In this document: positions 1 to 64,000 of the stretch, piece by piece
Layout of the letters: each line of letters begins with the position of its first letter
Numbering within the stretch: position 1 is the first letter of the stretch
Notes under the pieces: model-generated
The model's database searches: none
The model's input: the letters and a program-made list of their open reading frames with translations, nothing else
What the model was told of the DNA's origin: nothing
Assembly (NCBI GenBank): GCA_947085655.1
Contig: CAMTXH010000009.1
Location: forward strand, 3,738-67,737
Direction of reading: 5' to 3'
DNA length: 64,000 bases
Origin: an uncultured Omnitrophica bacterium
Lineage (GTDB): Bacteria; Omnitrophota; Gorgyraeia; JACQQV01
Position numbers and translations under genes: made by a program

Positions 1-47
1 GGGATTGGGACCTTCCACGGACAGAGGAACTGGAGCGGGTCTTCTGG

Positions 48-1295
48 ATGATTCAAAGCGGCACCGAGATGGCGATTGCACGGTCCAAAGCATATCTCCC
101 CTATGCCGACATCTCCTGGATGGAACAGCACCATCCGAATGTAGAGCAGGTGAAAGAATGGGCAGACGCCCTGATTGAAGAAGCAGAGCGTTTGGGAATC
201 CCTCAGCCCCTTTTGGCGAACAACACCTCGCCTTCCTTTTATTGGCGGGCCAAGCATGATGGGAAGATGTTATCGAATGAGGATCTGAAGATTTTCCTGA
301 AACGGCAGGGTGAGGCCGGGATCCAGTTTAATTTTATCACCTACGGCGGTTCCCAACTAAACCATTATGGGGTCCAGAGGTTCATCTCTCGATTTAGGGA
401 CGATGGGATGCTCGCCTGGGCCGATTTTCAGGATGAGGCGATCCAAGGCGGAGATGCCTTTGTCCAGAAAAGCCAGAAATGGGCCGGCGTCGACTGGAAT
501 GAGGCGAGGGATACTGCAGGCCGCGGAGGTATTCCTGTCGCAAGCCCCACCGGCGAGCGTGATACCATGTTGCAGTTTGACCAGGCCCTTCGACGGGGGG
601 AGGAGAAAGCGAGAGATGGCGGCTCCCGCGACTGGACGTCGCTTCTCTTCAGCCAGACTGAAGAGGGAGGTGTGGTCGCGGATCGCATGACGCCTGAAGT
701 GATGGAGGCGCTTGAGACCATCGCTTTAGTGGATCCGGCCGGTTCACTTCTCTCAGACTCACCGATTTCAATCGATATCCTCGGGAAACGTCCGATGGGA
801 TACCTTGCGCTTGATGCCGCTCTCCTTGAAAACGAGACCGCGCGAAAGGCGTTTGAGATTGTCCTGGCGTTGCTTGAAGAAGTCAATCCTTCCTTCACCC
901 TCTGGCTCGTTCTGACAGAAAATAAGCCCTACACCGCGGAGGTGATAGAGATGGCGGGCCGCTACGATTTTGTCGAGGTGATGCCGCTCGAACGTTTTCA
1001 CCGGAGGGCGGCGGAGATTTCCACGGGACGGGATGCGCTTCCGATCCGCCGGATCGGCTATGAGCATAACGAAATTGAAATGGGACTTTCTGAAAGCGAC
1101 ATCCGGGTGAAGACCTCATCGGAGGGTGAAATTTCCGGCCTTAGTCTGGCGGCCCTTTTGCTCGGAAATGCCCCTTCCTTCCAGCCGCTCGGCGCCGAGG
1201 CAAAGGCGGCGCTTGCCGGGATTCAAAGCAGGCCTTTCGTTCAAATCAACAGGGAGTATCAAGAGGCGATCGATCTGATCCATCGACTCTTGTAA
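48..1295 (+). CDS. hypothetical protein; frame stays open to the window edge, so the true start may lie upstream
   Basis: 415-aa ORF with ATG at 48; same frame has no stop back to position 3; no domain I can assign by eye. Confidence 0.45.
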   Translation: MIQSGTEMAIARSKAYLPYADISWMEQHHPNVEQVKEWADALIEEAERLGIPQPLLANNTSPSFYWRAKHDGKMLSNEDLKIFLKRQGEAGIQFNFITYGGSQLNHYGVQRFISRFRDDGMLAWADFQDEAIQGGDAFVQKSQKWAGVDWNEARDTAGRGGIPVASPTGERDTMLQFDQALRRGEEKARDGGSRDWTSLLFSQTEEGGVVADRMTPEVMEALETIALVDPAGSLLSDSPISIDILGKRPMGYLALDAALLENETARKAFEIVLALLEEVNPSFTLWLVLTENKPYTAEVIEMAGRYDFVEVMPLERFHRRAAEISTGRDALPIRRIGYEHNEIEMGLSESDIRVKTSSEGEISGLSLAALLLGNAPSFQPLGAEAKAALAGIQSRPFVQINREYQEAIDLIHRLL

Positions 1296-1303
1296 TTCAA
1301 AGG

Positions 1304-4144
1304 ATGCGGATTTTCTCGGGAAAAGCCGGGCCGCCCCAACGGGCGCCTGGCTTTTTCTTTCTTGCTTGTTTTCTCCTCAATGCGCTACAGGTTGAGCCGG
1401 TCTGGGCACTTCGCCCCACTTCCTCCGCTTCCCAGGACGGTTCCCGAAGAGCGATCCAAACGGCCCTTCAAGAAAATTCCCTCTCCGCCATTGACTCGTT
1501 TCCTGCAGAGGAGCGCACTTTTTTAGAAACCCTTCAAAGACACCTCGCCACGCGTCCCATCGTTTCACCCATTCCCGGAGAAGAGGAGGCATCCATCAAA
1601 GCCGGATCAGCAATCCTTCTCCGTTTTTACAACGGAGGATGGCAGCTGTTTCTTGTCAAGCGGAAGGCCGAAGCGCGCCGTTATCCAGGGTTTTGGGTTT
1701 TTCCGACGGAGATAAGAGAGCAAAACGGCCCCGGCGCTCAAGAGAAACCTTTGGAAGCGATCCTTCGGGGACTCCAGGAGGAGCTTCATCTTGAATTGAC
1801 ACCGGCTCATGTCATAGGGCGGATCGGAAAATATTTAACCGCTGATAAAAAGGGGGTTGTTTCCCCCATCCTTTTTCTGGTTTCCGAGGAGGAATCTCGA
1901 GAAATAAAGGTGGATCCTTCGGAAAACGAAATGGGCCAATGGGCACCGGTCTCTTTATTTTTAAACGGAAAGGTTCGTCAGGAAAATTTCCTTCCCGAAG
2001 CGGAGTTTGGTTCATCCGCAAGATTCGGTCCGGTAAGTGCTGCGGTCGATTTTTCGAATGTCTTTCGAGAGGCGGGAAAGGAGGCGCTTCAGCCCCGCCT
2101 CGAATCGGTCGGCCGGGAACTTTTTGGACATCTGCGGAGGGATGCTTTTTTGCAAAAAATCAATCACCCGCAAGATGCCTGGCGTGATGCCTTCGTGCAG
2201 GTTGGCATGAAAGAGGGTTTAAGGGATGGCACGCTCGGTTTCCTGGCAGAATATCCGGCCCTTCGGACCCCGGAGCGGCTTGAGGAAGCGCTCGAACGAC
2301 ATTTTCCGAAAAATGAACTTCCCAAGGGATTCGCTTCTGCCTTATGGTTTTTGGGACATATCCCTTCCAGAGCAAGACTCGGCCTTACAGATATACCAGT
2401 CCAGTTTGTTGGACGCCGTTTCATTGCCGGTGAAACCTCTGAAAAAATCCTTCCCCGGCTGAAACGGCTTCGACGTCAGGGTGTCACTTTCACGCTCGAC
2501 CCTGTGGGAGAGGCGGTCAGGGATGAGGCGGATGCCAAAGAAAACTTTGCTGCGAACCTCCTCCTCTTTGATGCGCTGGATCAGGCGACAAAAAACTGGC
2601 GGTGGGATGATTTTAAGGATATTCCTTACATGTCCCATGTGTCCATCAAATTGAGTTCATTGATTCCCACGTTTGACCGGGAGCATAAGGAGGAGTTGAA
2701 ACGCCGCCTCCGACGGCTGATGCGATTTGCGAGGACAAAAGGCATTTTCATTCGTATTGATATGGAGGAATATCAGGTCAAGGATCTGACCCTTGACATT
2801 TTTACGGAACTTCTCGATGAAGAAGAATTTCTCCGCTACGAGGGACTCGGGATTGTGGTGCAGGCGTATCTCAAGGATTCTCCGAAGGATGCGACCTCGC
2901 TCATCGAATTTGCGAGGCGGCGGAAGGAAAGGGGAGGATGGCGCACCCCGATTCGTCTTGTGAAGGGGGCCTATCCGGATCAGGATAGACTTCACCGGTG
3001 GGATGAAAAGTGGGAAACCGATGAACATTACGAGACGCTTTCCCATCTTCTTCTCGAAAACGTCGATGCCATTCTTCCCGCCTTTGGGACCCATAATATC
3101 CGATCCATCTCGGCTGTTTTGGCCTACGCCCGTTTTCTGGGGGTGCCGAAGGAGGCCTTTGAGTTTCAGTTTCTTTACGGAATGGGGGAACCGATCCAGC
3201 ATGCTTTGGTGCGCGCCGGTTACCGCGTCCGTCTCTATACTCCTTTTGGGCACCTCGAAAGGGCGATCCCTTATCTGGTCCGGCGGTTGATCGAGAACAG
3301 TTCCCAAATTTCGTTTGTCCGCCAGACCCAAAGCGCCGAATACGGTTTGGATACCCTGCTCCTTCCACCGCGGGAATTTGCGGAGATTGTCCAAAGCAAC
3401 TCCCGAGACGGCGCGGAGCGGTTTGGAAGGACCGAGCAACATCTGGGCGTTGTGGTAACGCTCACAGACCCGGAGGTGGAATTCGTCCGTACGTTTATTC
3501 TGATCGTGATGGCGCTTTTGGAGCATCTGGAGGAAATGGACCTGACCCATCTTCTCGATAACCCCCAAGCCCTTCCGGCAGGCGTCCATTTCAAATCCTT
3601 GCGGGAAATTGAACTGGTGGGCCCTTCAGACGGATATCTGGAGAATGCCCTCACGGGACTGCTTAAGTCTGCGGAGAAAATCGGGATTCATGGGGCGCGC
3701 ATCCGGGAGACAGAAAAGCAAACAAGGTATCGGCTCCTTCCGAACCCGACCCTTCATCAGGTATTGGAGGGGGCAACGACAGGACGTCTTCCGGAGGGAA
3801 CGGTCGCGGTATCTTATGGGCGGTTACGACCGCCTGTCCGGAGTCAAATAGACAAGATTGCCGATGCTCTTTTTGAGAACTATGAACCATCCCTTGCGCG
3901 GCATCAAGGAGCGCTTTGGCACCCTCTGGTCACACGGGAAATCCTGGCGGAGGTTTCCCGCAGAAATATCGAGAAAACAAAAGGCGCCCGGCTTTTGGAG
4001 GCCTTTCTGGGCATCGACTATCCGGTTGCGGACGCGTATGTCCAAAGCGTTCCGGATGCGCATGCCAGAGACGGCGCCGCCAAGGCCCAGCCCTTTTTTA
4101 GACAAATCCCTTCCCATGCCCTAGAGCCGACGCTCTACCCTTAA
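1304..4144 (+). CDS. NUDIX hydrolase / proline dehydrogenase (PRODH) fusion protein with an uncharacterised ~250-aa C-terminal region
   Basis: Nudix box near aa 100-190 (GFWVFPTE...EKPLEAILRGLQEELHLEL fits GX5EX7REUXEEXGU); PutA-type PRODH motifs at aa ~380-700 (RLVKGAY, LYGMGE, YLVRRLIENSSQ); no P5C-dehydrogenase domain follows. Confidence 0.7.
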   Translation: MRIFSGKAGPPQRAPGFFFLACFLLNALQVEPVWALRPTSSASQDGSRRAIQTALQENSLSAIDSFPAEERTFLETLQRHLATRPIVSPIPGEEEASIKAGSAILLRFYNGGWQLFLVKRKAEARRYPGFWVFPTEIREQNGPGAQEKPLEAILRGLQEELHLELTPAHVIGRIGKYLTADKKGVVSPILFLVSEEESREIKVDPSENEMGQWAPVSLFLNGKVRQENFLPEAEFGSSARFGPVSAAVDFSNVFREAGKEALQPRLESVGRELFGHLRRDAFLQKINHPQDAWRDAFVQVGMKEGLRDGTLGFLAEYPALRTPERLEEALERHFPKNELPKGFASALWFLGHIPSRARLGLTDIPVQFVGRRFIAGETSEKILPRLKRLRRQGVTFTLDPVGEAVRDEADAKENFAANLLLFDALDQATKNWRWDDFKDIPYMSHVSIKLSSLIPTFDREHKEELKRRLRRLMRFARTKGIFIRIDMEEYQVKDLTLDIFTELLDEEEFLRYEGLGIVVQAYLKDSPKDATSLIEFARRRKERGGWRTPIRLVKGAYPDQDRLHRWDEKWETDEHYETLSHLLLENVDAILPAFGTHNIRSISAVLAYARFLGVPKEAFEFQFLYGMGEPIQHALVRAGYRVRLYTPFGHLERAIPYLVRRLIENSSQISFVRQTQSAEYGLDTLLLPPREFAEIVQSNSRDGAERFGRTEQHLGVVVTLTDPEVEFVRTFILIVMALLEHLEEMDLTHLLDNPQALPAGVHFKSLREIELVGPSDGYLENALTGLLKSAEKIGIHGARIRETEKQTRYRLLPNPTLHQVLEGATTGRLPEGTVAVSYGRLRPPVRSQIDKIADALFENYEPSLARHQGALWHPLVTREILAEVSRRNIEKTKGARLLEAFLGIDYPVADAYVQSVPDAHARDGAAKAQPFFRQIPSHALEPTLYP

Positions 4145-4200
4145 TGTTTTTCTTGTGGTACAATAAAACGAAACGGGTCTGTCCCCAAAGGAGGTGAAGG

Positions 4201-4455
4201 ATGGAGGAGAAAGAGATCGGAAAGATCAGCCACTACTACGGGAAGGCGGGCGTCGGAATCATTGAGTTGAGCGATACCCTGAAGGTCGGCGATACCATTC
4301 ACATCAAAGGGCACTCCGAGGACTTCAGCCAGGAAGTTCGTTCCATGCAGGTCGATTACAAAGATGTCCAGGAGGCCGCGGCGGGACAGTCGGTCGGCGT
4401 CAAGATAGATCAGAAAGTTCACGAAAACGACAAAGTCTTCAAGGTCGTCGGATAG
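4201..4455 (+). CDS. small (84 aa) EF-Tu domain-2-like beta-barrel protein, function unknown
   Basis: Strong SD (AAAGGAGGTGAAGG) 6 nt before ATG; G-rich beta-strand pattern (GKAGVGIIEL...GDTIHIKG...GQSVGVKI) resembles translation-factor domain II barrels. Confidence 0.55.
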   Translation: MEEKEIGKISHYYGKAGVGIIELSDTLKVGDTIHIKGHSEDFSQEVRSMQVDYKDVQEAAAGQSVGVKIDQKVHENDKVFKVVG

Positions 4456-4537
4456 CATCCCCGGGAGAGACGAGAAAGCCCGGATCGCCTTCCTGCTCCT
4501 CGTTTTCTCCCTTTACTTTTTCTTTCCGAGGGCCGTC

Positions 4538-6010
4538 ATGGATATCCGGTCCCACAATCCGGACGATGCGGCCACCTACCTTCTTGCGGCAAAATCCTTC
4601 CTTTCGGGAAAAGGGTTCGGCGTTGATTACGCGGACCAATTCGTCCCTAATATTGCACAGGGACCTCTGTTTCCGCTTCTTTTGACCCCTGTGGTTAGTC
4701 TCTTCGGATTCCATTTCCTTTCCCTCAAACTCTATGTCATTTTCCTTTCGCTCGGTGCCTGCCTTGCGGCTTATTTCTTTTTCCGAACGTATCTGAACTC
4801 AAGGGAGGAGGCGCTTTTGGCCCTTTTGCTCTTTGCGGGCTCGCCTATCATCTATAGTCTGAGTCATGAGATCCTCTCGGAGACGCTGTTTATCGCCTTT
4901 TTGCTTTTGACCGTCTGGACGTGGGATCAAGTCTTGTGGGGGAAGGGGTCGAAACACCTAACCTGGGTAGCCCCGTTTTTTGCGGCGGCTGCCTTTTATA
5001 CAAGGCCGATGGGTTTAGCAGTTTTGTTCGGAGGGTGGGCGCTTTTGCTCCATCCTTCCTACCGGAACAAAAAGGTCTTTAAGCGCCTTATTCTTCTGAC
5101 CCTCTTCATGATGATTGTCATCGGACCCTGGTTTTACCGTGCCTATACCGTGGAAAGCATCGGCTGGCTGGGACAGGACCCTTTTCACTTTTTTCGATAC
5201 CGGAAACCTGACCTGACGCTCGGCGCTCCCTTGGGCATTGCCGATCTGTTCATCCGGTTCAGACAGAACCTCACCTGGGGCATTATTCCGAATATCGGTT
5301 CGCTCCTTTTCGCCCCTTTTTACCTGATCGTCGAAAGCCGGGCTTGCCTGATCGGATCCCTTCCGCTTGCCGGATGGGTGTTATGGCGGTGGGCATCCGC
5401 TTTTTACCGAAATCCCACCTTCATGGAAGGGGTGCTGTTGATCTGGGCTGGGGTCCTTCTTTTGTTTACTCAAGGATACGCTCTCCGGTATCTGGTTCCT
5501 GTTTTTCCCTTCCTTATTCTCTATATGATTCGATTCGGCCGGGAATATTTCTCCAGGAATCTTCGGCGTATTCTCGCCACATTCCTTGTGATGGCTTCAA
5601 TCGGGACAATGTTTCTCCATGCACGCGATCTCCAGGCGAACCCTTATGGGACCCCTGTCCAAAAGGCCTATGTGGCGGCAGGAGAGTGGGCGAAGGCGCA
5701 CCTTGGAAAAGAGGCGACCTACTTTGCGGCAATGCCTCACCGGTGGCAGGTCCTTTCTCAGGGGCGGGCCTACGCTCTGACAGCGGAGAATCTGGCGTGG
5801 ATCCTTCAAGGAAAGGGCCCCGAATACCTCCTAACATTCAGGGACCCTGACTCCATTTTTAACTATGACCTAAAAAGTGTCGAGTTTTATCATCCTTCCG
5901 ATACAGCAAAGGTTTCCAAGTACGTTCAATCCCACCCAAGACGCTTCCGTGGGGTCTATCAAAACTCCCTCTTTGCCATCTATCAGCGGAAACCCCCAAA
6001 ATCCCGGTAA
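4538..6010 (+). CDS. GT-C family integral-membrane glycosyltransferase (ArnT/PMT-like, 4-amino-arabinose/mannosyl-transferase fold)
   Basis: 490 aa, ~10 predicted TM helices, N-terminal region (LLAAKSFLSGKGFG...DYADQFV) typical of ArnT/PMT GT-C enzymes; large C-terminal periplasmic domain. Confidence 0.55.
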   Translation: MDIRSHNPDDAATYLLAAKSFLSGKGFGVDYADQFVPNIAQGPLFPLLLTPVVSLFGFHFLSLKLYVIFLSLGACLAAYFFFRTYLNSREEALLALLLFAGSPIIYSLSHEILSETLFIAFLLLTVWTWDQVLWGKGSKHLTWVAPFFAAAAFYTRPMGLAVLFGGWALLLHPSYRNKKVFKRLILLTLFMMIVIGPWFYRAYTVESIGWLGQDPFHFFRYRKPDLTLGAPLGIADLFIRFRQNLTWGIIPNIGSLLFAPFYLIVESRACLIGSLPLAGWVLWRWASAFYRNPTFMEGVLLIWAGVLLLFTQGYALRYLVPVFPFLILYMIRFGREYFSRNLRRILATFLVMASIGTMFLHARDLQANPYGTPVQKAYVAAGEWAKAHLGKEATYFAAMPHRWQVLSQGRAYALTAENLAWILQGKGPEYLLTFRDPDSIFNYDLKSVEFYHPSDTAKVSKYVQSHPRRFRGVYQNSLFAIYQRKPPKSR

Positions 6011-6236
6011 CTGTCCAATAAATTCAACACCTTGTCCCCGGAATACAACGTATTAGACATCGATTCATAGTCAGGGATTGTCCTAGACAATCTTGTACAG
6101 TCCTTTGTTGTCCGAACTTTTACTTTTTAAAAAAGGTTTATTAACAACTTATTTGTTTTTAATAGGTTGTGAACAACTTTTTCAGTAAAGAAACACTTTG
6201 AAAAAAATAACGGCGTTTTCCGGTTGTTGTACAATT

Positions 6237-6252
6237 TGGCACAGAACTTGCG
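6237..6252 (+). promoter_or_regulatory. sigma-54 (RpoN) -24/-12 promoter TGGCAC-N5-TTGC
   Basis: TGGCACagaacTTGCg at 6237-6252 in a 340-bp AT-rich intergenic region; GG/GC spacing identical to consensus; ~100 nt upstream of the MerR-like gene and the EPS super-operon. Confidence 0.5.
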
Positions 6253-6349
6253 TAAAAACAGAAACTATCTCTCTTATTCAAGGAAGGGGTCTTTTTGAGG
6301 ATGGACCTTCGTTTACATCACTGATAAAGGCAAAAGAAGGAGGTAGCAG

Positions 6350-6532
6350 GTGAACGGAAGAATGACCATCACAGAAATGGCGAGAAAGGTCGGGATTACG
6401 CCGAAGACGCTCATGCGATGGGAAAAATTGGGAAAAATCAAAAGATCCAAGCGGGACTGGCGCGGCTGGCGCTTCTATGAAGACAACGACCTGCTTGAGA
6501 TCAAGCGCTTTTACGAGACGATTTACGAATAG
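6350..6532 (+). CDS. MerR-family helix-turn-helix DNA-binding protein (HTH-only, 60 aa)
   Basis: SD AAGGAGG 7 nt upstream; sequence ITEMARKVGITPKTLMRWEKLGKI...RDWRGWRFYEDNDLLEIKRF matches MerR N-terminal HTH pattern (R..GYR.Y...DL..L..I). Confidence 0.55.
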   Translation: MNGRMTITEMARKVGITPKTLMRWEKLGKIKRSKRDWRGWRFYEDNDLLEIKRFYETIYE

Positions 6533-6575
6533 CGCGGCCAAATCCATTTATTTCAGGAAAGGGAGGTTTTAAGAA

Positions 6576-7415
6576 ATGAAGAAGGCAAAAAAATGGATCG
6601 TTATCGGTCTGGCCGGGCTTGCCCTTGCCCTACCGATCGCTGCTCAGGCAGAAGAAGAAGACGCTGAGGCTGCAGACGCTGAAGCCGCACTGGTAGACAA
6701 GCCGACACTTGTCGATATCCCGACCCCTCCAGTTCACTACGTCGAGGGCATTCAGGAGCCGACGTCCTTTCCGACGGTCGGGACGATCGGTATTTCTTCT
6801 ATTGAACCGGTAAGATACACCCTCGGTCCCGAGGATGCCATCGCCATCGAGGTGCGGCGCCATCCTGAATTCAGCGGCGCCTACATGATTAACTCCGAGG
6901 GAAAAATCCAGTACAAGTACGTCGGGGACGTTTACGTAAACGGCCTGACCAAAACCGAGGTCAAAGATAAAATCACCCAAGTCCTCTCTGCGTACTTGGT
7001 TGACCCGTCGGTTGAAGTGACCATCGCCGAATACCGGAGCAAAGTCTTTTATGTCATCGGCGAGGTCGGCCGGCCCGGCAAATATTACATGATGGCGGAT
7101 GAGATTCCGATCCGGGAGGCGGCGATTCAGGCGGGACTTCCCCAACTGAGCGCCTCTGCCAAAAAGGCAAGACTCATTACGCCCGATAAGCACGGAAAAC
7201 CAAAGGCGAAAAAGATCGATTTGGAAAAAATACTTTATGAAGGCGATTTGAGAGAGAACGTGATGATGAGACCGGGCGATGTGCTGTATGTGCCGGCGAC
7301 GCTCATCACCAAGTTTATGCGCAAGATCGCCCCTGTGGCCCAGCCGGTTCAGTCGGCGGTGAGTGCCCAGGATTCGTTCTATCGCATCGGGAATCCCCCC
7401 AACTACAATCGATAA
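6576..7415 (+). CDS. polysaccharide export outer-membrane/periplasmic protein (Wza/EpsE-like; Poly_export + SLBB domains)
   Basis: Signal peptide (LAGLALALPIAAQA); Poly_export/SLBB signature (LGPEDAIAIEV...INSEGKIQYKYVGDVYVNGLTKTEV...YVIGEVGRPGKYYM). Confidence 0.85.
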   Translation: MKKAKKWIVIGLAGLALALPIAAQAEEEDAEAADAEAALVDKPTLVDIPTPPVHYVEGIQEPTSFPTVGTIGISSIEPVRYTLGPEDAIAIEVRRHPEFSGAYMINSEGKIQYKYVGDVYVNGLTKTEVKDKITQVLSAYLVDPSVEVTIAEYRSKVFYVIGEVGRPGKYYMMADEIPIREAAIQAGLPQLSASAKKARLITPDKHGKPKAKKIDLEKILYEGDLRENVMMRPGDVLYVPATLITKFMRKIAPVAQPVQSAVSAQDSFYRIGNPPNYNR

Positions 7416-7441
7416 TTGAGAAAGGATAAAAGGATAACACC

Positions 7442-8755
7442 ATGGAAAGACCGATGGACGCACCGACACGATCCCCCCTTCACTATGTGAAGATTTTCTT
7501 CAAACGGAAACAGATGATTCTGTTGCCGATGCTGGCCGGACTCCTCATCGGAACCATCTCGGGATTTATGCTTCCCAGAACCTATGAGTCTTCCACGGTG
7601 ATCCTGGTGGAAGAGGGGCGGGTCATCAACCCGTTGATTGAGGGACTGGCTGTTTCAACGAGTTTGGCCGACCGGCTTCGGACGCTTCGGGAACAGATCC
7701 TCAGCTGGGACCGGCTGGTCCAGTTGACGAAACGTCTCAACCTCGCCAAGGGAATCAAATCCCAGTATGACTACGAGAAGCTCATCGAAACCCTCCGCGC
7801 CAAAATCGTCGTGGGTCTCCGGGGCCCCAACCTGATCCTCATTTCCTATCAGCACAGCGACCCGGTTCAGACCCAACTCGTGGTCAAAACGGTGACGGAT
7901 ATCTTCGTTGAGGAAAATATCGCCATGCAGAATCGGGAGACCGAGTCGGCCATTGAATTCATCAATGATCAACTGACGGTTTACAAACGGAAGATCAAGG
8001 AATCGGAGCTGGCGGCGCGGGAGGATGAACTGCGTAATCTCCTGATTGACTCCACGGAACTCCATCCCCGTGTCAAGGAACTCCGGATGGAGATTGCAAA
8101 GATCCGGGAGGAACTGGAGTCGGGCGAGTTTGAGGTGAAGACCAAAGAGCAGGTTTCGAGCCCCCTCGTTTCGCAGATCGAGGAGGAGATCAGCCGGATT
8201 CAGTCGGCCCCGGGAGGGGTCGTCGCCACGCCGGGGAAACCGATCCAGGGGCTTCCGGATGAAAAAATCTACAACCTTCTCCTTTTGGACCAGATGAGCA
8301 GCGTCTTTGCGCGGGACATGGCGGTGAACGAGCAGATTTACAACATGCTTCTCCAGCGACTTGAGACGGCAAAGATCACCCGGCGGCTCGAGGCCTCGCA
8401 GGAGGGAACCCGTTACACCGTCTTGGACCCGGCGCGGCTTCCGTTAAGACCGATTAAGCCGAATAAACTCCTCACCGCTTTCCTCGGCCTTTTTGTGGGT
8501 GTCATTGTCGGCATCGGGTTTGTCTTCTCGGTTGAGTTCTTTGATCATTCTTTCCTGAGCGTTGAAGAGGCGAAGGCGTTTCTCCCCGGACCGGTCTTGG
8601 GGGCAATTTCGAAAATCACCACTGAAGATGAACTGGACGAGATGCGCCGCCGGAAGCGGTTCCTCGGCGTTCCGCATATTGTCTCAAACTGCTTTACCTT
8701 CTTCCTCGGCGCCTTCTCGGCATTAAGGGGAAAAGAAAGAAGCGTTAAGGCCTGA
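7442..8755 (+). CDS. polysaccharide chain-length determinant protein (Wzz/GumC family; PEP-CTERM-locus EpsF-like)
   Basis: N-terminal TM (LLPMLAGLLIGTISGFML) + long coiled-coil periplasmic region + C-terminal TM (LLTAFLGLFVGVIVGIGFVF), the Wzz topology. Confidence 0.8.
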   Translation: MERPMDAPTRSPLHYVKIFFKRKQMILLPMLAGLLIGTISGFMLPRTYESSTVILVEEGRVINPLIEGLAVSTSLADRLRTLREQILSWDRLVQLTKRLNLAKGIKSQYDYEKLIETLRAKIVVGLRGPNLILISYQHSDPVQTQLVVKTVTDIFVEENIAMQNRETESAIEFINDQLTVYKRKIKESELAAREDELRNLLIDSTELHPRVKELRMEIAKIREELESGEFEVKTKEQVSSPLVSQIEEEISRIQSAPGGVVATPGKPIQGLPDEKIYNLLLLDQMSSVFARDMAVNEQIYNMLLQRLETAKITRRLEASQEGTRYTVLDPARLPLRPIKPNKLLTAFLGLFVGVIVGIGFVFSVEFFDHSFLSVEEAKAFLPGPVLGAISKITTEDELDEMRRRKRFLGVPHIVSNCFTFFLGAFSALRGKERSVKA

Positions 8756-8757
8756 CC

Positions 8758-9615
8758 ATGTACGAGAAATTTTACGGCTTCAAGGAAAATCCCTTCCGGA
8801 TGACGCCGGATTCGAAGTTTTTCTATCCGAGCGCCAAGCATACGGAGGCCCTCTCGAGTCTTCTCTATACCATTCAGCAGCGGAAAGGGTTTGTGGTAAT
8901 CACGGGAGAGATTGGGGCGGGCAAGACCACCGTCTGTCAGGCCCTGATCCGAAAACTGGACTTAAACACCAGGATCGCGCGGATTTTCAACACCCATCTG
9001 ACCAGTCGGGAGCTTTTGATCGCCATCCTTGAGGACCTGGAAGTGACTTACAAGCCGGGAACCAAGGGACGGCTCCTTTCCCAACTGTATGATTACCTGA
9101 TTCACCAGGCCTTCAGCGGAACCAATGTCGTCATCCTCATCGACGAGGCGCAGAATCTGACCCCCACGGTCCTCGAAGAGGTCCGGATGCTCTCTAATTT
9201 GGAGACGGAAAAGGAGAAACTGATTCAGATTGTGCTGGTAGGACAGCCGCAGCTGAAAACGAAGCTCCAGCTCCCGAAACTGGAACAGCTCCGGCAGCGG
9301 GTTGTCCTCCATTATCATTTGGAACCCTTGAACGTGCAGGAAACGAAGGAGTATGTCCGGCACCGCCTCTCCATCGTGGGCGGGAAACCGGAACTTTTTG
9401 AAGAGGAGGCGCTTGACCGGGTCTATGCCTTTTCAAGAGGAGTCCCCCGGCTCGTCAATTTAATCTGTGACAGCGCACTTCTTTCTGGCTTTCTCTACAA
9501 CGCACTGACCGTGACCCGGAAGATCCTGGATGAAGTGATTCAGGAGGCACCGTTCCAGAGAGGAAAGGCGTCGGAGATGATTGAACAAGGAGGAACGATC
9601 CAGTGGGCAAAATGA
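8758..9615 (+). CDS. ExeA/GspA-like AAA ATPase of PEP-CTERM EPS loci (putative secretion ATPase)
   Basis: Walker A GEIGAGKTT, Walker B ILIDEAQN; N-terminal YGFKENPF motif typical of the ExeA-like family found next to Wzz/BY-kinase genes in exosortase loci. Confidence 0.8.
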   Translation: MYEKFYGFKENPFRMTPDSKFFYPSAKHTEALSSLLYTIQQRKGFVVITGEIGAGKTTVCQALIRKLDLNTRIARIFNTHLTSRELLIAILEDLEVTYKPGTKGRLLSQLYDYLIHQAFSGTNVVILIDEAQNLTPTVLEEVRMLSNLETEKEKLIQIVLVGQPQLKTKLQLPKLEQLRQRVVLHYHLEPLNVQETKEYVRHRLSIVGGKPELFEEEALDRVYAFSRGVPRLVNLICDSALLSGFLYNALTVTRKILDEVIQEAPFQRGKASEMIEQGGTIQWAK

Positions 9616-10427
9616 CGGAAATTCTCAAAAAAATTGCGGAAGAGAGACTTTCGCACATCGAACGGAAGGCGGAGGCGACACCGGGTTACATTCTGACCCA
9701 GCGGGCCGACTCGAAAATCGACCCCCGAATCGTCACCTTTCATGAACCGAATTCGCCGATTGCGGAACAGTATAAGATGCTTCGGACCAATATCCTCACG
9801 ATATCGGCCAAGCGGCATCTCAAGTCATTCGTGGTTTCAAGCACGATTCACGGCGAAGGAAAAACCGTGACTTCCGCCAATTTGGCATTTGTACTGGCGG
9901 AAGATCTGAATGCCAAATCGGTTCTTCTGGTGGATGCGGATATGAGGAAGGGGCGCGTCTCCCGGCTTTTGGGTTTGGGACCGCGAAAGGGGCTTTCAGA
10001 CATCCTATCGAACGGGACCCCTTTTCACGAGGGGTTGGTGGATATCGGCGTGAAGAATCTGACGGTCCTTCCAAGCGGCATGGTTCCCACGAATCCGTCC
10101 GAACTTCTCGGCTCGACCAAGATGAACCGATTCATTCAGGAACTTCGGGGACGCTTTGACATGATCGTGTTCGATACCCCTCCTGTCATGAGCGTGACCG
10201 ATCCCGGCGTGCTGGGTGCGCAGTGCGACGGCGTGTTCATGATCGTTCAGGCGGGACGGACGCAGCGGACGAGCGTCCAGCATGCGGAGCATCTCCTCAC
10301 CCACGCACACGCCAAGATTCTCGGATATATCGTCACCAACGTCGAATACCATCTCCCCGAATACATCTACCGATACGTCGAAAGAGAACCCTATGCGGAA
10401 CCGACCATTGTTCCTGCGGCCTCATAG
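9603..10427 (+). CDS. BY-kinase (Wzc C-terminal-type tyrosine autokinase; EpsG-like)
   Basis: Walker A HGEGKT, A' VLLVDADMRKG, B MIVFDTPP; C-terminal tyrosine cluster EYHLPEYIYRYVEREPYAE. Confidence 0.8.
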   Translation: MGKMTEILKKIAEERLSHIERKAEATPGYILTQRADSKIDPRIVTFHEPNSPIAEQYKMLRTNILTISAKRHLKSFVVSSTIHGEGKTVTSANLAFVLAEDLNAKSVLLVDADMRKGRVSRLLGLGPRKGLSDILSNGTPFHEGLVDIGVKNLTVLPSGMVPTNPSELLGSTKMNRFIQELRGRFDMIVFDTPPVMSVTDPGVLGAQCDGVFMIVQAGRTQRTSVQHAEHLLTHAHAKILGYIVTNVEYHLPEYIYRYVEREPYAEPTIVPAAS

Positions 10428-10454
10428 GGAAAACCTAAAGACAAGGGGAGAGTC

Positions 10455-11945
10455 ATGGCAGCGTTTCCGACGCTTGACGAACCGATTACAGAATTAACAG
10501 AATTAAGAGAGAAGACCCTCTCCGGCATGAAATGGGTTTTTCTCTCCAGTTTCAGCCAGAGGGTTATCGGTCTGGTCACGACCATTTTCCTCGCCCGCCT
10601 CCTCATGCCTTCCGAATTCGGACTCTTTGCCCTCGCTTTTGTCATGATCGACGGGTTCGGGCTTTTCAAGAGTCTCGGTTTTGACACGGCGCTTCTCCGC
10701 TGGCAGGGAAAGGATGCGGAGGAAGCGGCCGACACCGCCTTCCTTCTGGTCCCCTTTTTCGGAATGACGCTCACCCTCACTCTCCATTTCTTCGCCCCTT
10801 ACGGCGCATCCCTTCTCGGAAACCCGGAGGTGACACCGGTCATCCGGATGCTCGCCTTCATTTTTATCTTCAGTTGTCTTGCCCAGGTGCCGGGCGCGCT
10901 CATCCAAAAACGCTTGGATTTCTGGCAAAAGGCGACTCCCGAAATTGCAGCCGGTATCCTTTATTCCGTCTCGGCCGTAACGTTCGCCTTTCGGGGGTTC
11001 GGCGTCTGGAGTCTGGTTTATGCGTATCTTTTGAAAACAATCCTTTACATGTCGATGATCTGGATCTTTGCCGGCTGGAGGCCCCGCTTCCGCTTCCGTC
11101 CGCATTTGGCGGCGGAGATGTTTCAATTCGGGAAATTCATCTTTCTCGGGAGTCTTCTGGGATTTCTGCGGAATAATCTTGATAATTTCGTCGTCGGAAA
11201 AATGATCGGATTGAGCGCACTCGGTTATTACGCAATCGCCTTTAATCTCGCTGCCTTTCTCTCACAGCACCTTATTACCCGGATGCAGGGGGTCTTTTTT
11301 CCCGTTTTTTCCAAAATCCAGGAGGATACGGAGGTTCTGCGGCGCGGTTTTCTGAAGTCGTTCAAAATGACTTCGATCGTTGCAATTCCATTTAGCCTCT
11401 TTCTGCTGATCGCAGGGCCGAATTTCCTGGAGACGGTCTATGGCAGCAAATGGGCCCCTGCCGGACCGGTTCTCCGGATCCTCGCTTTGGCGGGGCTCTT
11501 CCGGGCCCTCGGCGGAATCATGAGCCCCGTCTTTCTGGCGAAGGGAAGATCACGCCTTGATTTTGTGTTGAATATCCTTCAGGCAATTCTTTTCTTCCTC
11601 TTAATGATTCCGGCAGCGCACTTTTTCGGACTGGAGGGGGTGGGGGTATCGGTTTTAGTCTCCTCCCTTGCCGCTTTTGTCCTCGGGGCGGTGCGGCTTC
11701 GGCAGATTATCCAAATTTCCATCAAGCAGATGCTGTTACTGATGAAACCGGCCTTTGTCGGTTCAGGGGTGATGCTGGCCGTCTTTGGCGCTCTTTCGGC
11801 AGGGAGATCTTTGCTTGGGTATCTCACCGCCCCCGCGGCCGTAACCGCCTTCATCGTTGTCTGCGGTTTGTCCGGCATCGTTTACTTTTTATCGGTGTTG
11901 GTGCTTGATCGGGATGTACGGATCGAAGTGAGGAGAATTGTCTGA
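10455..11945 (+). CDS. Wzx-type polysaccharide flippase (MOP/Polysacc_synt family)
   Basis: 496 aa, ~12-14 TM helices, N-terminal motif (KWVFLSSFSQRVIGLVTTIFLARLL) typical of Wzx flippases. Confidence 0.8.
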   Translation: MAAFPTLDEPITELTELREKTLSGMKWVFLSSFSQRVIGLVTTIFLARLLMPSEFGLFALAFVMIDGFGLFKSLGFDTALLRWQGKDAEEAADTAFLLVPFFGMTLTLTLHFFAPYGASLLGNPEVTPVIRMLAFIFIFSCLAQVPGALIQKRLDFWQKATPEIAAGILYSVSAVTFAFRGFGVWSLVYAYLLKTILYMSMIWIFAGWRPRFRFRPHLAAEMFQFGKFIFLGSLLGFLRNNLDNFVVGKMIGLSALGYYAIAFNLAAFLSQHLITRMQGVFFPVFSKIQEDTEVLRRGFLKSFKMTSIVAIPFSLFLLIAGPNFLETVYGSKWAPAGPVLRILALAGLFRALGGIMSPVFLAKGRSRLDFVLNILQAILFFLLMIPAAHFFGLEGVGVSVLVSSLAAFVLGAVRLRQIIQISIKQMLLLMKPAFVGSGVMLAVFGALSAGRSLLGYLTAPAAVTAFIVVCGLSGIVYFLSVLVLDRDVRIEVRRIV

Positions 11946-12373
11946 TGCAGCCGACGGTGAGCGTGATTCTACCCACTTACGACAGACCCCGTTTTTTGAA
12001 GGAAGCGATCCAGAGCGTTAAAGATCAGACGTTTTCCGACTGGGAACTGATTGTGGTGGACAATGCCTCGGGGCCGGAAACGAAAAAGGTCGTTGATTCA
12101 TTTTCACCCGATCCACGGATCTGTTATCTGCGGCGCAACAGACCGGGAACGGCCGCAACGGCCCGCAACCAAGGGATAACCGAAGCCAGAGGACGTTATC
12201 TCGCTTTTTTGGATGACGACGAAGTGTGTTGTGATTCGAAACGGATGTGGGTTCGATACCACTATAGCCGCACCTCACCCAATTTTTCGATTCGGAGACG
12301 TCTGCGTCGCTGGTGGGAGAAGGGCACCTCGCACATCCTGAAAGGAGCAAGGACCTTATGCCGCGCCACCTGA
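11945..12373 (+). pseudogene. GT2 glycosyltransferase N-terminal fragment (142 aa), apparently truncated after the DXD motif
   Basis: VSVILPTYDRPRFL...LIVVDNAS...FLDDDEV is a normal GT2 N-terminus, but the ORF ends ~40 aa later in non-GT2-like sequence and overlaps the next gene; GT2 enzymes are normally 250-330 aa; no alternative frame continues the domain. Confidence 0.45.
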
Positions 12374-14589
12374 ATCATCCGACCGCGGCGATCTTGACCT
12401 TAGGCGCCCCGCAGAGTCTTTGCATCGCTCGGAGTCTCGGTCGTCGGGGAATTCCGGTCATCGGATTGGATGGGAATCCCCGGAGCATGGGGGTTTTTTC
12501 ACGATACTGCCACCCTGTCCTTTTGCCGGCTCTGGGAAAAAATCCGGAAGCATGGCTTGAAACCCTTGTTTCGGAAGGGAAAAAAAGAGAAACGCCCGCT
12601 GTTTTATTTCCCTGCAACGACGCAAGTGTCCTTTGGGTTGCGGAGCACCGGGAGGCCCTTGAGACCTATTACCGTTTCCGAATTTCCCCTCTTGAGGTCG
12701 TTCGGCTCATTTTGAATAAACCCCGGATGACCGCGCATGCCAAATCACTCGGTCTTTCAGTTCCGCGCCATCTCATGCTGGAGCGAAAAGAGGATCTGGA
12801 GAGGGTGGCGGGGGAAATCGGTTTTCCCTGCGGCATCAAGCCGGTTTACAGTCATGAATGGAAACACCATTTCTCAACCGACAAACTGCTCTCCGTTTCC
12901 TCAACAACGGAGTTAGAAAAAGAGTATTCCAAACTGGAGCGGACCGCCCTGAAATTTTTTGTGACGGAGCTGATCCCCGGGGAGGATCGGGACCTCTTTG
13001 GGCTGTATACGCATCTCGATCGGAACGGAAAACCGCTCTATCTTTACACCTGCCGGAAACTCCGGCAATATCCGCCCTATTTCGGAAACGGATCGCTCCG
13101 CGAAGGGATTGACGAACCGGCCGTCTCGGCGCTTGGGTTCTCCCTTCTGGCGAAAATCGGGTGCAGGGGACTTGCGCATGTCGAGTTTAAATGGGACCGG
13201 CGGGACGAAAGTTGGAAACTCATCGAGGTCAATCCCCGTGCCACCATCGCCTTGCCCCTCGTGGCGGGAAGCGGAATCGACGCACCGTATCTCGCATACC
13301 GGGATGCCTTGGATCAACCGGTAGAGCCGCAGGAGGTCAAAACCTATCGGAGGAAACTTTTGTATTTGGTGGAGGACATCGATGCCTTCCGTGCCTACCA
13401 CAGGGAAGGGAAACTCTCCTGGGGCGGATGGCTTCGGTCCCTGTGGGGGGCGAATGTCTTCGGGATTTTCGCCTGGGATGACCCGATGCCGTTTCTCCGA
13501 TTGGTTGCGTATCGAATGGGGCGGGCCGCGCGGAGTCTCCTCAAGAGGTGGAGCCCGGAGAGTATTCACCGCCCCCGACATCTCCTTTTTCGACGGTTCA
13601 TCAAGGTCTGTTTGTCCTACTGCCTCTTCTATAGCGGGATTCTATGGATCCGCCGCTTCCAAAGACAGAAGGAAGGGGAGTTCCGGATTCTTGTGTATCA
13701 CCATATCACGGAAAAAGAAGATCATTCGGGTCTGCCGGCGTCCGTCTTCAAGAAACAGATTGCCTGGATTCAGAAACATTATGCGGTCATATCCCTCAGT
13801 GAACTCCTTCTTCGAAAGAAACAAAGTCTTCCGTTACCCGAGCGGGCGATGGCGATTACCTTTGACGACGGGTACAGTGACTTCGTAACCAGGGCTTATC
13901 CGGTTTTGAAGGAGGCGGGACTTTCGGCGACGCTTTTTGTGGTGATTGACTGCCTGGAACAGAAACCCCTTTGGACCGAGTCTTTAAAAGTCTGGTTTGA
14001 CCTTACTTCCCGCAAACGGCTTGATTTTTCCTTAAACGGCGAGACATACTCCTTGCCGCTTGGAAATGACCGTGAAAAAAGAGAAGCGCGGGAAACACTC
14101 AAGGGCAAACTGAAGCGGGTGAAAAACGGTGAGCGGCTCATTCTGATGGAAAAAATAAAAAAGGAACTTTTGGGCGAAAAAGAAGACGGATTCCCGACCG
14201 GGATGCTGATTTGGGAAGATATCTTGAAACTTTCGGAGGACGGTGTCGAAGTTGGTGCACATACGTTGAGCCATCCGATCCTGACGCAGATTTCGGAAAA
14301 GGAGGCCCGGCACGAGATTACAGAGTCCAAGAAAAGACTCGAGGCGCGTCTTGGGAAACCGGTACAGATTTTTTCTTACCCGAACGGAGAGATCGGCGAT
14401 TTCAACGAGTCGGTGGAGCGGATTGTCAGGGACGCCGGGTTTTTAGGTGCCTGCACCGCCATTGAAGGAAAAAATGATGCTTCGAGCAATCCGTTTACCC
14501 TGAGGCGGCTCGGGACATGGGAGCGGTCGCTCCCTGTGTTTGCCTGCATGCTTGAGGGCTGCTTTGACCTGTTTCAAAGGAGACCATGA
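12358..14589 (+). CDS. ATP-grasp domain / NodB-type polysaccharide deacetylase fusion protein
   Basis: Likely start ATG 12358 (SD AAAGGAG 10 nt upstream; ORF-track start 12313 is GTG). N-terminal ~400 aa is an ATP-grasp fold (IGFPCGIKPVYSH...LIEVNPR); central TM segment; C-terminal NodB motifs (ITFDDGYSDF, HTLSHPIL, IFSYPNGE). Confidence 0.7.
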   Translation: MPRHLNHPTAAILTLGAPQSLCIARSLGRRGIPVIGLDGNPRSMGVFSRYCHPVLLPALGKNPEAWLETLVSEGKKRETPAVLFPCNDASVLWVAEHREALETYYRFRISPLEVVRLILNKPRMTAHAKSLGLSVPRHLMLERKEDLERVAGEIGFPCGIKPVYSHEWKHHFSTDKLLSVSSTTELEKEYSKLERTALKFFVTELIPGEDRDLFGLYTHLDRNGKPLYLYTCRKLRQYPPYFGNGSLREGIDEPAVSALGFSLLAKIGCRGLAHVEFKWDRRDESWKLIEVNPRATIALPLVAGSGIDAPYLAYRDALDQPVEPQEVKTYRRKLLYLVEDIDAFRAYHREGKLSWGGWLRSLWGANVFGIFAWDDPMPFLRLVAYRMGRAARSLLKRWSPESIHRPRHLLFRRFIKVCLSYCLFYSGILWIRRFQRQKEGEFRILVYHHITEKEDHSGLPASVFKKQIAWIQKHYAVISLSELLLRKKQSLPLPERAMAITFDDGYSDFVTRAYPVLKEAGLSATLFVVIDCLEQKPLWTESLKVWFDLTSRKRLDFSLNGETYSLPLGNDREKREARETLKGKLKRVKNGERLILMEKIKKELLGEKEDGFPTGMLIWEDILKLSEDGVEVGAHTLSHPILTQISEKEARHEITESKKRLEARLGKPVQIFSYPNGEIGDFNESVERIVRDAGFLGACTAIEGKNDASSNPFTLRRLGTWERSLPVFACMLEGCFDLFQRRP

Positions 14590-15251
14590 TGGCTACCGAA
14601 CGACTCGTTCAGAAGTTGTCGATTGTCACTTTGGTATTGATCGGCATCCATGTCGTCAATCTGTTAGCGGGAGGCCCGAGTTGGCAGGTGGAGCGACTTT
14701 TTCATCTGGGGTTGGAGGGGAATCTGGTGACATGGTTTTCGAGTCTTCTCTGGGCTTTGGCGGCCCTTGCCGCCTATCAATGTTTCCAGGCATCTGCCGA
14801 ACCGCTCGAGCGTCGACTGTGGCGTTGGATGTCGGCCGGAATGCTCGTGTTGTCCATCGATGAAGTGGCGATGATCCATGAGTCCTTCGGACATGCGTTA
14901 TCCAAACATTTTCTTTCTCCCGTTGTAAAAGAGACCTTTCGGGCAACGGTATGGCCTGTTGTGTTGGGGCCGCTGGTCCTTTTTACCGTTATCGTTTTCA
15001 GTGTTGCAATTTGGTATTGCGTGAGGGAATCTGTCCCCGCAGGACGCCGGATTTTCCTGGGTGTTTTGATGATGCTTCTTGGCGGTTGGTTCCTTGAAAC
15101 AACGACCAACTTTTTAAATCACGGTCCGCTCGAATGGCTCTGGCAGGTCGAAATCATTGCGGAGGAGAGCCTGGAGATGTTCGGCGTCATTGTCCTTTTT
15201 TCAGGACTGTTAATCCATCAAAAATTTTTGAAGCGTCAGCTGGAGGATTGA
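14586..15251 (+). CDS. integral membrane protein (hypothetical, ~6 TM)
   Basis: 221 aa, multiple hydrophobic helices; ATGA overlap with the upstream gene. Confidence 0.55.
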   Translation: MMATERLVQKLSIVTLVLIGIHVVNLLAGGPSWQVERLFHLGLEGNLVTWFSSLLWALAALAAYQCFQASAEPLERRLWRWMSAGMLVLSIDEVAMIHESFGHALSKHFLSPVVKETFRATVWPVVLGPLVLFTVIVFSVAIWYCVRESVPAGRRIFLGVLMMLLGGWFLETTTNFLNHGPLEWLWQVEIIAEESLEMFGVIVLFSGLLIHQKFLKRQLED

Positions 15252-15252
15252 A

Positions 15253-17115
15253 ATGCCCGGTGTGATTGGATATGCAAGCACGGAACCCATAGATCGGCGG
15301 TTGCTTGAGGCGATGGCGCAGCCGATGCGGCACCGTCCCTGCTACCGGATCCATCTCCGTCCAGGAGAGACTTTTTCGATCGGAACGATTGATTTGGAAG
15401 CGGGTCGTCAATCGAGCATCGCCGAGTCGGCGGATGGAACGGCGATCTTGGCTGTCTTCGGCACGCTTTATGAACCGTGGGCCACGGAGGGGAACGGATT
15501 GGCCAAACAACTTCTCGCCAAATGGAAGAGTGGGGGTATGAGGGCCCTTCGGGATTTGAACGGCGAGTATGTCATTGCGATTTGGAACCGCCCCGAGCGA
15601 CGCCTCACCCTTATCAATGACCGGTTGGGGCTCAAGCGTCTTGCCCTCCGGAAGAAGGGAAAGATGTTCGCATGGGCTTCCGAGGTGAAGAGTCTCGCCG
15701 TGATACCTGAGGTGAGCCGTGCAATCGATGAACAGGCCCTTTCGGAACTTCTCACCTTCGGGCATCTTCAGGATGAGCGGACGCTTTTGCGGGATGTGAC
15801 ACTCCTTCCTCCGGCGTCCATCCTTACTTGGCAGGAAGGGAAAGTGTCGATCGAGCGGTATTGGAGATACACTTTCCGGGCCGATCCCCGGCTCGAGGAG
15901 ACCGAGAAAGCCGCTTCGGAATTTGCGGACCGGGTTCTTCTTGCGGTAGACCGGCGGATCCGGAACCGGAAACGGATCGGGCTTCTTTTAAGCGGCGGGT
16001 TGGATTCGCGGACGCTTGCCGGTATGATCCGGGAACTTCGTCCCAAAGATCCTTTTTTCACCTGGACGACTGGTCATAGCCACGCGCACGATGTGCGATT
16101 TGGGGCAGAGATTGCAAGGGTTATCGGAAGCCGCCATACAACGGTTGAGATTCCGGAGACATTTCTTCAGGATTTTGGCCCGCATTACGCTTGGGTGTTG
16201 GACGGTATGGTCACGACACACGGTGCCCACCGGACATGCGTGCTGGAAGCCCTTGCAAGGGAGACCGATGTGGCATTGATCGGGTTTTTGGGGGATATTC
16301 TGAGCGGCGACCGTCCGTTAAATAAGTTGACGCACATCAGTACCCTGGAGCATTTGATCGACGTCGGCTATCGCTATTATGCGGTCGGCTTTGATGATGC
16401 TCTTTTTGAGAAGACGCTTCGTCCGGAAGTTTTTCGCCGGATCCGGGGCTTGGCAAAAGAGACGTTTGCCAAATCAGTCCAAGAAGCACCGGTAGAAAAT
16501 CTCGCCGATCGGGTGGTCTATACGGAATTGATACAACGGCAGCGACTTTGGAATCCCCTCGCCATGATGGATCTCATGGGAATTGACTGTCATGTGGCAA
16601 CCCCCTTTGTGGACCGGGACTTTGTCGATTTTGCCCTCACGTTGCCGCTTGGCCAGCGTTTTGGAAAAAAGGCGTATCTTGGGATGCTCTGCAAGATGTT
16701 TCCGAAACTGGCCCGTGTTCCGAGGTCGGGGGACGGACTTCCCCTGGTTCATTCCCGGCTCCGGGCAGGCCTCCATTGGCGATGGGTTTTGTTTCATCGG
16801 CATGTCCTTCCCAAACTGACAGGGGGGCTTCTCGGAGGACACAATTACGCGACTTATGTCCACTGTGCGGAGTGGTTCCGGAAGGCGAACCGCTCCTTTA
16901 TCGAGAGGACCTTGGTGAACAGCCCTTATTTGGAGACGCATTTCCGGATGGAAACGGTTAACCGGCTGGTGCAGGACTTTTTGGAGGAGCGCGGCGGACG
17001 GGATTTGATGGAACCGATCGCAGCGCTGATGAGTTTTGTCCTCTTCCGACAACAGTTGGAACGGTTGGCCCGTTACGCTCCCCAACCCCAAAAAGAGGAA
17101 ATACTCGTTCGATGA
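15253..17115 (+). CDS. asparagine synthetase (AsnB)-family amidotransferase, copy 1; N-terminal nucleophile Cys replaced (MPGVIG instead of MCGI)
   Basis: PP-loop SGGLDS at aa ~236 and AsnB C-terminal synthetase domain; N-terminus aligns to the class-II glutaminase domain but Cys2 is Pro. Confidence 0.75.
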   Translation: MPGVIGYASTEPIDRRLLEAMAQPMRHRPCYRIHLRPGETFSIGTIDLEAGRQSSIAESADGTAILAVFGTLYEPWATEGNGLAKQLLAKWKSGGMRALRDLNGEYVIAIWNRPERRLTLINDRLGLKRLALRKKGKMFAWASEVKSLAVIPEVSRAIDEQALSELLTFGHLQDERTLLRDVTLLPPASILTWQEGKVSIERYWRYTFRADPRLEETEKAASEFADRVLLAVDRRIRNRKRIGLLLSGGLDSRTLAGMIRELRPKDPFFTWTTGHSHAHDVRFGAEIARVIGSRHTTVEIPETFLQDFGPHYAWVLDGMVTTHGAHRTCVLEALARETDVALIGFLGDILSGDRPLNKLTHISTLEHLIDVGYRYYAVGFDDALFEKTLRPEVFRRIRGLAKETFAKSVQEAPVENLADRVVYTELIQRQRLWNPLAMMDLMGIDCHVATPFVDRDFVDFALTLPLGQRFGKKAYLGMLCKMFPKLARVPRSGDGLPLVHSRLRAGLHWRWVLFHRHVLPKLTGGLLGGHNYATYVHCAEWFRKANRSFIERTLVNSPYLETHFRMETVNRLVQDFLEERGGRDLMEPIAALMSFVLFRQQLERLARYAPQPQKEEILVR

Positions 17116-17813
17116 ACGCCTTGACGCAGTTTGAACGGGGATGGCGCTGTTTCAAAGAGGAGGGGCCGACAGAAACGTTTTACCGGTTGCTTCACCGGCT
17201 CCGTCTGGTTTCCGTGCATCACGCACTCGACATCTACCTGAAAGAGATGGGGGAGGGCCCGGAAAAGCATCTGGCCGATGAAGGATTGCATCTGAACTTT
17301 CGGGAGATATTTCCGGATGAAATTGAGCGTTTCAGATATCCGGAAGAATTCCGATTCTTTGACGGCTCCTCTCCTATCCAGCTCATGCAGAAAGTTTTTA
17401 CCGAGAAGATGCGTTTCTTTGCCGCATTGGATGGGGATCTTTTGATTGCTTTAAACGGTGTGAATACAAAAATTGCGAACCTCTGGTCTTTGAAGAAACA
17501 GTCGTTGCCTCTTCCGGGGGGGACCGTCTATTTGGACAATGCCATGACCGCCCCGCAATACCGGCGCCGGGGAATCGGGAGCGCTCTCCGTTCCTATATG
17601 ATGCATCTCCTTCGCGAGGAAGGGTATCGACGCGTGATTCTTGCCACGCACCCTGACAATAAAGGCGCCGCCCGTTGGCAGGAATCCCAGGGGTTTCAGC
17701 GTTGGGGTAGGATCCGGTATCTGAAATGGCGGGGGAAAGATATATGGAAGTATGAGTGGACGCCGTTGGGACGGCGTGAACCCAATCTGATCCCGAATGG
17801 ACGATTCAAATGA
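17112..17813 (+). CDS. GNAT-family acyltransferase, copy 1 (paired with AsnB-like copy 1)
   Basis: Acetyl-CoA binding motif QYRRRGIGSALRS...; ATGA overlap with upstream gene; paralogous to 19621-20331. Confidence 0.7.
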   Translation: MNALTQFERGWRCFKEEGPTETFYRLLHRLRLVSVHHALDIYLKEMGEGPEKHLADEGLHLNFREIFPDEIERFRYPEEFRFFDGSSPIQLMQKVFTEKMRFFAALDGDLLIALNGVNTKIANLWSLKKQSLPLPGGTVYLDNAMTAPQYRRRGIGSALRSYMMHLLREEGYRRVILATHPDNKGAARWQESQGFQRWGRIRYLKWRGKDIWKYEWTPLGRREPNLIPNGRFK

Positions 17814-19624
17814 ACAGCACAAAAACCATCGAAAAAGTATCCCGGATAACCGCGCAGACACTGACCAGCCGTTTTCTGGCCTATCTGCCGGAACCGGGGA
17901 TTTCCAACGGAAGCCTTACCGCCCGTCTTTCCCGGTATGCTGAGAGTGTCGGTCTGACCATCCGTCGAAGCGATCCTTTTTTCTTCGCATGCGCACTTCC
18001 ACAGTCCATGAATAACCAAGAGAAAGGTATTTCGGAGGACGAAACGGTGCTGGATGTTTTTCCAGGAACAGCCGCTTCCAAGCGTTCCTTCAATGTCCCC
18101 TCGGGGAGATGGGATTGGGAAGCGTGGCACAAGATGGCTTCCCGGGAAGCGCAGTGTTATAACCTTTTCCGGCTGACGGATGAAGGCATGGAGTGGCAGA
18201 GCGACCCGTTAAGTCTCAAACCATTTTATCAGGCGGAAGTTCAAGGGGGCACCCTTTTGGGGTCACGGATTACTGATCTGGTTCATCTTTTTCCGGAACT
18301 CATTAAGCCCCTGGACGAGACCAGTGTCTATGGATTCCTTATTATGAATGCGTTCCCTTCCGACCGGACGCTCCATGCAAAAATCAGGCGCGCACCGACA
18401 GGCGCTGTCTACCGTTGGACGCCTCGTGAGGGGCTTTCCGTGACGCGGGAACGGCGCCTTAAAGCCCCGCCGGTGAATGCGAACGGGGACGTCAAGGAAA
18501 TGGTTATGCAAATCCGGGAGGCGATGGAAAGGAGTCTCTTTGAAAGAATCCAAAATGCCGCTTTGCCCCCTGTTCTTTCCTTATCCGGGGGATTTGATTC
18601 CCGCCTCATCGCAGCGATGGTCTGCCGGAGGGGCCTTCCCCTCAAGGCCTATACGTACGGGAATCCCCACCATCACGAAGTCTGGGTGGCCAAGCAGATT
18701 GCAAAACTCCTCGGGCTCGATCATACGCTTCTTCCTTATCGGGAAAATAACCTCTTGGAGCGCCTCCCGATTCACTTGGATCTTTTGGAAGGCCACGCGG
18801 ATCTGGGTGTCGTGCAGGTTGCGAATACTTTTCAGATAGAAAGCCCTGCAGGGACTCCGCTCCTTCATGGTCTTTTGGGGGAGACCCTTGCGGGAAATGT
18901 CGCATGGCCGGAAGAAAAAGAATATGAAAATCCCGACACTTTTGCGAGGGCAATCATCCGGGAATATTCAAGGAAGGTTGTATTCGAGGGGCTCCCATGG
19001 TTGGAAGAAGAGAGAATGGAAGAGGCCCAGCGCAAGGACATCAAGTCGTATCTTCAGCAGGACCACCCCTCTTATCAGGCGATGATGCTCTGGGACCTTG
19101 AATACCACCAGCGACGGGACGGCGGGGCCTATATTGGGTTGGTTGCAAACCACTTTGATGTCATGGCACCCAATTACGATCTTGAGGTGATGAAGGCATG
19201 GCTTTCCGTGCCGCGCATCGCCCTTGAGAAGAGGTCATTTTTCCGGGAGCTGTTGGCGCGGGAATTTCCGGAACTGGCAAAGATTCCGCATCCGACAGAG
19301 ATGCACCCGATTTTGCCGAATCTGAAACGGCAACTCGCTTTTTATCTGGAGGGGAAATGGTCGCGGCTCCGGATGCGGCTTCTCGGAAAACATCCGAATA
19401 TCGAACTTCTCTGGTGTGTACTGACGCCCGGCCAGAGACAGACGATGCTTTCTGAGATCGGCTCCCTCCGGGAGGTTGCGGAGGATGGACTGGGGTTGAA
19501 AATGCCCGAGGATGTCAAGATGTTGGAAAAAAGCCATCCCCAAATTGTCAGGAACCTTTTTTTGATGACGCGCTATGCGGCATGGATTTTAAACGGGAAC
19601 AAAGCCGAAGAGGTACGCGTATGA
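17810..19624 (+). CDS. asparagine synthetase (AsnB)-family amidotransferase, copy 2 (no glutaminase Cys)
   Basis: PP-loop LSLSGGFDSRL; AsnB-like C-terminal region; N-terminus lacks the MCG glutaminase start. Confidence 0.7.
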   Translation: MNSTKTIEKVSRITAQTLTSRFLAYLPEPGISNGSLTARLSRYAESVGLTIRRSDPFFFACALPQSMNNQEKGISEDETVLDVFPGTAASKRSFNVPSGRWDWEAWHKMASREAQCYNLFRLTDEGMEWQSDPLSLKPFYQAEVQGGTLLGSRITDLVHLFPELIKPLDETSVYGFLIMNAFPSDRTLHAKIRRAPTGAVYRWTPREGLSVTRERRLKAPPVNANGDVKEMVMQIREAMERSLFERIQNAALPPVLSLSGGFDSRLIAAMVCRRGLPLKAYTYGNPHHHEVWVAKQIAKLLGLDHTLLPYRENNLLERLPIHLDLLEGHADLGVVQVANTFQIESPAGTPLLHGLLGETLAGNVAWPEEKEYENPDTFARAIIREYSRKVVFEGLPWLEEERMEEAQRKDIKSYLQQDHPSYQAMMLWDLEYHQRRDGGAYIGLVANHFDVMAPNYDLEVMKAWLSVPRIALEKRSFFRELLAREFPELAKIPHPTEMHPILPNLKRQLAFYLEGKWSRLRMRLLGKHPNIELLWCVLTPGQRQTMLSEIGSLREVAEDGLGLKMPEDVKMLEKSHPQIVRNLFLMTRYAAWILNGNKAEEVRV

Positions 19625-20331
19625 ACGCCGTTTCACGTTTATGGAAATGCTATCGGGATTACGGTCCGGCCGAAACCTTCTGGCGGCTTTTGCACCGTTT
19701 CCGGATTATTTCGATCAATCACTCGCTTGATCTTTTCTTGAGGGAGTTTAAACGGCTGCCGGGGGAGGGGCGGAACGGGATTCCGCGGACTGTGGATGTC
19801 GGAGGGCTTCAGGTGTTGTTGCGGGAGATCAGTCTTGGGGAGGTTGAAACGTTGAAAGTTGCGGACGGCCTTCGCTATACGGAAAGGGAATCAGTGCAAA
19901 AAGCCCTTCAGAGACTTATGAAGGAGGGAGGACGATTTTTCGCGGCATTCGCGGATGATCGGGTCGTGGCGCTGAACGGCATCCACCGCTCTTTTGCCAA
20001 TCTTTCCTTTATTCAGAAGCCGTTGGTCCGGCTGCCGGAAGGGGTAGTTTACTTCAATGCGGCCCTGACAGCACCGGACTACCGGAATCGAGGAATCGGA
20101 ACGGCTCTCCGCCGCCACGTCTTCAGTGTCATGCAGCGGAGCGGCTACCACGGTGTGACGCTCGCCGTTTTCATCGAAAACAAGGGAGCGATCCGGTGGC
20201 AGGAGGCGAACGGTTTCAAGCGGTGGGGAAGGATCCGGTATATCAAGGGGTTTGGACGCGAATTTTGGCGAACCCGGTTGACCGAAATGGGACATCGGTA
20301 TCCGAATCTTCTGGCGGGAGGGACTTCATGA
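19621..20331 (+). CDS. GNAT-family acyltransferase, copy 2
   Basis: Start ATG 19621 overlapping upstream TGA (ATGA); DYRNRGIGTALRR motif; same N-terminal MNA...WKCY...ETF...LLHR pattern as copy 1. Confidence 0.7.
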   Translation: MNAVSRLWKCYRDYGPAETFWRLLHRFRIISINHSLDLFLREFKRLPGEGRNGIPRTVDVGGLQVLLREISLGEVETLKVADGLRYTERESVQKALQRLMKEGGRFFAAFADDRVVALNGIHRSFANLSFIQKPLVRLPEGVVYFNAALTAPDYRNRGIGTALRRHVFSVMQRSGYHGVTLAVFIENKGAIRWQEANGFKRWGRIRYIKGFGREFWRTRLTEMGHRYPNLLAGGTS

Positions 20332-21062
20332 GCATTCGGAGTTTTGCCATGACCTATCCCCAACTGATGAATCAGGCGATGGCGCAGGGATTGAGTAAAG
20401 GCGACATCCAACGTCTCCGGACTGCTTATGATGTGGCGGAGGAATGGTTTAACAGTTTTTACAGGGGACAGGGCGTGCCATTTATTTGCCATGTGGTCCG
20501 GACGGCAAGCATTGTCCTTTCGGAGCGTCAGCCGGTGGAAGTAGTGATGGCTGCGATGCTCCATGCGGTTTATATGCGGGGTCTTTTTTCCGGATACCAC
20601 CGGAATCAGCCGGTTGAGAAACTCCGGAGCGAGATCCGGAAAGCGGTCGGCGAAGAAGTGGAGGCACTGATCTGGGCCTACGAAACATTTCCCTGGTATT
20701 CGCAACCTGCGCTCGACTGTCATTTGAAAGAAATGGAGACGTACGACCCGATGAAACGGCGTGTTCTTGTAATGCGGGTGGCGAATGAACTCGAAGATTA
20801 CCTGGATCTGGGGATGGTATATCGCAAAGGAGACGGTTTCCGGAAACGGATTGAGCTCTATCGCGGGCGGTTTACGGAGATTGCACGACGGCTCGGCCTT
20901 TCCCGGATTGCAGAAGAACTGAATGAGGCCTATGAGACTCACCTGGTTGCCTGCTTGCCGGAGGAGACTACCCGGGAACATGCCAATGCCTACTGGCGCC
21001 AAGATCGCACCAACAGGTTCAAGGCACTTTTCGAGAAAGCGGTCTCTCTGGTGAAAAGATGA
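20328..21062 (+). CDS. HD-domain-like protein (RelA/SpoT-type hydrolase fold) with degenerate HD dyad
   Basis: ATG 20328 overlaps upstream stop; FICHVVRTASIV...VVMAAMLHAVY resembles the H...HD helix of (p)ppGpp-hydrolase HD domains but reads HA instead of HD. Confidence 0.4.
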   Translation: MSIRSFAMTYPQLMNQAMAQGLSKGDIQRLRTAYDVAEEWFNSFYRGQGVPFICHVVRTASIVLSERQPVEVVMAAMLHAVYMRGLFSGYHRNQPVEKLRSEIRKAVGEEVEALIWAYETFPWYSQPALDCHLKEMETYDPMKRRVLVMRVANELEDYLDLGMVYRKGDGFRKRIELYRGRFTEIARRLGLSRIAEELNEAYETHLVACLPEETTREHANAYWRQDRTNRFKALFEKAVSLVKR

Positions 21063-21787
21063 AACTTTCCATAGATTCAGACATCGTCTTTCAGGAACTC
21101 GATTTCCTGAAGGAGGATAAAGAGCTCCTTTCCGCGGCCAAGGCCTGCTTGGATGCGCATAAGACATGGGAAGAGAAACTATTGAAGACAACCTTCAGGC
21201 CGAATCCCCGCGCAGCGGAGGAGGTTTCTGAAGAGGCGCTTCAGGCGATTCTCCGGAAAGGAAAAAAGGTAAACGGCATCTTGACCGACCGATACATTAC
21301 AAACTGCGTTATTTTTGACCTTCCGGGGGTGAAGGATATGGTCAAGGAGGAGGAGATTTCGGAACTGAGGCAGAAACTGGATCGGATTGTCACCCTCCGG
21401 GTCCGGGGACTGTTCGGAATGCCGGAGGGGCTCTGGGTTTACAAAAGCGGCCATTTTCTCTATCCGCCGGGCGGTTTCATGAGTTGGCACACCAATGCCA
21501 ACGGCTACGGCTGGCGGCTTTATATCAACTATGTAGAGGAACCGGGCAAATCCTTTTTCAGATACCGGGATCCGGACACAGGGAAAATCATGACCTTATG
21601 GGATAAGGAATGGAATTTCAGAGTCTTTAAGATCGACCCCAAAAGACTATTCTGGCATGCGGTTTATTCAGAGACAAACCGGTACAGTTTCGGATTCCGG
21701 ATCCATCCGGAACCGAAACTCACCCTTCCGCAGCGTGTGGCAAGAAAGGCCAAAACGCTTCTTGAGAAGGCGGGCGTGACCTCATGA
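21059..21787 (+). CDS. hypothetical protein (possible cupin/dioxygenase-like fold)
   Basis: 242 aa; ATGA overlap both ends; His-containing beta-rich segment WHTNANGYGWRLYINY...LFWHAVY; no firm family assignment. Confidence 0.45.
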   Translation: MKLSIDSDIVFQELDFLKEDKELLSAAKACLDAHKTWEEKLLKTTFRPNPRAAEEVSEEALQAILRKGKKVNGILTDRYITNCVIFDLPGVKDMVKEEEISELRQKLDRIVTLRVRGLFGMPEGLWVYKSGHFLYPPGGFMSWHTNANGYGWRLYINYVEEPGKSFFRYRDPDTGKIMTLWDKEWNFRVFKIDPKRLFWHAVYSETNRYSFGFRIHPEPKLTLPQRVARKAKTLLEKAGVTS

Positions 21788-22758
21788 GCAACGATCCAAA
21801 AATCAGCGTCGTGGTTCCGACCTATAACCGTTCGGAAAGTCTCCGGGATACCCTGGAGGGGCTCAAGATTCAATCGCTTGATGGGGTAGGTCCGGATTTT
21901 GAAGTGATTGTGGTGGATAACCATTCGACCGACCGGACAAGGGAGGTTGTGGAGGAGATCCGAAAAGATTTTGGAAAGCCGCTTCATTATGTTTTTGAGG
22001 GAAGACAGGGAGTCGCATACGCGAGGAATGCAGGGGTTCGGAAAGCCAAGGGAGAAATCATCGCCTTTTCCGATGATGATGTTATCCCGGATCCAAATTG
22101 GCTCCAGTCACTCTGGGGTTGTTTCCTTGAAGAAAGAGCAGACCTTGTGGGAGGAAAGATTGAATTACTTTGGCTTTCGGAGCAACCCTCTTGGCTTTCA
22201 GACCGGTTGATGGTGCCTTTGATCGCGATCGATCATGGCCCAAAGCGCTTTCAGGTTCAAGCCAATGGCATCCGGTTTGTAACGGCAAACCTTGCCTGCC
22301 GCCGTTCACTTTTTAACCGTCTGGGTCCGTTTCGCGAAGATCTGGGCCGTCGGGGCAAAACGTTGATCGGCGGAGAGGACTTTGAGTGGTTTGACCGTGT
22401 CATGAAAGCCGGGAGTCGGATCTTTTACGAACCGGAAGCAAAGGTCCTTCATAAAGTTTGGGGAGAGAAAGTGGCGGAAGATTACATTTTGCGATGGTTC
22501 CTGAATATCGGAAGGACCCACGGCCACATGATGGACTGGAAATGGCACCATGCGATGACGCTTTTGCCGGTCTGGTGCTGGAAAGAGACACTCAACGCCT
22601 TCTTTCGTCAATGGGTCGCGGGGCCTTTTTTGAAAGATAAAACAAAGGCCCTTGAGGCGAAGACGCAGGAACTTTTTTATCGGGGACTTGTGGAAGAGCG
22701 CGGATCGCATTGGTTCAGCCGGCTTTTCCGAAAACCGGTCTCCTGCCATTTTATTTAA
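21784..22758 (+). CDS. GT2 family glycosyltransferase
   Basis: ISVVVPTYNRSESL...VIVVDNHSTD...FSDDDVIPDPNWL: classic GT-A/GT2 motifs. Confidence 0.8.
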   Translation: MSNDPKISVVVPTYNRSESLRDTLEGLKIQSLDGVGPDFEVIVVDNHSTDRTREVVEEIRKDFGKPLHYVFEGRQGVAYARNAGVRKAKGEIIAFSDDDVIPDPNWLQSLWGCFLEERADLVGGKIELLWLSEQPSWLSDRLMVPLIAIDHGPKRFQVQANGIRFVTANLACRRSLFNRLGPFREDLGRRGKTLIGGEDFEWFDRVMKAGSRIFYEPEAKVLHKVWGEKVAEDYILRWFLNIGRTHGHMMDWKWHHAMTLLPVWCWKETLNAFFRQWVAGPFLKDKTKALEAKTQELFYRGLVEERGSHWFSRLFRKPVSCHFI

Positions 22759-22779
22759 GGGGATCAGAAAGGAGACAAG

Positions 22780-23754
22780 ATGCAACAGCCAGAAAAACCG
22801 AAGGTGACGGTGGTGGTGGTCCCGCGGGAGAGTTTCAACTTGTTCCCGGAGGTGATCGAGCGGATTTATCGGGTGACCCCGCCCATTTTCAAGATGCTTG
22901 TGATGGAGGGGCATGCTCCCGAAAGGGTTCGGATGCAACTCCGCCGGATTCAGGAGACCCGGCCCAACTGCCGGGTGATCTGGTCCGACCGGTGGCTCTA
23001 TCCGCATGAAGCGGTGAATCAGGCGATCCCATTGGTGGATACGGAATATGTCGTTTTCATCGATAACGATGTGGAGGCCGCGGAGGGGTGGCTTGAGGCG
23101 CTCGTGGCTTGTGCCGAGGAAGAAAAGGTCGGATGCGTCCATCCGATCTATCTTACCGAGAGACTTTCGAGCCCTATTCAGAAGATTCATGTGGCGGAAG
23201 GAAAACTTGTTAGGAAGAAAATGAACGGCAAGTGGTTCATTGACACCACCATGCCTTATTCCGGGAAGTCCCTTTCCGAATATCCGGACCGGCAGAGGAA
23301 ACCGAGCGACTTTTTCGAATGGCACTGCGTTCTTTTCCGGAAGAGTCTTTTAGAGAAAGTCGGACCGCTGGATGACTTGAACATTGCCGAGCACCTTGAT
23401 TACGTATTCAGGATTCAACGGGCGGAAGATCGTGTGATGCTCGAACCAAAGGCGGTCGTTGCCTATGACTATGAGCGGATCTGGAAGTTACGGGGAGCGG
23501 ACAGAAGCTATATGTTGTACCGATGGGACGTCGAGAAGGCAGCCCGGTCGCTTGAGCGACTCCGGGAGAAATGGGACCTGGCTCCGGAATCAACAGCCCG
23601 GCGGCTTTATTGGGTGAGGGAACATACGGCAAGGGTCCGGAACACGTATCTTATCCCCCGGCTCATCAACCGGCTCCGCCGCCAGGTGGGACTTCAGCCG
23701 ATGTCCCTTTTGAAGGATCCGAGACCGAGGGCGCTCACAGGAACAATGAAATGA
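22780..23754 (+). CDS. GT2-like (GT-A fold) glycosyltransferase
   Basis: SD AAAGGAG; VTVVVVPRESFN...VVFIDNDVEAAEGWL with DXD-like DND; more divergent than neighbouring GT2 genes. Confidence 0.6.
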   Translation: MQQPEKPKVTVVVVPRESFNLFPEVIERIYRVTPPIFKMLVMEGHAPERVRMQLRRIQETRPNCRVIWSDRWLYPHEAVNQAIPLVDTEYVVFIDNDVEAAEGWLEALVACAEEEKVGCVHPIYLTERLSSPIQKIHVAEGKLVRKKMNGKWFIDTTMPYSGKSLSEYPDRQRKPSDFFEWHCVLFRKSLLEKVGPLDDLNIAEHLDYVFRIQRAEDRVMLEPKAVVAYDYERIWKLRGADRSYMLYRWDVEKAARSLERLREKWDLAPESTARRLYWVREHTARVRNTYLIPRLINRLRRQVGLQPMSLLKDPRPRALTGTMK

Positions 23755-24713
23755 ACCCACCGACGGTCAGTGTGATTATTCCGACCTATAACCGCGCGCA
23801 CTTAATCCGGGAAGCGCTGGAGAGTGTCTTTTCCCAGACCTACCGTGATTATGAAGTGATCGTGGTGGATGACGGATCCACCGATAACACGCGGGAGATC
23901 CTCGCTTCTTATCGGGACCGGATCCACATCGTCTGGCAGGAGAATCAGGGCATTTCCGCGGCCCGGAACCGGGGTATTCTCCTCGCCAGGGGAAAGTATC
24001 TTGCATTTCTTGATTCGGACGACCGGTGGCTTCCGGAAAAACTCGAAAGACAGGTTTCCTATTTGGATCAAAATTCCTACATGGGATTGGTCTCTAGCCA
24101 TCTTTGGCGTTATGAAATCGGAAAGGAAAAGGAGCGGGAGCGGGTTCCGCGAAGCATCGGACGGAGCTTCGGGGAACTGGTGACCGGCCCGAATTTCATC
24201 GATACCTCCACTGTGGTCATTCGGAAACGGTGCATCGAGGTCGTCGGCAACTTTGACGAGTCGATGCCGGCGGCGGAAGATTGGGAACTTTGGGTCCGGA
24301 TCGCGAAGCGCTTCGGGATCCACTGCATGGAAGATATCTTGGCGGAACATCGGTGGCATCCGGCAAACACCACCAAAGACATGACCAAGGTCTATGAGGG
24401 GTATTGGAAATTTTACAAAAAGGTCCTCCGGCTTCACCGAACACTTCTCCCGAATATCCGTTATTTTAAAGACCGGAAGGCCTTCTTTCAGTACCTCCTC
24501 GGCACAACCTATTTGAAGCAGAAAAAGATGCACAAGGCCCTTTACCACATTGCCGGCGCATTGAAGGGAGAATGGTCCATCGGGATCTCCTTTGATCAGA
24601 GACATTCCCTCGGGTCGCGGATTCAATATTTTCTGAAACCATATGCCGCGTTCACGGTCAGTATTTTCGGGGCGATGGTGTCCATTGTGATTCCGGCCTG
24701 GAGGTCCCAATGA
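23751..24713 (+). CDS. GT2 family glycosyltransferase
   Basis: Start ATG 23751 (ATGA overlap; ORF-track start 23571 is an upstream extension); VSVIIPTYNRAHLI...VIVVDDGSTDNT...FLDSDDRWLPEKLE. Confidence 0.8.
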   Translation: MNPPTVSVIIPTYNRAHLIREALESVFSQTYRDYEVIVVDDGSTDNTREILASYRDRIHIVWQENQGISAARNRGILLARGKYLAFLDSDDRWLPEKLERQVSYLDQNSYMGLVSSHLWRYEIGKEKERERVPRSIGRSFGELVTGPNFIDTSTVVIRKRCIEVVGNFDESMPAAEDWELWVRIAKRFGIHCMEDILAEHRWHPANTTKDMTKVYEGYWKFYKKVLRLHRTLLPNIRYFKDRKAFFQYLLGTTYLKQKKMHKALYHIAGALKGEWSIGISFDQRHSLGSRIQYFLKPYAAFTVSIFGAMVSIVIPAWRSQ

Positions 24714-27700
24714 ACCGGGAAATCCGTCTCCTCATGATTGTTTCGGGCGACACAAAATTTTTGGAGCCGATGCTTCCGACGAACGCGTGGCTGCAAAAGC
24801 GGCACATCGCCTATGGCCATCGGATCGGCCGCCTTTCGATTCTGGTCAAGACGACCGGAGAAAAGTGGCCCATCCGGAATCTCTCGGAGAAGGTCACCGT
24901 TTATCCGACCAATTCAGCCAATTCCCTTTCGGCGGTCTGGGATCTTTATCGGGAGGGAATCAGGATTGCGAGAAAGGAGCAGCTGAATCTGATTGTAACC
25001 GGCGATATCTTTGGATGCGCCTGGGTGGCGTATGCCCTGAAACGGCGTCTCGGGATTCCGCTTGCTCTTCAGATGCTCGGCGATTTTGTTGATAATCCGT
25101 ACTGGGTGAAGGAGCGGTTGCGATTCCGCCTTTTGAACATCGTCGCCAAATGGCTCATCAAAAGGACGGATGCGGTCAGGGTGCATGGGGAAAGGGTGCG
25201 GGAAAAACTGATTCGACGGTTCGGATTTCCGCCGGAGAAGGTGCGCGCCATTCCGATTCCGATCCAGCGCGAGTCCTTTTTGAAAGTCTCCGAAAAGGAG
25301 GCGGCCGGAAAGACGGTTCTTTGGATCGGCCGGATGGTCCCTCAAAAAGACCTCTCCACTTTTCTACGGACCGCCACGCGGGTTCTTGCCCGTCATCCCG
25401 AGGCCCGGTTCCGGCTGATCGGGGAGGGGTTTGAAGCGGCGGCAGCCAAAGCACTAGCCAAAATCCTGAGAATTGATTCATCGATCGAGTGGGTCGGAAC
25501 CGTGCCATACGAGCAGATTCCGGACTATTTGGCTCAATGCGATCTTCTTGTCCTCAGTTCCCGCTTTGAAGATGCCCCGAGGGTTCTGGTGGAGGCCTCG
25601 CTTGCAGGACGGCCGGTGGTGACGACGGGAGTCGGGGGTGCGGATGAAGTGGTCCAGGACGGAAAGACCGGATTCATCATTCCAGTCGGAGACGATAAGG
25701 CACTTGCTGAGAAAATTTCTCTTCTTTTTTCGGAGCCGGAGCGCGCAAAGGCGCTCGGCCGCACCGGACGGGAATTTGCGAAGACTCTGTGGCATTTCGA
25801 TACGATTTTGGAGGAGTTGACGCATTGGTGGCAGCAGGCCATCAACCGTTCCGGCGGAGACTCGCGGCAACCGGTTGTTCTTGTGGCCGAATCGGGAAGC
25901 GGATTCGGAGGGACTGCCAAGTATCTCTATACCCTTTTGTCCAACGGGAGACAGCAGCCGGGACACCTTCAGATCCTGACTTACCGTAGCGGACCTTTCT
26001 TAAAGAGGGTGGAGGAGTTGGGGTATCGTCTCTTTCGCGCACCGGTCTTACGCTTCCCCTGGTTTGAAAATTTCCTAAAGCCGACGAAAAAAATGAATTC
26101 TCTTCGGTATGGATTCGGTGCTCTTGTCATGGTGATCCAACTTCTTCTTTTGGTTCCCGGAACGGCGCTCTGGCTTTTCTGGAAGCGGGTCCGGCTGGTC
26201 CATTTAAACAATGAAATCCATTCACACCTTGTGCTTCTTTTGGCCGCGCGAGTTGCCGGATGCCGGGTGCTCTGCCACCTCCATGGATGGCGCCCCTGGA
26301 CCCGGCTTGAAAAGATGGCGGCCCGGTTTGTTCATCTTTATATCGGAATTACGCATCGGGGGACTCATTTTTATCGGGACATCTGCCCGAAGGGGCGGTT
26401 TGTCACGGTGGCGAACGGCGTCGCCTTCGAACAGGAAAATGGTTCCGAGAAGCGACAGACTATCCGGAGGGAGTTCGGCCTCGGAGAAAACGACATCTGT
26501 TTGGGGATGCTCGGACGGATGATTCCTGAAAAGGGACAGGAAATTTTCCTGGAGACGTTTCAAAGGATTGCTCAAAAAGGCCTGCCGGTTCATGCGTTTC
26601 TGGTCGGCGGAGCGGAAGGGGACGGCTCTTTCCTTGACCAACTTCACCGCAAGATCGAGGGTTTGGGCATCAAGAAGAAGGTGCACTTTGCAGGGTTTCA
26701 AAAAGAGACGGCGCCTTATCTTGAGGCGATGGATATTGTGGTCAGCCCTTCCTTAATACCGGAATCGTTTGGGCTCGGAATTGCAGAGGCGATGGCGGCG
26801 GGGAAGCCGGTAGTGGCCCATGCGACCGGTGCGGTTCCGGAATTGGTGCAGGACCGGATCACGGGACTTCTTGTTTCTCCCGATCAGCCGGGACGGCTTG
26901 AAGCCGCCATTCTTGAACTGATTCGGGACCGGCTGTTTGCCGAGGAAATGGGGGAACGGGGAAGAGAGTATGTATTGCAGCATTTTGACATCCGCCAAAA
27001 CGTCCGGAAGATCCATCGGATTTATAAGGTCCTATTGAACGAGTCCAGATTTCTTCAACCCTCCGTTTTAACCACCTATCCGATTCCGCAAAGCCCCCTC
27101 TGGAAGAGCCGGACGGTGCTGGCAGCGCCTCGTCAGAGAAAACGCCTTTTCCTCGGCCGTCTGGGCATTCGGGATCTTTCCCTTGTTTTCCGTCTTTTCC
27201 GGATGCGTCGCCATTTTGATTTGATCCTGACCGGTGCCGAACGGGAGGATTGTCTCTTTGCCCTGCTCCAGTCCGTTCTTCCCGGAAAGAAAATTCCCCA
27301 TATCATGGTGGAGTGTCTTTGGAAGCATGAATCGAATTCCCCGAAGCGCTTTTTTAAACGGATGCTCCTTCACAGCGTCAACCGTTCGGTGGATCGGTTT
27401 GTTGTCTGGTCCTCCGAGGAAAAGGAAAGCCACCCGGCTTACTTCGGCCTTCCGCGCAAGAAATTCGTCTTCGTGCCGCATCATGTCACGCTGGGAGGGT
27501 ATGATATCACGCCCAAAAACGGTGACTACATTTTCTCCGGAGGGGATTCCTCCAGGGACTATCGCACCCTTCTTGAGGCGGTCGAACCTCTTTCGGTCCA
27601 GACGGTGATCGTGGCTCGTCAAGCGGCTTCCTGGAACGGAAAACCGCTTCCGTCCCATGTGACGGCGAAGGCGACCGATCCGGTTGAATTCCGGAGACTG

Positions 27701-28030
27701 ATGGCCGGTTCCCGAATGGTGGTGCTTCCCTTTCCCGGCGGGATGCTTCAGAGCGCCGGTCAGCAAACTTACCTGAATGCGATGAGTCTGAGAAAACCGG
27801 TGATTGTGAGCCACGTTCCCGGCGTCCTTGACTATATCATCCCGGATGTGACCGGCATTGTGGTTCCGCCGGAGGATCCGGAAGCGCTCCGGAAGGCCAT
27901 CCTCCGTGTTTTAAAAGGGGGTCCTGAGATTGAGAAGATGGTGGAGGCGGCCCACCGGCGCGTTGAGGCGGAATTTTCGCTGGGGCATTTTGTGGAAAGA
28001 CTCCTGGCATTGACGGAGGAACTTCGATGA
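24710..28030 (+). CDS. triple-module GT-B glycosyltransferase (GT4 + GT4 + third GT-B-like domain), 1106 aa
   Basis: Three successive Rossmann-pair modules, each ending in a GT4-like E-x7-E/G-x-PVV region (SRFEDAPRVLVEASLAGRPVVTT; ESFGLGIAEAMAAGKPVVAH; GMLQSAGQQTYLNAMSLRKPVIVSH). Confidence 0.75.
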   Translation: MNREIRLLMIVSGDTKFLEPMLPTNAWLQKRHIAYGHRIGRLSILVKTTGEKWPIRNLSEKVTVYPTNSANSLSAVWDLYREGIRIARKEQLNLIVTGDIFGCAWVAYALKRRLGIPLALQMLGDFVDNPYWVKERLRFRLLNIVAKWLIKRTDAVRVHGERVREKLIRRFGFPPEKVRAIPIPIQRESFLKVSEKEAAGKTVLWIGRMVPQKDLSTFLRTATRVLARHPEARFRLIGEGFEAAAAKALAKILRIDSSIEWVGTVPYEQIPDYLAQCDLLVLSSRFEDAPRVLVEASLAGRPVVTTGVGGADEVVQDGKTGFIIPVGDDKALAEKISLLFSEPERAKALGRTGREFAKTLWHFDTILEELTHWWQQAINRSGGDSRQPVVLVAESGSGFGGTAKYLYTLLSNGRQQPGHLQILTYRSGPFLKRVEELGYRLFRAPVLRFPWFENFLKPTKKMNSLRYGFGALVMVIQLLLLVPGTALWLFWKRVRLVHLNNEIHSHLVLLLAARVAGCRVLCHLHGWRPWTRLEKMAARFVHLYIGITHRGTHFYRDICPKGRFVTVANGVAFEQENGSEKRQTIRREFGLGENDICLGMLGRMIPEKGQEIFLETFQRIAQKGLPVHAFLVGGAEGDGSFLDQLHRKIEGLGIKKKVHFAGFQKETAPYLEAMDIVVSPSLIPESFGLGIAEAMAAGKPVVAHATGAVPELVQDRITGLLVSPDQPGRLEAAILELIRDRLFAEEMGERGREYVLQHFDIRQNVRKIHRIYKVLLNESRFLQPSVLTTYPIPQSPLWKSRTVLAAPRQRKRLFLGRLGIRDLSLVFRLFRMRRHFDLILTGAEREDCLFALLQSVLPGKKIPHIMVECLWKHESNSPKRFFKRMLLHSVNRSVDRFVVWSSEEKESHPAYFGLPRKKFVFVPHHVTLGGYDITPKNGDYIFSGGDSSRDYRTLLEAVEPLSVQTVIVARQAASWNGKPLPSHVTAKATDPVEFRRLMAGSRMVVLPFPGGMLQSAGQQTYLNAMSLRKPVIVSHVPGVLDYIIPDVTGIVVPPEDPEALRKAILRVLKGGPEIEKMVEAAHRRVEAEFSLGHFVERLLALTEELR

Positions 28031-29634
28031 CAACCCTTGCGGCACCCTCCGAAAAGACATCCTGGAAATTCCTCCTCGGGTTTGTCATTCTCGCCCTCTT
28101 TTTCGCCTTTATCATTGACAAGGAAGTGACGTTCCCGACGCCGGTCCTTGTGGCAGGGGCCGGTCTTGCAGGCCTGGCCCTCTTTTTAAGTGCTTTTATC
28201 CGGCCGGAGATTCCGCTTTATGTTCTTCTTGTTTACATTCCGTTTAACCGGCTTCTCATCGGGGATTTCGGCGGAGCGATGACGGCCCTGAATGTGACAA
28301 ATATCCTTTGCATTATTGCGTTTCTGGCCTGCCTTTCCCCGTCGACGCAGGGAAGAAATTACCCGCCGGCCAGTTCCCTTCACATTCCCATTATCCTTTT
28401 TGCGGTTCTCGGGATGCTCAGCTTTGTCCGGGGAAGCTGGGAGTACGGCTCCTGGTATCTCTGGAACTTTATCAATCCGCTCAAGCGGTGGCTCACCCCC
28501 ATCCTTTTTTATGCCCTAGCGCTCTGTTTGATTCGGGACCGGAAGATTCTGAAGACTTCGGTCATCATCATCATGGTGACCGTGACCCTTGCCGGACTCA
28601 TGGCGATCAAGGACTATATCGACATCGGGCAGGTCGGTTCCATCGAAAAGGCCCGGGTCGGGGGTATTGCGGACCAGCCGAACATGCTTTCCGCCTTTTT
28701 CTGCTACTACATGTTCCTCACAGGCGGATTTTTCCTGATGAATTACCAAAAGCCGAAGTATTGGCTTCTCCTCATCCCGTTCCTCATCTGTTTTCGGGGG
28801 ATTCAGGTGACTTTCTCCCGGGGAGGATACCTCGCCTTTTTTGCGGGGGCCTTTGCCCTCGTTTTTTTCAGGAACAAAATCTTTTGCATCCTCGCGATTT
28901 TTCTCGCCGTCCTCGCTTTTTTAAACCCGGCCATCCTCCCCTCGGGGATTAATTACCGCCTCCTCTCCACCTTCCAGAACGTGGATGCACTGGATGAAGG
29001 GGACCTCACCAATGCCGCCTACGATGTCTATAAGGGAAAGGCCGAGATCCTTGACGGAAGCGCCCGGGGACGCCTTGAGATCTGGAAGGGAGCGGTCAAA
29101 ATGATCAGCGAGAATCCTCTCGGAACAGGATACGGCACCTTCACCGGGCTGATTCCTTATTACGCCCCGAAACTTCAGGGGGCCCGTATGGATGCGCACA
29201 ACAATTATCTCCTGGTGGCTGCGGAGATGGGGATCCCGGCGCTTTTGGTGATGCTTTGGGTCTTTGTGGCGGTGATGTTTAAGATCTACTGGCTTTACCG
29301 TCATGCGCGTGACCCCTTCCACAAGGCGGTGGCCCTCGGCTTTCTGGCCGGGATGTTCGGCCTTTTGATGTCGAATATGTTCGGTTCCCGGTTGGATTCG
29401 CAGGAAGTTTCGGGCTATTTTTGGGTTTTGAGCGCGGTGATTGTCCGGGCAATCGCCTTTGAGCGCTCCGATAAAACGCCTGCGACTGTGAAATCTGTCT
29501 CCGACGGAACCCGGGAAAAAAAAAGGCGCGGAAACGAATCGAACGGATTTGAGGTTTCTCAATCACTGACTCAAACGCTCCGGCGGTTCGACGAGATGAA
29601 ATATGGAGAAAACGAACGTCCTTTATCTGATTGA
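28027..29634 (+). CDS. Wzy/O-antigen-ligase-family membrane protein (EPS polymerase or ligase)
   Basis: ~12 TM helices; Wzy_C motif HNNYLLVAAEMGIPALL in a periplasmic loop. Confidence 0.75.
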   Translation: MTTLAAPSEKTSWKFLLGFVILALFFAFIIDKEVTFPTPVLVAGAGLAGLALFLSAFIRPEIPLYVLLVYIPFNRLLIGDFGGAMTALNVTNILCIIAFLACLSPSTQGRNYPPASSLHIPIILFAVLGMLSFVRGSWEYGSWYLWNFINPLKRWLTPILFYALALCLIRDRKILKTSVIIIMVTVTLAGLMAIKDYIDIGQVGSIEKARVGGIADQPNMLSAFFCYYMFLTGGFFLMNYQKPKYWLLLIPFLICFRGIQVTFSRGGYLAFFAGAFALVFFRNKIFCILAIFLAVLAFLNPAILPSGINYRLLSTFQNVDALDEGDLTNAAYDVYKGKAEILDGSARGRLEIWKGAVKMISENPLGTGYGTFTGLIPYYAPKLQGARMDAHNNYLLVAAEMGIPALLVMLWVFVAVMFKIYWLYRHARDPFHKAVALGFLAGMFGLLMSNMFGSRLDSQEVSGYFWVLSAVIVRAIAFERSDKTPATVKSVSDGTREKKRRGNESNGFEVSQSLTQTLRRFDEMKYGENERPLSD

Positions 29635-31927
29635 TAAACTTGAGGTGGCAGGTGCCCAGCGGCACCTTGCGGCACTCCTGAAGCGGATAGACCGCGGGCG
29701 CTTTTCGCCGCGGTTGGTCTGTCTCTCCCGGGAAGGGCACTTGACCGAGGAAATCCGTTCCCTGGATGTCCCGGTTACGGTTCTGGACGTGAAGCGAATT
29801 TACGACCTGACAGGAATTCGGGGTCTATTCCGGCTTGTCCGGATTTTGAAACGGGAGCGGATCGATGTCCTTCATGCGTACCTTTTCAGCGAAAACATTC
29901 TGGGTGCCCTTGCAGCGCGCCTGGCCGGAACCCGGATCGTCCTGACCAGCCGGAGGGACACGGGGAGACTCCGGGAAGGAAAACGGAGACACTTTCTCGC
30001 GTATCGACTCACGAATCGATGGGTTGACCGGGTTGTCTGCGTGAGCGACGCCGTGAAGAGGGTGGTTTTGGAAAAAGAGAAAGCCGCTCCGGAGAAAGTA
30101 ACGACCATTCCGAATGGCGCGGAAGGTGAACGGTCATTGGCGGAGTGCGAGAAATACCTTCAAAGGGACGCGTACGGTCTTTCGGAGAAAAACTTTCTTG
30201 TGACCCTCGTAGCCAACTTAAGCTGGATCAAAGGCCACCGCGTCTTTCTGGATGCGGCAAGCAGGGTGAAGGCACAAATGCCGGAAGCACGGTTTTGGGT
30301 CATCGGGGAAGGACCGCTCCGGAAAGCGTTGGAAGAAAGGGCTTCGGAACTCGGGTTGTCAAAGCATGTCCGGTTTTTCGGGCGGGTGGCCGATTCAAAG
30401 TCACTTCTCCGGCTTTCCGATGTTTCCGTCAACACTTCTTTTTCGGAAGGGATGTCCAATACCCTTTTGGAATCGATGGCGCTCGGGATTCCGGTTGTGG
30501 CGACCGGCGTGGATGGCAATCTGGAGACGGTGATAGATGAGGAAAGCGGGCTTCTTGTTCCGCCCGGCGATCCGGAGGCACTGGCAGAGACCATTCACCG
30601 TCTTGGAAACGATAAGAAACTGAGACAAAGAATCGGAGAGGCGGGCCGGGTCCGAATTAAGACCGTCTTGAGTCTCGACCGAATGATCCGCTCGGTGGAG
30701 CAATTGTACGGCACGCTCCTTTCACCGAAAGTGCAGTTTATCTTTTCAAAATTCCCCTGCTATGACGAAACGTTTATTCTACGGGAGATGAGGGAATTGA
30801 AAAAGCAGGGGCTTGGTCTTTCCATCCTTTCCCTTAAAAGGGGGAAAGACCCTGTTGTTCACGGCGATGCGACCTTCCTCGTGGAGGAGACTTTTTATCT
30901 TCCGTTTCTCTCATGGGGGACTATGGCGGCGACAGTTGGGATGTTTTTCACGAAGCCCCTCCGGTTTGTTTCAACACTCGGTCTTTTGATTGCGAAACAG
31001 TGGCGGGATCCCGAGTTTCTCATCAAAAGTATCGCCATTTTTCCGAAGTCGGTCGCCCTGGCCGGGAGTCTTCGAAAAAGGAATATCCGCCATCTTCACG
31101 CGGAATGGGCGACACACCCGGCCACGAGTGCCTGGGTCGCCTCCCGGTTTTCCGGGATCCCCTACAGTTTCACGGGGCATGCTCATGATATCTATCTGAA
31201 AAAGACCTTTCTTCCGGAGAAATTAGAGGCGGCCTCCTTTGTGACGACCTGTACCCGGGATAACAAGCGTTATCTGGCCGCTTTGAAGCCGGAGATCTCT
31301 CCCTCCAAAATACATGTCTGTTACCATGGAGTGGATCTGGAGCGTTTCAGACGGAACGGGAACGCCGTGAACGGAAAAATCCTCCTTCTTTCGGTCGGCT
31401 CGCTTCTGGCATGCAAGGGATTTGAGGATTTGATCGAGGCCTGTTTGTATCTGAAAAGGGAAGGGTTCTCTTTTGAATGTCTGGTGATCGGCGGCGGTCC
31501 TCAGGAAGCGGCCCTCCGGAGAAAAGTGGCCCGGCTTGACCTGACCGATTCGGTCCGGCTACTCGGATATATGAAGCAAGAAGAGCTGGTCCCTTATTAC
31601 AAGCGGGCAGACCTTTTTGCCCTGCCGGCCCGGCTGGACCGGCACTGGGGAATTCCGAATGTCCTTTTGGAAGCAATGGCGGCAGAAGTGCCGGTCCTGT
31701 GCACCCCCCTTCCTTCCATTCCGGAGTTGATTCAAGATCAGGTGAACGGTCTTTTGGTTCCGGAAAGGGATCCGAAGAAACTCAGCGAGGCGATAAGCCG
31801 ACTGATCCGGAATGAGTCCCTCCGGAGAAAAATGGGGGAGGCGGCCTTCCGGACCGTCTCGGAGCATTTTGACGCCGTCAAGAACGGCTCAACTCTTCTT
31901 CGGCTCTTTGAGGAAAAAATCCGATGA
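29603..31927 (+). CDS. tandem GT4-GT4 fusion glycosyltransferase (second module resembles PEP-CTERM/EpsH-system 'stp' sugar transferases)
   Basis: Module 1 ends ...EGMSNTLLESMALGIPVVATGVDG; module 2 starts VQFIFSKFPCYDETFILREM and ends ...LLEAMAAEVPVLCTPLPSIPEL. Confidence 0.75.
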   Translation: MEKTNVLYLIDKLEVAGAQRHLAALLKRIDRGRFSPRLVCLSREGHLTEEIRSLDVPVTVLDVKRIYDLTGIRGLFRLVRILKRERIDVLHAYLFSENILGALAARLAGTRIVLTSRRDTGRLREGKRRHFLAYRLTNRWVDRVVCVSDAVKRVVLEKEKAAPEKVTTIPNGAEGERSLAECEKYLQRDAYGLSEKNFLVTLVANLSWIKGHRVFLDAASRVKAQMPEARFWVIGEGPLRKALEERASELGLSKHVRFFGRVADSKSLLRLSDVSVNTSFSEGMSNTLLESMALGIPVVATGVDGNLETVIDEESGLLVPPGDPEALAETIHRLGNDKKLRQRIGEAGRVRIKTVLSLDRMIRSVEQLYGTLLSPKVQFIFSKFPCYDETFILREMRELKKQGLGLSILSLKRGKDPVVHGDATFLVEETFYLPFLSWGTMAATVGMFFTKPLRFVSTLGLLIAKQWRDPEFLIKSIAIFPKSVALAGSLRKRNIRHLHAEWATHPATSAWVASRFSGIPYSFTGHAHDIYLKKTFLPEKLEAASFVTTCTRDNKRYLAALKPEISPSKIHVCYHGVDLERFRRNGNAVNGKILLLSVGSLLACKGFEDLIEACLYLKREGFSFECLVIGGGPQEAALRRKVARLDLTDSVRLLGYMKQEELVPYYKRADLFALPARLDRHWGIPNVLLEAMAAEVPVLCTPLPSIPELIQDQVNGLLVPERDPKKLSEAISRLIRNESLRRKMGEAAFRTVSEHFDAVKNGSTLLRLFEEKIR

Positions 31928-33822
31928 GACGATTTTTGAGGGAACTGATCAGCACCGGACTTTATCTTTTCCTTCGGGAAGATCGGGAAGGAGAACTCCG
32001 CGTCTTGACCTATCATCGAGTCAACCGGACTTCACCCAAGGACCGTCTCTCAGTCCATACAGATTCTTTCCGGAAACAGATGCTGTATCTGGCAAGGAAG
32101 GGCTACCACACACTGACGGCGGAGGATCTTTCGGAGATTCTCCGGCAAAAAAGACCGATCCCCCGAAGATCTATTCTCATTACCTTTGACGACGGCTATC
32201 GCGACAATTTTACGGATGCCTATCCGGTCCTCCGTGAGTTCGGCTTCAAGGCGACGGTTTTTGTGGCGACGGAGCTGGTCGGAAAAACACACGACGGACA
32301 TCCGATGCTCCGCTGGAATGAAATTCAGGAAATGACCACAGGCGGAATCTCCCTCGGGAGTCATACCGCCCGTCATGTTTATCTGAACGAGGTTTCCCCG
32401 GAAACCGGACGCCGGGAACTTGAAGATTCCAAACGACTCCTCGAGACAAAGCTCGGGCAAAACGTTCGCTCCTTCTGTTATCCCTTCGGGGATCTGGATG
32501 GGGAGTCGGTCGCTTGGGTGAAGGGGGCAGGATATGATATTGCATTTACAACGCGGCCGGGTCCGGTCCAACAAAGCACGGATCCTTTTTGGGTGAGCCG
32601 GACGGAGGTGAGCGGTTTCGACACCCTTTTTGATTTCAGGAAAAAACTGGCCGGCGCCTTTGACTGGCTTCACCGGTTTGTCCAAAGGAAAAAAAAGAGG
32701 GAACGGAAAATAGGACCGATCCCGGTTCTTTACGTCATCTGGTCTCTCGGCCTTGGAGGAGCGGAACAGGTGGTGTTGACACTCGCCAAGGGGCTGGACC
32801 GGAGGCGCTTCAAGCCGCTCGTCGCCTGTTTAAACGAACCGGGACGCTATGCCGGGGTCCTCGAACGGGAAGGGATTCGCGTTATTTCCCTTCACAAAAA
32901 GGGAAAGTTCGATTTTTCGATTATTCCGAAACTCATCCGGCTGATCCGGGAAGAAAAAATTCAGATTGTGCATACGCATCTTTGGGGAGGGAACGTCTGG
33001 GGAAGGATCGCGGCCTTCATCGCCCGGGTCCCGGTTTCGATTGCAACCGAACATGGGATTCAGGAATGGCGGGGGGCTCTTCACCGGTTGATCGACCGGG
33101 TCCTTGCGAAAGTCTCCAACCGGGTTCTTTTTGTGGCAGAGTCGGTCAAAGAAGATTTTTGCCGGATGACCGGGGTGAGTCCGCAGAAGTGCTTTGTGAT
33201 TCCAAACGGCGTCGACCTTGAGCGCTTTTCGCCTGCCCAAGATCCAAAAGCCCTCCGAAAAAGACTCGGACTCCCGGCGGAGGGGAAAATCGCCTTGAGC
33301 ATCGGGAGACTTTCACCGGAGAAGAAATTTGACCTTCTGATTTCTGCCCTTCGGAGCCGTCTTCTTGAGGGCGAGTTGCATCTTGTCATTATCGGAAGCG
33401 GCCGGGAAGAGAAAAACCTTTTGGCCTTAAAGGAGAGATTCGGTTTGGATGGGAGAGTACAACTGTTTAGCGAACAGGGGGAGCTCGAGCCGTTTTACGG
33501 CGCGGCCGACTGCTTTATCCAATTTTCCTCTCGGGAAGCATTGTCCCTCGCGCTCCTTGAGGCGATGGCATCAGGACTTCCGGTGATTGCTTCGGCGGTG
33601 GGAGACCACCCGAAGGTGATCCGGGACGGGGTAGACGGTTTTCTGGTTCCCGCAGGCGATACAGGGGAATTGCTTCGGAAACTACGGATTCTTTTTGAGG
33701 ACTCTAAAGCGGGAGTCTGGATCGGGCAGAAAGCGCGGGAGACGGTTCGCTTGCGTTATTCGAAAGAGCGGATGATCCGGGAGACGGAAAATCTTTATGA
33801 GGAATTGATGCGACATGATTAA
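31924..33822 (+). CDS. NodB polysaccharide deacetylase / GT4 glycosyltransferase fusion
   Basis: N-terminal NodB motifs (LTYHRV, ITFDDGYRDNF, GSHTARH); C-terminal GT4 (VLYVIWSLGLGGAEQVV...ALSLALLEAMASGLPVIAS). Confidence 0.75.
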   Translation: MRRFLRELISTGLYLFLREDREGELRVLTYHRVNRTSPKDRLSVHTDSFRKQMLYLARKGYHTLTAEDLSEILRQKRPIPRRSILITFDDGYRDNFTDAYPVLREFGFKATVFVATELVGKTHDGHPMLRWNEIQEMTTGGISLGSHTARHVYLNEVSPETGRRELEDSKRLLETKLGQNVRSFCYPFGDLDGESVAWVKGAGYDIAFTTRPGPVQQSTDPFWVSRTEVSGFDTLFDFRKKLAGAFDWLHRFVQRKKKRERKIGPIPVLYVIWSLGLGGAEQVVLTLAKGLDRRRFKPLVACLNEPGRYAGVLEREGIRVISLHKKGKFDFSIIPKLIRLIREEKIQIVHTHLWGGNVWGRIAAFIARVPVSIATEHGIQEWRGALHRLIDRVLAKVSNRVLFVAESVKEDFCRMTGVSPQKCFVIPNGVDLERFSPAQDPKALRKRLGLPAEGKIALSIGRLSPEKKFDLLISALRSRLLEGELHLVIIGSGREEKNLLALKERFGLDGRVQLFSEQGELEPFYGAADCFIQFSSREALSLALLEAMASGLPVIASAVGDHPKVIRDGVDGFLVPAGDTGELLRKLRILFEDSKAGVWIGQKARETVRLRYSKERMIRETENLYEELMRHD

Positions 33823-35236
33823 GAAAATTTTGATTTTTATTCTGCTTGCGGCGGTCCTTGCAGGGGGTGCGATCGGATGGAAAGTCTATGAAACGCGCCC
33901 CTGGCTTCCCGCGCTTCTCCTTCACCAGCTCTTTCAAAAAGAGCCGGCGGGCGAGGCAAAGGGCCCCGTGGACATCATCTTTGTTTTTGCGGACCATTAT
34001 GAACCGCATCATATCGCGGCGGCCGAGCGGTGGGAGAAGATATACCGCCGGCTGGCAAGCCGTCACCGGGATGCGGACGGGAAGATGCCCCAGCACACCT
34101 TTTTCTGGTACTGGTCGGATGAGGGGGACCAGAAGGGCATCGAGTATCTCAAACGGCTTGCGCATCTTTCGTACGACGGCTATGGAGAGGTAGAGCTCCA
34201 CCTCCATCATGACGATGATACCGAAGAGACGGTGAGAGTGGATTTGGAGCGGCGGATACAACTTTCCCAGAAGACCGGCGCGTTTCTCACGGCAGAGGAA
34301 GAGCCAAAGACCGCCTATGCTTTTATTCATGGCATGTGGGCGCTCGACAACTCCCGGGACGGACGTTACTGCGGAGTGAACAAAGAACTGGAGGTCCTTC
34401 GGGAAAGCGGTTGTTACGCCGATTTTACCCATTCCTCCTGGGGAACCATGAACCCGAGAATAGCGAATTCCCTCTATTATGCCAAGGATGACTCAAATCC
34501 GAAGTCCTATGATAGGGGACGAAAAGTGGAAGTGGGCGGAGAGCCGTGGGGAGATCTTTTGATTTTCATGGGGCCCAGTGTCCTTTCTTTTGAGAACGGC
34601 CGATTCTATTACGACCATGGGGATGTGACCCTGGAGGAACTTCCGACTCCCGACCGGATCCGCCGCTGGGTCCGCACAGCCATTCATGTTCAGGGGAGGC
34701 CCGAATGGGTTTTTGTGAAGGTCTTCACCCACGGAACCATCGCCCGGGATCATGAAGCGCTTCTCGGGAAGTGGGCAGAGCGGATGTATCAAACCCTCGA
34801 GACCCATTATAACGACGGAAAGCGGTACCGGCTCCACTATGCCTCCTCACGGGAGGCCTACAATATCCTGAAGGCGGCGGAGGCGGGACATTCCGGAAAT
34901 CCGAATGACTTCCGGGATTTTGTGATTGTTCCCTACGCGAACCAGAAAATTCTCGCCTCGATCCCCTATCAGCTTGTGACCTATTCTCCGGAGCGTGTGG
35001 AACTGATTCCGGCGGGCGGGGAGGGAAACTTCCGGTTTAAAGAAGGTTCGGTGGAGGAGGTTCAGGGGGACTTCTCGCGAATCGTGATTGTGAATCCCTT
35101 TGAGGCGGAGCCGGACCTCCGGTTCGAGGGAGGAGGAACCGCGTGGGTCAAACTCCGGGACCGGACAGAGCCGTTTCAGGTGGTACTGGAAGAAGGAGCG
35201 GAAAAGACGGTAAGAGTTGAGGGGAGCCAGCCGTGA
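33815..35236 (+). CDS. membrane-anchored hypothetical protein, His-rich, possibly a metal-dependent carbohydrate-active domain
   Basis: N-terminal TM (ILIFILLAAVLAGGAIGW) then soluble domain with FADHYEPHH / LHLHHDDD clusters; family not assignable by eye. Confidence 0.45.
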   Translation: MIKKILIFILLAAVLAGGAIGWKVYETRPWLPALLLHQLFQKEPAGEAKGPVDIIFVFADHYEPHHIAAAERWEKIYRRLASRHRDADGKMPQHTFFWYWSDEGDQKGIEYLKRLAHLSYDGYGEVELHLHHDDDTEETVRVDLERRIQLSQKTGAFLTAEEEPKTAYAFIHGMWALDNSRDGRYCGVNKELEVLRESGCYADFTHSSWGTMNPRIANSLYYAKDDSNPKSYDRGRKVEVGGEPWGDLLIFMGPSVLSFENGRFYYDHGDVTLEELPTPDRIRRWVRTAIHVQGRPEWVFVKVFTHGTIARDHEALLGKWAERMYQTLETHYNDGKRYRLHYASSREAYNILKAAEAGHSGNPNDFRDFVIVPYANQKILASIPYQLVTYSPERVELIPAGGEGNFRFKEGSVEEVQGDFSRIVIVNPFEAEPDLRFEGGGTAWVKLRDRTEPFQVVLEEGAEKTVRVEGSQP

Positions 35237-38200
35237 AGAAGTGGTTTGGGCTTGTCATTCTTGTTGTGCTTTTGATCGGGTTGGGACTCCGCAGCCCTTT
35301 TTTCAAAAAGGGAAAAGAGTTGCCGGAATTCGGGAGGACCGCCGGTGAATTTGTTCTGGGAGACTTTGAGTCTGAAGAGGCGCTGAAGAATTGGGAGGCG
35401 AAAGGGGTCTTGGTTTTTCTCACCGAACAATATGCGGTCCGGGGGAGACACTCGGCGAGTCTTAACTATTCGGACGATGGAAATCCGGTCTTTGCCCTGG
35501 AACAGTATTTCCGGACGCATGAACAGGCGCGGGACTGGCGGCCGTATGAGGAGCTTCTTTTTACCGTTTTCAATCCCGGCCAGACAAAGGAGCGGATCGG
35601 GCTCCAGGTCAAGGACGGCTCATCCCGCCGGTATAAGGAAGATATTGTCATTCCGGCCAATAGCGCCCTCTCCCACCGTCTTCCGATGAAAAAGATCGCC
35701 CCCTTTGTCGATTTGAGGGATATCGCCCAGTTGAATTTTTTCCGTTGGGATCCGAAAAAGACGGCCGTCTTTTTCCTGGACGACGTCCGGCTGATCCCGC
35801 AACCGCAAGAAGCACCGAAGAAGGAAGGAAAAACGACGGAGGCATTTTCCTTTGACGGCTCCATCCGTCCCACCTCTCCGAATGCGGTGAGCGGACAGCT
35901 CTTTCACCGCTATGCGGAAAAATGGGAGGTGACCGAGAACGGAGAAACATTTCTCCGCATTCCCCTCCGCGTGGCGCAGGATCAGTCTTTTCTCTTTGAG
36001 GGGACGCCGGTTTCGGGAGGGATCCCTTTTCCTTACGGTCTTCTGAAAGCCACCACGTCCTTTAAATTACGGACTGCGGGGGGGACGGAACTTCCGATTC
36101 AAATCCGTCCCCTTGCTTTTTGGGAGGACGGCTCCGTCAAATGGCTCCACGTGAATACCGAAGGGACCGCCAGGGCGGCCGATCAGGGACTTTTTTTCGA
36201 GATTCACAAATCCCCGCCGTCAAAGCCCAACGAGACGCCCCTAAAGGTGACGCAGGATTCCGGTCAAATGACCGTCGTGACCGGTCCCCTGAAATTTTCC
36301 GTGAATAAGGCGAAGTTTACGCTCCTGGAGGAAGTCTTTCTCGACCGGAACGGCGACGGACAATTTTCGCCGGAGGAAAAGGTTGCCCAGGGAGGGGACC
36401 TTTTTATCCGCCATCGGGATGAAATGTTCCGCTCTTCCCTCAGCCGTCATTACACATTGGCGGTGGAGGAGATCGGCCCCCTCCGGGTGACGCTCAAGGC
36501 AAGCGGCTGGTTCACCAACGAATCCGGAAGACCCTTTTGCCAGTACGAGGTGCGGATCCAGGCCTTTTCCGGGAAAAGCGACATTCGCCTTTTCCATACA
36601 TTGATTTACACCGGTTATCCGGCAAACCGCTATCACCACGAATACGAGAATGTCAAACTGCCGGAGAATGAAACGATTGAGGAAATCGGGATCGAACAGT
36701 TTATTTCCGAAAAGGGAATCGGACGCTATCAAGTGGGACTCCCGGAGAAGGCATTGACCGGAACATTCCAGAAACCATTGGTTCTTTCGCAACTCAAGGC
36801 CGACGGCTTTCAGTTGAATCAGGGTGAAAAGACCCTTCATCAGGGGGAGAAGGCACTCGGGTGGTTGCATGCCGCTTCAGAGTCGTTTGGGGTGACGGTG
36901 AACGTCCGCGATTTCTGGCAGCAGTACCCGAAGGAAATTCATCTGGATCCGGCAGGGAAACTCACCGTTTCCCTTTGGCCCCGTTCCGCAGGGGTCTTGA
37001 ATCTTGAAACAGGGCCGGCCGCCGAGGGTCCTGATGCGGTGGCGCGCGGTTCTGCGTTCGGGCTGGCCAAAACCCATGAATTGACCTTTTCCTACCATCC
37101 CGGATGGGTGGATCCGCAGACTCTCCATCCGAAACTTTCGCTTTGGCAGCACCCTCCCCTCCTTCACTCCAGTCCGGAGTGGGTCTATGCCACCTACGCC
37201 CTTGGCTCTATCGGTCCCTACTCCCCTTTATTAGAGGAAGAGGAATTGTTGAAACGCCTTTTTGACTGGGCGGCGCGGCAGCCGGAGCGGTTCGGCTGGT
37301 ATGGGATGCTCGATTACGGAGACACCCTTTTCTGGTACCGGAAAGAGGGCTATGACAAATCTTATCCGGACTGGGGATGGCATCCGGAGGGGCGCTGGGG
37401 CTGGTTTAACTGTGAAGGGGTCGGGACCCATACCGGAGCTCTTTTTCAATTCATCCGGACCGGAGATTACCGGTATTTTGCATTCGGCGAGGCCTCCGCC
37501 CGGCACATCATGGATGTGGATACGATTCACTATGATACGGTGGCGAACGACCCGCGGCTTCGGGAAAAAATCATCGGGGATCACAGCCGCGTGGGGGCGA
37601 TGCACCGTCATAATGCCAATCACTGGGGAGGGCGTGCGGACGAGGCCTCCCACACCCATCCTTTCGGATTCCTTCTCTATTATTATCTGACCGGCAACGA
37701 ACGGGCGCTCGAGGTGGCAAAAGAGGTCGGGAGCTACTTTTTGGGACGGCCGATTACCTATACCCGTCATCCGGACATCGCTCCGCAGCGGGCCATCGCC
37801 AATGTCCTTTGGGGGGATGTTCTTCTCTATGAAGCGACGCGAAAGGAACGTTTTAAAAAGGAGGCGGACCATTGGGCGGCTCTCTTTGTGAACGGCCAGA
37901 GGGAGGACGGCGGTTGGGGGGAGAATTACAATCCGCAGCTCGGGACGTGGGATCACGAGGCGGGGATGCGTTTCATGATATTTCATACACTGCCTGCGTT
38001 GATTGCCTATCACCGTCTGACCGGAAGTCCCGAGGTGGAACAAGCGATCATCAAGGGGACGGAACACCTCATGGCACACGAAGACTATCTCCCTTTTTTT
38101 GATTCATTGGCGTACGCCTATGAATTGACCGGAGAGGTTCGGTATCTCGATGAGGCCCGCCGGCGCCTCTCCGAACAGGTTGCCGCGCAGGATAGAAGCG

Positions 38201-39912
38201 GCGATCCGATGAAGGACGGAATGCTCTTTGAAAAATTCACGTACGATCGTGTCCCTCCTCTTTTGTACAACACCCCTTACCTCTTCGGAGTCAGAAATCC
38301 AAAACTCCTTGAGGCGTACCGGAAGGCGATGGCAGAGGAACCGGAAGTTCACCCAAAGACAGGTTACACCCTCTTTTTTGCCTCCCCGTTGGAGCGGGTT
38401 TTCCGAGACACACCCGTTTCAAAACTCCAAAGGGCGAATCCGATTCAAATCGCCTTGGCGGTCAACGAATCCGAATCGTATCAAATTGTCCTTGCGGCAG
38501 GCGGGGAAGATCTGAAAGGCGTTCGACTTGACGCCGGTCCCCTTATTCATCAAGACGGCATCTCTGTCATCGGACAGAATCAGATCCGTCTTCACCCTGT
38601 CGGCTATGTCCCGGTGAAGAAATCGGATCATCTCAAAGAACTGGAAGGGCTGGTGCCGGATCCGCTTTTACCGATGGAGCCCTTTGAGGTCAAGAAGGGA
38701 ACCCTTCAACCGGTTTGGGTCACTGTCACCGCCCCTCCCGGAACGCTTCCCGGTGAATACGAAGGTTCGCTGACGCTCTCTTCCGAAAATGCTCCCTTCC
38801 AAAAGATCGCCCTGCGGGTGCGGGTGTGGGCCTTTGAGCTGCCGAAACAGCCGCATCTTAAGACCGCTTTCGATTTTTACCGGAGCCGGCTCGTTCAGGC
38901 ATACGAGAGTTTTTTTCCGGAGTGGTGGGAGAAGTGGAAAGGAACTGTCGGGAAACTCGAGGAGCGGTATTTTGAGGCGATGCTCCGATACCGGATTTCA
39001 CCCGTTCTCAATATTGATCCCGCGCGCCGGGAGGATATCCGGAAGGTCCTTCGCCTCCGGATGCAGGGACTCAATGCGTTCGCCATCGGTCCTTACAGCG
39101 GCAGTCACGGAAACAACTGGCCGGATGACCTGACCCAGGTTATTCCACGCTACCGCGAATACGGACGGTTTCTCCGGGATTACGGCCTTTTGGAGGACGC
39201 GTATCTTTATACCTATGACGAGCCGAAGGCGGGGACGGAAAAGGTGGCCACCGTCTCCCGGGCCGTCCACGAAGCGGACCCCGGATTAAAGAATCTTGTG
39301 GCATTCCATCAGCCCTTCCGTTTCGAGGAGGAGCAGGAATGGTTTCGGGATATCGATATTGTTTGCATCCGGAATGTGATTTTTGACCCGAAAGAGGCGG
39401 AGAAGATTCGAAAAGCAGGGAAGGAACTTTGGATTTACTGCTCCGGCCCCTCTTTTCCGTATCCGACCTTTGTGATTGATTATCCGACGATGGCATACCG
39501 GATTCTCCCCTGGATGTGCTGGAAATACAATGTCTCCGGCCTTCTCTACTGGTGTGTCAATTTCTGGACGAAGAATCCGTATCTTGACCCGGTGAATACC
39601 CAGTGGGAGCAGAACGGAAACGGGTCCCTTTTTTACCCCGGACCGGAAGGGCCGGTCGGCTCGATTCGGCTTGAGATTATCCGGGACGGGATTGAGGATT
39701 ATGACATGCTGGCGATTCTCTCCGAGCGGCTGAAGGGAGCGAGGTCGGACGGGAGCGTCCTCCCAGCGGTCCTCCGGCAGGCGGAGGATGTCCTGCTTCA
39801 GGCGGAGCACCTCACCCCCTCGATGGAGAAATACCCCCAAGATCCGGAAACTCTTCTTTCTTTGCGGGAGAAAATCGCCGAAGCGATTCAATCCCTCGGA
39901 GGGAACCGATGA
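35233..39912 (+). CDS. very large (1559 aa) secreted/anchored multi-domain protein; C-terminal region resembles DUF4091/GH123-like glycoside-hydrolase-associated domain
   Basis: N-terminal signal/anchor (WFGLVILVVLLIGLGL); central Trp/Gly-rich region (WGWHPEGRWGWFNCEG) resembling heparinase-II/III-type (alpha/alpha)-toroid proteins; C-terminal PYPTFVIDY...LLYWCVNFW motif like DUF4091. Confidence 0.55.
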   Translation: MKKWFGLVILVVLLIGLGLRSPFFKKGKELPEFGRTAGEFVLGDFESEEALKNWEAKGVLVFLTEQYAVRGRHSASLNYSDDGNPVFALEQYFRTHEQARDWRPYEELLFTVFNPGQTKERIGLQVKDGSSRRYKEDIVIPANSALSHRLPMKKIAPFVDLRDIAQLNFFRWDPKKTAVFFLDDVRLIPQPQEAPKKEGKTTEAFSFDGSIRPTSPNAVSGQLFHRYAEKWEVTENGETFLRIPLRVAQDQSFLFEGTPVSGGIPFPYGLLKATTSFKLRTAGGTELPIQIRPLAFWEDGSVKWLHVNTEGTARAADQGLFFEIHKSPPSKPNETPLKVTQDSGQMTVVTGPLKFSVNKAKFTLLEEVFLDRNGDGQFSPEEKVAQGGDLFIRHRDEMFRSSLSRHYTLAVEEIGPLRVTLKASGWFTNESGRPFCQYEVRIQAFSGKSDIRLFHTLIYTGYPANRYHHEYENVKLPENETIEEIGIEQFISEKGIGRYQVGLPEKALTGTFQKPLVLSQLKADGFQLNQGEKTLHQGEKALGWLHAASESFGVTVNVRDFWQQYPKEIHLDPAGKLTVSLWPRSAGVLNLETGPAAEGPDAVARGSAFGLAKTHELTFSYHPGWVDPQTLHPKLSLWQHPPLLHSSPEWVYATYALGSIGPYSPLLEEEELLKRLFDWAARQPERFGWYGMLDYGDTLFWYRKEGYDKSYPDWGWHPEGRWGWFNCEGVGTHTGALFQFIRTGDYRYFAFGEASARHIMDVDTIHYDTVANDPRLREKIIGDHSRVGAMHRHNANHWGGRADEASHTHPFGFLLYYYLTGNERALEVAKEVGSYFLGRPITYTRHPDIAPQRAIANVLWGDVLLYEATRKERFKKEADHWAALFVNGQREDGGWGENYNPQLGTWDHEAGMRFMIFHTLPALIAYHRLTGSPEVEQAIIKGTEHLMAHEDYLPFFDSLAYAYELTGEVRYLDEARRRLSEQVAAQDRSGDPMKDGMLFEKFTYDRVPPLLYNTPYLFGVRNPKLLEAYRKAMAEEPEVHPKTGYTLFFASPLERVFRDTPVSKLQRANPIQIALAVNESESYQIVLAAGGEDLKGVRLDAGPLIHQDGISVIGQNQIRLHPVGYVPVKKSDHLKELEGLVPDPLLPMEPFEVKKGTLQPVWVTVTAPPGTLPGEYEGSLTLSSENAPFQKIALRVRVWAFELPKQPHLKTAFDFYRSRLVQAYESFFPEWWEKWKGTVGKLEERYFEAMLRYRISPVLNIDPARREDIRKVLRLRMQGLNAFAIGPYSGSHGNNWPDDLTQVIPRYREYGRFLRDYGLLEDAYLYTYDEPKAGTEKVATVSRAVHEADPGLKNLVAFHQPFRFEEEQEWFRDIDIVCIRNVIFDPKEAEKIRKAGKELWIYCSGPSFPYPTFVIDYPTMAYRILPWMCWKYNVSGLLYWCVNFWTKNPYLDPVNTQWEQNGNGSLFYPGPEGPVGSIRLEIIRDGIEDYDMLAILSERLKGARSDGSVLPAVLRQAEDVLLQAEHLTPSMEKYPQDPETLLSLREKIAEAIQSLGGNR

Positions 39913-40700
39913 AAAAGGGAAATGTCTTCCTTCCCATTTTGAATTATCATGCGCTGACCGACGGCGGATTTTCTCCCGACGGGATTTACACCCTTTCGAA
40001 GGAGGTTTTCCAAAGACAGCTTGACATTCTTGCAAGAAACCGGATGCAGAGCGTTTCACTTGAAGAGGTGTGGCAGTGGCTTCCGGGGAAAAGGGATCTG
40101 CCGGAGCGGGCGGTGGTTTTGACTTTTGACGACGGGTGGATAAGCGATTTTTCCGTGGCAGTCCCTCTTTTGAGGCAATACGGATTCCGCGCCGCCTTCT
40201 TCGTCAATCCCGGAACACTGGACACCGAAGGTTATCTCACAACAGATGCCCTCAAGGAAATGGGACGTTCCGGCATGGAAATCGGTTCCCACGGATTTGA
40301 CCATCTCTTCCTGACGACCCTTGCCGATGCGGACCTTGCGGTGCAGGTGGAAACCTCAAAGATTGAACTTGAGATTCTTCTCGGAAAAGAGATCCACTTT
40401 TTTTCGATTCCAAGGGGCCGCTACGACGAACGGGTTTTGAAGGCGATCCGGGATGCCGGTTATCGGCTGGCATGCAGTTCCGATGTCGGTTTGAACCGGC
40501 AAGACACAGATCCCTTTCGTCTCCGCAGGTGGGCCCTGAAGCGTTCCACCCGCGAGGACGATTTTATCTCCATTGTGGAGGGAAGACCGAAAAAACATCT
40601 TTTCGCGGAATATTTTTTCAAAGATGCGGCTTACCGGCTCTTAGGCCATACGGCGTATGAATGGGTTCGGAATAGGCTTCTCAAGGAAAGCATGACATGA
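39909..40700 (+). CDS. NodB-type polysaccharide deacetylase (PEP-CTERM-locus type)
   Basis: LNYHAL...LTFDDGWISDF...GSHGFDHLFL: NodB motifs 1-3. Confidence 0.8.
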   Translation: MKKGNVFLPILNYHALTDGGFSPDGIYTLSKEVFQRQLDILARNRMQSVSLEEVWQWLPGKRDLPERAVVLTFDDGWISDFSVAVPLLRQYGFRAAFFVNPGTLDTEGYLTTDALKEMGRSGMEIGSHGFDHLFLTTLADADLAVQVETSKIELEILLGKEIHFFSIPRGRYDERVLKAIRDAGYRLACSSDVGLNRQDTDPFRLRRWALKRSTREDDFISIVEGRPKKHLFAEYFFKDAAYRLLGHTAYEWVRNRLLKESMT

Positions 40701-41830
40701 CCACTCTTTTCTGGTTTTCGGTTTTTATTCTGATTTACATCTACATCGGATATCCGGCTCTTTTGGGCGTTGGGTCCCGGTTTTTCCGGAAGCCGGTCCG
40801 GAAGGGGGCCGTTTTCCCGACCGTCTCGGTCCTCCTTTCCGCTTATAACGAGGAAAAGGTTATCCAGCGAAAGATGGAAAATCTCCTCTCCCTCGATTAT
40901 CCGGATGAAAAGATTGAAATTCTGGCCGGCTCCGACGGCTCGACGGACGAAACACCCTCGATCCTCCGGTCCTACGCGGGGGAACATGTTCATCTGGTCA
41001 TCCAAACCGAAAGAAAAGGGAAGGCCAAGATGCTGAACGCCCTTTTTCAAAAGGCAAAAGGGGAGATTCTGGTGTTGACGGACGCCCGCCAGCGGATCGA
41101 CCGGCAGGCGATCCGGAGACTTGTCCGGAATTTCAACGACCCGAAAGTCGGCTGCGCAAGCGGCGAACTGGTCCTCAAAGAAAACGGCAATTCCGTCGGG
41201 AAAGGGATCGGCCTTTACTGGAACTACGAGAAATTCATCCGAAAGACCGAGAGCGAAATCGACTCCGTCATCGGGGCGACGGGTGCTTTGTACGCGATCC
41301 GGAGGTCCGTCTGGCGTCCGATTCCGGAGGAGACGATTTTGGACGATCTCTATCTTCCGATGCAGGCGGTCTCCCAGGGATTCCGGACCGTCTTCGACGG
41401 CGAGGCGCGGGTGTATGACGTGACTTCTCTCACCCCCAGGCAGGAATACGAACGGAAGGTGCGGACGTTGGCGGGGAATTACCAAAGTTTCGTCCAGTTT
41501 GCATCTCTTTTTAACCCTTTTCGGAGCCGCGTCGCGCTTCAATTCATCTCGCATAAACTTCTCCGAATCCTGGCGCCCTTTTTCCTGGCGACTCTTTTGG
41601 CGGCAAACGGGTTTCTATGGGAGGACCTTTTCTACCGAATTTTCTTCTTCATGCAGTCGGCCTTTTATGCGATGGCGGCAGTTGGGGCGTTTGCGCCGGT
41701 GAAGCGGATTCGCTTTTTTGCCGCACCGTATGTCTTTTGCCTGCTGAATTTCTCCGCGCTGGCCGGACTGGTCCGGTATCTTTCGGGAAGACAGCATGTC
41801 ACCTGGCAGAAAGGGGGTCTTTTGTCGTGA
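40697..41830 (+). CDS. membrane-bound GT2 glycosyltransferase
   Basis: N-terminal TM, VSVLLSAYNEEKVI...ILAGSDGSTDET...LTDARQ, C-terminal TM helices. Confidence 0.8.
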   Translation: MTTLFWFSVFILIYIYIGYPALLGVGSRFFRKPVRKGAVFPTVSVLLSAYNEEKVIQRKMENLLSLDYPDEKIEILAGSDGSTDETPSILRSYAGEHVHLVIQTERKGKAKMLNALFQKAKGEILVLTDARQRIDRQAIRRLVRNFNDPKVGCASGELVLKENGNSVGKGIGLYWNYEKFIRKTESEIDSVIGATGALYAIRRSVWRPIPEETILDDLYLPMQAVSQGFRTVFDGEARVYDVTSLTPRQEYERKVRTLAGNYQSFVQFASLFNPFRSRVALQFISHKLLRILAPFFLATLLAANGFLWEDLFYRIFFFMQSAFYAMAAVGAFAPVKRIRFFAAPYVFCLLNFSALAGLVRYLSGRQHVTWQKGGLLS

Positions 41831-42621
41831 AACTCGCTGCGATCGGAATTCTTTTCCTCTTTGCCTATTTTCCGACGCTCGTTTGGATGGCGGACCGTTG
41901 GATGGCGGCCGATTCCTATTACGGGCACGGTTTTCTGATTCCGCTTGTGAGCGCCTACCTTGTTTGGCGCAAGCGGAAGGAAATTGCGCAACTTCCGAAG
42001 GAATCTTCAAGCTGGGGGCTTGTTCTCCTTGTCGTCGGGCTTCTCATTCATCTGGCGAGCGCTATGGTCAAGGTCTATTTCACCTCCGGTTTCTCGATCC
42101 TGATTTCCGTTTCGGGGCTGGTTCTCTATCTGGGGGGAAAACGGCTGCTCCGGGCGGTCGGGTTTCCGATTTTCATGCTCTTTTTCATGATTCCCTTTCC
42201 GCTCGTTGTCATCGGAACGGCGGTCCTCCGGTTGAAACTGTTTGCGGCGATGTGCGCCACCGTGATTCTTCATCTGATCGGGATGCCGGCAGTCCAGCAG
42301 GGAAGCACCATCTTTATGCGGAACGCCACCGTTCTGGTGGATGATCCGTGCAGCGGACTCCGTTCGCTCCTTTCGCTTCTGACACTCGGGGTTTTGTTTG
42401 CCTATCTGAAGCAGGCCCGACTTTCAAGACGGGTCCTCTTTTTCCTTTCTTCCATCCCGATCGCGATTTTTGCAAATGTCATCCGGATTGTGATGCTGGC
42501 CGGGATCGCCGACATTTACGGGGTGGATGTGGCATTGAAATTCTTCCATGACTTCTCCGGTTTTGTGGTATTCGGGCTTGCCCTCGGGGGATTGTCACTC
42601 GTCGGGAGAGTTCTTCAATGA
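41827..42621 (+). CDS. epsH: exosortase (EpsH/Xrt family transpeptidase)
   Basis: Likely GTG start at 41827 overlapping upstream TGA (ORF-track start 41617 is an upstream extension); 8 TM helices; invariant exosortase motifs DDPCSGLRSL (Cys) and FANVIRIVML (Asn/Arg). Confidence 0.8.
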   Translation: MKLAAIGILFLFAYFPTLVWMADRWMAADSYYGHGFLIPLVSAYLVWRKRKEIAQLPKESSSWGLVLLVVGLLIHLASAMVKVYFTSGFSILISVSGLVLYLGGKRLLRAVGFPIFMLFFMIPFPLVVIGTAVLRLKLFAAMCATVILHLIGMPAVQQGSTIFMRNATVLVDDPCSGLRSLLSLLTLGVLFAYLKQARLSRRVLFFLSSIPIAIFANVIRIVMLAGIADIYGVDVALKFFHDFSGFVVFGLALGGLSLVGRVLQ

Positions 42622-43250
42622 AAAAAAACTGGGTTGTGAGCACCATTTTATTCATCATCGTCGGAGCGATCTCTCTCCACTTTTATCAGATTCAACGCGC
42701 CACCCACGATACAAGGGATATCCGGAAGATTCCGATGGAACTGGGCGGGTGGCAGGCAAGGAATATCCAAGTGACGGATCGGGAGTATGAGGTGCTTGAG
42801 ACGCGAAATCTGATTTCCCGCGAATACCGGAATGGAAAGGGAGAGTCGATGAGTCTTTTTGTCATCTATTCCGAGACAAACCGCCGCGTCTGCCATCCGC
42901 CGGTCGTCTGCCTGATCGGAAGCGGCGCTACCGTCAACCAAAGCGGCCGCTCATTTCTTTCGTTCCCGGAAAAGGAAATTCCGGTCAACACCCTGATGGT
43001 TCAATCCGGAAATCAAAAAAATCTGGTTCTCTATTGGTATATGCTGGATGAATCCTTCACGGAGGATTACTTCACCCAGCAGTTTCGATGGGTCATCCGC
43101 CAAGCGATGGGTCACCGGGGAGGAGGTGCGCTCATCCGCGTCGTGACGCCCCTCCATGGAACGGAAGAAGAGACGCTCGAACGGGTAAAGGAATTTATCC
43201 AAGAACTCCTTCCGCATCTGACAGAAGAAAAGAAGGTCCGCTCGACCTAA
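42618..43250 (+). CDS. epsI: EpsI-family exosortase-associated protein
   Basis: 210 aa, N-terminal TM anchor then periplasmic domain, immediately downstream of and overlapping the exosortase gene (ATGA), as in EpsH/EpsI pairs. Confidence 0.7.
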   Translation: MKKNWVVSTILFIIVGAISLHFYQIQRATHDTRDIRKIPMELGGWQARNIQVTDREYEVLETRNLISREYRNGKGESMSLFVIYSETNRRVCHPPVVCLIGSGATVNQSGRSFLSFPEKEIPVNTLMVQSGNQKNLVLYWYMLDESFTEDYFTQQFRWVIRQAMGHRGGGALIRVVTPLHGTEEETLERVKEFIQELLPHLTEEKKVRST

Positions 43251-43436
43251 TCTTCCGTGTTGTATTTAGGGTCAACATGTCGAATTGCTTAAACAGATTA
43301 AATCTGGACTGTCCTGGATAACCCTGGACAAACCCGGACAGTCTCTGAATAGAGGGAAAATTAATGCATAACTTATTTCATTATAAAGAGTTACAGACAT
43401 GACAAATAGAAAAATATTAATTCCTTTACGGGAGGT

Positions 43437-43452
43437 TGGCATGGAGATTGCG
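43437..43452 (+). promoter_or_regulatory. sigma-54 (RpoN) -24/-12 promoter TGGCAT-N5-TTGC
   Basis: TGGCATggagaTTGCg at 43437-43452; consensus spacing; ~60 nt upstream of ATG 43514; preceded at 43304-43343 by four CTGGAC-like repeats with 10-11-bp phasing. Confidence 0.55.
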
Positions 43453-43513
43453 TATATTCAATAGATGCGGCAGACTTTCTATGCCTTGTTTGGACCAAGA
43501 TTAAACAAATAAA

Positions 43514-44332
43514 ATGAAGCCATTCAGGAAAACCCAAAGCGCTAGAGGAAGAATTCAACTTACCGTGACTCTCGGAGTAGCACTTCTTGTGCTCGTGGGT
43601 CTTGCAACGGTTTGGTGCGTCAACTCCTTTTCAGACACCGGTGCATTCGGAGCACAACACAAGATGCCGGTTCCTGAACCGAGCAGTGCTATTCTTCTTG
43701 GCGGAGGCGGCATTTTGGGCGCCATCGTGCGGTTTGCCCGGCGCCGTTTTCAGGAGTTCAAACGGGCTTTCGATCTCTTCTTTGCATCCCTGGGTCTTTT
43801 GGTCTCCCTTCCGATTCTGGCGCTCATCGGCCTCTGGATTAAGTGTATCTCAGCCGGGAGCGTTTTCTTCACACAGGAACGGGTCGGAAAGGATGGCGCG
43901 CTTTTTACGATTTATAAACTCCGGACGATGCATAACGGTGCGGAGGCCGAAACCGGGCCGGTTTGGGCCCGGGAGAACGACCCGCGCCTGATTCCTTTCG
44001 GGAAGTGGATTCGGAGACTTCACCTGGATGAGATTCCGCAGCTTTGGAATGTTCTCCAGGGAGAGATGAGTCTGATCGGACCCAGACCCGAGCGCCCCGA
44101 ATTTGTCCAAGAGCTCCAAAGAGCCATCCCGGATTACGAAAAGCGTTTAAAGGTGAAGCCGGGGATCACGGGACTCGCGCAGGTCTGGCACAAATATGAC
44201 GAAACCCTTCAGGATGTCCGGAAGAAGATTAAATACGACCTTCTCTACATCCGAAAGATGTGCCTCTGGGTGGACTTGCGGATTCTGGCGAATACGGTCC
44301 TTGTGGTGTTGACCGGAAGGGGGGCACGCTAA
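43514..44332 (+). CDS. priming polyprenyl-phosphate sugar-phosphotransferase (Bac_transf/WbaP-C-terminal type) carrying an N-terminal signal-peptide + PEP-CTERM-like module
   Basis: aa 83-272: KRAFDLFFASLGLLVSLPILALIG...FTQERVG...KLRTM...PGITGLAQV = Bac_transf catalytic domain. aa 1-80: hydrophobic signal-like helix then VPEPSSAILLGGGGILGAIVRFARRRF, same pattern as the three PEP-CTERM tails downstream. Confidence 0.75.
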   Translation: MKPFRKTQSARGRIQLTVTLGVALLVLVGLATVWCVNSFSDTGAFGAQHKMPVPEPSSAILLGGGGILGAIVRFARRRFQEFKRAFDLFFASLGLLVSLPILALIGLWIKCISAGSVFFTQERVGKDGALFTIYKLRTMHNGAEAETGPVWARENDPRLIPFGKWIRRLHLDEIPQLWNVLQGEMSLIGPRPERPEFVQELQRAIPDYEKRLKVKPGITGLAQVWHKYDETLQDVRKKIKYDLLYIRKMCLWVDLRILANTVLVVLTGRGAR

Positions 44333-44845
44333 ATGTCCCGGTACCGTGGCCTGGGGAGTCTGAGTTCAACCGCTTTTAAGGCGCTCATCATTAATACACT
44401 CTTTCTCGGCATTGCCCTTGCGGCGGGAAGCGGCCTTTTTTACGTTTATCACGATAAAAATTCGCCGGAGAGTTTTTACAAGAATGAAGGATACACCCTT
44501 CTCACGGGCGAAATGACCAAGAAAGACAAAGCCGTTTGGGAGGGGCAGGAAAATATCTTCGGCGCCACAACGTATCTTGCAACCGGTGACAATTTGCGGA
44601 ACCCGAATTTTGACAATGCGGAGACAAGGGAATTCATCCAACGCCAGGATACCCGGCATGCAACGCAGGTCCCGATTAAGGCGATTCAATTTTTCGGATC
44701 CTCAATGACGGTCACCTTCGAAAACGGTTGCGAGGTGACCCGGACATGGGATATCGCCCGGAGCCCCGGGAAGATCTATCCAACTCGTAAAATCACGGAG
44801 GAGTGCGATGATGCAAAACGACAGGAACTTCCGCCTTATTCATAA
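44333..44845 (+). CDS. membrane-anchored hypothetical protein
   Basis: 170 aa; TAAATG overlap with upstream gene; single N-terminal TM (ALIINTLFLGIALAAGSGLFYVY). Confidence 0.5.
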   Translation: MSRYRGLGSLSSTAFKALIINTLFLGIALAAGSGLFYVYHDKNSPESFYKNEGYTLLTGEMTKKDKAVWEGQENIFGATTYLATGDNLRNPNFDNAETREFIQRQDTRHATQVPIKAIQFFGSSMTVTFENGCEVTRTWDIARSPGKIYPTRKITEECDDAKRQELPPYS

Positions 44846-45590
44846 TCCATACGTCATTCTGATTGCCGTTACGGCACTCATGTTTGGATGGGCCGTTCAG
44901 GCGGAGGCGTCCATCTTTCACCAGATTCCGTTTGAATTCATCTCCTTCTCAGAAGGAGACCTTGATTATTCGGATTCGGCCGATGACAACAACACCGGCT
45001 CGACACCTCTCGGGTTTTCCGTCACGCTGGGAGGAGCGACCTACAGCTACTTTGACATGGATTCAAACGGCTATATTCAACTGTTAACCGGGGCGGCACA
45101 TTCTCCCACCGAATACGGTTACGGCGGAATTGATGATTTGATCGATGAAGATCCGACATCCACCTATCTTCTTTCGGCCTACGATGACCTCTCTTCTTAT
45201 GATTACGGCTTTTACGGATATAAAGTCTATGGGGACATGGTCATTTTTTACTATGATACCGAGACCTATGACGATGGGGGCTACGAGCTTTTGAATAATT
45301 TTGAAGTCATTCTTTACGATGACGGTCGTGTCCAGTGGAACTTCAACTACGCCGATTACGACATTTATGGTTATGATCTCTACTCGGGCCTCTATTTCGG
45401 GAACACGGAAACGCGCCATGAGTTATACCGGGAGACGATTCCTCAAAGGGAGTCGTGGATCTACGGACCGCATTCACACGAGGTGATTCCGGAACCGAGC
45501 TCTCTGGGACTTTTGGGAATGGGCCTTTTGGGCCTGTGGAAGTATCGTAAGAAGACAGGAAGCAATGAACACCTTGCAAATCTGTCATGA
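44808..45590 (+). CDS. PEP-CTERM sorting-domain protein, Asp/Tyr-rich
   Basis: SD GGAGGAG; signal peptide (VILIAVTALMFGWAVQA); Asp/Tyr-rich mature region; C-terminal VIPEPSSLGLLGMGLLGLWKYRKK followed by an 11-aa tail. Confidence 0.75.
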   Translation: MMQNDRNFRLIHNPYVILIAVTALMFGWAVQAEASIFHQIPFEFISFSEGDLDYSDSADDNNTGSTPLGFSVTLGGATYSYFDMDSNGYIQLLTGAAHSPTEYGYGGIDDLIDEDPTSTYLLSAYDDLSSYDYGFYGYKVYGDMVIFYYDTETYDDGGYELLNNFEVILYDDGRVQWNFNYADYDIYGYDLYSGLYFGNTETRHELYRETIPQRESWIYGPHSHEVIPEPSSLGLLGMGLLGLWKYRKKTGSNEHLANLS

Positions 45591-45613
45591 AAAACAAGGA
45601 GGAGGTAAGTAGC

Positions 45614-46297
45614 ATGAGTAAACCGAAGTTAGTAGTTTTAGCAGCGGCAGTCCTTCTGCTCTTGAGCGGAGGGAATGCCCTTGCTGTCCCGAGCATCGAC
45701 GGAACGATCGGTCCCGGGGAATGGAGCGCAGGCCTGATCATCAATTCGTTCGATCCGAACGAAGGCGGGATCCCGGATGATTATGACATCTTCCGGGTCG
45801 CGATGATTCAGGAGAATTCCGGCGGGTCGGATGACGGGCTCTATATCCTCATCGACCTTTACGGATCGCCGACTTTCACCTCACTGGATGAGACGTCGCC
45901 ACCGGCGCCTGTCTCCTACAGGACGGCAATTGATGTCAACCGGGACGGAGATTTCAATGATGCGGTGGATCGCATCTTCGATTTCCGCGCCACCGGATTC
46001 ACCGTCTTTGACGGAACCGGGACAGCGATTGCCGACACCGGCACAGAGTTCATTTTGGGTCCGGATGTGGTGGAGTTCTTTATTCCGGAAGATATGCTCG
46101 GAGGACCTTTCTCGTCCTTCGACACCTTCACGCGTCTGGATAACGGCGGTGAGCCTGCAGACGACCGGGTGCCGGATAGAGGGTTCGACACTACGATTCC
46201 GGAGCCGGCCACCATGGCCCTTTTTGGTTCAGGGCTTTTGGGGGCTTTGGGATACGCCAGAAGGAAATCTGCAATGAAGCCGTACCACAAACCTTAA
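45614..46297 (+). CDS. PEP-CTERM sorting-domain protein
   Basis: SD AAGGAGGAGG then ATG 45614 (ORF-track start 45587 would place the SD inside the ORF); signal peptide LVVLAAAVLLLLSGGNALA; C-terminus TIPEPATMALFGSGLLGALGYARRKS. Confidence 0.75.
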   Translation: MSKPKLVVLAAAVLLLLSGGNALAVPSIDGTIGPGEWSAGLIINSFDPNEGGIPDDYDIFRVAMIQENSGGSDDGLYILIDLYGSPTFTSLDETSPPAPVSYRTAIDVNRDGDFNDAVDRIFDFRATGFTVFDGTGTAIADTGTEFILGPDVVEFFIPEDMLGGPFSSFDTFTRLDNGGEPADDRVPDRGFDTTIPEPATMALFGSGLLGALGYARRKSAMKPYHKP

Positions 46298-46314
46298 GCA
46301 GACGGTTTGTGAGA

Positions 46315-46342
46315 CCCGCCTTTCGTGCATCGAAAGGCGGGG
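46315..46342 (+). other. perfect 11-bp stem / 5-nt loop hairpin without U-tract between PEP-CTERM genes
   Basis: CCCGCCTTTCG tgcat CGAAAGGCGGG; no poly-U on either strand. Confidence 0.4.
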
Positions 46343-46361
46343 AAAGGACAAATCTGCAGAG

Positions 46362-46703
46362 ATGAAAAATGTAACGCTTCTTCTAATCCCTCTTCTCATA
46401 CTGTTTCTCTCCGGATGCGAAGGGGCAACAACGGCTGCCTTGACCCTCTTGGGCGCCAGCTCCACTATCGTCGAAGACCTGACCAAGGATGACGGCGGGG
46501 TCGGTGGCGGTGGAGGTTCAGGCGATACCGGTGATACCGGAGGCGGCGGCGGAGGGGGAGGCGGCGGGGATGTTCCCCCGACGCTGGCCCACTCGCCGGA
46601 GCCGGGCTCTATGCTCCTTTTTGGGAGCGGCCTTTTGGGAGCGGCCCTTTCCCGTTCACGATTCCGAGGGATCCTTAGGAGAAGACGTAAGACAATATCA
46701 TAA
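46362..46703 (+). CDS. small PEP-CTERM sorting-domain protein with lipoprotein-like signal and poly-Gly spacer
   Basis: 113 aa; LLILFLSGC lipobox-like signal; GGVGGGGGSGDTGDTGGGGGGGGGGD; C-terminus SPEPGSMLLFGSGLLGAALSRSRFRG. Confidence 0.7.
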   Translation: MKNVTLLLIPLLILFLSGCEGATTAALTLLGASSTIVEDLTKDDGGVGGGGGSGDTGDTGGGGGGGGGGDVPPTLAHSPEPGSMLLFGSGLLGAALSRSRFRGILRRRRKTIS

Positions 46704-46879
46704 GGTAGATAAAATCTACCTCCTCCTTGTGGCTTGTGTTCCAGAACCCATGGCGCAACTCATCTCGGCTCTGGAAAAAGGATAGAGTGGGAGTAGGAAA
46801 TAACCTATTCAAAATAAAAGAGTTATAGAAGTGAGGTAGGTGAGTTGCGTTAATGGGGGAACGCAGGAATGGTTTGACA

Positions 46880-46910
46880 GGGGTAGAGAAATCTACCCCT
46901 GTATTTTTTT
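46880..46910 (+). terminator. rho-independent terminator ending the sigma-54 PEP-CTERM operon
   Basis: GGGGTAGA gaaa TCTACCCC followed by TGTATTTTTTTC. Confidence 0.65.
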
Positions 46911-46946
46911 CTTGACATCTGATGCCCACATCTATAAACTAAACCC

Positions 46947-47807
46947 ATGTCTAAAAAATTAAACACATTAATTGATATCTGGTATGATACAGCAGGACTC
47001 ATCAAAAAATATCCCCACCTCCTTTTTCCCCTCACCATTGTTGCCTTCCTAGAAGCGCTTTGGCTTGAATTTCTCTATTTCGCCCCTTATACCTTTCTCG
47101 GTACCCTTATCCTCCCTCCGATCCGGCGTTTCCTGGGGGAATTGGCCCTCCACTATCCGGTCTATCTTCTGATCCTTCCGAGAATTTTCAATCTGGGACA
47201 GATCTTCCTTTATATTCTGATTGGAGGGATTTTGACCGGGGTGACGGTGGTTCTGGCGGAGGGGGCGAATGAGGGGAAGACCCTCTCCTTGCAAGCGGCG
47301 TGGAAAAAGATAAGGGGCCGCTGGTTTGCACTGATCCTGGCCGCCCTCTTTCTAACCCTTCTCATCCGTCTGGTCGGCACCCTGCCGATTGCGGCCCTCC
47401 GGGCCGGTTTTGCCTTCGCCGGGAGAGGGTGGTTACGGCAGGCGCTCGAATTCCTTACAGGGGCCCTTCCTTATATTCATTTCCTCCTTGGAGTTCTGGC
47501 ACAGACTTTTATCCTCTTTCTTATTCCCCTTATCGTTCTTGACAACCGGAAGTTTTTCCCGGCGATCGGAAAGGGACTCGTTCTCAGCGGGCAACATCTT
47601 CTCCGGGTGTACGCCCTTCTTTTACTTCCCCTCATCTGCTACAGTCCCATCTGGTATCTCAAGGGGAACGTGAATTTTTTGGTCCGGAAGACCCTCTATC
47701 CGGAGTCGATCCTCATTCTTTTGGCGATCGGAATTCTGGCGACCATTGTGCTCGACACCTATATTGCGGTCAGCGCCACACTCTTTTTCCTAAGGCATAA
47801 GAAATGA
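46947..47807 (+). CDS. integral membrane protein (hypothetical, ~7 TM)
   Basis: 286 aa, mostly hydrophobic helices; possible sigma-70-like -35 TTGACA (46912-46917) / -10 TATAAA (46933-46938) upstream. Confidence 0.5.
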   Translation: MSKKLNTLIDIWYDTAGLIKKYPHLLFPLTIVAFLEALWLEFLYFAPYTFLGTLILPPIRRFLGELALHYPVYLLILPRIFNLGQIFLYILIGGILTGVTVVLAEGANEGKTLSLQAAWKKIRGRWFALILAALFLTLLIRLVGTLPIAALRAGFAFAGRGWLRQALEFLTGALPYIHFLLGVLAQTFILFLIPLIVLDNRKFFPAIGKGLVLSGQHLLRVYALLLLPLICYSPIWYLKGNVNFLVRKTLYPESILILLAIGILATIVLDTYIAVSATLFFLRHKK

Positions 47808-48655
47808 AAAAGACCCTTATCTTTTTCGGGGCAATCCTGATTGTTCTCTTCGGGGTTTTGAGTCTCATCAAAACTAAAAATCCCTATGCGGCGGAGAAGC
47901 GGTTCTGGAAAGCCCGGAACGCCACCCGGAAAATCCTTTCTAATCCCGAAACAACTCCCCCCGCCCTTTTCCGGGAAAACCGGGAGGAGTACGAGGCGAT
48001 TATCCGGCAGCATCCTCCCCTGGCAAAGGAATCCCTCTTGGCTATTGCAGGGCTTTTGATTCATGAGAAGGAGTATGACGAGGCCCGGGACCTCCTCGCA
48101 GAATCGAAACAAAAGTACGCTGAGGATGCCGAGTTCGGAGCCCGTGCGCAATTTTTAGCCGGCTATTCTTATGAAAAAGAGGGGAATTGGAGAGAAGCGG
48201 TACAGGCGTATGAGGCCTTAATGGAAGCCCACATCGGGAACCGGATGGCGTTTCAGATACCGCTCTATATTGCCCGGCAGGATTTGAAGAAGGATACCCA
48301 AAGGGGCGCTGAAAGTTATGAAAAGGCGATTGCTTATTACCGACGCTTGAGCCAGGGTCCGAAGGAAAATCCGACAGCGTTCAATGCGTTGAATTACCTC
48401 TATTTGGCCTACCATGAACAACAAAAATGGGAGGAGGCGTTGGGGGTGACGGAGGAAATTGTAGTGACCTATCCGAGGGCAATGAGCGATTATGCGCTGG
48501 TGATCGAGGGACTCGGCCGAAAACTCAATCAGCCGGAGAAAGCGATTGCGGTGTTTGAATCGTTCATTCAATCCCACCCGGACCACCCGATCGTTCCCCG
48601 TTTAAAAGAGCGAATCCAAAAACTTGGAGGGAAGCGCCAAAATGTTCCTTCGTAG
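47804..48655 (+). CDS. membrane-anchored TPR-repeat protein
   Basis: N-terminal TM (LIFFGAILIVLFGVLSL) then several 34-aa TPR-like repeats (e.g. AQFLAGYSYEKEGNWREAVQAYEALMEAH). Confidence 0.6.
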   Translation: MKKTLIFFGAILIVLFGVLSLIKTKNPYAAEKRFWKARNATRKILSNPETTPPALFRENREEYEAIIRQHPPLAKESLLAIAGLLIHEKEYDEARDLLAESKQKYAEDAEFGARAQFLAGYSYEKEGNWREAVQAYEALMEAHIGNRMAFQIPLYIARQDLKKDTQRGAESYEKAIAYYRRLSQGPKENPTAFNALNYLYLAYHEQQKWEEALGVTEEIVVTYPRAMSDYALVIEGLGRKLNQPEKAIAVFESFIQSHPDHPIVPRLKERIQKLGGKRQNVPS

Positions 48656-49865
48656 ATTCCGAAAACCCCCTTCAGCCACCCCGATTCTTCAGTTTCACGC
48701 CGCCCTTGAAAAGATGAACAGAGCAGAGTCGATGGAGGCCCTTTGGGACGCGGCTTTCCAGGAAGCGATGCTTTTGACGGACGCCGAGGCGGCGTCCCTT
48801 TTTTTGTGGGATGAGGAAAAAGAAGAACTGGTCCTCAAAAGGGGATCCGGCGGCTCCCTCCCCCCTTTACCGGAAATCCGGCGGCGGATGAACGAGGGGA
48901 TTTTCACCCCTTCCTTGATGGTGATTCCGATTCTTCTTAAAGGGGAACTCAAAGGGCTTTTGAGTCTGACCGACAAAAAATCAGGAAAGCCCTTTACCCG
49001 GAGAGACCTGGAATGGACGGCCCTCCTCGGTCACTGTCTGGCATTGACCATGGAAAAAAATAGTCTCGCCGCGGAACTCAAAGGACACCGGGATGCGCTG
49101 GAGGAGAGCCGGAAAGGCGCAACACACCTTGAGGAGAAGAAACGGAAACTCGAATCGGAACTCAAAGTGTCCCAGAAGATGGCCTCCATCGGGAAACTGG
49201 CGGCCGGCATTGCCCATGAATTGAACAATCCCCTGGACGGAACCCTCCGTTATCTTCATCTTTCTCTGAGTCATTTGAGAGAGGGGGACACGGTTCGGGA
49301 GTATCTCCTGGAGGTCAAGCAGGGGCTGGACCGGATGGTGAATATCGTGAAGAACCTCCTTGCCTTTTCCCGGCGTCAGAGCATTCGGGAAAAGCGAGTT
49401 GACCTCCATGAGGCATTGAACAATGTCCTTTCAAATCTCATCGACACCTTTTTGCCATTCCGGGTCGATGTCATCAAAGCCTACCATCCCAACCTCCCTC
49501 TTCTGGTCGACAAAGGGGTCGATCAGATTTTTACAAATATCATCAAAAACGCCCTGGAAGCGATGCCGAACGGCGGTATTCTGAGGATTGCCACGATGAT
49601 GAACGAAGATGGAATTACCGTCCGGATTTCGGATACGGGAAGCGGCATTCCGAAAGAACAGAAGCGGTTTATCTTCGAACCTTTCTTCACCACAAAAGAG
49701 ATTGACAAGGGGTGCGGTTTGGGGCTGTCGATTTGTTACGAACTGATGCAGGCCTACGAAGGGCGGATTGAATTCGAAAGCGAGGAAAAGCGGGGAACGA
49801 CGTTCCTTCTCCATTTCCCGTTGAAGGTTGTTGCAAGGGAGTCCCAACTGGCCTATGCGCGGTAA
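48624..49865 (+). CDS. GAF-domain sensor histidine kinase (soluble PrsK-like partner of the sigma-54 regulator)
   Basis: GAF-like N-terminus; H-box IAHELNNPL; HATPase motifs (NALEAM, ISDTGSGIP, GCGLGLSI); true start may be ATG 48642 (GGAGGG 11 nt upstream). Confidence 0.75.
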   Translation: MEGSAKMFLRRFRKPPSATPILQFHAALEKMNRAESMEALWDAAFQEAMLLTDAEAASLFLWDEEKEELVLKRGSGGSLPPLPEIRRRMNEGIFTPSLMVIPILLKGELKGLLSLTDKKSGKPFTRRDLEWTALLGHCLALTMEKNSLAAELKGHRDALEESRKGATHLEEKKRKLESELKVSQKMASIGKLAAGIAHELNNPLDGTLRYLHLSLSHLREGDTVREYLLEVKQGLDRMVNIVKNLLAFSRRQSIREKRVDLHEALNNVLSNLIDTFLPFRVDVIKAYHPNLPLLVDKGVDQIFTNIIKNALEAMPNGGILRIATMMNEDGITVRISDTGSGIPKEQKRFIFEPFFTTKEIDKGCGLGLSICYELMQAYEGRIEFESEEKRGTTFLLHFPLKVVARESQLAYAR

Positions 49866-51252
49866 CGGTCGGATTCTGATTGCCGATGATGAGCCGTTGA
49901 TCCGGAAATCGCTGTACGAGTCCCTCCGGATGGAGGGGTACGAGGCCGAGATGGCCTCGGACGGGGAAGAGGCGCTTCAGAAAATGGCGCGGATTCCCAT
50001 CGACCTGGTGATTGCCGACATCAAAATGCCGAAACTGTCCGGGATCGATCTTCTGAAGGAAATCAAGGCAAAATATCCGGACATTCCCGTTCTTTTGATT
50101 ACGGGGTACGGGACCATCGATCAGGCGGTGGAGGCGATGCGGCTCGGCGCGGCCGATTACATCACCAAGCCGGTCACAGACGGCGAAATTCAAATCGTCA
50201 TCAAAAAACTTTTCGAACAGAAAAGTCTCATGGATGAAAATATCGCCCTCCGCCACGAGCTTGCCCAGACGGTGCGGGACCGGTTCCACGGCCTCATCGG
50301 AAAAGACGAAAAGATGCAGAAGGTCTACCGGCTGATTGAGAACATCTCCCAGACCAAGGCAACGGTTCTCATCCGGGGGGAAAGCGGCACCGGCAAGCGG
50401 CTGATCTCCCTTGCCATTCATGCCAATGACCCGGTTCGGAGGGAGAAGCCCTTTGTGGAGGTAAGTTGTGCCGCACTCCCCGAAACCCTGCTGGAAAGCG
50501 AACTGTTCGGGCATGTGAAAGGGGCTTTCACCGGGGCGATCCGGGACCGGGTGGGACGGTTTGAACTGGCGCAAGGAGGAACGATCCTCTTGGATGAAAT
50601 TGACGCCTTCTCACCGGCGCTTCAGGTGAAACTTTTGCGGGTGCTCCAGGAGGGATCCTTTGAGCGGGTCGGGGATACGAAGACCTTGCAGGTGGATGTG
50701 CGGGTGATTGCGGCAACCAATCAGGACCTCCATGAACTGATTCTGGAGGGGAGCTTCCGCGAGGATCTTTACTACCGCTTGAATGTCATTGCGATTGACC
50801 TTCCGCCCTTGCGGGAGCGGAAGGGGGACATCTCTCTTCTCGTGGACCATTTTCTTGACAAATTTTCCAAGAAAAGCAAGAAACACTTTACCGGCGTTTC
50901 GGAGAGATTTCTGAACATCCTTGAAGCGTATCACTGGCCGGGAAATGTTCGGGAACTGGAGAACGTCATTGAACGGGCCACCATTGTGGCGCAGGGAAAT
51001 GTTCTGATGGAACAGGACCTGCCGGTTCTCTTCCATCGGACACCCGCGCCCCTCCAGAATAATGCTTCCAGACCTTTGAAAGAGATGCTGGGGGAGCCGG
51101 AGAAGGACCTCATCCTGCAGACGCTTCGCGGGTGTCATTGGAACCGGAAGCGCGCGGCGGAACGGCTCGGCGTGAACCGAACCACGCTATACAACAAAAT
51201 GAAGAAATATCATCTCTTCGGAGAAAAGGGCGAACCGGTAACGCACATCTAA
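49855..51252 (+). CDS. sigma-54-dependent Fis-family response regulator (NtrC-type; PrsR-like)
   Basis: REC domain (ILIADDEP...D at ADIKMP); AAA+ sigma-54 activator ([22 protein letters not shown]); C-terminal Fis HTH ([19 protein letters not shown]); ORF-track start 49828, ATG 49855 more likely. Confidence 0.85.
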
Positions 51253-51266
51253 CGTTTGACGAATGG

Positions 51267-52238
51267 ATGGGGGTTGGAATGGCCGAGCGCGAGTTTGAAG
51301 CGGAGAGCGACAAATTGAGCAATTATATTGATCTCGAACAATGGGCCTTTATCCTGAACCGGTTTTCCGAGGTTTTGGGAGTGGATATCTACACGGTTGA
51401 CCTGAAGGGAAAAATCATGACCCGGCCCCAGCATGCGCCGAAGGGTTCGAAATTGATTGAGACCCCTTTCCAGCTGGTCCAGCGTCTCCTTCGGAAAAGC
51501 GCCGCCGCCAATACGCTTCAAGAAGAAACAGGATCTCTAGGCATTACCCATAGCTTGATTCCGATTCTGGGAGAGGGAACAGAGCCGCTCGCTTACCTGG
51601 TGGTGGGGCCGCTTGTGTTAGGGTCCAGGGCCCCCCGGGCGGAATTAGAGCGCTTTGCCAGGAAAGAGGGATGGGATCTTCTTGAATTGGAAGGGGCTTA
51701 TCAGCAACTGAAACTCTTTTCCTTTGTAGGGATGAAATCGATGCTGGACCTTTTGTCGGAAGTGTGCAACTATCTTGTTCAGCCGTCCCCCTTAAAAGAG
51801 AAGGTCGAAGAGGCGTTTTCGCAACTGGACAACTTCTTTGCCACGCTTCTGGATCTTGCCCTTCGGACCACCAAGGCCGATTCCGGATCCGTCATGATTC
51901 TTGATCCCCAATCCAAGACGCTTCGGATCCGTGCCGCTCACGGTTTGGATAAAGAAGTGGTTCGAAAGACGGAGATCAAGCTCGGGGAAGGGATTGCCGG
52001 TTGGGTGGCCAAAAAGAACCGGTCTCTGCTTCTGGGGCCCGACACAACAGTGGAGCCGGATCTCCAGCAATGTCTGAAACGGCCGAATATAGACTCTTCC
52101 ATTATCATGCCTCTCTCCCGGCAGGATCAGGTGCTGGGAGTTTTAAATATCAATAGCTATAGCGAAGACAACCGTCTCAGGGCCCAAAGTCTTGATCTTT
52201 TGACCCAATTGGCAAAATTGACGATGGTCATGGTTTGA
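51267..52238 (+). CDS. GAF-domain sensory protein (no output domain)
   Basis: C-terminal GAF fold (SGSVMILDPQSKTLRIRAAHGL...GEGIAGWV...VLGVLNINS); ORF-track start 51132 overlaps the regulator, so internal ATG 51267/51279 chosen. Confidence 0.55.
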   Translation: MGVGMAEREFEAESDKLSNYIDLEQWAFILNRFSEVLGVDIYTVDLKGKIMTRPQHAPKGSKLIETPFQLVQRLLRKSAAANTLQEETGSLGITHSLIPILGEGTEPLAYLVVGPLVLGSRAPRAELERFARKEGWDLLELEGAYQQLKLFSFVGMKSMLDLLSEVCNYLVQPSPLKEKVEEAFSQLDNFFATLLDLALRTTKADSGSVMILDPQSKTLRIRAAHGLDKEVVRKTEIKLGEGIAGWVAKKNRSLLLGPDTTVEPDLQQCLKRPNIDSSIIMPLSRQDQVLGVLNINSYSEDNRLRAQSLDLLTQLAKLTMVMV

Positions 52239-52783
52239 AAATCATCACGGTTTTCGGAAGTTACAGACCGAAACCCGGAACACGGGATTACCGGCTCGCG
52301 CAGGAAGTAGGACAACGATTGGCGCGTGCCGGTTTTGTTTTGTGTAACGGCGGTTTTTCCGGGACGATGGAGGCCTCTGCCAAAGGAGCGCGCGAGGCGG
52401 GAGGGCGGACGATTGGCATCCTCTTCAAAAAGCCGGGACTTTCCGCCAATCCCTACATTCAGCGGGTTGAAAAGAAGAAAACGCTCCTCGGACGTCTTGA
52501 GCGGCTCATTAAGATCGCGGACGGCTACCTGGTCTTAAAAGGGGGGACCGGGACCCTTTTGGAGATCAGTCTCGTTCTTGAATACACCCACAAACAGTTC
52601 CTTCCCCCTAAGCCGATGGTCTTTCTCGGCACTGACTGGAAACGGGTTATTGAAACGGTCCGGAGGGAATCGGGCCCTGACCCCCGTTTTCGTTTTACCG
52701 CTCCGGCGGTCCGGATGCGGCGGCTGATCCGGTTTGCAAGGACTCCCAAGGAAGCGGTGCGTTTCCTCAAAAATATGGTATAA
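52235..52783 (+). CDS. LOG-family (TIGR00725/YvdD-like) Rossmann-fold nucleotide-binding protein
   Basis: VFGSY...CNGGFSGTMEA...GGTGTLLE motifs of the LOG/lysine-decarboxylase-like family. Confidence 0.65.
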   Translation: MKIITVFGSYRPKPGTRDYRLAQEVGQRLARAGFVLCNGGFSGTMEASAKGAREAGGRTIGILFKKPGLSANPYIQRVEKKKTLLGRLERLIKIADGYLVLKGGTGTLLEISLVLEYTHKQFLPPKPMVFLGTDWKRVIETVRRESGPDPRFRFTAPAVRMRRLIRFARTPKEAVRFLKNMV

Positions 52784-52792
52784 TAATCCCCA

Positions 52793-53173
52793 ATGGGAAA
52801 GAAAATCTTTATCGCAGATGACGATACGAACTTTGTCAAGCTCATCACCGTCCTTTTGAAATCGAGGGGCTTTGAGGTGGTGAGCGCCTCGGACGGGGAA
52901 GAGAGTCTCCGCCGGATTCCGGAGGAGAAACCGTCCCTGGCCATCGTCGACTTGAGACTTCCGAAAGTGGACGGATGGCACCTTTGCCAGCGGCTCAAGT
53001 CCAATCAGGAGACGAAACATATCCCCCTCATCGTCTTAAGCGGACTGGTGGACCGGGAGGGGGAAAAAGATAGGATGGACCAGGGGGATTTCTATTTCTC
53101 CAAACCCTTTGAAGCGGAGGAGCTGGTCAACAAGATCCGGGAACTGTTGGGGGAGAAAAAGCCGGATGCGTAG
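52793..53173 (+). CDS. CheY-like single-domain response regulator (receiver only)
   Basis: KIFIADDD...D at VDLRLPKVDGW...K; 126 aa. Confidence 0.75.
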   Translation: MGKKIFIADDDTNFVKLITVLLKSRGFEVVSASDGEESLRRIPEEKPSLAIVDLRLPKVDGWHLCQRLKSNQETKHIPLIVLSGLVDREGEKDRMDQGDFYFSKPFEAEELVNKIRELLGEKKPDA

Positions 53174-53281
53174 ACGCTTTTATCTCCAAACGTATGGTTG
53201 CTCCCTCGACTCGCTCTGCGGCCTTCGGCCTCGAGCTCGCTCGGGATCAACCAAAAGCTGCGAAGTAAGGAGTAATTTTTG

Positions 53282-54598
53282 ATGAATAAGAAATTTTATC
53301 TTCGCACTTTTGGTTGTCAAATGAATGATTTCGATTCCGAAATTATCGAAGGGATGCTCCGGGAACGCGGGTACGCCCCGACCGAAAAAATGACTTCTGC
53401 GGACATCGTTTTTTTTAACACCTGTTCGGTCCGGCAGCATGCAGAGGATCGTGTATTTGGAAAGGTTGGGGACCTCAAACGGATGAAGCGGGAGCGGCCC
53501 GACCTTATTATTGGAATTGTGGGATGCATGGCCCAAAATTACAGGGAGGCGATCTTTGACAAACTCCCGCACATCGACTTCATCTCCGGACCCCGGAATA
53601 TCTATGACATCCCGGAACTGATCGAACGGGTGCAGGGGGAAGGGAGCCGCCTGGCCGCCGTGGACAAAGAGGAACGGCCGCAACTGATGTACCGCCCTGT
53701 GGCAAGGGAAGGGAAGATCAAGGCGTGGGTCACCGTGATGGAAGGATGTCACCACAACTGCACCTTTTGCATTGTCCCGACAGTACGGGGGAGTGCTCAG
53801 AGCCGCCCCATGGAGATGATTCTTGAAGAGGTGAAGTCATTGGAGGCACAGGGTTGCAAAGAGATTATCTTGATCGGCCAGATTGTGGATGCCTATGGGC
53901 GCGATCTTGACCCTCCCACCGATCTCGCTACCCTCCTTGAAAAGGTGCATGAGGTTTCCGGGAGAATCGAGCGGATCCGCTTCACGACCAGCCACCCGGT
54001 CTATGCCAATGAAAGACTGTATGACACCATGAAGCGCTTCCCGAAACTCTGCGAGCACCTTCATCTTCCGGTCCAGTCCGGTTCAGACCGGATTCTTTCA
54101 CACATGCGCCGGGGCTACACGGTAGCGAACTATCTCTCCCGGATCAGGGCATTCCGGGACCGTTTTCCGGCGGGAGCTGTCACGACCGACATTATTGTCG
54201 GTTATCCGGGGGAGACGGAGGAGGATTTTGAAAAGACCTTCCGGCTTATGGAAGAGACCGCCTTTGACGACGCCTATGTTTTTAAATTCTCACCCCGACC
54301 CGGCACCGATGCAGCCGGATATCCGGATGATGTTCCAAAAGAACGGAAGGAAGCCCGAAATCTCGCTCTTCTCCGGCTTCAGGAGGGAATCAGTCGCGAA
54401 AAATGCCGGCGCTTGATCGGCTCCACGGTTGAGGTTCTCGTGGAAGGGACCAGCAAGAAGAACCGCTCTGAATATAAAGGAAGGACCCGGACCGGACGGG
54501 AAGCGGTCTTCCGCGCTCCGGAGGCGGAGCCGGGTGATCTGCTTTCGGTCCGGATCCGCGATTTCTTCGGAAAAACCCTCCTCGGCTCCTCCGAATGA
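53282..54598 (+). CDS. miaB: tRNA i6A37 methylthiotransferase MiaB (radical SAM MTTase)
   Basis: SD AAGGAG 10 nt before ATG 53282; N-terminal GCQMNDFDSE MTTase motif; radical-SAM CHHNCTFC; C-terminal TRAM domain. Confidence 0.8.
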   Translation: MNKKFYLRTFGCQMNDFDSEIIEGMLRERGYAPTEKMTSADIVFFNTCSVRQHAEDRVFGKVGDLKRMKRERPDLIIGIVGCMAQNYREAIFDKLPHIDFISGPRNIYDIPELIERVQGEGSRLAAVDKEERPQLMYRPVAREGKIKAWVTVMEGCHHNCTFCIVPTVRGSAQSRPMEMILEEVKSLEAQGCKEIILIGQIVDAYGRDLDPPTDLATLLEKVHEVSGRIERIRFTTSHPVYANERLYDTMKRFPKLCEHLHLPVQSGSDRILSHMRRGYTVANYLSRIRAFRDRFPAGAVTTDIIVGYPGETEEDFEKTFRLMEETAFDDAYVFKFSPRPGTDAAGYPDDVPKERKEARNLALLRLQEGISREKCRRLIGSTVEVLVEGTSKKNRSEYKGRTRTGREAVFRAPEAEPGDLLSVRIRDFFGKTLLGSSE

Positions 54599-55713
54599 TT
54601 CCCCTCTACTTTGCCGCTTTTTTTCAAAACACCGGCATGACGGTGGTTCTGGTGGGGGTGATTTTCTATGTCACTCACCGCTTCCATGCGAGCTACTTTG
54701 AGCTCGGGGCTCTGGCCGGGATCGGGGCGTTTGTCTTTTTTGCCGGAGCCGCCTTAAGCCGGTACTGGAGCCGGCGGTTTTCACCGAAAAGATTGACCCT
54801 GATCGGTACGGCCCTTTTTATCCTGGTCGCCTTCAGTTATCCCTTCCTTCCGAATCTTTTTTCCTTTTTTTGGGTCTATCCGCTCGGAAGTGTGGGGCTT
54901 TCCCTTTTTTGGCCTTCTCTGGAAAACTGGATTTCGCTCGGGAGCACCCCGTTCGATTTAAAACGACACGTGGGAAACTTTAATCTCTCCTGGAGTCCCG
55001 GGCAGATTCTGGCTCCTTTTCTGGCGGGGGTCCTTTTTGAATGGAATCCCTTTTTTCCCTTCTGGTTCGGGGTCCTTTTTTTCATCCCGGTTTTTTTCTT
55101 TTTGAGTGTTTCCGCCGTTTCATTGCCTCAAGACAGGAAAGAGGCAACGACCTCTCCCTCGAGAGTGCCGCCGAGCTCTTTTTTGATTGTCTGCTGGCTC
55201 TCCAATTTCACTGGATGGTTTATCTCCGCCATCTTCAGAAGTTTTTTTCCAAAATATGGGAGTACGCTCGGCCTGACCCCCACTCATATCGGCAGTCTCC
55301 TTTTGATGATCGGGGTAGGGCAGGTTCTTTTTTTCTATCTCCTCAGCCGTCTCGAGGGATGGGAGGAGTCAAGCCGGTTTCTTTTCTTCTGGGAGGGGGT
55401 GGCAATCCTTTCGCTCTTGTCGATTGCGTGGATTCGTCTCCCTCTTTTGTGGGTTTTCTCTTTTTTCCTCTTCGGCTGCTTTTCAGGAGTGGCTTATGCG
55501 GCGAGTCTTTTGGTCAGTCTAAAGGAAAGAGGGCTCCAAGGCGGGGGGACGAGTTCTCATGAAGCGCTGGTCGGACTCGGGATCTGTCTCGGGCCGATCC
55601 TCGGAGGAATTTCCGGGGAGTTTTTCGGCATCCAGGCCCCCTATGTCACCGGAGCGGCTATTTTGACGCTGGTGACGTACTTCCAGGGACGACTGCTTCG
55701 ACGGGTCGTATGA
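54595..55713 (+). CDS. MFS-type transporter
   Basis: 372 aa, 10-12 TM helices in two repeated halves. Confidence 0.6.
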   Translation: MIPLYFAAFFQNTGMTVVLVGVIFYVTHRFHASYFELGALAGIGAFVFFAGAALSRYWSRRFSPKRLTLIGTALFILVAFSYPFLPNLFSFFWVYPLGSVGLSLFWPSLENWISLGSTPFDLKRHVGNFNLSWSPGQILAPFLAGVLFEWNPFFPFWFGVLFFIPVFFFLSVSAVSLPQDRKEATTSPSRVPPSSFLIVCWLSNFTGWFISAIFRSFFPKYGSTLGLTPTHIGSLLLMIGVGQVLFFYLLSRLEGWEESSRFLFFWEGVAILSLLSIAWIRLPLLWVFSFFLFGCFSGVAYAASLLVSLKERGLQGGGTSSHEALVGLGICLGPILGGISGEFFGIQAPYVTGAAILTLVTYFQGRLLRRVV

Positions 55714-55716
55714 AAG

Positions 55717-56619
55717 ATGAGATCTTCGGGAAAACCGGCCCTTTGGGTTATCCTCGGCCCGACTTCAAGCGGGAAGAGCGCATTTGCCATCCGGCTTGCC
55801 AGGCGGATTGGGGGAGAGATTATCTCTTTTGACGCGATGCAGGTGTATCAAGGCCTTCCCCGTTTGACCCACCAGCCGACCTGCAAGGCCCGAGAGGGCA
55901 TCCCTCACCACCTGATGGGGTTCCTTCCGGCCAGCCGCTCCTTTACCGCTGCCCAGTTTTCGAAGGAGGCAAAATCGGTCATTCAGACAATTTTGCAAAG
56001 GAAAAAAATACCGATTCTGGTCGGGGGGAGCGGATTCTATCTGAAAGCGCTTCTGGAGGGGTATCATGCGCCGGTCAAGGGGAACCTTTCCCTGCGCAAC
56101 AAATACCGGTCACTCCTTTCGCAGAAGGGAAGCGGCCATCTTTACGAGAGATTACGGATGATTGATCCGCAAAGGGCGAAAGCGATTCATCCGAATGATG
56201 CCTACCGGATCATCCGGGCTTTGGAGATTTTTGAACTGACCGGCATCAAACCCTCCGCCTTTAGCGGGGGAGGGGGTCTTTCACAGGCATTTCGCGTCAA
56301 GAAAATCGGGCTTCGGTTGCCGCGGGAACGCCTGATTGAGAAAATCAATCGTCGGGTTGAATCGATGATCCGGCAGGGGGCGATCGCAGAAGTCCGGCGG
56401 ATTCAGGGAAGAAGAATCAGTCCAACTGCAAGGAGAATCATCGGACTTGGGGAACTTTCCAATTATGTGAAGGGGAAACGGACCCTTGAAGAGGCCCTTC
56501 TTGAAGTAAAGAAAGCGACGCGCCGGTATGCGAAACGGCAGGAGACATGGTTTCGGAAGGAGAAAAAAGTTCGCTGGCTAGGACCGGATGCCGCCCGCCG
56601 ATTCTTCCGGTTAACATAA
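55717..56619 (+). CDS. miaA: tRNA dimethylallyltransferase MiaA
   Basis: P-loop GPTSSGKS, DAMQVY, VGGSGFY, C-terminal RQETWFR: canonical MiaA. Confidence 0.85.
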   Translation: MRSSGKPALWVILGPTSSGKSAFAIRLARRIGGEIISFDAMQVYQGLPRLTHQPTCKAREGIPHHLMGFLPASRSFTAAQFSKEAKSVIQTILQRKKIPILVGGSGFYLKALLEGYHAPVKGNLSLRNKYRSLLSQKGSGHLYERLRMIDPQRAKAIHPNDAYRIIRALEIFELTGIKPSAFSGGGGLSQAFRVKKIGLRLPRERLIEKINRRVESMIRQGAIAEVRRIQGRRISPTARRIIGLGELSNYVKGKRTLEEALLEVKKATRRYAKRQETWFRKEKKVRWLGPDAARRFFRLT

Positions 56620-58267
56620 AGAAAGGGTGAAGAAGGCGAAAGAGCCAGACGCCCCTTTTTCGGTTGAGGCGATATCGGAAAAGGAGCCATTCGCGACTCG
56701 GGAAGAGGATTTTCCAGAGGACGCGGAGATGATCCAGGGGATGGTCCAGTGGGGGCCAAGCCCGAAACATGAAAGAGGGCCGTTTGAGCGGGAGGGACGG
56801 GAGGGGAGTGTGGAAACGCGCTTCCGTTTCCCGGAGGATCTCACAGACGACCCGCAACACACCCCACGATCTGGCGGTCCGGAAGAGGGACTCCCAGGAA
56901 AGGGTGTTTCCGAATGTGAAAATCATCCGGTCAATGTCCGCAAACCACCGGTCTCCCTCAAACCGGTGGACAAATCCCAAGTGGATGCAGAGGGCAATCA
57001 GGTGATGTTCCGGAGAAAGGGCCCGGAAGGACTTGCCGCAAATCGTGTAAAGCGAAGACGACTCCCATAACGCCTCCTCCTCGATCCGAAGAATTCCCTT
57101 CAATCGCTCGAACTGTTCCAGGGACCAGTGAAGCTCCACCGGCGGGTTACCCGGACGGAGAAAAATCCGTTCTCCCCCGAACGCCATTCTTTCCTTGCGG
57201 AATTCAGGGTAAAGCTCTTGGTAGCCGAGCTGGGCAAGAACCGAAGCGGCCGGCTCAATATCTTCCTTCCTTAAATAAAGGTCGATATCCCCCATCGGCC
57301 GAAGAGCCGGGTCAGGGTAAACCTGGTAAGCAAGAGCCATTCCCTTCAGCACAAGAAAGGGAAGCTTCTTTTCCCAAAAGGCCTCCCGGATTTCAAGCAG
57401 CGTCTGTTCAAAGAGCATCTGTCTTGCAACACGGAATTCCAAGTCAGGGAGTCTTTTTTCGTAAACGGTCGCCTTGTGGGGAGAAGCGCGGAAGCCGAAA
57501 GTCCTTAAAAGAGCGCTTCCAGCGCGGTTTGTAAAAGGGATGGAAACAGTCAATCCGACGCTTTCTTCTTCCCGGAGGAGGCGAAGGGCATGGGTGAGGA
57601 GTTTTGTGGCCACGCCGCATCCCCGGTAACGGGCCCTCACGAATAAACGGGTCATCTCCCACTCGCGGGACGCATCCTCTTTGGGATTCATTTCGAGAAA
57701 GCCCACAACCGCTTCGTCAACCCTGGCAAGGAGCCGGACTTTTCGACCCTTTTCAGCAGTTTCGATGGTGGCATCCGGACGGAGAAGAAACCGGTAGATT
57801 TTCCGGAAGGGTGCAAAAGACTGAAGAAGAATGAGAAAAGGACGGCCTTTTGCTTTGAAGCGGTCCCAGAGTTTTCTTTTCAAAAAAAGGAAACTCTTTT
57901 GCCGGAGGGTGAGTTTCGGAGGTGTTTTTTCCGGTATCCAGGACCGGCCTTTCCGTTCAATCCGGACAATTTTTCCGATGACCTGAGAGAGGGGAGTGGG
58001 AGGATCTTCTTGAAGGATGGCATCCCCTTTCGTCCGGATCCAGACCGCCCCGTCCCTTTCCTCAAGGGCGATCAGCCGGTGACAGGCGGCATCATCCTTC
58101 TGGTAAAAAGCGATTAACTCACCGCAGGAGAGTGTTTCTCCGGTTTCCGGATCGACCGTCACACGGTCTCCGCTCCGGAGGACAGGGTACATACTAAACC
58201 CTTTAATGGCGAGAGAAATCTCCTTGCCCATTGACTCCATCCTATCGCGGCCTTCCGTTTGGGGCAA
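56438..58267 (-). CDS. three-domain protein: S24/S26-like peptidase N-terminus + GNAT acetyltransferase + uncharacterised nucleotidyltransferase (NTP_transf_5-like)
   Basis: GFSMYPVLRSGDRV (S24/S26 Ser region); GNAT motif RARYRGCGVATKLL; C-terminal PMGDIDLYL nucleotidyltransferase-like; 3' end overlaps miaA by 182 bp on the opposite strand. Confidence 0.55.
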   Translation of the reverse strand: MPQTEGRDRMESMGKEISLAIKGFSMYPVLRSGDRVTVDPETGETLSCGELIAFYQKDDAACHRLIALEERDGAVWIRTKGDAILQEDPPTPLSQVIGKIVRIERKGRSWIPEKTPPKLTLRQKSFLFLKRKLWDRFKAKGRPFLILLQSFAPFRKIYRFLLRPDATIETAEKGRKVRLLARVDEAVVGFLEMNPKEDASREWEMTRLFVRARYRGCGVATKLLTHALRLLREEESVGLTVSIPFTNRAGSALLRTFGFRASPHKATVYEKRLPDLEFRVARQMLFEQTLLEIREAFWEKKLPFLVLKGMALAYQVYPDPALRPMGDIDLYLRKEDIEPAASVLAQLGYQELYPEFRKERMAFGGERIFLRPGNPPVELHWSLEQFERLKGILRIEEEALWESSSLYTICGKSFRALSPEHHLIALCIHLGFVHRFEGDRWFADIDRMIFTFGNTLSWESLFRTARSWGVLRVVCEILRETEARFHTPLPSLPLKRPSFMFRAWPPLDHPLDHLRVLWKILFPSREWLLFRYRLNRKRGVWLFRLLHPFFMLTGRIGGRHPVLASELFSPSETMSPAVSHTGASLSLLQEGPLQGSVSPSHNWKVPQVR

Positions 58268-58273
58268 GGGAAA

Positions 58274-58528
58274 TCAGTAGCGCTCGGTCCGGGACCTTTT
58301 GGATTTTTTCTCCTTGTCTGTATCCCCTTGTCGGTCTTTGACGACTTGGGTCTTTTTGTCATCCTTGAAAGCATTGGATCCCTTGAGCGCGCACGTTGTC
58401 AGCGTGACGGTCTTAGATCGTTTCAGCGCTTTTAGCTTCTTACTGGATCCTGCCCATCCCTTTTCAGGAGCGATGAGAAGACCTAGAAGGAAAAGACAAG
58501 AAAGAAAAACGGTTAAACGAGACTTCAT
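58274..58528 (-). CDS. small secreted Lys-rich protein (hypothetical)
   Basis: 84 aa; signal peptide LTVFLSCLFLLGLLIAPEKGWA; basic low-complexity mature part. Confidence 0.4.
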   Translation of the reverse strand: MKSRLTVFLSCLFLLGLLIAPEKGWAGSSKKLKALKRSKTVTLTTCALKGSNAFKDDKKTQVVKDRQGDTDKEKKSKRSRTERY

Positions 58529-58546
58529 CCCTAGACCCCCCGATGG

Positions 58547-58801
58547 TTATTGTTCCAAAACCTCAGACTGACTCCCCTCTGTGGCCGCCTCGGTCAGCTT
58601 CGGTGTTTTGAAGTGGGATGGCGGCAGCACGATGCGGGAAGCATTTTCCACTCGACCGAGCAGGCGAATCCGCTCCGCCTGCAACTCACTTTCCGGACGA
58701 GAAGAAGGGAGCATGGTGCTCCTCTCCAAAAGAGCCGACATGCCCGCAAGCATTACAATCAGTCCAAGAGTAATTAAAAACCAAAGTCCTTTTGATTTCA
58801 T
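58547..58801 (-). CDS. small single-TM protein, last gene of the prepilin-type operon
   Basis: 84 aa; TM LWFLITLGLIVMLAGMSALL; 4-nt overlap with upstream gene. Confidence 0.45.
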   Translation of the reverse strand: MKSKGLWFLITLGLIVMLAGMSALLERSTMLPSSRPESELQAERIRLLGRVENASRIVLPPSHFKTPKLTEAATEGSQSEVLEQ

Positions 58802-60570
58802 CTTGTCGTCGCTACTGGTCCAATGGGTTCTAATCTTGAATCATTTTCAAGGATTTGGTCCAGATTGCTCCCTTTGATTTGATCCCATGCCGGGAGGTTA
58901 TTGACGCCGTTATTGGTCGACGTGAATGATGTAATCGTCGGGAAGTAAGGAGGAGACTGTCCTTCGAGCATCCGCCTGTCATGAATGAAATTCCTTCCGT
59001 AGCCGCTCACCTGGCCGTCCGAATTAAAAGTACCGAAGGCCCCGTACCGCTGCGTAATCACACCGCCCAAGATATTGGCGGTTCCCCGGGGGCTCCCCCT
59101 GTTATAATCGTCCACGGTGAAGACCCCTTCCGGCGCCATCACCGTTGCGTGGACATGAATATCATCCGGCGCCTCTCTCCGGATCCGGACATTCCCCCGC
59201 CAGGAGAGCATCCCGAGGATATTGTTCGCCCCTGCCGCATTCAACCGGGGGGTTGTGGAATAATTTTCGTAGCGCACATGATCGCGGATCTGGAGGTCGT
59301 TGGTGCTCGCAACCGTGACCTGGGTTCTGTCCGCTACGGTTCCTTGTAAATTCTGGATTTCTCCGTCCACATACAGAATGCCTCTCGGCGTGCCGGTATA
59401 AGTCGTGGCGCTGTTCCCATTGTCAACCTGGGTGGTATCGGTATCGCGGTTCACCGTGATTTCGGTGGTCCTCGTTCCCTGTCGGATACTGTATCTTTGA
59501 TGGCCGCCCACCACCGAAAGCGAAATATTTCTTGCATCTCCCTGGACGTAAATCCCTCCCTTCAGGACGCCGTCCTGCTGGGGAAGGTAGACACCGCTTG
59601 TAAGAGCAGGGATGACTGCCAGATCCGAAAGGCCCAGGGCGGCACGCTGCTGGGTTTGCTGGTCCACGGTGCTCGGAAGGGGAATCTCGGCCGATCCGCG
59701 GGAGAAACCGGCGTTAAAGGTCGGGACGTCCAAATCGGCGTTTCTGTCGGCATCCAGGTAAGCGTAGGAGCCGCCGCGGTTATAGAAGCGGGCCGTCTGT
59801 TCTAGTTGACTGACCTTGTCTGTAAAGGAGCCGCTGGGGTTATTCGCAAAACTGAACCGGTCGTTGGAATGGACCGGTCCGTAAAAGTTGGTCCGGTTGG
59901 TAAACCAGACGATGGAGCCGCTCGGGGCAAGGTGAGTGTCCGTAAAGAGGGCGTACCGGGCAAAGTTATCCCGCCGGACAACAATGTTGAAGGTCCCTGA
60001 CGCCTGGACGTACTGGTCCGTATCGCTCAGATTGGCATTCCCCGCCGAGGAGATTTGAAAACGGTAGGGAAACGTCATGACCTCTGGCGGATCTTCAGCC
60101 GGAACTCCATTTGAGAAAATCTCAATCAATGCGGTGTAGCTTCCAGTTCCTGCATCCGGCCGCTGGATGACAAGCGTAGCCCGCTCCTCGCCGAGGGTCT
60201 CAACAGTGAAGCGGGTATCCGCATTCCCCTGATAGGCGAAGTCGCGCATCAATTCCAACGACCCCCTTGGAGTGAGATAGGCGCGGAGGGTGTTGATATT
60301 GACGACCGCCTGTAAATTGTCACTGATATTTCCGATGGTCCTTTCGCGCAGCTCCGCAAGCGCCGTATTTTTTCCGCCTTCGGCCAGATAAAAGGCCTGG
60401 TTTCTGGCAAGGTCAATCTCGGCAAGCTTTCTTTCGGTCAGGATACGGGTAAAGAGGGCCTGACCGGCGGTGAAAAGGATCGCAAAGGTCATGAAGGAAA
60501 GAATCAGAACCGATCCCCGCTCCCTTTTGCGTGGTTTTCGTTTTTGAAAGTGACTCATTTTCGATTTCAT
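58798..60570 (-). CDS. large PilX-N-like minor pilin / pilus-associated protein (590 aa)
   Basis: Basic N-terminus then hydrophobic helix GSVLILSFMTFAILFTAGQALF (PilX_N-like); long Gly/Asn/Thr-rich beta-type extracellular region. Confidence 0.5.
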   Translation of the reverse strand: MKSKMSHFQKRKPRKRERGSVLILSFMTFAILFTAGQALFTRILTERKLAEIDLARNQAFYLAEGGKNTALAELRERTIGNISDNLQAVVNINTLRAYLTPRGSLELMRDFAYQGNADTRFTVETLGEERATLVIQRPDAGTGSYTALIEIFSNGVPAEDPPEVMTFPYRFQISSAGNANLSDTDQYVQASGTFNIVVRRDNFARYALFTDTHLAPSGSIVWFTNRTNFYGPVHSNDRFSFANNPSGSFTDKVSQLEQTARFYNRGGSYAYLDADRNADLDVPTFNAGFSRGSAEIPLPSTVDQQTQQRAALGLSDLAVIPALTSGVYLPQQDGVLKGGIYVQGDARNISLSVVGGHQRYSIRQGTRTTEITVNRDTDTTQVDNGNSATTYTGTPRGILYVDGEIQNLQGTVADRTQVTVASTNDLQIRDHVRYENYSTTPRLNAAGANNILGMLSWRGNVRIRREAPDDIHVHATVMAPEGVFTVDDYNRGSPRGTANILGGVITQRYGAFGTFNSDGQVSGYGRNFIHDRRMLEGQSPPYFPTITSFTSTNNGVNNLPAWDQIKGSNLDQILENDSRLEPIGPVATTR

Positions 60571-61112
60571 CAGTTTCTCACCGTAATATTGGTCTGTAGC
60601 ACGTTCTGCGCCTGCCGCGTCGAAAGAGACGTTTTTCGGGCCGTAATGGAGACGGTAATCACATTCGCATTCGAAGGAAGCGTTCCAAAAACGATGCTGT
60701 TGATGTCATTGGCGATGATCCGGGTTTCACCCGTCGTGATATTCAACCGGGTGAGCTGCCCGTTTTCGTTCACACGATAGACGATCCGGTCTCCCCACGT
60801 GATATTGTTTCCGACGATGTTCTGCGGAATTTGAAACCGGATCTCCGTTCCTTCGTTCAGAATCTCGATGGGATCGGGCGGTCCCCCGTCCGCAGGATCT
60901 CTCCAACTGGACCGGCTGACATCATAAGCGATTTGGTTCAACGCCTTCCTGGCATCTTGAAGAGTGGCGATGTTTGCCTCGGTATCCTGCCAGACACTCC
61001 GACCCAACGACAGAAGTCCCATGACCGATCCAATCAAAAGGAGCCCTAGGGTCGAAGTCACCAACATCTCAACCAGTGTCATTCCTCTGATCCGTTTCAG
61101 TCTTCCTCTCAT
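60570..61112 (-). CDS. prepilin-type (type IV pilin / T2SS pseudopilin-like) protein
   Basis: Class-III signal MRGRLKRIRG|MTLVEMLV (Gly-1, Glu+5); ATGA overlap with upstream gene; SD GGAGAG; ORF-track start 61247 rejected. Confidence 0.65.
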   Translation of the reverse strand: MRGRLKRIRGMTLVEMLVTSTLGLLLIGSVMGLLSLGRSVWQDTEANIATLQDARKALNQIAYDVSRSSWRDPADGGPPDPIEILNEGTEIRFQIPQNIVGNNITWGDRIVYRVNENGQLTRLNITTGETRIIANDINSIVFGTLPSNANVITVSITARKTSLSTRQAQNVLQTNITVRN

Positions 61113-61690
61113 GAACTCTCCTGCGTCAAATAGGTGACAATTTGAACGGCGCCCGTTAGAAGATTGTCCCCATCCAAATCCTCTCCGGTATCGAGGACGC
61201 CGTCTCGGTCCGCATCTTCCCCGAAAAGCCGTCCCCTCTCCAGCCATGAGACATCGATCCGGACACCCACCGCCGCGGCATTCGAAGTGTCAAATGTAAT
61301 CACACCCATTCCGGTCAGCCCGGTGGGGGTGAAGGTGTTTCCCTGAACGCCTCCCGCTCCATAATCAAGGGTTAGGGTTGCATAGTTACTCTCCCGCATC
61401 TCTTCCAGTTTGGCCTGGGCGCTCTGGAGCGCCAGAGTATGCCCAAGACTGTACTGGCTCAAGACAAGGGAGTTGTGATAGACCAAAAGGGCTCCCAAGA
61501 TGGAGATCAACAGGATCCCCGATGCGATGACAAATTCAAGAAGGGTAAAACCGCGCTCTCCCTTTCTGGTTAGATCCTTTTTTGGACCCATAAATTTGAC
61601 CCAATAAAAAAACTGTTTTACCAGACTGCCTGGTAAAACAGTTTTTCTGATTTCGGCGGTCTGGCGACCCTGTCTTTTACCAGGGTCCAT
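61109..61690 (-). CDS. prepilin-type protein (pilin/pseudopilin-like), first gene of operon; start ambiguous (61690 with SD, or 61591)
   Basis: Class-III motif KGERG|FTLLEFVIASGILL. ATG 61690 has SD (GGGGA) but gives a 47-aa leader; ATG 61591 gives a 14-aa leader but no SD and sits 15 nt after a terminator-like hairpin. Confidence 0.55.
   Translation of the reverse strand: MDPGKRQGRQTAEIRKTVLPGSLVKQFFYWVKFMGPKKDLTRKGERGFTLLEFVIASGILLISILGALLVYHNSLVLSQYSLGHTLALQSAQAKLEEMRESNYATLTLDYGAGGVQGNTFTPTGLTGMGVITFDTSNAAAVGVRIDVSWLERGRLFGEDADRDGVLDTGEDLDGDNLLTGAVQIVTYLTQESS
61608..61646 (-). promoter_or_regulatory. terminator-like 17-bp hairpin + U-tract in the leader / 5' coding region of the pilin operon (putative attenuator)
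   Basis: On minus-strand RNA: AAAACUGUUUUACCAG gcagu CUGGUAAAACAGUUUU then UUAUU; upstream CCUGGUAAAAGACAGG (61666-61687) can pair with the 5' arm. Confidence 0.5.
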
Positions 61691-61903
61691 GACTTTGCGT
61701 CCCCGGATTACTCCGGGTTTGCCCCCCTCGAAAACTCTTCGAAGGGCCCTATTTAGGGTTTATCGAATCCACACTTAAAGTATACCATAGAAAGGGGAGA
61801 CCTGTCTGAATTCTTTAATTTATAATTAGTTGAAAATAAAAGAGTTATGAAAAATATCATTTTTTCCCTGACCCACCGGGAAATCGGTTAAAATAGAAGG
61901 GAC

Positions 61904-63154
61904 ATGGAGAAAGCCCTTCTCGTCACCTGTAAGATCGGCAAAGGGGGTTGGGAACTCGAGGATACGGCCCAGGAACTCCGGTCCCTGGCCACCTCCACCG
62001 ACGCCCTGGTTTCCGATGAGGTCCTCTGTACCCGCCCCGTACCGACACCCGATTTTTTTATCGGGAAGGGGAAGGTGGAGGAGATTGCAAACCAGTGCCG
62101 GGAAAAAGGGGCGGAGGTGGTGATTTTCGGAAACGATTTAACCGCGACCCAACAGCGGAATCTGGAAGAGCAGTTATCGCGAAAGGTCATCGATCGGACC
62201 CAGTTGATTCTTGATATTTTTGCGAAGCGTGCCAAGTCAACCGAAGGGAAGGTTCAGGTAGAACTGGCCCAACTCCTCTATCTTCTCCCGCGCCTTTCAG
62301 GGAAAGGAACACTCCTTTCCCGGCTCGGAGGCGGAATCGGGACCCGAGGTCCCGGGGAACAAAAACTCGAAGTGGACCGGCGACGGATTCGTCAGCGGAT
62401 CGCGAGACTCAGGGAAGAGCTGGAATCACTCCGGTACCGGCGCACCACCGTCCGGAAAAAACGGTTGGACCTTCCGGTTTCCACCATCGCGATTATCGGC
62501 TACACCAACGTCGGGAAAAGCTCCCTATTTAACCGGCTGACCCAATCCCATGAAATTTCGGAGGAACGTCTTTTCAGCACCCTGGATCCGGTAGCCCGGA
62601 AATGTGTCCTCGCGAATCACCAGCGGGTCATTTTTCTCGATACGGTCGGTTTTCTGCACGATCTGCCGCACCATCTGATTGAAAGTTTTCAGGCGACCCT
62701 GGAGGAGGTGACCGAAGCGGAGATTTTACTTCATCTGTTGGATGTCACTCACCCCCGAGTGAAGGAGCAGGCGGAGGCGGTCTATCAGGTCTTGCATGAC
62801 TTGGGTGTCCGGGATAAACCGGTTCTCACCTGTTTGAATAAAATCGACGGCAGGGTGGCCCCCTATCGGCTGAAACGTCTTCAGAGGGATTATCCCGATA
62901 GCATCCCCCTTTCCGCCCGGACAGGCGAGGGGGTGGAGCTCCTCTTGGAGCGGATTATGAAAACGCTTCAGGGGCATTTGACAAAAATCCTTGTTTTTCT
63001 TCCCCATGACAAAATGGGATATTTGGAACTTATTTATTCACAAGGGATTGTGACGAAGAGAGAAGACAGGGCGGAGGGGGTCTATCTCGAGGCAGAGATT
63101 CCGACCAAGATCCGGGATATGCTTAAGGAAGTCAAGGTGACGATTTCTACTTGA
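61904..63154 (+). CDS. hflX: GTPase HflX
   Basis: HflX N-terminal domain; G1 GYTNVGKSSLFN, G3 DTVGF, G4 NKID. Confidence 0.85.
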   Translation: MEKALLVTCKIGKGGWELEDTAQELRSLATSTDALVSDEVLCTRPVPTPDFFIGKGKVEEIANQCREKGAEVVIFGNDLTATQQRNLEEQLSRKVIDRTQLILDIFAKRAKSTEGKVQVELAQLLYLLPRLSGKGTLLSRLGGGIGTRGPGEQKLEVDRRRIRQRIARLREELESLRYRRTTVRKKRLDLPVSTIAIIGYTNVGKSSLFNRLTQSHEISEERLFSTLDPVARKCVLANHQRVIFLDTVGFLHDLPHHLIESFQATLEEVTEAEILLHLLDVTHPRVKEQAEAVYQVLHDLGVRDKPVLTCLNKIDGRVAPYRLKRLQRDYPDSIPLSARTGEGVELLLERIMKTLQGHLTKILVFLPHDKMGYLELIYSQGIVTKREDRAEGVYLEAEIPTKIRDMLKEVKVTIST

Positions 63155-63185
63155 CAAAGGAGCACTTCCCCGTTACACTTAAGTT

Positions 63186-63212
63186 TTAGCACTCTATTCA
63201 TACGAGTGCTAA
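63186..63212 (+). promoter_or_regulatory. CIRCE operator (HrcA binding site)
   Basis: TTAGCACTC-tattcatac-GAGTGCTAA: perfect 9-N9-9 inverted repeat matching the CIRCE consensus, directly upstream of hrcA. Confidence 0.85.
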
Positions 63213-63238
63213 AAATGAAGGAGTTGTTGGAGGAAGAA

Positions 63239-64000
63239 ATGCATTCCCATTCCGATGATTATGAAATAAGGCGGAGACAGGTTCTTTTGACCGTCATCGA
63301 GACATTCATCGAGACCGCCCTTCCGGTTGGGTCAAGGGCGGTCACCCAAATGACCGGCTTGAGACTCAGTCCGGCCACGATCCGGAATGTCATGGCGGAG
63401 CTGGAGCAGGAAGGGTATCTGACCCACCCACACACCTCTGCCGGTCGGATTCCGACGGCAAAAGGGTACCGGTTTTATGTGGATGAACTGGTCACCTCCG
63501 AACGCTTGACCGAGTTACAAGAACAGCAAATCGAAGAGGCCTTCCGGCAGAGTGAGATGGTGGAGAAGGCATTGGGACGGGTAGCCAGGGTTCTTGGGGA
63601 GATCACACGACAGGTCGGCGTGGTCCTCTGCCCTCAAACGGGAAGGAGTCTTTTAAAGCGGATTGAACTGATCCCGATGAGAGGAAAAGAGGTCCTGGTG
63701 GTTTTGGTGACCGACGCCGGTGCGGTTGAAAATGCGATTGTGCTGTTGGAAGAAGAGGCGGGGAAAGGAGAACTGGCCCGAATCGCCCATTTTTTGAACA
63801 CGGAACTGATTGATCAGAGTCTTTCGGAGATTCATGAAAACCTTTATCGCCGACTCCTCGACGAAAGAAGCTCGTTCTTCTATGTTTGCAAGCGGGCGAG
63901 GGAAATTCTTGAAAAAAGCGCACTGATGGCGGATGAGGGGGAGCTTCTCCTGGACGGGACCCGGAACATCCTGGAGCATCCGGAATTTCAGCGCTTTGAC
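63239..64000 (+). CDS. hrcA: heat-inducible transcription repressor HrcA (3'-partial, runs off window)
   Basis: SD GGAGG 6 nt before ATG 63239 (alternative in-frame ATG 63215); RRRQVLLTVIETFIETALPVGSRAV...LSPATIRNVMAELEQEGYL...SAGRIPTAKGYRFYVD matches HrcA N-terminal winged-helix region; no stop before 64000. Confidence 0.8.
   Translation, partial: MHSHSDDYEIRRRQVLLTVIETFIETALPVGSRAVTQMTGLRLSPATIRNVMAELEQEGYLTHPHTSAGRIPTAKGYRFYVDELVTSERLTELQEQQIEEAFRQSEMVEKALGRVARVLGEITRQVGVVLCPQTGRSLLKRIELIPMRGKEVLVVLVTDAGAVENAIVLLEEEAGKGELARIAHFLNTELIDQSLSEIHENLYRRLLDERSSFFYVCKRAREILEKSALMADEGELLLDGTRNILEHPEFQRFD

Follow-up and report, generated by a model that had tools for sequence, protein, structure and literature searches.

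Domain architecture and genomic context of a predicted membrane-anchored protein combining PL26-like and GH123 modules in an exopolysaccharide locus

The gene, its neighbours and its domains

The gene under study lies within a 64-kb window (the whole stretch of DNA that was analysed) and encodes a protein of 1559 residues from a GTG start codon (Table 1). A database protein (P0001) uses the identical start and differs from the predicted product at a single position (E778G). The start overlaps the upstream stop codon by 4 nt (GTGA), with GAGGGGAG located 7 nt 5' of it, while the stop codon likewise shares 4 nt (ATGA) with the ATG start of the next gene. Internal promoter- or terminator-like sites did not exceed the frequency seen in shuffled sequence. 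Given its conserved domains and the residues that are invariant across 40-55 homologues, this is far more than a chance ORF.

The first-pass annotation had described this ORF, an N-terminal signal or anchor, translational coupling to both neighbours, a downstream deacetylase and a DUF4091/GH123-like region, all of which we recovered, together with the central sequence it quoted, WGWHPEGRWGWFNCEG (residues 714-729), and the LLYWCVNFW motif. Two parts of that description did not hold. The upstream gene, listed there as encoding a membrane protein, specifies a product with a large soluble portion and just a single hydrophobic segment, at its N-terminus, and the region taken to be heparinase-like is instead related to PcRGLX, as set out below. 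The upstream product additionally contains invariant motifs rich in His and Asp and is conserved in five related loci. The CE4 deacetylase encoded downstream has no signal peptide, and deacetylation may therefore be cytoplasmic, acting on lipid-linked units, a point against the processing scheme proposed below.

Table 1. Features of the 1559-residue protein and of the neighbouring genes (nucleotide positions in the window)
Feature	Coordinates	Strand	Basis or remarks
Upstream coupled gene, 473 aa	33815..35236	+	Single N-terminal anchor, large soluble part, no family assigned
Whole ORF	35233..39912	+	1559 aa, GTG start
N-terminal hydrophobic segment, aa 5-23	35245..35301	+	Kyte-Doolittle scan; only one in the protein
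CBM-like beta jelly roll, aa ~36-190, with LGDFE...W motif	35338..35802	+	AF2 model strands
PcRGLX-like N-terminal RIFT-barrel domain, aa ~232-326	35926..36210	+	PF19501, AF2 model
PcRGLX-like central beta-sandwich, aa ~338-625	36244..37107	+	PF21345, model, alignments
Site of missing PcRGLX loop, aa 602-612	37036..37068	+	Alignments
PcRGLX-like (alpha/alpha) toroid, aa ~628-1035	37114..38337	+	PF21346, profile, Foldseek
GH123 N-terminal beta-sandwich, aa ~1045-1213 (includes D1143 and W1162)	38365..38871	+	PF22680, model, 8k2j/8k2f alignments
GH123 (beta/alpha)8 catalytic barrel including former DUF4091, aa ~1217-1475	38881..39657	+	PF13320, Foldseek, profile
Catalytic DE motif, D1329-E1330 (codons GAC GAG)	39217..39222	+	Aligned with DE of NgaDssm and BvGH123
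LLYWCVNFW motif, aa 1437-1445	39541..39567	+	G1436 just before; contains substrate-recognition residue W1440
C-terminal helical domain, aa ~1478-1556	39664..39900	+	Begins at structural residue R1479
Downstream coupled CE4 polysaccharide deacetylase	39909..40700	+	TFDDG and HGFDH motifs
GT2 glycosyltransferase, PgaC/NodC-like	40697..41830	+	Hydrophobic segments: one N-terminal, three C-terminal
Exosortase (EpsH family) and EpsI	41827..43250	+	Define the PEP-CTERM/exosortase EPS locus

Our computational analysis shows that the protein is built from an N-terminal anchor followed by a CBM-like jelly roll, a three-domain PcRGLX/PL26-like module (residues ~230-1035) and a GH123 module, and the AF2 models were confident (pLDDT 91.6 and 95.7, the latter for the GH123 module). 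The N-terminal hydrophobic segment is probably an uncleaved signal anchor, a topology read from the sequence, and the positive charges on either side of it count against regarding that topology as settled. A hydrophobic segment is found at the start of all homologues, in some of them behind an N-terminal tail of 40 residues, and homologues with a Metallophos domain have two such segments. The single segment of the present protein is at most suggestive of an extracytoplasmic location. The adjoining jelly roll resembles CBM11 (6r3m; TMt 0.67 in Foldseek), is matched weakly by the Pfam models Agarase_CBM and CBM_11 (E 0.03), and shares 29-33% identity with the domain that opens two stand-alone GH123 enzymes (P0059 and P0081).

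Relationships of the GH123 and PcRGLX-like modules

The C-terminal part of the protein belongs to family GH123. PF13320, the former DUF4091, scored 90.5 bits (cut-off 23.1) and PF22680 35 bits (cut-off 27), and the AF2 model displays the beta-sandwich and (beta/alpha)8 barrel of the family. In Foldseek searches the best 22 matches were all members of GH123 (E 7e-38 to 4e-26, TM 0.68-0.83), headed by NgaCa (8k2f; E 7e-38, TM 0.78/0.83; profile E 8e-64) and then NgaDssm, with the classical GH123 enzymes ranking lower. NgaCa from Cohnella abietis (8K2F) belongs to Group 1 and NgaDssm (8K2J) to Group 3 of the enlarged GH123 family, and both are oligosaccharide-releasing beta-N-acetylgalactosaminidases (PMC11087588). 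The protein studied here shares with both of them the beta-sandwich, the barrel, the helical tail and all nine family-invariant residues, the catalytic Asp-Glu pair among them. The pair itself (D1329-E1330) is invariant in 14 of 14 fusion proteins, and among 55 homologues the Glu is invariant and the Asp is retained in at least 90%. This supplies the conserved catalytic residues by which the first-pass annotation had proposed to judge its reading. In the cited work, the Asp of this pair positions the 2-acetamido group and the Glu serves as acid/base (PMC11087588). The alignments to 8k2j and 8k2f show identity at each of the seven further family residues (D1143, W1162, Y1402, G1436, W1440, Y1468 and R1479), and across the 55 homologues these residues either never vary or are kept in at least 90%; mapped by motif context and spacing, they correspond to D95, W115, Y392, G427, W431, Y466 and R478 of NgaLy.

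Identity to NgaCa, which has the simplest, cleft-type architecture, is 26% over modules of nearly equal length (~515 against 516 residues). As NgaCa is the closest match and the module has no spare length for pocket-forming insertions, sequence and model give an indirect hint of a cleft-type active site here as well. Unlike NgaCa and NgaDssm, the module forms the C-terminal part of a fusion that begins with a membrane anchor, a CBM-like domain and the PL26-like module, and it is encoded in an EPS operon.

The preceding module is related throughout to PcRGLX, an exo-rhamnogalacturonan lyase of family PL26 from Penicillium chrysogenum (5XQ3, 5XQG, 5XQJ and 5XQO), which is its sole full-length match. 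All three PcRGLX-like Pfam models scored above their cut-offs (PF19501, 43.5 bits against 22.1; PF21345, 59 against 23.5; PF21346, 43.7 against 23.8), and PcRGLX was found by profile search (E 7e-85), by phmmer (E 2.5e-18) and by Foldseek (5xqg; E 5e-36, TM 0.62-0.71 over about 960 columns). Both proteins consist of a RIFT barrel, a beta-sandwich and an (alpha/alpha) toroid and have WYGxLDYGD, RHxx(D/E)VDxxH and RHxxxHW in common. Here these motifs read WYGMLDYGD (689-697), RHIMDVDTIH (757-766) and RHNANHW (792-798), alongside the central sequence at 714-729 noted above. Within the toroid D697, G720, W724, R742, H758, D763, H797 and W798 are invariant over 40 sequences, while R721, E728, H766, R792 and H793 are nearly so, and an invariant GSAFGLAKTHE motif closes the central beta-sandwich. 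No heparinase Pfam model matched the protein, the heparinase II/III-like PDB chain 6ljl was reached by profile search only at E 0.33, and no heparinase appeared in the top 50 Foldseek matches; what the region has in common with heparinase II/III-like lyases is only the generic combination of alpha/alpha toroid and beta-sandwich. Since both halves match solved structures, a completely novel fold, which the first-pass annotation had also considered, is excluded.

Identity to PcRGLX is just 18-19%, an insertion (EGYDKSYPDWG) is peculiar to the clade of the present module, and KTHE replaces RTSE. In addition, a 16-residue PcRGLX loop, QLDALEITYEDWEPGF, which bears Tyr437 (SEQRES index), is absent at residues 602-612. 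All 11 related EPS-locus proteins share this deletion with the present one; the Tyr is kept in 47 of 86 genome relatives. Over PcRGLX residues 330-653, the native chains and the complex with a tetrasaccharide substrate (5XQO) differ only at Tyr437, which is changed to Phe in the complex, and we therefore presume that this Tyr is catalytic. PL26 enzymes cleave alpha-L-Rha-(1->4)-alpha-D-GalA by beta-elimination from the reducing end (PMC13501991); given the deletion of the Tyr-bearing loop, it is doubtful whether the PL26-like half performs such lyase chemistry.

The distal half of the toroid also bears a weak resemblance to the GH127 barrel. Assignment as a GH127 beta-L-arabinofuranosidase was rejected, as PF07944 scored 22.2 bits, below its cut-off of 24.9, and the profile alignment spans just GH127 residues ~90-350; the catalytic Cys, Glu and Zn positions of that family we take to be those of HypBA1.

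Conservation of the gene slot

In 11 related loci (37-63% identity), mostly labelled Candidatus Omnitrophota, a gene of this kind occupies the identical slot, in which GT4/Wzy-like genes are followed by the slot gene, a CE4 deacetylase and a GT2 glycosyltransferase, often with exosortase/EpsI thereafter. The CE4 gene lies downstream in all 11 and the GT2 gene in nine, the contigs of the other two ending first, and exosortase/EpsI genes are nearby in six. Among 74 distant relatives (23-31% identity), not one had a CE4, GT2, exosortase or EpsI gene in this context.

The content of the slot varies: it may hold the PcRGLX-like module alone (L007, L008, L012 and L013), the GH123 module alone (L090), the two as separate adjoining genes (L004) or the two fused, and the CBM-like leader domain is common to enzymes that occupy it. 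In L091 the GH123 module stands alone in the equivalent position behind GT4 genes, and the contig ends shortly afterwards. Because the GH123 module is missing from five of the 11 related loci, it is accessory. Together with the 4-nt overlaps, the 11 loci and the two with stand-alone GH123 genes show that the gene is encoded within the EPS operon and conserved with it.

Proposed role in exopolysaccharide processing

We consider it reasonably probable that this is a membrane-tethered, two-module enzyme dedicated to the EPS that its own PEP-CTERM/exosortase locus makes in a probable Candidatus Omnitrophota bacterium, where it would serve in editing, release or clearance. The family assignments, the GH123 catalytic residues, the fold matches and the synteny of 11 loci support the core of the earlier interpretation, that of a polysaccharide-cleaving, EPS-processing enzyme, and its most likely physiological role is the trimming or release of the cell's own exopolysaccharide; the heparinase label and the novel fold were lost from that interpretation, and its lyase component is in doubt for the PL26-like half.

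In the proposed mechanism, the anchor would keep the enzyme on the outer face of the inner membrane, beside Wzx/Wzy and the export machinery, and the CBM-like domain would bind the nascent polymer. The GH123 module would then cleave beta-linked GalNAc, or possibly HexNAc, by substrate-assisted retaining hydrolysis, with D1329 positioning the 2-acetamido group and E1330 acting as acid/base. As its closest relatives are cleft-type, oligosaccharide-releasing enzymes, it would cut within the chain or near its ends, and only at N-acetylated residues, so that de-N-acetylation by the neighbouring CE4 enzyme would determine the cut sites. The PcRGLX-like module may cleave a second linkage, by beta-elimination or by hydrolysis. 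Sumida et al. suggested long exopolysaccharides of repeating units as the targets of cleft-type enzymes (PMC11087588). Counting against the EPS reading, NgaCa and NgaDssm, the closest enzymes to have been characterised, cut neither the glycolipid oligosaccharides nor the chondroitin sulfates on which they were tried. Nucleotide-sugar genes that would indicate GalNAc or uronic acid in the polymer were not found in the window.

Glycanases encoded in biosynthetic loci are a general paradigm (PMC4928890, PMC5933820, PMC8829089, PMC9894940), and the net role envisaged here, in which the enzyme edits the chain length of the cell's own EPS, releases it or clears it, would resemble that of PslG (GH39), the hydrolase domain of PelA (GH166), the C-terminal part of PgaB (GH153), BcsZ (GH8) and AlgL (PL5). 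Like those enzymes, the protein is encoded within a synthesis operon, is probably co-transcribed with the synthesis genes and is predicted to process its own polymer, and, as in the Pga and Pel systems, its gene adjoins those for a deacetylase and a GT2 glycosyltransferase. It differs from them in belonging to unrelated families (GH123, PL26-like) and in the union of two predicted catalytic modules in one anchored polypeptide, and its locus, unlike a classical synthase-dependent system, is of the Wzx/Wzy plus exosortase type.

Transglycosylation is possible with retaining mechanisms, and the oxazolinium intermediate expected of GH123 would be compatible with a role in assembly, in which one or both modules act as a transglycosylase or transferase that re-links EPS to another chain, to the cell surface or to PEP-CTERM proteins handled by the exosortase, or in which the protein is a polymer-binding export scaffold. 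The tight coupling to CE4, GT2, exosortase and EpsI across lineages would suit such a role, as would the membrane anchor with its CBM-like leader and a PcRGLX-like clade that has lost the presumed lyase Tyr while many polar residues stay invariant. We nevertheless regard an assembly role as unlikely, given that every GH123 or PL26 enzyme characterised so far is degradative, that the sequence has no feature specific to transfer chemistry, and that the swappable content of the slot recalls polymer-specific depolymerases.

The clade-wide loss of the loop, whose Tyr was replaced by Phe in PcRGLX so as to trap substrate, also raises the question of whether the PcRGLX-like half lacks catalytic activity and acts as a carbohydrate-binding or structural module, leaving the GH123 half as the sole enzyme. 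This we judge quite unlikely. Among the toroid residues listed above, the polar ones shared with PcRGLX are either invariant (D697, R742, H758, D763 and H797) or nearly invariant (R721, E728, H766, R792 and H793), and two conserved residues specific to the clade, H615 and Y711 of the DKSY insertion, could substitute for the Tyr. Moreover, that the module stands alone in the slot of several loci speaks for an independent function.

It is very unlikely that the enzyme forages on foreign glycans for nutrition (GalNAc-containing glycoconjugates or pectin-like polymers) and lies in the EPS operon incidentally, for although its characterised relatives are catabolic, PcRGLX degrading rhamnogalacturonan I and GH123 enzymes host glycans, and distant PcRGLX-like relatives are widespread outside EPS loci in polysaccharide-degrading phyla, neither transporters nor sugar-catabolic genes are adjacent, the protein is predicted to be membrane-tethered rather than secreted, and the gene overlaps biosynthetic genes on both sides and keeps its slot across the related loci, including those with stand-alone GH123 genes. 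PcRGLX itself functions in pectin degradation, in contrast to the EPS synthesis context of the present protein with its additional CBM-like domain and membrane anchor.

Putative catalytic modules of the 1559-aa protein

The open reading frame encoding the 1559-aa protein is present as first annotated, running from a GTG start to a stop codon at its end (Table), and the public database protein P0001, which differs from it only by E778G, has an identical start. Both ends overlap a neighboring gene: the start overlaps the stop of the upstream 473-aa ORF (GTGA), with GAGGGGAG located seven nt upstream of the start, and the stop overlaps the ATG of the downstream CE4 deacetylase gene (ATGA). A scan of the surrounding sequence gave promoter- and terminator-like sites at no higher frequency than shuffled sequence did, as would be anticipated for a gene within an operon. 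The protein, which matches no NCBIfam model, contains a single hydrophobic segment (aa 5-23) followed by a CBM11/agarase-CBM-like jelly roll (aa ~36-190). Its topology is ambiguous, since positive charges flank the anchor on both sides and some relatives have two hydrophobic segments.

The C-terminal part had been described in the first-pass annotation as DUF4091/GH123-like, and Pfam searches bear this out, with GH123_cat (the former DUF4091) matching aa 1311-1496 (90.5 bits; cut-off, 23.1) and Glyco_hydro_123_N_2 matching aa 1081-1183. Among solved structures, the best sequence matches were two GH123 enzymes, the beta-N-acetylgalactosaminidases NgaDssm (8K2J, E 3e-30) and NgaCa (8K2F, E 1e-27), both of which release oligosaccharides, and a 55-sequence profile of the module matched NgaCa best (E 8e-64). 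When an AlphaFold2 model of aa 1035-1559 (pLDDT 95.7) was searched with Foldseek, all 22 best matches were GH123-family structures, headed by NgaCa (E 7e-38, TM 0.78/0.83, 26% identity). GH123 enzymes use substrate-assisted catalysis by an Asp-Glu pair, and nine residues are conserved across all groups (Sumida et al., PMC11087588). The conserved catalytic residues expected of such an enzyme are in place: all nine are found (D1143, W1162, D1329, E1330, Y1402, G1436, W1440, Y1468 and R1479), and across 55 homologues each is either invariant or conserved in 90% or more of the sequences. The LLYWCVNFW motif singled out earlier lies at aa 1437-1445 and holds W1440, a substrate-recognition residue. 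Given the Pfam matches, the fold and the nine conserved residues, the module genuinely belongs to the enlarged GH123 family, and this half of the protein adds a new member to a family already known. Judged by its sequence and model, the module appears closest to Group 1, the "oligosaccharide-releasing" enzymes of cleft type, which have the simplest structure. The natural substrates of cleft-type enzymes were not identified by their discoverers, who speculated that they act on long repeating-unit exopolysaccharides (Sumida et al., PMC11087588).

The earlier descriptions of a heparinase-like region and, alternatively, of a novel fold had to be abandoned. No heparinase family matched in Pfam, a Heparinase II/III-like PDB protein was reached by profile only at E 0.33, and none was among the top Foldseek matches; the models of both halves of the protein exceed pLDDT 91, and each has counterparts among solved structures. 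In the N-terminal two-thirds, all three PcRGLX-like domains score above their Pfam cut-off. The model of aa 30-1040 (pLDDT 91.6) has a sole full-length Foldseek match, PcRGLX, the PL26 exo-rhamnogalacturonan lyase of Penicillium chrysogenum (E 5e-36, TM 0.62-0.71), the next matches being partial and poor, and a 40-sequence profile of the module matches PcRGLX at E 7e-85. With this profile the distal half of the toroid also matches GH127 barrels at about 1e-8; membership of aa 864-984 in GH127 was ruled out, as the score falls under the Pfam cut-off and covers part of the barrel only. The Trp/Gly-rich motif of the first-pass annotation was located at aa 714-729, where it forms the most conserved stretch of the toroid and aligns to PcRGLX TWRYDVGGYAWDNSE. 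The motifs WYGxLDYGD, RHxx(D/E)VDxxH and RHxxxHW are common to both proteins.

We deduced the role of a PcRGLX tyrosine by comparing, through HMMER alignments, the PDB sequences of native chains with that of the chain in 5XQO, the complex with a tetrasaccharide substrate. Within PcRGLX residues 330-653, Y437F is the only difference, which implies that Tyr437 is necessary for turnover. This residue sits in a 16-residue loop, QLDALEITYEDWEPGF, that is deleted in the 1559-aa protein, as it is in each of the 11 relatives encoded by EPS loci; the "xYED" Tyr is kept in 47 of 86 relatives from species-representative genomes. Further features specific to the clade are KTHE in place of RTSE just past the deletion, and an EGYDKSYPDWG insertion. 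By its sequence, the module thus falls within the PcRGLX-like superfamily but, with the loop deleted, lacks the Tyr presumed to serve PL26-type catalysis, and this half represents a divergent clade, devoid of that Tyr, within a superfamily already known. It may be a lyase that uses another base, or a hydrolase; it may also be inactive, against which the invariant polar residues D697, R742, H758, D763 and H797 speak.

The EPS locus and neighboring genes

By its gene content, the part of the window between ~6.5 and 52 kb represents an EPS locus of the usual PEP-CTERM/exosortase type. It encodes an exosortase, EpsI, a Bac_transf initiating transferase and PEP-CTERM proteins, together with export and chain-length proteins (Poly_export, Wzz/GNVR, an AAA_22 ATPase, a tyrosine-kinase-like ATPase and a Wzx-type flippase) and glycosyltransferases (several GT2, GT4 fused in threes and twos, and a CE4+GT4 fusion). 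Modification genes comprise an ATP-grasp+CE4 fusion, two AsnB-like amidotransferases and GNAT acetyltransferases, and regulators comprise a TPR protein, a histidine kinase and a sigma-54 response regulator. The locus also contains a Wzy_C protein and the 473-aa protein, 1559-aa protein, CE4 and GT2 genes. We searched the window for nucleotide-sugar and uronic-acid genes that would reveal the composition of the EPS, and found none.

Coordinates of features in the window and in two related loci
Feature	Position	Strand	Remark
Fused biosynthetic enzyme	12313..14589	+	
AsnB-like amidotransferase	15253..17115	+	
AsnB-like amidotransferase	17810..19624	+	
Fused biosynthetic enzyme	24710..28030	+	
Fused biosynthetic enzyme	29603..31927	+	
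Fused biosynthetic enzyme	31924..33822	+	
473-aa protein	33815..35236	+	
1559-aa protein	35233..39912	+	
CE4 deacetylase	39909..40700	+	
Exosortase, mechanical ORF	41617..42621	+	334 aa
Exosortase, alternative start	41827..42621	+	264 aa
Bac_transf initiating transferase, then two or three small PEP-CTERM proteins	43514..44332, 44808..45590, 45587..46297, 46362..46703	+	
DUF4900 protein and small protein	58798..61247	-	Downstream of EPS locus
Metallophos fusion, related locus L006	10001..15670		P0009, P0012-P0014
Separate Metallophos gene, related locus L008	12393..13241		After PcRGLX-like gene

The biosynthetic enzymes of the locus are unusually fused: one protein carries three GT4 catalytic domains, another has two GT4 units, and the remaining two are the CE4+GT4 and ATP-grasp+CE4 fusions. 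The locus holds three CE4 domains, counting the deacetylase directly downstream of the 1559-aa gene. The mechanical exosortase ORF overlaps the GT2 gene by 214 nt; near-identical contigs have their gene call begin at the equivalent of position 41827, giving a further 4-nt overlap. The small PEP-CTERM proteins are presumed to be exosortase substrates, and a weak PEP-CTERM match in the N-terminus of the mechanical Bac_transf ORF is probably an over-extended start or a transmembrane helix. The small minus-strand protein encoded with the DUF4900 protein carries an N-terminal methylation (type IV pilin-like) motif.

The upstream neighbor had been called a membrane protein; we found that the 473-aa ORF is not polytopic, having one N-terminal hydrophobic segment and a soluble part. 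This single segment, and the lack of similarity to the Wzy_C protein of the related locus L004, rule out a second Wzy-like polytopic membrane protein, and an hhalign probability of 0.5% rules out a divergent CE4 deacetylase. Searches of Pfam, NCBIfam and the PDB gave no match to this protein. It is translationally coupled to the 1559-aa gene and is kept in 5 related loci at 48-68% identity, with invariant His/Asp motifs (F.ADHYEP, GE.E.HLHH, FIHG.WALDNS, YDHGD and VKVFTHG) that suggest a metal-dependent enzyme of an undescribed family. In the downstream CE4 deacetylase the TFDDG and HGFDH motifs are intact, but a signal peptide and a hydrophobic segment are both missing, and its HfsH match in NCBIfam is only weak. 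HfsH-type deacetylases act in the cytoplasm. Since it has no signal peptide, the CE4 enzyme may similarly act there on lipid-linked units rather than on exported polymer.

A conserved gene slot in related loci

Full-length fusions of the two modules are rare, amounting to 14 clusters at 90% identity among 5.8 billion proteins, and every cluster that has a name bears the label Candidatus Omnitrophota or Omnitrophica. When 1.84 billion representatives were searched exhaustively, only five matched across the junction of the modules. Related PcRGLX-like proteins, about 1050 aa long, are without the GH123 half. The relatives' loci, compared by context look-ups and a tblastn synteny table, showed a clear split. 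Where the relative has 37% identity or more, a CE4 gene lies downstream in 11/11 loci, GT2 is also present in nine (the contigs of the other two end first) and exosortase/EpsI is within reach in six. CE4, GT2 and exosortase/EpsI were found in none of the 74 loci with relatives at 23-31% identity.

The position after GT4/Wzy-like genes and before CE4 and then GT2 is a conserved "glycanase slot", in which swappable catalytic modules stand behind a common anchor-plus-CBM leader. In L004 the two modules are adjoining separate genes (955 and 759 aa), and in L007, L008, L012 and L013 the PcRGLX-like gene occupies the slot alone. Several related loci can thus do without the GH123 half. L090 has a stand-alone GH123 gene in the identical slot, in the order GT4s, GH123, CE4, GT2, with an exosortase further on; in L091 such a gene follows GT4 genes on a contig that ends before any CE4 or GT2 is visible. 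The N-terminal jelly roll of the 1559-aa protein shares 29-33% identity with that of the stand-alone GH123 enzymes.

The closest relative in a species-representative genome (L010, CAMTXJ010000007.1; 63% identity) is labelled "Candidatus Peregrinibacteria", and another relative (L015, CAZIRV010000087.1) "Planctomycetales"; the other phylum-labelled close relatives are all Omnitrophota, and these two labels may be binning or naming errors.

Proposed processing of the cell's own EPS

The computed architecture, the intact GH123 catalytic set, the PcRGLX-like core minus its Tyr loop, the overlaps with both neighbors and the conserved slot led us to propose a mechanism. The anchor would put the catalytic domains outside the cytoplasm, beside the polymerization and export machinery, where the jelly roll would bind the polymer, the GH123 module would cleave beta-GalNAc or beta-HexNAc linkages via an oxazolinium intermediate, and the PcRGLX-like module would cut a second linkage. 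As the oxazolinium route would confine GH123 cutting to N-acetylated residues, the CE4 deacetylases of the locus would tune the cutting sites. As a result, the cell's own EPS would be trimmed, released or cleared. We consider it moderately probable, from sequence, models and analogy, that the 1559-aa protein processes its producer's EPS in this way. Such processing is documented for PslG, PelA (PMC4928890, PMC9894940), PgaB (PMC5933820) and AlgL (PMC8829089), and a glycanase in the biosynthetic operon, as in the Psl, Pel, PNAG, alginate and cellulose systems, is a well-known theme that the place of the 1559-aa gene matches.

The fusion of PcRGLX-like and GH123 modules and the anchor-plus-CBM leader on slot enzymes both appear to be new. 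Also new are the tie to the gene slot upstream of CE4-GT2 in Omnitrophota, often with an exosortase nearby, and the modular swapping of catalytic modules within it. Our literature search found no paper describing any of these four features, and nothing specific that ties exosortase loci or Omnitrophota to DUF4091/GH123 or PL26. More tentatively, we suggest a joint reading that is rather unlikely to hold in all its parts. The PcRGLX-like half would be an unrecognized PL26-fold clade without the Tyr loop, with its own conserved His/Tyr set and perhaps other chemistry; it would be the near-constant occupant of a swappable slot directly upstream of the CE4-GT2 pair (often with exosortase/EpsI nearby) in Omnitrophota; and the fused GH123 module would reveal the natural substrate class long sought for cleft-type, oligosaccharide-releasing beta-GalNAcases, the producer's own EPS containing beta-GalNAc.

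If these proposals are correct, cleft-type GH123 enzymes would acquire a place in physiology and a substrate open to testing, and a Tyr-less PL26/PcRGLX branch, possibly a new activity, would be defined and tied to polymer synthesis, not pectin degradation. The own-glycanase rule would also extend to the PEP-CTERM/exosortase EPS loci of a nanobacterial phylum not yet cultured, here via a modular, swappable slot, and such enzymes would be practical tools for the dispersal or analysis of the matching EPS. If not, the 1559-aa protein would simply be an unusually large multidomain CAZyme. As to the polymer, the two AsnB-like proteins might, as we presume by analogy, amidate uronic-acid carboxylates, which bears on whether it offers a lyase substrate.

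In some relatives a Metallophos domain is added, either fused or as a next-door gene. In P0009 and P0012-P0014, this calcineurin-like phosphoesterase domain (~290 aa) stands behind two N-terminal hydrophobic segments, and in L008 it is encoded by a separate gene. Its presence within or beside slot genes suggests that a phosphoester-cleaving step is tied to the slot enzymes.

Follow-up and report, generated by a model that had tools for sequence, protein, structure and literature searches.

Proteobacteria have PEP-CTERM genes that depend on RpoN (PMC1569441; Aquincola pepA, PMC9850573), and Haft et al. 2006 described for them motif 1, a 17-nt element ending in TTTACA that lies ~63 nt upstream of the sigma-54 motif and was reported in Proteobacteria only (PMC1569441). 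PilR sites of Pseudomonas aeruginosa consist of TGT-N11-ACA with GTCT elements close by (Jin et al. 1994 cited in PMC6058289; PMC8035640), and Nla28, a sigma-54 activator of Myxococcus xanthus, reportedly uses tandem imperfect direct repeats, clustered in groups of 3-5, 5′ of its promoters (PMC9765219). The control scheme considered here was previously described only in Proteobacteria and its Omnitrophota version is new; as judged from related loci, the predicted promoter-enhancer module is conserved across Candidatus Omnitrophota.

We analyzed one 64-kb stretch of DNA from an uncultured Omnitrophota bacterium (the window), in which the predicted promoter P1, its upstream elements and its operon comprise the following features:

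43278-43295, no strand assigned: 18-bp palindrome TGTCGAATTGCTTAAACA (TGT-N12-ACA), 159 bp upstream of the -24 T
43304-43344, + strand: four 10-bp units CTGGACTGTC / CTGGATAACC / CTGGACAAAC / CCGGACAGTC(T)
43369-43393, + strand: conserved AT-rich spacer motifs TAAC..ATTt and AAAGAGTTA, with columns invariant in alignment A2
43436-43452, + strand: predicted sigma-54 -24/-12 promoter P1 TTGGCATGGAGATTGCG (from sequence, weight matrix and conservation)
43465-43512, + strand: 15-codon ORF, translated MRQTFYALFGPRLNK and stop, with an ATG that is invariant in the alignment
43514-44332, + strand: priming phosphoglycosyl transferase (Bac_transf; PF02397, 220 bits)
44333-44845, + strand: 170-aa protein with a single N-terminal hydrophobic (signal) anchor
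44808-45590, 45587-46297 and 46362-46703, + strand: three PEP-CTERM proteins
46877-46910, + strand: intrinsic terminator at the operon end (stem 46877-46902, then a T run)

The near-consensus -24/-12 element was identified by sequence inspection (TGGCATggagaTTGC at 43437-43451; TGGCATGGAGATTGCG at 43437-43452); its GG (43438-39) and GC (43450-51) are separated by 12 bp, and no sigma-70-like promoter was predicted in 43251-43513. A sigma-54 weight matrix trained on relatives only scored 27.4 bits at 43437 and 28.6 bits at 6237, with a next-best match of 13.6 in the window and a maximum of 16 in shuffled windows. Strict-pattern and weight-matrix matches in the 64 kb were confined to these two positions; both are intergenic, on the + strand and 5′ of a + strand operon. 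The site at 6237 belongs to a second promoter (P2) that repeats the design of P1:

6012-6252, + strand: P2 as a whole (28.6 bits; conserved)
6012-6029, + strand: palindrome TGTCCAATAAATTCAACA
6074-6113, + strand: 10-bp array GGGATTGTCC / TAGACAATCT / TGTACAGTCC / TTTGTTGTCC
6236-6252, + strand: -24/-12 element TTGGCACAGAACTTGCG
6350 or 6362 to 6532, + strand: small MerR/HTH_17-like protein, first gene after P2
6576-7415, + strand: Wza-like polysaccharide export protein, second gene after P2

P2 is conserved in four orthologous loci (L147-L150), and its genes (6350-7415) head a + strand EPS/exosortase gene run that reaches 43250.

Pattern counts within the window were not above chance, either for the -24/-12 pattern (3 observed vs 2.4 expected) or for the CTGGAC pair (7 vs 4.8). 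Such counts would fit a chance resemblance or a non-promoter function (an RNA element or N-terminal coding sequence of the transferase), with the operon transcribed by read-through or from an unrecognized promoter; several gene callers extend the transferase ORF over the promoter, and no + strand terminator follows EpsI, so that upstream read-through could also feed the P1 operon. Against this account, a strict element (counted if ≤460 bp upstream of the transferase; background rate 25 matches per 710 kb) was present upstream of the orthologous transferase gene in ~75 of 82 Omnitrophota-type loci compared with 1 of 52 unrelated transferase loci, a ~100-fold enrichment 5′ of this gene across the clade, although the related loci are not independent and the counts therefore overstate the statistical weight. 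Conservation centers on the GG/GC and TGT/ACA positions and does not follow codon positions, the design recurs at the unrelated operon of P2, and a complete sigma-54 activator is always alongside, which together make a chance or non-promoter origin extremely improbable. It is very probable that the flagged sequence is a genuine sigma-54 promoter which, with a conserved enhancer upstream, switches on the genes for the sugar-priming enzyme and for PEP-CTERM proteins of the cell surface; the comparative evidence was decisive for this judgment. The original prediction of a near-consensus RpoN promoter at 43437-43452 driving a transferase and PEP-CTERM operon is thus supported by conservation, and the matrix scan returned this promoter as one of two strong sites.

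Comparison of the loci directly shows the elements, how conserved they are, how they are spaced and that they co-occur with the kinase/activator cassette. When anchored on the -24, the 160 bp upstream aligned without gaps in six relatives (transferases 69-75% identical), and the invariant columns were located in the palindrome, the array, the spacer motifs and the -24/-12; the distance between the -24/-12 element and the repeats is fixed across related loci. In alignment A2, GTTGGCA.G and TGC of P1 were invariant, as were the TGT, the ACA and the inner T's of the palindrome. TGT-N12-ACA is the most widely conserved upstream element, is also found 5′ of P2, and occurred 59 times in 64 loci vs 3.4 ± 1.9 expected, with the N10, N11 and N13 spacings of TGT/ACA at chance level in the same loci. 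The activator may bind the palindrome at 43278-43295 as a dimer with high affinity. This palindrome had been missed by the earlier reading of this DNA, as had the second promoter and the conserved start codon after the -12.

The helically phased repeats were also confirmed as conserved at a fixed distance from the -24, with corrections to their description. Units start at 43304 (CTGGAC), 43314 (CTGGAT), 43324 (CTGGAC) and 43334 (CCGGAC) with a period of exactly 10 bp, the first three as originally placed and the fourth 1 bp before its predicted position of 43335. The array was aligned without gaps in six close relatives (invariant: GA, GTC, CC, CC, GA), and in the window its TGTC is at -128 relative to the -24 T. 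Across the family the core is not CTGGAC, as had been proposed, but TGTC(C/A) in strand-specific direct repeats (TGTC 154 vs GACA 48 occurrences; 32 expected for each) spaced exactly 10 bp, with positional peaks of TGTC at -127/-117/-107 and sharp peaks of TGTC-TGTC distance at 10, 20, 32 and 42 bp; at least 3 phased units were found in 36 of 64 loci vs 0 of 64 shuffled sequences. Neither of the two inner units of the window, which carry AACC, has the family TGTC core. The predicted outer inverted repeat is present in the window, where a perfect palindrome, GGACTGTCC (43306-14), is followed 30 bp on by the near-palindrome GGACAGTCT (43336-44), but the family in general has direct repeats instead. 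By this comparison CTGGAC is a local variant, and a GGAC-N-GTCC reading fits only the window and a few relatives (L076, L087).

The arrangement shares features with several described enhancers. Like NtrC sites at glnAp2 and other classical enhancers, it has multiple sites on one helical face >100 bp upstream, its strongest units are about three turns (30 bp) apart, and an AT-rich spacer that may take a bending protein separates enhancer from promoter; unlike glnAp2, its sites bear no relation in sequence to the NtrC consensus, direct repeats predominate over inverted ones, and the output is not nitrogen-related. The P1 enhancer resembles PilR sites at the sequence level, in that the site of an NtrC-type activator combines a TGT/ACA dyad with short GTCT/TGTC elements as at the PilS/PilR pilin promoter; compared with PilR sites, the dyad spacer is N12 rather than N11 (N11 being at chance in the present loci), up to 4-5 units are strictly 10-bp phased, and the regulated genes are for polysaccharide and PEP-CTERM proteins rather than pilin. 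Tandem direct repeats upstream of a sigma-54 promoter are shared with Nla28, whose repeat is an 8-bp GC-rich unit of variable spacing, with no palindrome and no fixed 10-bp phase reported in that source (PMC9765219).

Strictly direct, strand-specific repeats at 10 bp are unusual for dimeric Fis-type activators and would also suit a monomeric winged-helix protein. Tandem direct repeats are bound by excisionase-type winged-helix proteins, and a MerR/HTH_17-like gene of 56-60 aa is the first after P2 in 5 of 5 loci examined. The activator might accordingly occupy TGT-N12-ACA only, with another protein, for which this small MerR/excisionase-like HTH protein is the best candidate, lying head-to-tail on the array to bend DNA or modulate output in a feedback loop. 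The palindrome is near-universal, and in class B loci (about a quarter of relatives) palindrome and activator are present with no array, so the array is not required for the activator to work. We nevertheless regard a division between two proteins as rather unlikely, because nothing connects the small MerR-like protein with the array, the left half of the palindrome (TGTC/TGTT) has a core identical to the array units, and PilR and Nla28 show that one activator can serve a palindrome together with tandem elements (PMC6058289, PMC9765219). The activator encoded at 49855-51252 is the predicted binder of both palindrome and array. Its HTH residues are LYNK and N(R/K)K(K/R)AA in array-type loci and LYKK and NRNEAA in array-less loci, a difference that is confounded with phylogeny.

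Between enhancer and promoter, TAAC was found at -70..-60 in 49 of 64 loci and AGTTA peaked at -50..-40. A relaxed YAA-N4-TT[GT] pattern occurred at -85..-55 in 41 of 64 loci and the fuller IHF-like YAA-N4-TTGAW in only 9 of 64, making 43369-43393 a possible site for an IHF-like bending protein, although the window's own sequence matches weakly. Transcription from P1 is predicted to start at ~43462-43464. The 15-codon ORF has its ATG 13 nt beyond the -12 GC and stops 1 nt short of the transferase ATG, and in most relatives the MRQTFYALFGPRLNK peptide forms, in frame, the N-terminus of the transferase; a conserved start codon this close to the -12 implies a nearly leaderless mRNA.

The regulatory operon follows the terminator, in an order kept in relatives:

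46912-52238, + strand: regulatory operon as a whole
46912-46940, + strand: sigma-70-like promoter TTGACA-17-TAAACT at its start
46947-47807, + strand: polytopic membrane protein
47804-48655, + strand: TPR protein
48624-49865, + strand: soluble GAF-HisKA-HATPase histidine kinase
49855-51252, + strand: REC-AAA+(GAFTGA)-HTH_8 activator, NtrC-type
about 51267-52238, + strand: PocR-GAF protein

The activator and GAF kinase noted originally were confirmed by their domains and look cognate. From start 49855 the activator has an exact protein match in a public collection, it is complete (REC, GESGTGK, GAFTGA and HTH_8 all present), and its closest solved structures are Aquifex NtrC4 and NtrC1. Wherever a locus extends far enough, the promoter is accompanied by a GAF kinase and an NtrC-type activator, and the order exosortase-EpsI / transferase ... 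membrane protein-TPR-kinase-activator-PocR/GAF was found in every sufficiently long related locus. rpoN is not in the 64-kb window and was seen only in one relative (L004), adjoining the cassette.

Like PrsK/PrsR/PrsT, this locus places PEP-CTERM and polysaccharide genes under a -24/-12 promoter that has an activator site upstream, encodes a two-component kinase, an NtrC-type response regulator and a TPR protein nearby, and lies in an exosortase/EpsI locus. The proposed PrsK/PrsR regulatory logic fits, but membership does not: that this is a true PrsK/PrsR (PEP-CTERM box) system, with the CTGGAC half-sites and outer inverted repeat as a PrsR-type UAS, is very unlikely even with PEP-CTERM targets, an adjacent TPR protein and kinase, and TIGR02915 as the activator's second-best family match. 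That match scored 418 bits against a cut-off of 502.6 (best match: AtoC-like), and the kinase, which scored 83.5 bits against 300 for TIGR02916, is a soluble GAF-domain protein (maximum hydropathy 1.39) without the PrsK membrane architecture. PrsT was not detected in a family search of the window genes, Haft's motif 1 is absent from the sequence, and the conserved core is not CTGGAC; membership is contradicted by both regulators falling below their cut-offs and by the absence of motif 1. The locus also differs from the proteobacterial system in phylum, in its additional PocR-GAF and polytopic membrane proteins, in having TGT-N12-ACA and a 10-bp TGTC array at -160 to -95 where the latter has the PEP-CTERM box, and in targeting a priming transferase operon and an export operon rather than single PEP-CTERM genes. 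On sequence grounds, the system works like PrsK/PrsR without being a member of it.

Taken as a whole, the best explanation, which we consider probable, is that P1 is a sigma-54 promoter served by the locus's own activator on a composite enhancer within a two-promoter regulon. RNA polymerase with sigma-54 would form a closed complex on P1 that opens only once the neighboring soluble GAF histidine kinase has phosphorylated the activator (49855-51252). Assembled upstream on the palindrome (43278-43295) and the four phased units (43304-43344) on one helix face at a fixed distance from the -24, the activator would contact sigma-54 via DNA looping over the AT-rich spacer, possibly aided by a bending protein. 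The mRNA from P1, nearly leaderless, would encode the priming glycosyltransferase, the small anchored protein and the three PEP-CTERM proteins and end at the terminator (46877-46910), and P2 would drive the MerR-like gene with polysaccharide export and biosynthesis genes. Given this twin promoter, the polysaccharide/exosortase system appears to be one sigma-54 regulon with at least two promoters.

Genes of the P1 operon were annotated as predicted, and the strong terminator assigned to 46880-46910 was recovered as an 11-bp stem with 6 GC pairs followed by ATTTTTTT. The 170-aa protein (44333-44845) had no family match; each of the three PEP-CTERM proteins has a signal peptide and a C-terminal PEP-TM-basic tail. 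Residues 52-77 of the transferase form an internal PEP-CTERM-like module (TIGR02595, 18.5 bits vs a cut-off of 16), and its PEP, GGGG and RFAR.RF residues are invariant among relatives.

The 64-kb window holds one large polysaccharide/exosortase locus, assigned to a Candidatus Omnitrophota bacterium from the source names of homologues. It contains two -24/-12 promoter elements, termed P1 (upstream of the priming transferase gene) and P2 (upstream of the export operon), and its features are as follows:

6012-6029: TGT-N12-ACA palindrome of P2
6074-6113: four 10-bp units of P2
6236-6252: -24/-12 element of P2, TTGGCACAGAACTTGCG, in the intergenic stretch that precedes the MerR-like gene and export operon
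6350-43250, + strand: gene run encoding a MerR-like HTH protein, Wza-like exporter, chain-length determinant, ATPase, tyrosine kinase, flippase, many glycosyltransferases and deacetylases, Wzy-like and GH123-like proteins, exosortase and EpsI
43278-43295: palindrome TGTCGAATTGCTTAAACA, TGT-N12-ACA, first element in the EpsI-transferase gap
43304-43343: four 10-bp units, CTGGACTGTC / CTGGATAACC / CTGGACAAAC / CCGGACAGTC, followed by an AT-rich stretch
43436-43452, + strand: -24/-12 element of P1, TTGGCATGGAGATTGCG, last element of the gap
43514-44332: priming transferase, followed by a 170-aa anchored protein and three PEP-CTERM proteins
46912-46940: sigma-70-like promoter, TTGACA-17-TAAACT, directly after the terminator
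46947-47807: polytopic membrane protein, followed by genes for a TPR protein, a soluble GAF histidine kinase, a REC-AAA+-HTH_8 activator and a PocR-GAF protein

EpsI (42618-43250) and the transferase gene are separated by 263 bp, and P1 is found in this interval, intergenic and correctly oriented. Its core, TGGCATGGAGATTGCG at 43437-43452, has a single mismatch to TGGCAC-N5-TTGCW, with GG and GC 12 bp apart. The strict -24/-12 pattern was found at only two sites on either strand of the window (6237 and 43437), and a weight matrix built from relatives with the window left out gave these sites 28.6 and 27.4 bits, respectively, against 13.6 bits for the next best site in the window and a maximum of 16 bits in 30 shuffles. 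A third -24/-12-like match, at 22266, was discarded because it lies within a glycosyltransferase coding sequence and scores poorly with the matrix. Within the window the counts of the -24/-12 pattern, of the CTGGAC pair and of GGACNGTCC are at chance level, so the case for a promoter rests on comparative data. Syntenic loci were gathered through transferase homologues, a genome scan and a metagenome scan; the single-protein genome scan returned mostly unrelated transferases and just 3 Omnitrophota loci, and the unrelated set was used as controls. The 460 bp preceding the transferase gene contain a strict element in approximately 75 of the 82 Omnitrophota-type loci with enough sequence, versus 1 of 52 loci of unrelated transferases. 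Across all fetched DNA, 75/92 strict matches in Omnitrophota loci sit at the transferase-upstream position (background rate of the strict pattern: 25 matches per 710 kb). In a MAFFT alignment of the P1 region from the window and its close relatives, the GTTGGCA.G/TGC columns are invariant.

No sigma-70-like promoter was predicted in the EpsI-transferase gap. The activator encoded in the window at 49855-51252 has a GAFTGA loop. On sequence evidence, P1 is very likely a sigma-54 promoter, and it is likely to depend on an activator acting through the conserved upstream region. The original prediction had placed an RpoN promoter here, driving the priming transferase, a membrane protein and three PEP-CTERM proteins as far as a strong terminator at 46880-46910. 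The promoter coordinates were right, the named genes do follow the gap, and the first strong + strand terminator has its stem at 46877-46902, with a T run behind it.

Over the 160 bp upstream of the -24 element, six relatives with transferases 69-75% identical can be aligned with no gaps; in a seventh, the related locus L064, the alignment is off by 1 nt. Invariant positions are concentrated in TGT...ACA (43278-95), in every repeat unit, in the spacer motifs TAAC and AAAGAGTTA, at -24/-12, and in an ATG at 43465. The outer array units, GGACTGTCC and GGACAGTCT, are palindromes or near-palindromes 30 bp apart. For family-wide counts we used 64 non-redundant loci. In these the TGT-N12-ACA dyad was observed 59 times versus 3.4 expected, and dyads with N10, N11 or N13 spacers were at chance level. 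TGTC was observed 154 times versus 32 expected (48 for its complement, GACA), with positions concentrated at -127, -117 and -107 and TGTC-TGTC distances peaking at 10 (51 cases), 20, 32 and 42 bp. The array unit consensus is G-n-n-TGTC-A-T-A, and at least three phased units are present in 36/64 loci versus 0/64 shuffled controls. The four phased CTGGAC-like half-sites originally described upstream of P1 thus belong to a real array, but the fourth unit starts at 43334 rather than 43335 and the period is exactly 10 bp. CTGGAC itself is present in the window, in a CTGGAC/GGACAAACC form that is a sub-variant common to two related loci, L076 and L087, but what is conserved together with the -24/-12 element in orthologous loci is a direct repeat with the core TGTC(C/A).

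About one quarter of the loci, termed class B, carry only a TGTTG-N8-10-AACAA-type palindrome and no array; these are L096, L115, L125, L092, L137, L100, L116, L104, L106, L098, L108, L136, L107, L144, L008 and L009. Their palindrome lies at about -140, and the promoter is 100-270 bp from the transferase gene. An IHF site in the spacer was also considered and set aside: the strict consensus WATCAANNNNTTR fits some relatives well and the window poorly, and a fuller IHF-like pattern (YAA-N4-TTGAW) occurs at the conserved position in only 9/64 loci, so our claim is limited to conserved spacer motifs.

P2 shares this architecture, down to a TGTC placed exactly 128 bp ahead of the -24 T, as in P1. 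P2 is conserved in four orthologous loci, L147-L150, with the array included and the palindrome in most. Units of the two promoters are near-identical across genomes (for example, TGTCTAAGTATGTCC at P1 of L004 and TGTCTAAGAGTGTCC at P2 of L150), which points to one shared binding protein. The first gene after P2, directly before the Wza-like gene, always encodes a MerR/HTH_17-like protein of 56-60 aa (window, 6350-6532; L147, 2817-2987; L148, 2800-2970; L149, 2788-2970; L150, 2806-2976), and in several database proteins, e.g. P0183, P0201, P0206 and P0213, the HTH is fused to the exporter. This small protein may act in the regulon as a second DNA-binding factor.

The helix-turn-helix of the activator reads LYNK and N(R/K)K(K/R)AA in array-type loci and LYKK and NRNEAA in array-less loci, LYKK replacing LYNK in the recognition helix of class B activators. 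The correlation with enhancer class is suggestive, and since it is confounded with phylogeny it counts as weak support for the link. The main rival is that the array is bound by another protein, such as the small MerR/excisionase-like protein encoded behind P2, a co-factor for which the array would serve as a track. We give roughly even odds to the activator occupying the palindrome as well as the array.

Every sufficiently long related locus has the gene order transferase, PEP-CTERM, membrane protein, TPR, GAF kinase, activator, PocR-GAF. The activator carries the motifs GESGTGK and GAFTGA, and a start at 49855 gives a protein that exactly matches an entry in a public collection. The PocR-GAF protein (~51267-52238), which has no DNA-binding domain, always follows the activator, with the same arrangement in L001, L003, L004 and L064, and it belongs, like the polytopic membrane protein and the TPR protein, to a conserved five-gene regulatory cassette. 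The rpoN gene is absent from the 64-kb window; in the related locus L004 (GCA_016206785.1) it directly adjoins the cassette (18298-18801, minus strand). Autoregulation of the kinase/activator operon was rejected, as there is no sigma-54 site there and the promoter at 46912-46940 is sigma-70-like. The ATG of the 46947 gene lies just 7 nt past the -10 hexamer, and the operon looks leaderless and not sigma-54 dependent.

The prediction, made in 2006, that PEP-CTERM genes are under sigma-54 control was confined to Proteobacteria: Haft et al. described a 17-nt motif ending in TTTACA (motif 1), ~63 nt upstream of a sigma-54 motif in proteobacterial PEP-CTERM genes, whose phylogenetic profile matched PrsK, PrsR and PrsT and which they found to be common to Proteobacteria only; other phyla, in their view, must rely on motifs and regulators yet to be discovered (PMC1569441). 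RpoN dependence and a mapped start have since been reported for Aquincola pepA (PMC9850573). The original prediction had invoked PrsK/PrsR logic for the present locus. The way of working fits, but both regulators fall below the family cut-offs: the activator scores 418 bits against TIGR02915 (PrsR; cut-off 502.6), its best family match being AtoC-like at 478 bits, and the kinase, a 413-aa GAF+HisKA+HATPase protein with no hydrophobic segment, scores 83.5 bits against TIGR02916 (PrsK; cut-off 300). No PrsT-type TPR lipoprotein was found, a 283-aa TPR protein matching generic TPR, YbgF and BamD models only, and motif 1, compared by its description, shows no TTTACA at the expected place in 43300-43436 or 6100-6236. 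The locus would thus work like PrsK/PrsR systems but is not, by these sequence measures, a member of them.

Among known enhancers, the P1/P2 enhancer appears to most resemble PilR sites, which are described as a TGT-N11-ACA dyad with nearby GTCT elements (PMC6058289, PMC8035640). The units here are TGTC/TGTCT, and the architecture is similar, but the spacing is not identical, since the dyad here is N12 (59 versus 3.4 expected) and N11 is at chance (7 versus 3.4). The targets also differ, being a pilin gene for PilR and polysaccharide and PEP-CTERM genes here. Nla28 offers a precedent for tandem-repeat clusters (PMC9765219), and among solved structures Aquifex NtrC4 and NtrC1 come nearest to the activator. 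A literature search for sigma-54 or exosortase regulation in Omnitrophota returned nothing relevant.

The exosortase (PF09721, 228.8 bits; XrtA-specific score 192.7, below the cut-off of 208), EpsI (TIGR02914, 90.3 bits versus a cut-off of 42.8) and multiple PEP-CTERM substrates, with three proteins above the TIGR02595 cut-off, form an exosortase/PEP-CTERM system in one locus. The priming transferase itself scores above the TIGR02595 cut-off (18.5 bits versus 16), through an internal PEP-CTERM-like module at residues 52-77 (~43667-43744) that consists of VPEP, the glycine-rich membrane helix SSAILLGGGGILGAIV and RFARRRF and lies between the N-terminal signal-anchor helix and the Bac_transf domain. 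PEP, GGGG and RFAR.RF are invariant in the transferases of close relatives. A PEP-TM-basic pattern was present in 68/89 Omnitrophota-type loci versus 1/52 other transferases, a comparison in which the FAR[RK]RFQE scan pattern used to fetch loci biases the basic cluster of the module and not the PEP. The membrane topology of the module is that of the three co-transcribed substrates, and on this shared basis the exosortase may cleave, or dock to, the enzyme that initiates polysaccharide synthesis. We found no paper on PEP-CTERM within phosphoglycosyl transferases.

A bolder reading, which we hold to be less likely than not, is that P1 is the switch of a hitherto undescribed, phylum-wide Omnitrophota exosortase regulon whose first product is itself an exosortase client. 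If true, protein sorting would be physically coupled to glycan priming.

The analysis also highlights a priming transferase within which a putative exosortase signal is embedded. In Candidatus Omnitrophota, a phylum that is uncultured and for the most part uncharacterised, the locus supplies cis elements at fixed distances (-24/-12, TGT-N12-ACA and a phased TGTC array), a conserved cassette (soluble GAF kinase, NtrC-type activator, PocR-GAF, TPR and membrane protein) and at least two predicted target promoters, which between them serve polysaccharide export and biosynthesis, exosortase, priming transferase and PEP-CTERM substrates. These elements are defined precisely enough for function to be tested by reporters, footprinting and regulon scans, with no need for a culture.

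Only 13 nt separate the -12 GC from the invariant ATG at 43465, which would imply a nearly leaderless mRNA. [quoted passage not shown] The arrangement would reflect either such a transcript, almost without a leader, or an error of assembly or a frameshift in the window. Inside the biosynthetic operon, a 1559-aa protein with PcRGLX-like and GH123-like glycoside hydrolase domains is encoded at 35233-39912 and occupies the same place in the relatives L001, L004 and L063.

Follow-up and report, generated by a model that had tools for sequence, protein, structure and literature searches.

A stretch of 64,000 nucleotides from an uncultured Omnitrophota bacterium (hereafter, the window) raises the question of why an enzyme that starts glycan synthesis would carry a protein-sorting signal at its N-terminus. 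Phosphoglycosyl transferases (PGTs) place the first sugar-phosphate on a lipid carrier. An earlier note on this DNA proposed that the first ~80 aa of one such enzyme read as a miniature exosortase substrate. We found all the parts that this proposal requires, i.e., a signal peptide, a stub, a PEP motif, a Gly-rich helix and the basic cluster RFARRRF.

The gene that joins this PEP-CTERM module to a monotopic PGT occupies positions 43514..44332 of the forward strand (+) and encodes 272 aa, as judged from the open frame and homologues. There are no in-frame stops across its 272 codons in the window, and the identical 272-aa protein is encoded in two independent Logan assemblies of the same strain. 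An indel 15 nt 5′ of the ORF distinguishes the strains, and the protein is nonetheless identical. The fusion frame is also uninterrupted in 31 related loci from species-representative genomes. In the public annotation, the gene (P0001) begins at GTG 43565. We prefer ATG 43514 because it supplies a basic n-region, as in homologues, which it fits better than the GTG does; the fusion is preserved under either start. A 15-codon upstream ORF was rejected as a sign of a more 5′ start, since in a strain variant a 4-nt deletion shifts the frame of this upstream ORF and leaves the main ORF unaltered.

These data bear on whether two genes were mistaken for one, either because a tiny PEP-CTERM ORF precedes a small PGT with an internal start or because a stop or frameshift was missed. 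A start at the GTG of V72 (43727) would yield a textbook small-PGT N-terminus (MRFARRRFQEFKRAFD), and the public gene call does start elsewhere. However, the closest SD-like sequence to this GTG, GGAGG, lies 19 nt upstream, a distance too long for V72 to be a likely start. A product begun at the internal ATG of M51 (43664) would retain the PEP module. The earlier note was therefore right that neither an in-frame stop nor a plausible SD-preceded internal start separates the two parts. It also suggested that orthologous loci might contain a separate small ORF, but no such ORF occurs in any homologue. Its alternative, in which a stop was lost or the assembly is faulty, is refuted as far as a local accident is meant, because the fusion occurs in all homologues examined, in both assemblies and in the 31 genomes, and because purifying selection spans the junction of module and enzyme. 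On comparative grounds, the two-gene reading is essentially refuted, and we regard it as extremely improbable. Comparison among genomes establishes the fusion as real and as translated into one protein.

The C-terminal part is a normal Bac_transf domain from aa ~83, as the earlier note had stated. PF02397 matches aa 83-266 (43760..44311, +) with 220 bits, compared to a gathering score of 27, and this domain is listed together with a re-entrant membrane helix at aa 79-112. The AF2 model likewise has a helix at 79-112, followed by a globular domain. An Asp172-Glu173 dyad (44027-44032, +) lies within the catalytic domain in the sequence LHLDEIPQL; both residues are invariant in 90 sequences and align to the DE of WbaP. 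The domain is homologous to those of PglC and WbaP, with PglC residue 10 corresponding to aa 82. Sequence identity to PglC-type enzymes is 37-38%, and in Foldseek the model matches PglC structure 8e37 with E 3e-12 and TM 0.79 (E ~3e-12 and TM 0.72-0.79 for 8e37 and 8g1n). By homology, the product is a PglC-type monotopic PGT, for which transfer of a sugar-1-phosphate to polyprenyl phosphate is predicted.

The new PGT shares with PglC-type small PGTs (PDB 8e37, 8g1n) the catalytic domain, the re-entrant helix, the KRxFD start and the Asp-Glu dyad. However, PglC starts ~10 residues before its re-entrant helix and has a cytoplasmic N-terminus, whereas the fusion protein has ~72 extra residues that are predicted to cross the membrane twice and to place the PEP motif on the periplasmic side. 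The priming transferases of families TIGR03013 (EpsB_2, the XrtA/PEP-CTERM system glycosyltransferase) and TIGR03025 (EPS polyprenyl glycosylphosphotransferases) are genetically tied to exosortase systems and have a C-terminal catalytic domain homologous to the PGT. In contrast to the PGT, these enzymes are ~445 aa long, have a multi-helix N-terminal region of their own and lack a PEP motif, and their tie to exosortases is one of gene neighbourhood only. We rejected the PGT as a full-length member of either family: its scores are below both cutoffs (247.9 bits vs 393.35 for TIGR03013 and 286.9 bits vs 295.55 for TIGR03025), and only the C-terminal part of each profile aligns (positions 252-443 and 256-445, respectively).

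The N-terminal part begins with a signal-peptide-like segment (aa 1-40; 43514..43633, +), which was judged by inspection. It has a basic n-region (MKPFRKTQSARGR) and an h-region of 20 aa (LTVTLGVALLVLVGLATVW), followed by CVNSFS. The AF2 model has a helix at 10-40 over this segment, whose reading frame stays open in each of the 31 related loci, and in the alignment of homologues the element ends in a signal-peptidase site of the (C/S)-Y-A↓Q type. A periplasmic stub (aa 41-53, DTGAFGAQHKMPV; 43634..43672, +) comes next. It is unstructured in the model (pLDDT ~50), and neither its length nor its sequence is conserved among homologues. The PEP signature itself, P54 E55 P56 (43673..43681, +), lies inside the PF07589/TIGR02595 match. 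It is followed by a Gly-rich transmembrane helix (aa 57-72, SSAILLGGGGILGAIV; 43682..43729, +), which the model renders as helices 56-64 and 66-77, and whose G66 and G69 are nearly invariant among 90 family members. After this helix, the basic cluster RFARRRF, presumably cytoplasmic, and an invariant linker (RFARRRFQEFKRAFD, aa 73-87; 43730..43774, +) join the module to the re-entrant helix. The linker consensus RFAR(R/K)RFxEFKRxFD is nearly invariant (n=108 sequences). The helices of the model and the distribution of charges fit an in-out-in topology, in agreement with the membrane topology that the earlier note considered consistent.

The PEP-CTERM models match aa 52-77 (VPEPSSAILLGGGGILGAIVRFARRRF). 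TIGR02595 scores 18.5 bits, above its cutoff of 16, while PF07589, with a gathering score of 20.7, gives 22.6 bits for aa 1-85, the segment that the earlier note proposed to score, but 20.1 bits for the whole protein. The scores for this PGT alone are marginal. Given that the module is conserved across homologues, a chance resemblance is excluded. The module also aligns position for position with the tails of the three PEP-CTERM proteins encoded downstream, as previously noticed: PEP is at 0-2, Gly at +11/+14, and a basic cluster follows. Of the properties that define a PEP-CTERM domain, we found the PEP motif, a hydrophobic helix directly after it, the basic cluster, a score above the TIGR02595 cutoff, the signal peptide (by inspection) and an exosortase in the genome. 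The C-terminal position is lacking: the protein continues for 193 residues beyond the basic cluster (F79 to residue 272), and no family member differs in this respect.

All 120 best homologues have this layout, with the module in register in the alignment. Among them, 108 have PEP or PDP, most others have PEA or PEV, one has TES and two are truncated. In the ~10% of the family with PEA or PEV, recognition may be relaxed or altered. PF07589 matches 77 of 90 family members at E<=0.01. Among these 90, whose catalytic-domain identity goes down to ~46-55%, P54 and E55 do not vary at all, and P56 is kept in at least 90%. Values of pN/pS, which were used in place of dN/dS because synonymous sites are near-saturated (saturated for most pairs), are 0.13 for aa 53-82, 0.21-0.24 for the catalytic domain and ~0.6 for aa 1-52. 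Purifying selection is stronger on the segment comprising PEP, transmembrane helix and basic cluster than on the catalytic domain. The combined PEP-CTERM/PGT build is conserved across uncultured Omnitrophota. The PEP and transmembrane part of the PGT resembles substrate tails of its own locus slightly more than tails from other loci (BLOSUM p=0.019; identity p=0.05). This co-variation is suggestive and weak, and a few loci may be responsible for it.

The exosortase of the locus (41827..42621, +) has 264 aa in the public call, with the longest ORF starting from 41617. It scores 228.8 bits with PF09721, 186 bits with TIGR02602 (cutoff 105.6) and 71 bits with the signature TIGR04178. With the XrtA model TIGR03109, it scores 192.7 vs a cutoff of 208. 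No named Xrt subtype reaches its cutoff, and only the generic TIGR02602 and TIGR04178 were passed. The exosortase-associated protein EpsI (42618..43250, +; TIGR02914 90.3 bits, PF11984 118 bits) completes the pair, which is 0.26 kb upstream of the PGT gene. Downstream are the three PEP-CTERM substrates, of 260 aa (44808..45590, +; PF07589 27.8 bits), 236 aa (45587..46297, +; 29.1 bits) and 113 aa, the last being Gly-rich (46362..46703, +; 24.7 bits).

Further downstream are a polytopic membrane protein of 286 aa (46947-47807, +), for which no NCBIfam family match was found, and a TPR protein (47804-48655, +). Both are conserved partners in the cluster, and the pair (46947..48655) is syntenic in most related loci. 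Also syntenic are a PrsK-like histidine kinase (48624-49865, +; TIGR02916 83.5 bits, below the cutoff of 300) and a PrsR-like sigma-54-dependent response regulator (49828-51252, +; TIGR02915 PEP_resp_reg 418 bits, below the cutoff of 502.6). Among GTDB species-representative loci, an exosortase is present at most 8 kb upstream of the PGT gene in all 27 informative cases and EpsI in 26; ordinary PEP-CTERM genes are directly downstream in 23 of 23 informative loci. Locus L003 likewise has the PGT gene between exosortase and PEP-CTERM genes.

A sigma-54-type promoter-like site, TGGCATGGAGATTGC (43437..43451, +), is an exact match to TGGCAY-N5-TTGC and is 63 nt 5′ of the ATG. This pattern is not enriched within the 64-kb window (6 matches vs 5.5 expected). 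However, ~12 of 33 related loci have it at 140-470 nt 5′ of the PEP codon, compared to a background of 0.05 per kb. The site is therefore considered meaningful because it is positioned alike in related loci, not from the window alone. The PGT gene probably heads a sigma-54 operon that includes the substrate genes, and the PGT and the PEP-CTERM substrates appear to be co-transcribed.

Some relatives differ from this short form. Rarer long forms (P0139, P0206/P0270 and P0241) have an ectodomain of 200-260 aa before the PEP motif and score 22.8-26.4 bits with the PEP-CTERM model. These ectodomains share homology, with up to 62% identity, with stand-alone PEP-CTERM proteins, including those whose genes adjoin a short-form PGT. 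With the PGT preceded by a complete homologous substrate ectodomain, the long forms support the origin by fusion with a PEP-CTERM gene that the earlier note had offered as an alternative. Other relatives have no signal peptide and start almost at PEP. In one divergent member of this kind (P0157, locus L038), an exosortase is absent from the 8 kb upstream. Polyproteins also exist in which a single ORF contains up to 10 internal PEP-CTERM modules.

We consider it fairly probable that the PGT serves as a client of the exosortase encoded at the same locus, and that glycan priming would thereby be coupled to sorting. The N-terminus would act as a complete recognition module, with the signal peptide, the short periplasmic stub and PEP at the outer membrane face. 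The Gly-rich helix would then cross inward to the cytoplasmic Arg cluster, the invariant linker and the re-entrant helix of the PGT. The exosortase would treat this module like a substrate tail, bind it in the membrane and probably cut it at PEP. The PGT would be the 'leaving group', kept in the membrane beside the exosortase, and the start of lipid-linked glycan synthesis would be coupled in place and time to exosortase-dependent sorting. In the short form, the released 'cargo' would be the non-conserved stub of ~10-13 aa. Since this is a mere stub, the benefit would lie in recruiting or maturing the enzyme rather than in exporting cargo. In the rare long forms, one polypeptide would give both a true substrate and an enzyme. 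Docking to the exosortase is consistent with the strict synteny, the invariant PEP and the retained Gly pattern. For the short form, docking that does not lead to cleavage is equally compatible with the data, as there is no obvious purpose in cutting a 10-aa stub. The long forms, with their substrate ectodomains, and the polyproteins, with their internal modules, are more suggestive of cleavage than of docking alone.

A simpler explanation would be that a PEP-CTERM gene was once fused to a small PGT and that the leftover signal peptide and helix only anchor the enzyme or set its topology, with no contact to the exosortase. The long forms show that such fusions occur, extra N-terminal helices are also present in large PGTs such as WbaP, the third PEP residue is lost in ~10% of members, and no exosortase is in view at the P0157 locus. 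However, an anchor requires no PEP motif, yet P and E never vary and the third position is well conserved even where catalytic domains have diverged. Moreover, constraint on the segment exceeds that on the enzyme domain, a Gly pattern like that of substrates is kept together with the signal-peptidase site, and the linkage to exosortases is strict in all 27 loci. An anchor without further function is therefore unlikely. It is improbable, in our estimation, that the module is an uncut pseudo-substrate that sits in the exosortase site and gates sorting according to PGT abundance. The evidence for recognition by the exosortase applies equally to such a decoy, the non-conserved stub is useless as cargo, the forms without signal peptide begin almost at PEP, and the PGT is apparently co-transcribed with the substrates. 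On the other hand, the module is indistinguishable from cleavable tails, the real substrate ectodomains of the long forms would stay stuck if uncut, and the polyproteins imply processing of internal modules.

The favored reading, in which the exosortase recognizes the PGT as a client, has a more far-reaching version. The sorting signal could be used 'backwards', in that the helix and tail normally discarded are here the enzyme. Cleavage or capture would deliver one PGT per exosortase, and its lipid-linked sugar would be the acceptor or polymer start for substrates. We view this version as rather unlikely. If it is true, the long-sought acceptor pathway of PEP-CTERM sorting would be identified and, together with the polyproteins, it would mean that exosortases routinely process internal sites. 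By contrast, if the module is just an anchor, the finding shrinks to an interesting note on domain architecture.

Canonical PEP-CTERM proteins of EpsH/XrtA systems (Haft 2006, PMC1569441; Haft 2023, 10.1101/2023.06.07.544157) are matched by the same HMMs as the PGT module, and their genes, like the PGT gene, adjoin exosortase, EpsI and EPS genes and a PrsK/PrsR/TPR-like regulatory set. However, in canonical proteins the motif is at or near the C-terminus, cargo precedes it and the piece left after cleavage is discarded. Here, the chain continues past the basic cluster for ~190 residues of enzyme, a ~13-aa stub precedes PEP, and the corresponding piece is the functional part. A recent article (mBio 2025, PMC12802240) describes the initiating PGT as a control point of polysaccharide synthesis that is governed by contact with a cytoplasmic response regulator. 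While the partner in the system described there is cytoplasmic, the partner proposed here is a membrane transpeptidase, reached via a built-in sorting signal. Functional leftovers of sorting may have a parallel elsewhere. In Streptococcus gordonii, the C-terminal remnant peptide left by sortase A is reportedly sensed by a two-component system. By analogy, both cases could be instances in which the membrane leftover of sorting-signal cleavage has its own function. However, the S. gordonii remnant is a signalling peptide of ~30 aa, whereas the PGT remnant would be a whole enzyme, and its cleavage is only proposed.

We found no curated family for a PEP-CTERM/PGT fusion and, in full-text literature searches, no paper on one, although an earlier report is possible. 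The fusion breaks the rule that these tripartite sorting signals are strictly C-terminal, and the annotation of such signals is thereby affected: proteins of this kind are missed by current HMM post-filters and family models and are labelled only 'sugar transferase'. In 2006, PEP-CTERM/exosortase systems were predicted to link protein sorting to exopolysaccharide production. The fusion is the first direct physical link that we have seen between the exosortase and glycan-priming machineries. It also provides mutable handles on this link, namely the PEP motif, the invariant RFARRRFxEFKR linker and the active-site Cys of the exosortase. The phylum-wide fusion of an exosortase signal to a glycan-initiating enzyme is evidence of the Rosetta-stone type that the two would act jointly.

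The gene for the priming phosphoglycosyl transferase (PGT) is an uninterrupted open reading frame (ORF) of 272 codons at 43514-44332 on the forward strand. The protein matches Bac_transf (PF02397) at residues 83-266 with 220 bits, and the PEP-CTERM models at residues 52-77, VPEPSSAILLGGGGILGAIVRFARRRF. An earlier note had described an exosortase sorting signal at the N-terminus of this enzyme, and its coordinates, sequence and topology argument all proved correct. The N-terminal segment scores 18.5 bits with TIGR02595 (cutoff 16) and is borderline for PF07589 (20.1 bits for the whole protein, 22.6 bits when residues 1-85 are scored alone; gathering score 20.7). Given that these PEP-CTERM scores are marginal on their own, comparison with homologs was used as the test.

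As also claimed, no internal start divides the PEP-CTERM part from the enzyme. Two candidate codons exist: a GTG at V72 (43727), where the sole SD-like sequence (GGAGG) lies 19 nt upstream, and an ATG at M51 (43664), whose product would still open with MPVPEP. The public gene call of this protein (P0001) starts at a GTG at 43565, but the ATG at 43514 fits the homologs better because it supplies a basic n-region. Two independent Logan assemblies encode the same protein and differ by a 4-nt indel located 15 nt upstream of the ATG; thus, the strains differ while the ORF is kept.

A 15-codon ORF (MRQTFYALFGPRLNK, then a stop; 43465-43512) lies in another frame and ends 1 nt ahead of the ATG. It resembles M(M)RYFYALxGSxxNK, by which the N-terminus of close homologs (P0002-P0010 and locus L013) is extended in frame. 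In a strain variant of the window (L001), a deletion of 4 nt (43496-43499) and a C>A substitution (43471) fall within this ORF, and therefore it is under no coding constraint here. It may reflect a conserved 5′ leader.

The fusion is real and conserved. Most of the 120 best database matches (E<1e-90, typically about 258 aa) derive from MAGs and SAGs of Candidatus Omnitrophota. Except for two fragments truncated by contig ends, they all share one N-terminal build, in register. This build consists of a signal peptide with a (C/S)-Y-A|Q-type end, about 8-14 variable residues and then (A/V)PEPxSxALxSTGxxGWxxRFAR(R/K)RFxEFKRxFD, which leads into the transferase domain. PEP or PDP occurs in 108 of the 120, and the rest have mostly PEA or PEV (one has TES, and two are fragments). 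In the alignment of full-length proteins (n=90), P54 and E55 are invariant, and conservation is 90% or more at P56, G66, G69 and the FARxRF..FKR residues; PF07589 matches 77 of these 90 at E<=0.01. When codons were compared with those of the two closest genomic relatives, for which synonymous sites are near saturation, pN/pS was 0.13 for residues 53-82, 0.21-0.24 for the catalytic domain and about 0.6 for the signal peptide and stub. It follows that the PEP segment is translated in this frame, under constraint no weaker than that on the enzyme.

An AlphaFold2 model of the PGT (mean pLDDT 82) predicts a signal-peptide helix (residues 10-40), an unstructured stretch with the PEP (41-55), the PEP-CTERM helix (56-77) and a re-entrant helix (79-112), followed by a globular domain. 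The PGT domain resembles PglC (8e37, 8g1n; E about 3e-12, TM up to 0.79), and WbaP is also matched. Since residue 10 of PglC aligns with residue 82 here, about 72 residues are an addition to a complete small PGT. Five K/R residues precede the first helix, the loop is roughly neutral and a charge of +6 follows the second helix. This pattern fits an in-out-in path that places the PEP at the periplasmic face, and agrees, as do the modeled helices, with the proposed topology of a helix pair with the Arg cluster and catalytic domain in the cytoplasm.

Upstream of the PGT gene are genes for a GT2 glycosyltransferase, an exosortase (41827-42621; PF09721, 228.8 bits) and EpsI. Three ordinary PEP-CTERM proteins are encoded downstream, followed by a 286-aa polytopic membrane protein (46947-47807), a TPR protein, a PrsK-like histidine kinase and a PrsR-like sigma-54-dependent response regulator (49828-51252). 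We searched for the linker peptide in a set of genomes with a single representative of each GTDB species and obtained 31 loci, 24 labeled Omnitrophota and the others with loose MAG labels. Of these loci, 27 include 3 kb or more of sequence 5′ of the fusion gene, and every one has an exosortase gene there, usually preceded by a GT2 gene; EpsI was detected in all 27 except L008. Two to six PEP-CTERM genes directly follow the fusion gene in 23 of 23 loci with enough downstream sequence, and beyond them are usually the 286-aa membrane protein, the TPR protein and the sigma-54 regulator. The exosortase in the window passes only generic exosortase models; for no named subtype does its score reach the cutoff (XrtA, 192.7 versus 208). 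Therefore, the Omnitrophota exosortase may be an unnamed subtype, defined by its PEP-PGT partner.

Some further genes of these loci deserve mention. Neither Pfam nor NCBIfam has a match for the 286-aa membrane protein. Its gene lies between the PEP-CTERM and TPR genes in almost all related loci and is duplicated in L020; the protein is an uncharacterized core component of the system. An ORF of 170 aa (44333-44845), with one N-terminal hydrophobic segment and no family match, extends from the PGT stop codon into the first PEP-CTERM gene and is confined to the contigs of this strain, being absent in the nearest relatives, L013 and L031. The third PEP-CTERM protein (46362-46703; L013 ortholog at 10150-10476) has 113 aa, mostly a poly-Gly/Asp spacer, and its N-terminus is a lipoprotein-like signal with the lipobox LFLSGC; prior to processing, both of its ends could thus be anchored. 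A full-length histidine kinase of 413 aa is retained in the window, L007, L013 and L035, but most related loci have in its position only an ORF of ~105-120 aa with weak similarity to the kinase (e.g., L003:15004-15351, L008:12482-12811 and L010:13600-13941). Small PF05635 genes (23S rRNA intervening-sequence protein) occur inside the exosortase cluster at different insertion points in L003 (7935-8288) and L036 (1820-2173).

An exact match to a sigma-54-type promoter, TGGCATGGAGATTGC, is located at 43437-43451, 63 nt upstream of the PGT ATG. About 12 of 33 loci have the motif at a distance of 140-470 nt 5′ of the PEP codon, usually as their sole copy, and another group of loci has it ahead of the GT2-exosortase genes. 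Based on these positions, the PGT gene appears to head a predicted sigma-54 operon containing exosortase substrates. This placement fits the PrsR-like activator at 49828-51252.

We searched a junction profile against 1.84 billion cluster representatives and found 303 matches at E<=0.001. PEP-PGT fusions account for about 33 of the best 150 and come in short, signal-peptide-less and long forms. The signal-peptide-less forms start at the PEP or just ahead of it. A divergent example, P0157 (L038:8001-8711), has an in-frame stop that leaves at most 19 acidic residues before the PEP; it adjoins a phosphoglucomutase gene, with no exosortase within 8 kb upstream. Long forms are P0139 (458 aa), P0206/P0270 (480/502 aa), P0241 (485 aa) and P0200 (311 aa, N-terminus cut off). 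In the complete proteins, a signal peptide is followed by an ectodomain of 200-260 aa, the PEP, helix and basic cluster, and the PGT; PF07589 scores are 22.8-26.4 bits, over threshold. P0131 (328 aa) is intermediate, with about 55 residues ahead of the PEP and a PF07589 score slightly below threshold (20.3 bits).

The ectodomain of P0241 and P0270 is up to 62% identical to stand-alone Omnitrophota proteins of ~265 aa annotated as PEP-CTERM sorting domain-containing protein, whose genes include those immediately 3′ of the short-form PGT in L003, L008, L015 and L033. That of P0139 matches the first downstream substrate of L010, and P0139 itself ends a row of PEP-CTERM genes whose helices closely resemble its own. 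Given this homology, real exosortase substrates can be fused to a PGT via the sorting signal. The short form resembles this architecture with the cargo cut down to a spacer, and either form could be older.

Another 72 of the best 150 matches are very long single-ORF polyproteins with 2-10 internal PEP-CTERM modules each (e.g., L039:84-4070, NCBI GCA_020427265.1, JAGQOS010000429.1; P0121, P0124, P0126, P0132, P0134, P0138, P0140, P0148 and about 60 more). A few residues after each module, a signal-peptide-like stretch ends in AQA/AHA, and the next ectodomain follows. P0124 is a single uninterrupted table-11 ORF on DNA whose GC content, 62%, is unlike that of Omnitrophota. The PGT fusion is thus not alone in having an internal PEP-CTERM signal. 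The literature searched yielded nothing on such polyproteins.

The short form is a single protein, a complete monotopic PGT that carries a substrate-like module for exosortase recognition; it is strongly selected and strictly linked with exosortase and substrates. Annotation artefact, including the lost stop that the earlier note had considered, is scarcely credible, since the best 120 homologs, apart from the two fragments, share the build, selection on the PEP segment is purifying (pN/pS 0.13) and the two assemblies agree. The module could instead be a relic anchor without exosortase contact, but the invariant periplasmic PEP disfavors this explanation, which we consider unlikely. It is also rather improbable that the module is a non-cleaved decoy that gates the exosortase.

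We think it probable that the exosortase recognizes the PGT, giving a functional coupling, whether by cleavage or by docking without cleavage. The exosortase would bind the module as it does substrate tails. For a long form to release an ectodomain equal to its free-standing homologs, cleavage would have to occur at the PEP, and the simplest assumption is that the short form would be cut likewise. The helix and PGT would then stay in the membrane beside the exosortase. The non-conserved stub of ~10-13 aa and the forms starting with MPEP argue for recruitment or maturation of the PGT rather than cargo export. Initiation of a lipid-linked glycan would thereby be coupled with protein sorting, possibly because this glycan or polymer is what the sorted proteins become attached to or embedded in.

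The module agrees with the PEP-CTERM definition in every sequence criterion except position, and the enzyme is a genuine PGT of the PglC type. Alignments to TIGR03013 (the PGT family curated as XrtA-associated) and TIGR03025 cover the catalytic half only, and both score below cutoff, so the enzyme belongs to neither family. No NCBIfam model covers the fusion, which is labeled merely "sugar transferase" in the sources, and the PF07589+PF02397 architecture is present in the precomputed annotation of some members. The literature searched, whose coverage is incomplete such that an earlier mention is possible, does not mention the fusion; as far as can be told, it is undescribed. It is a variant inside the known exosortase system and not a new kind of system, and a clear exception to the C-terminal rule for PEP-CTERM. 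With the mechanism inferred and the organisms uncultured, the fusion provides a Rosetta-stone link from exosortase to glycan priming and renders an old question testable.
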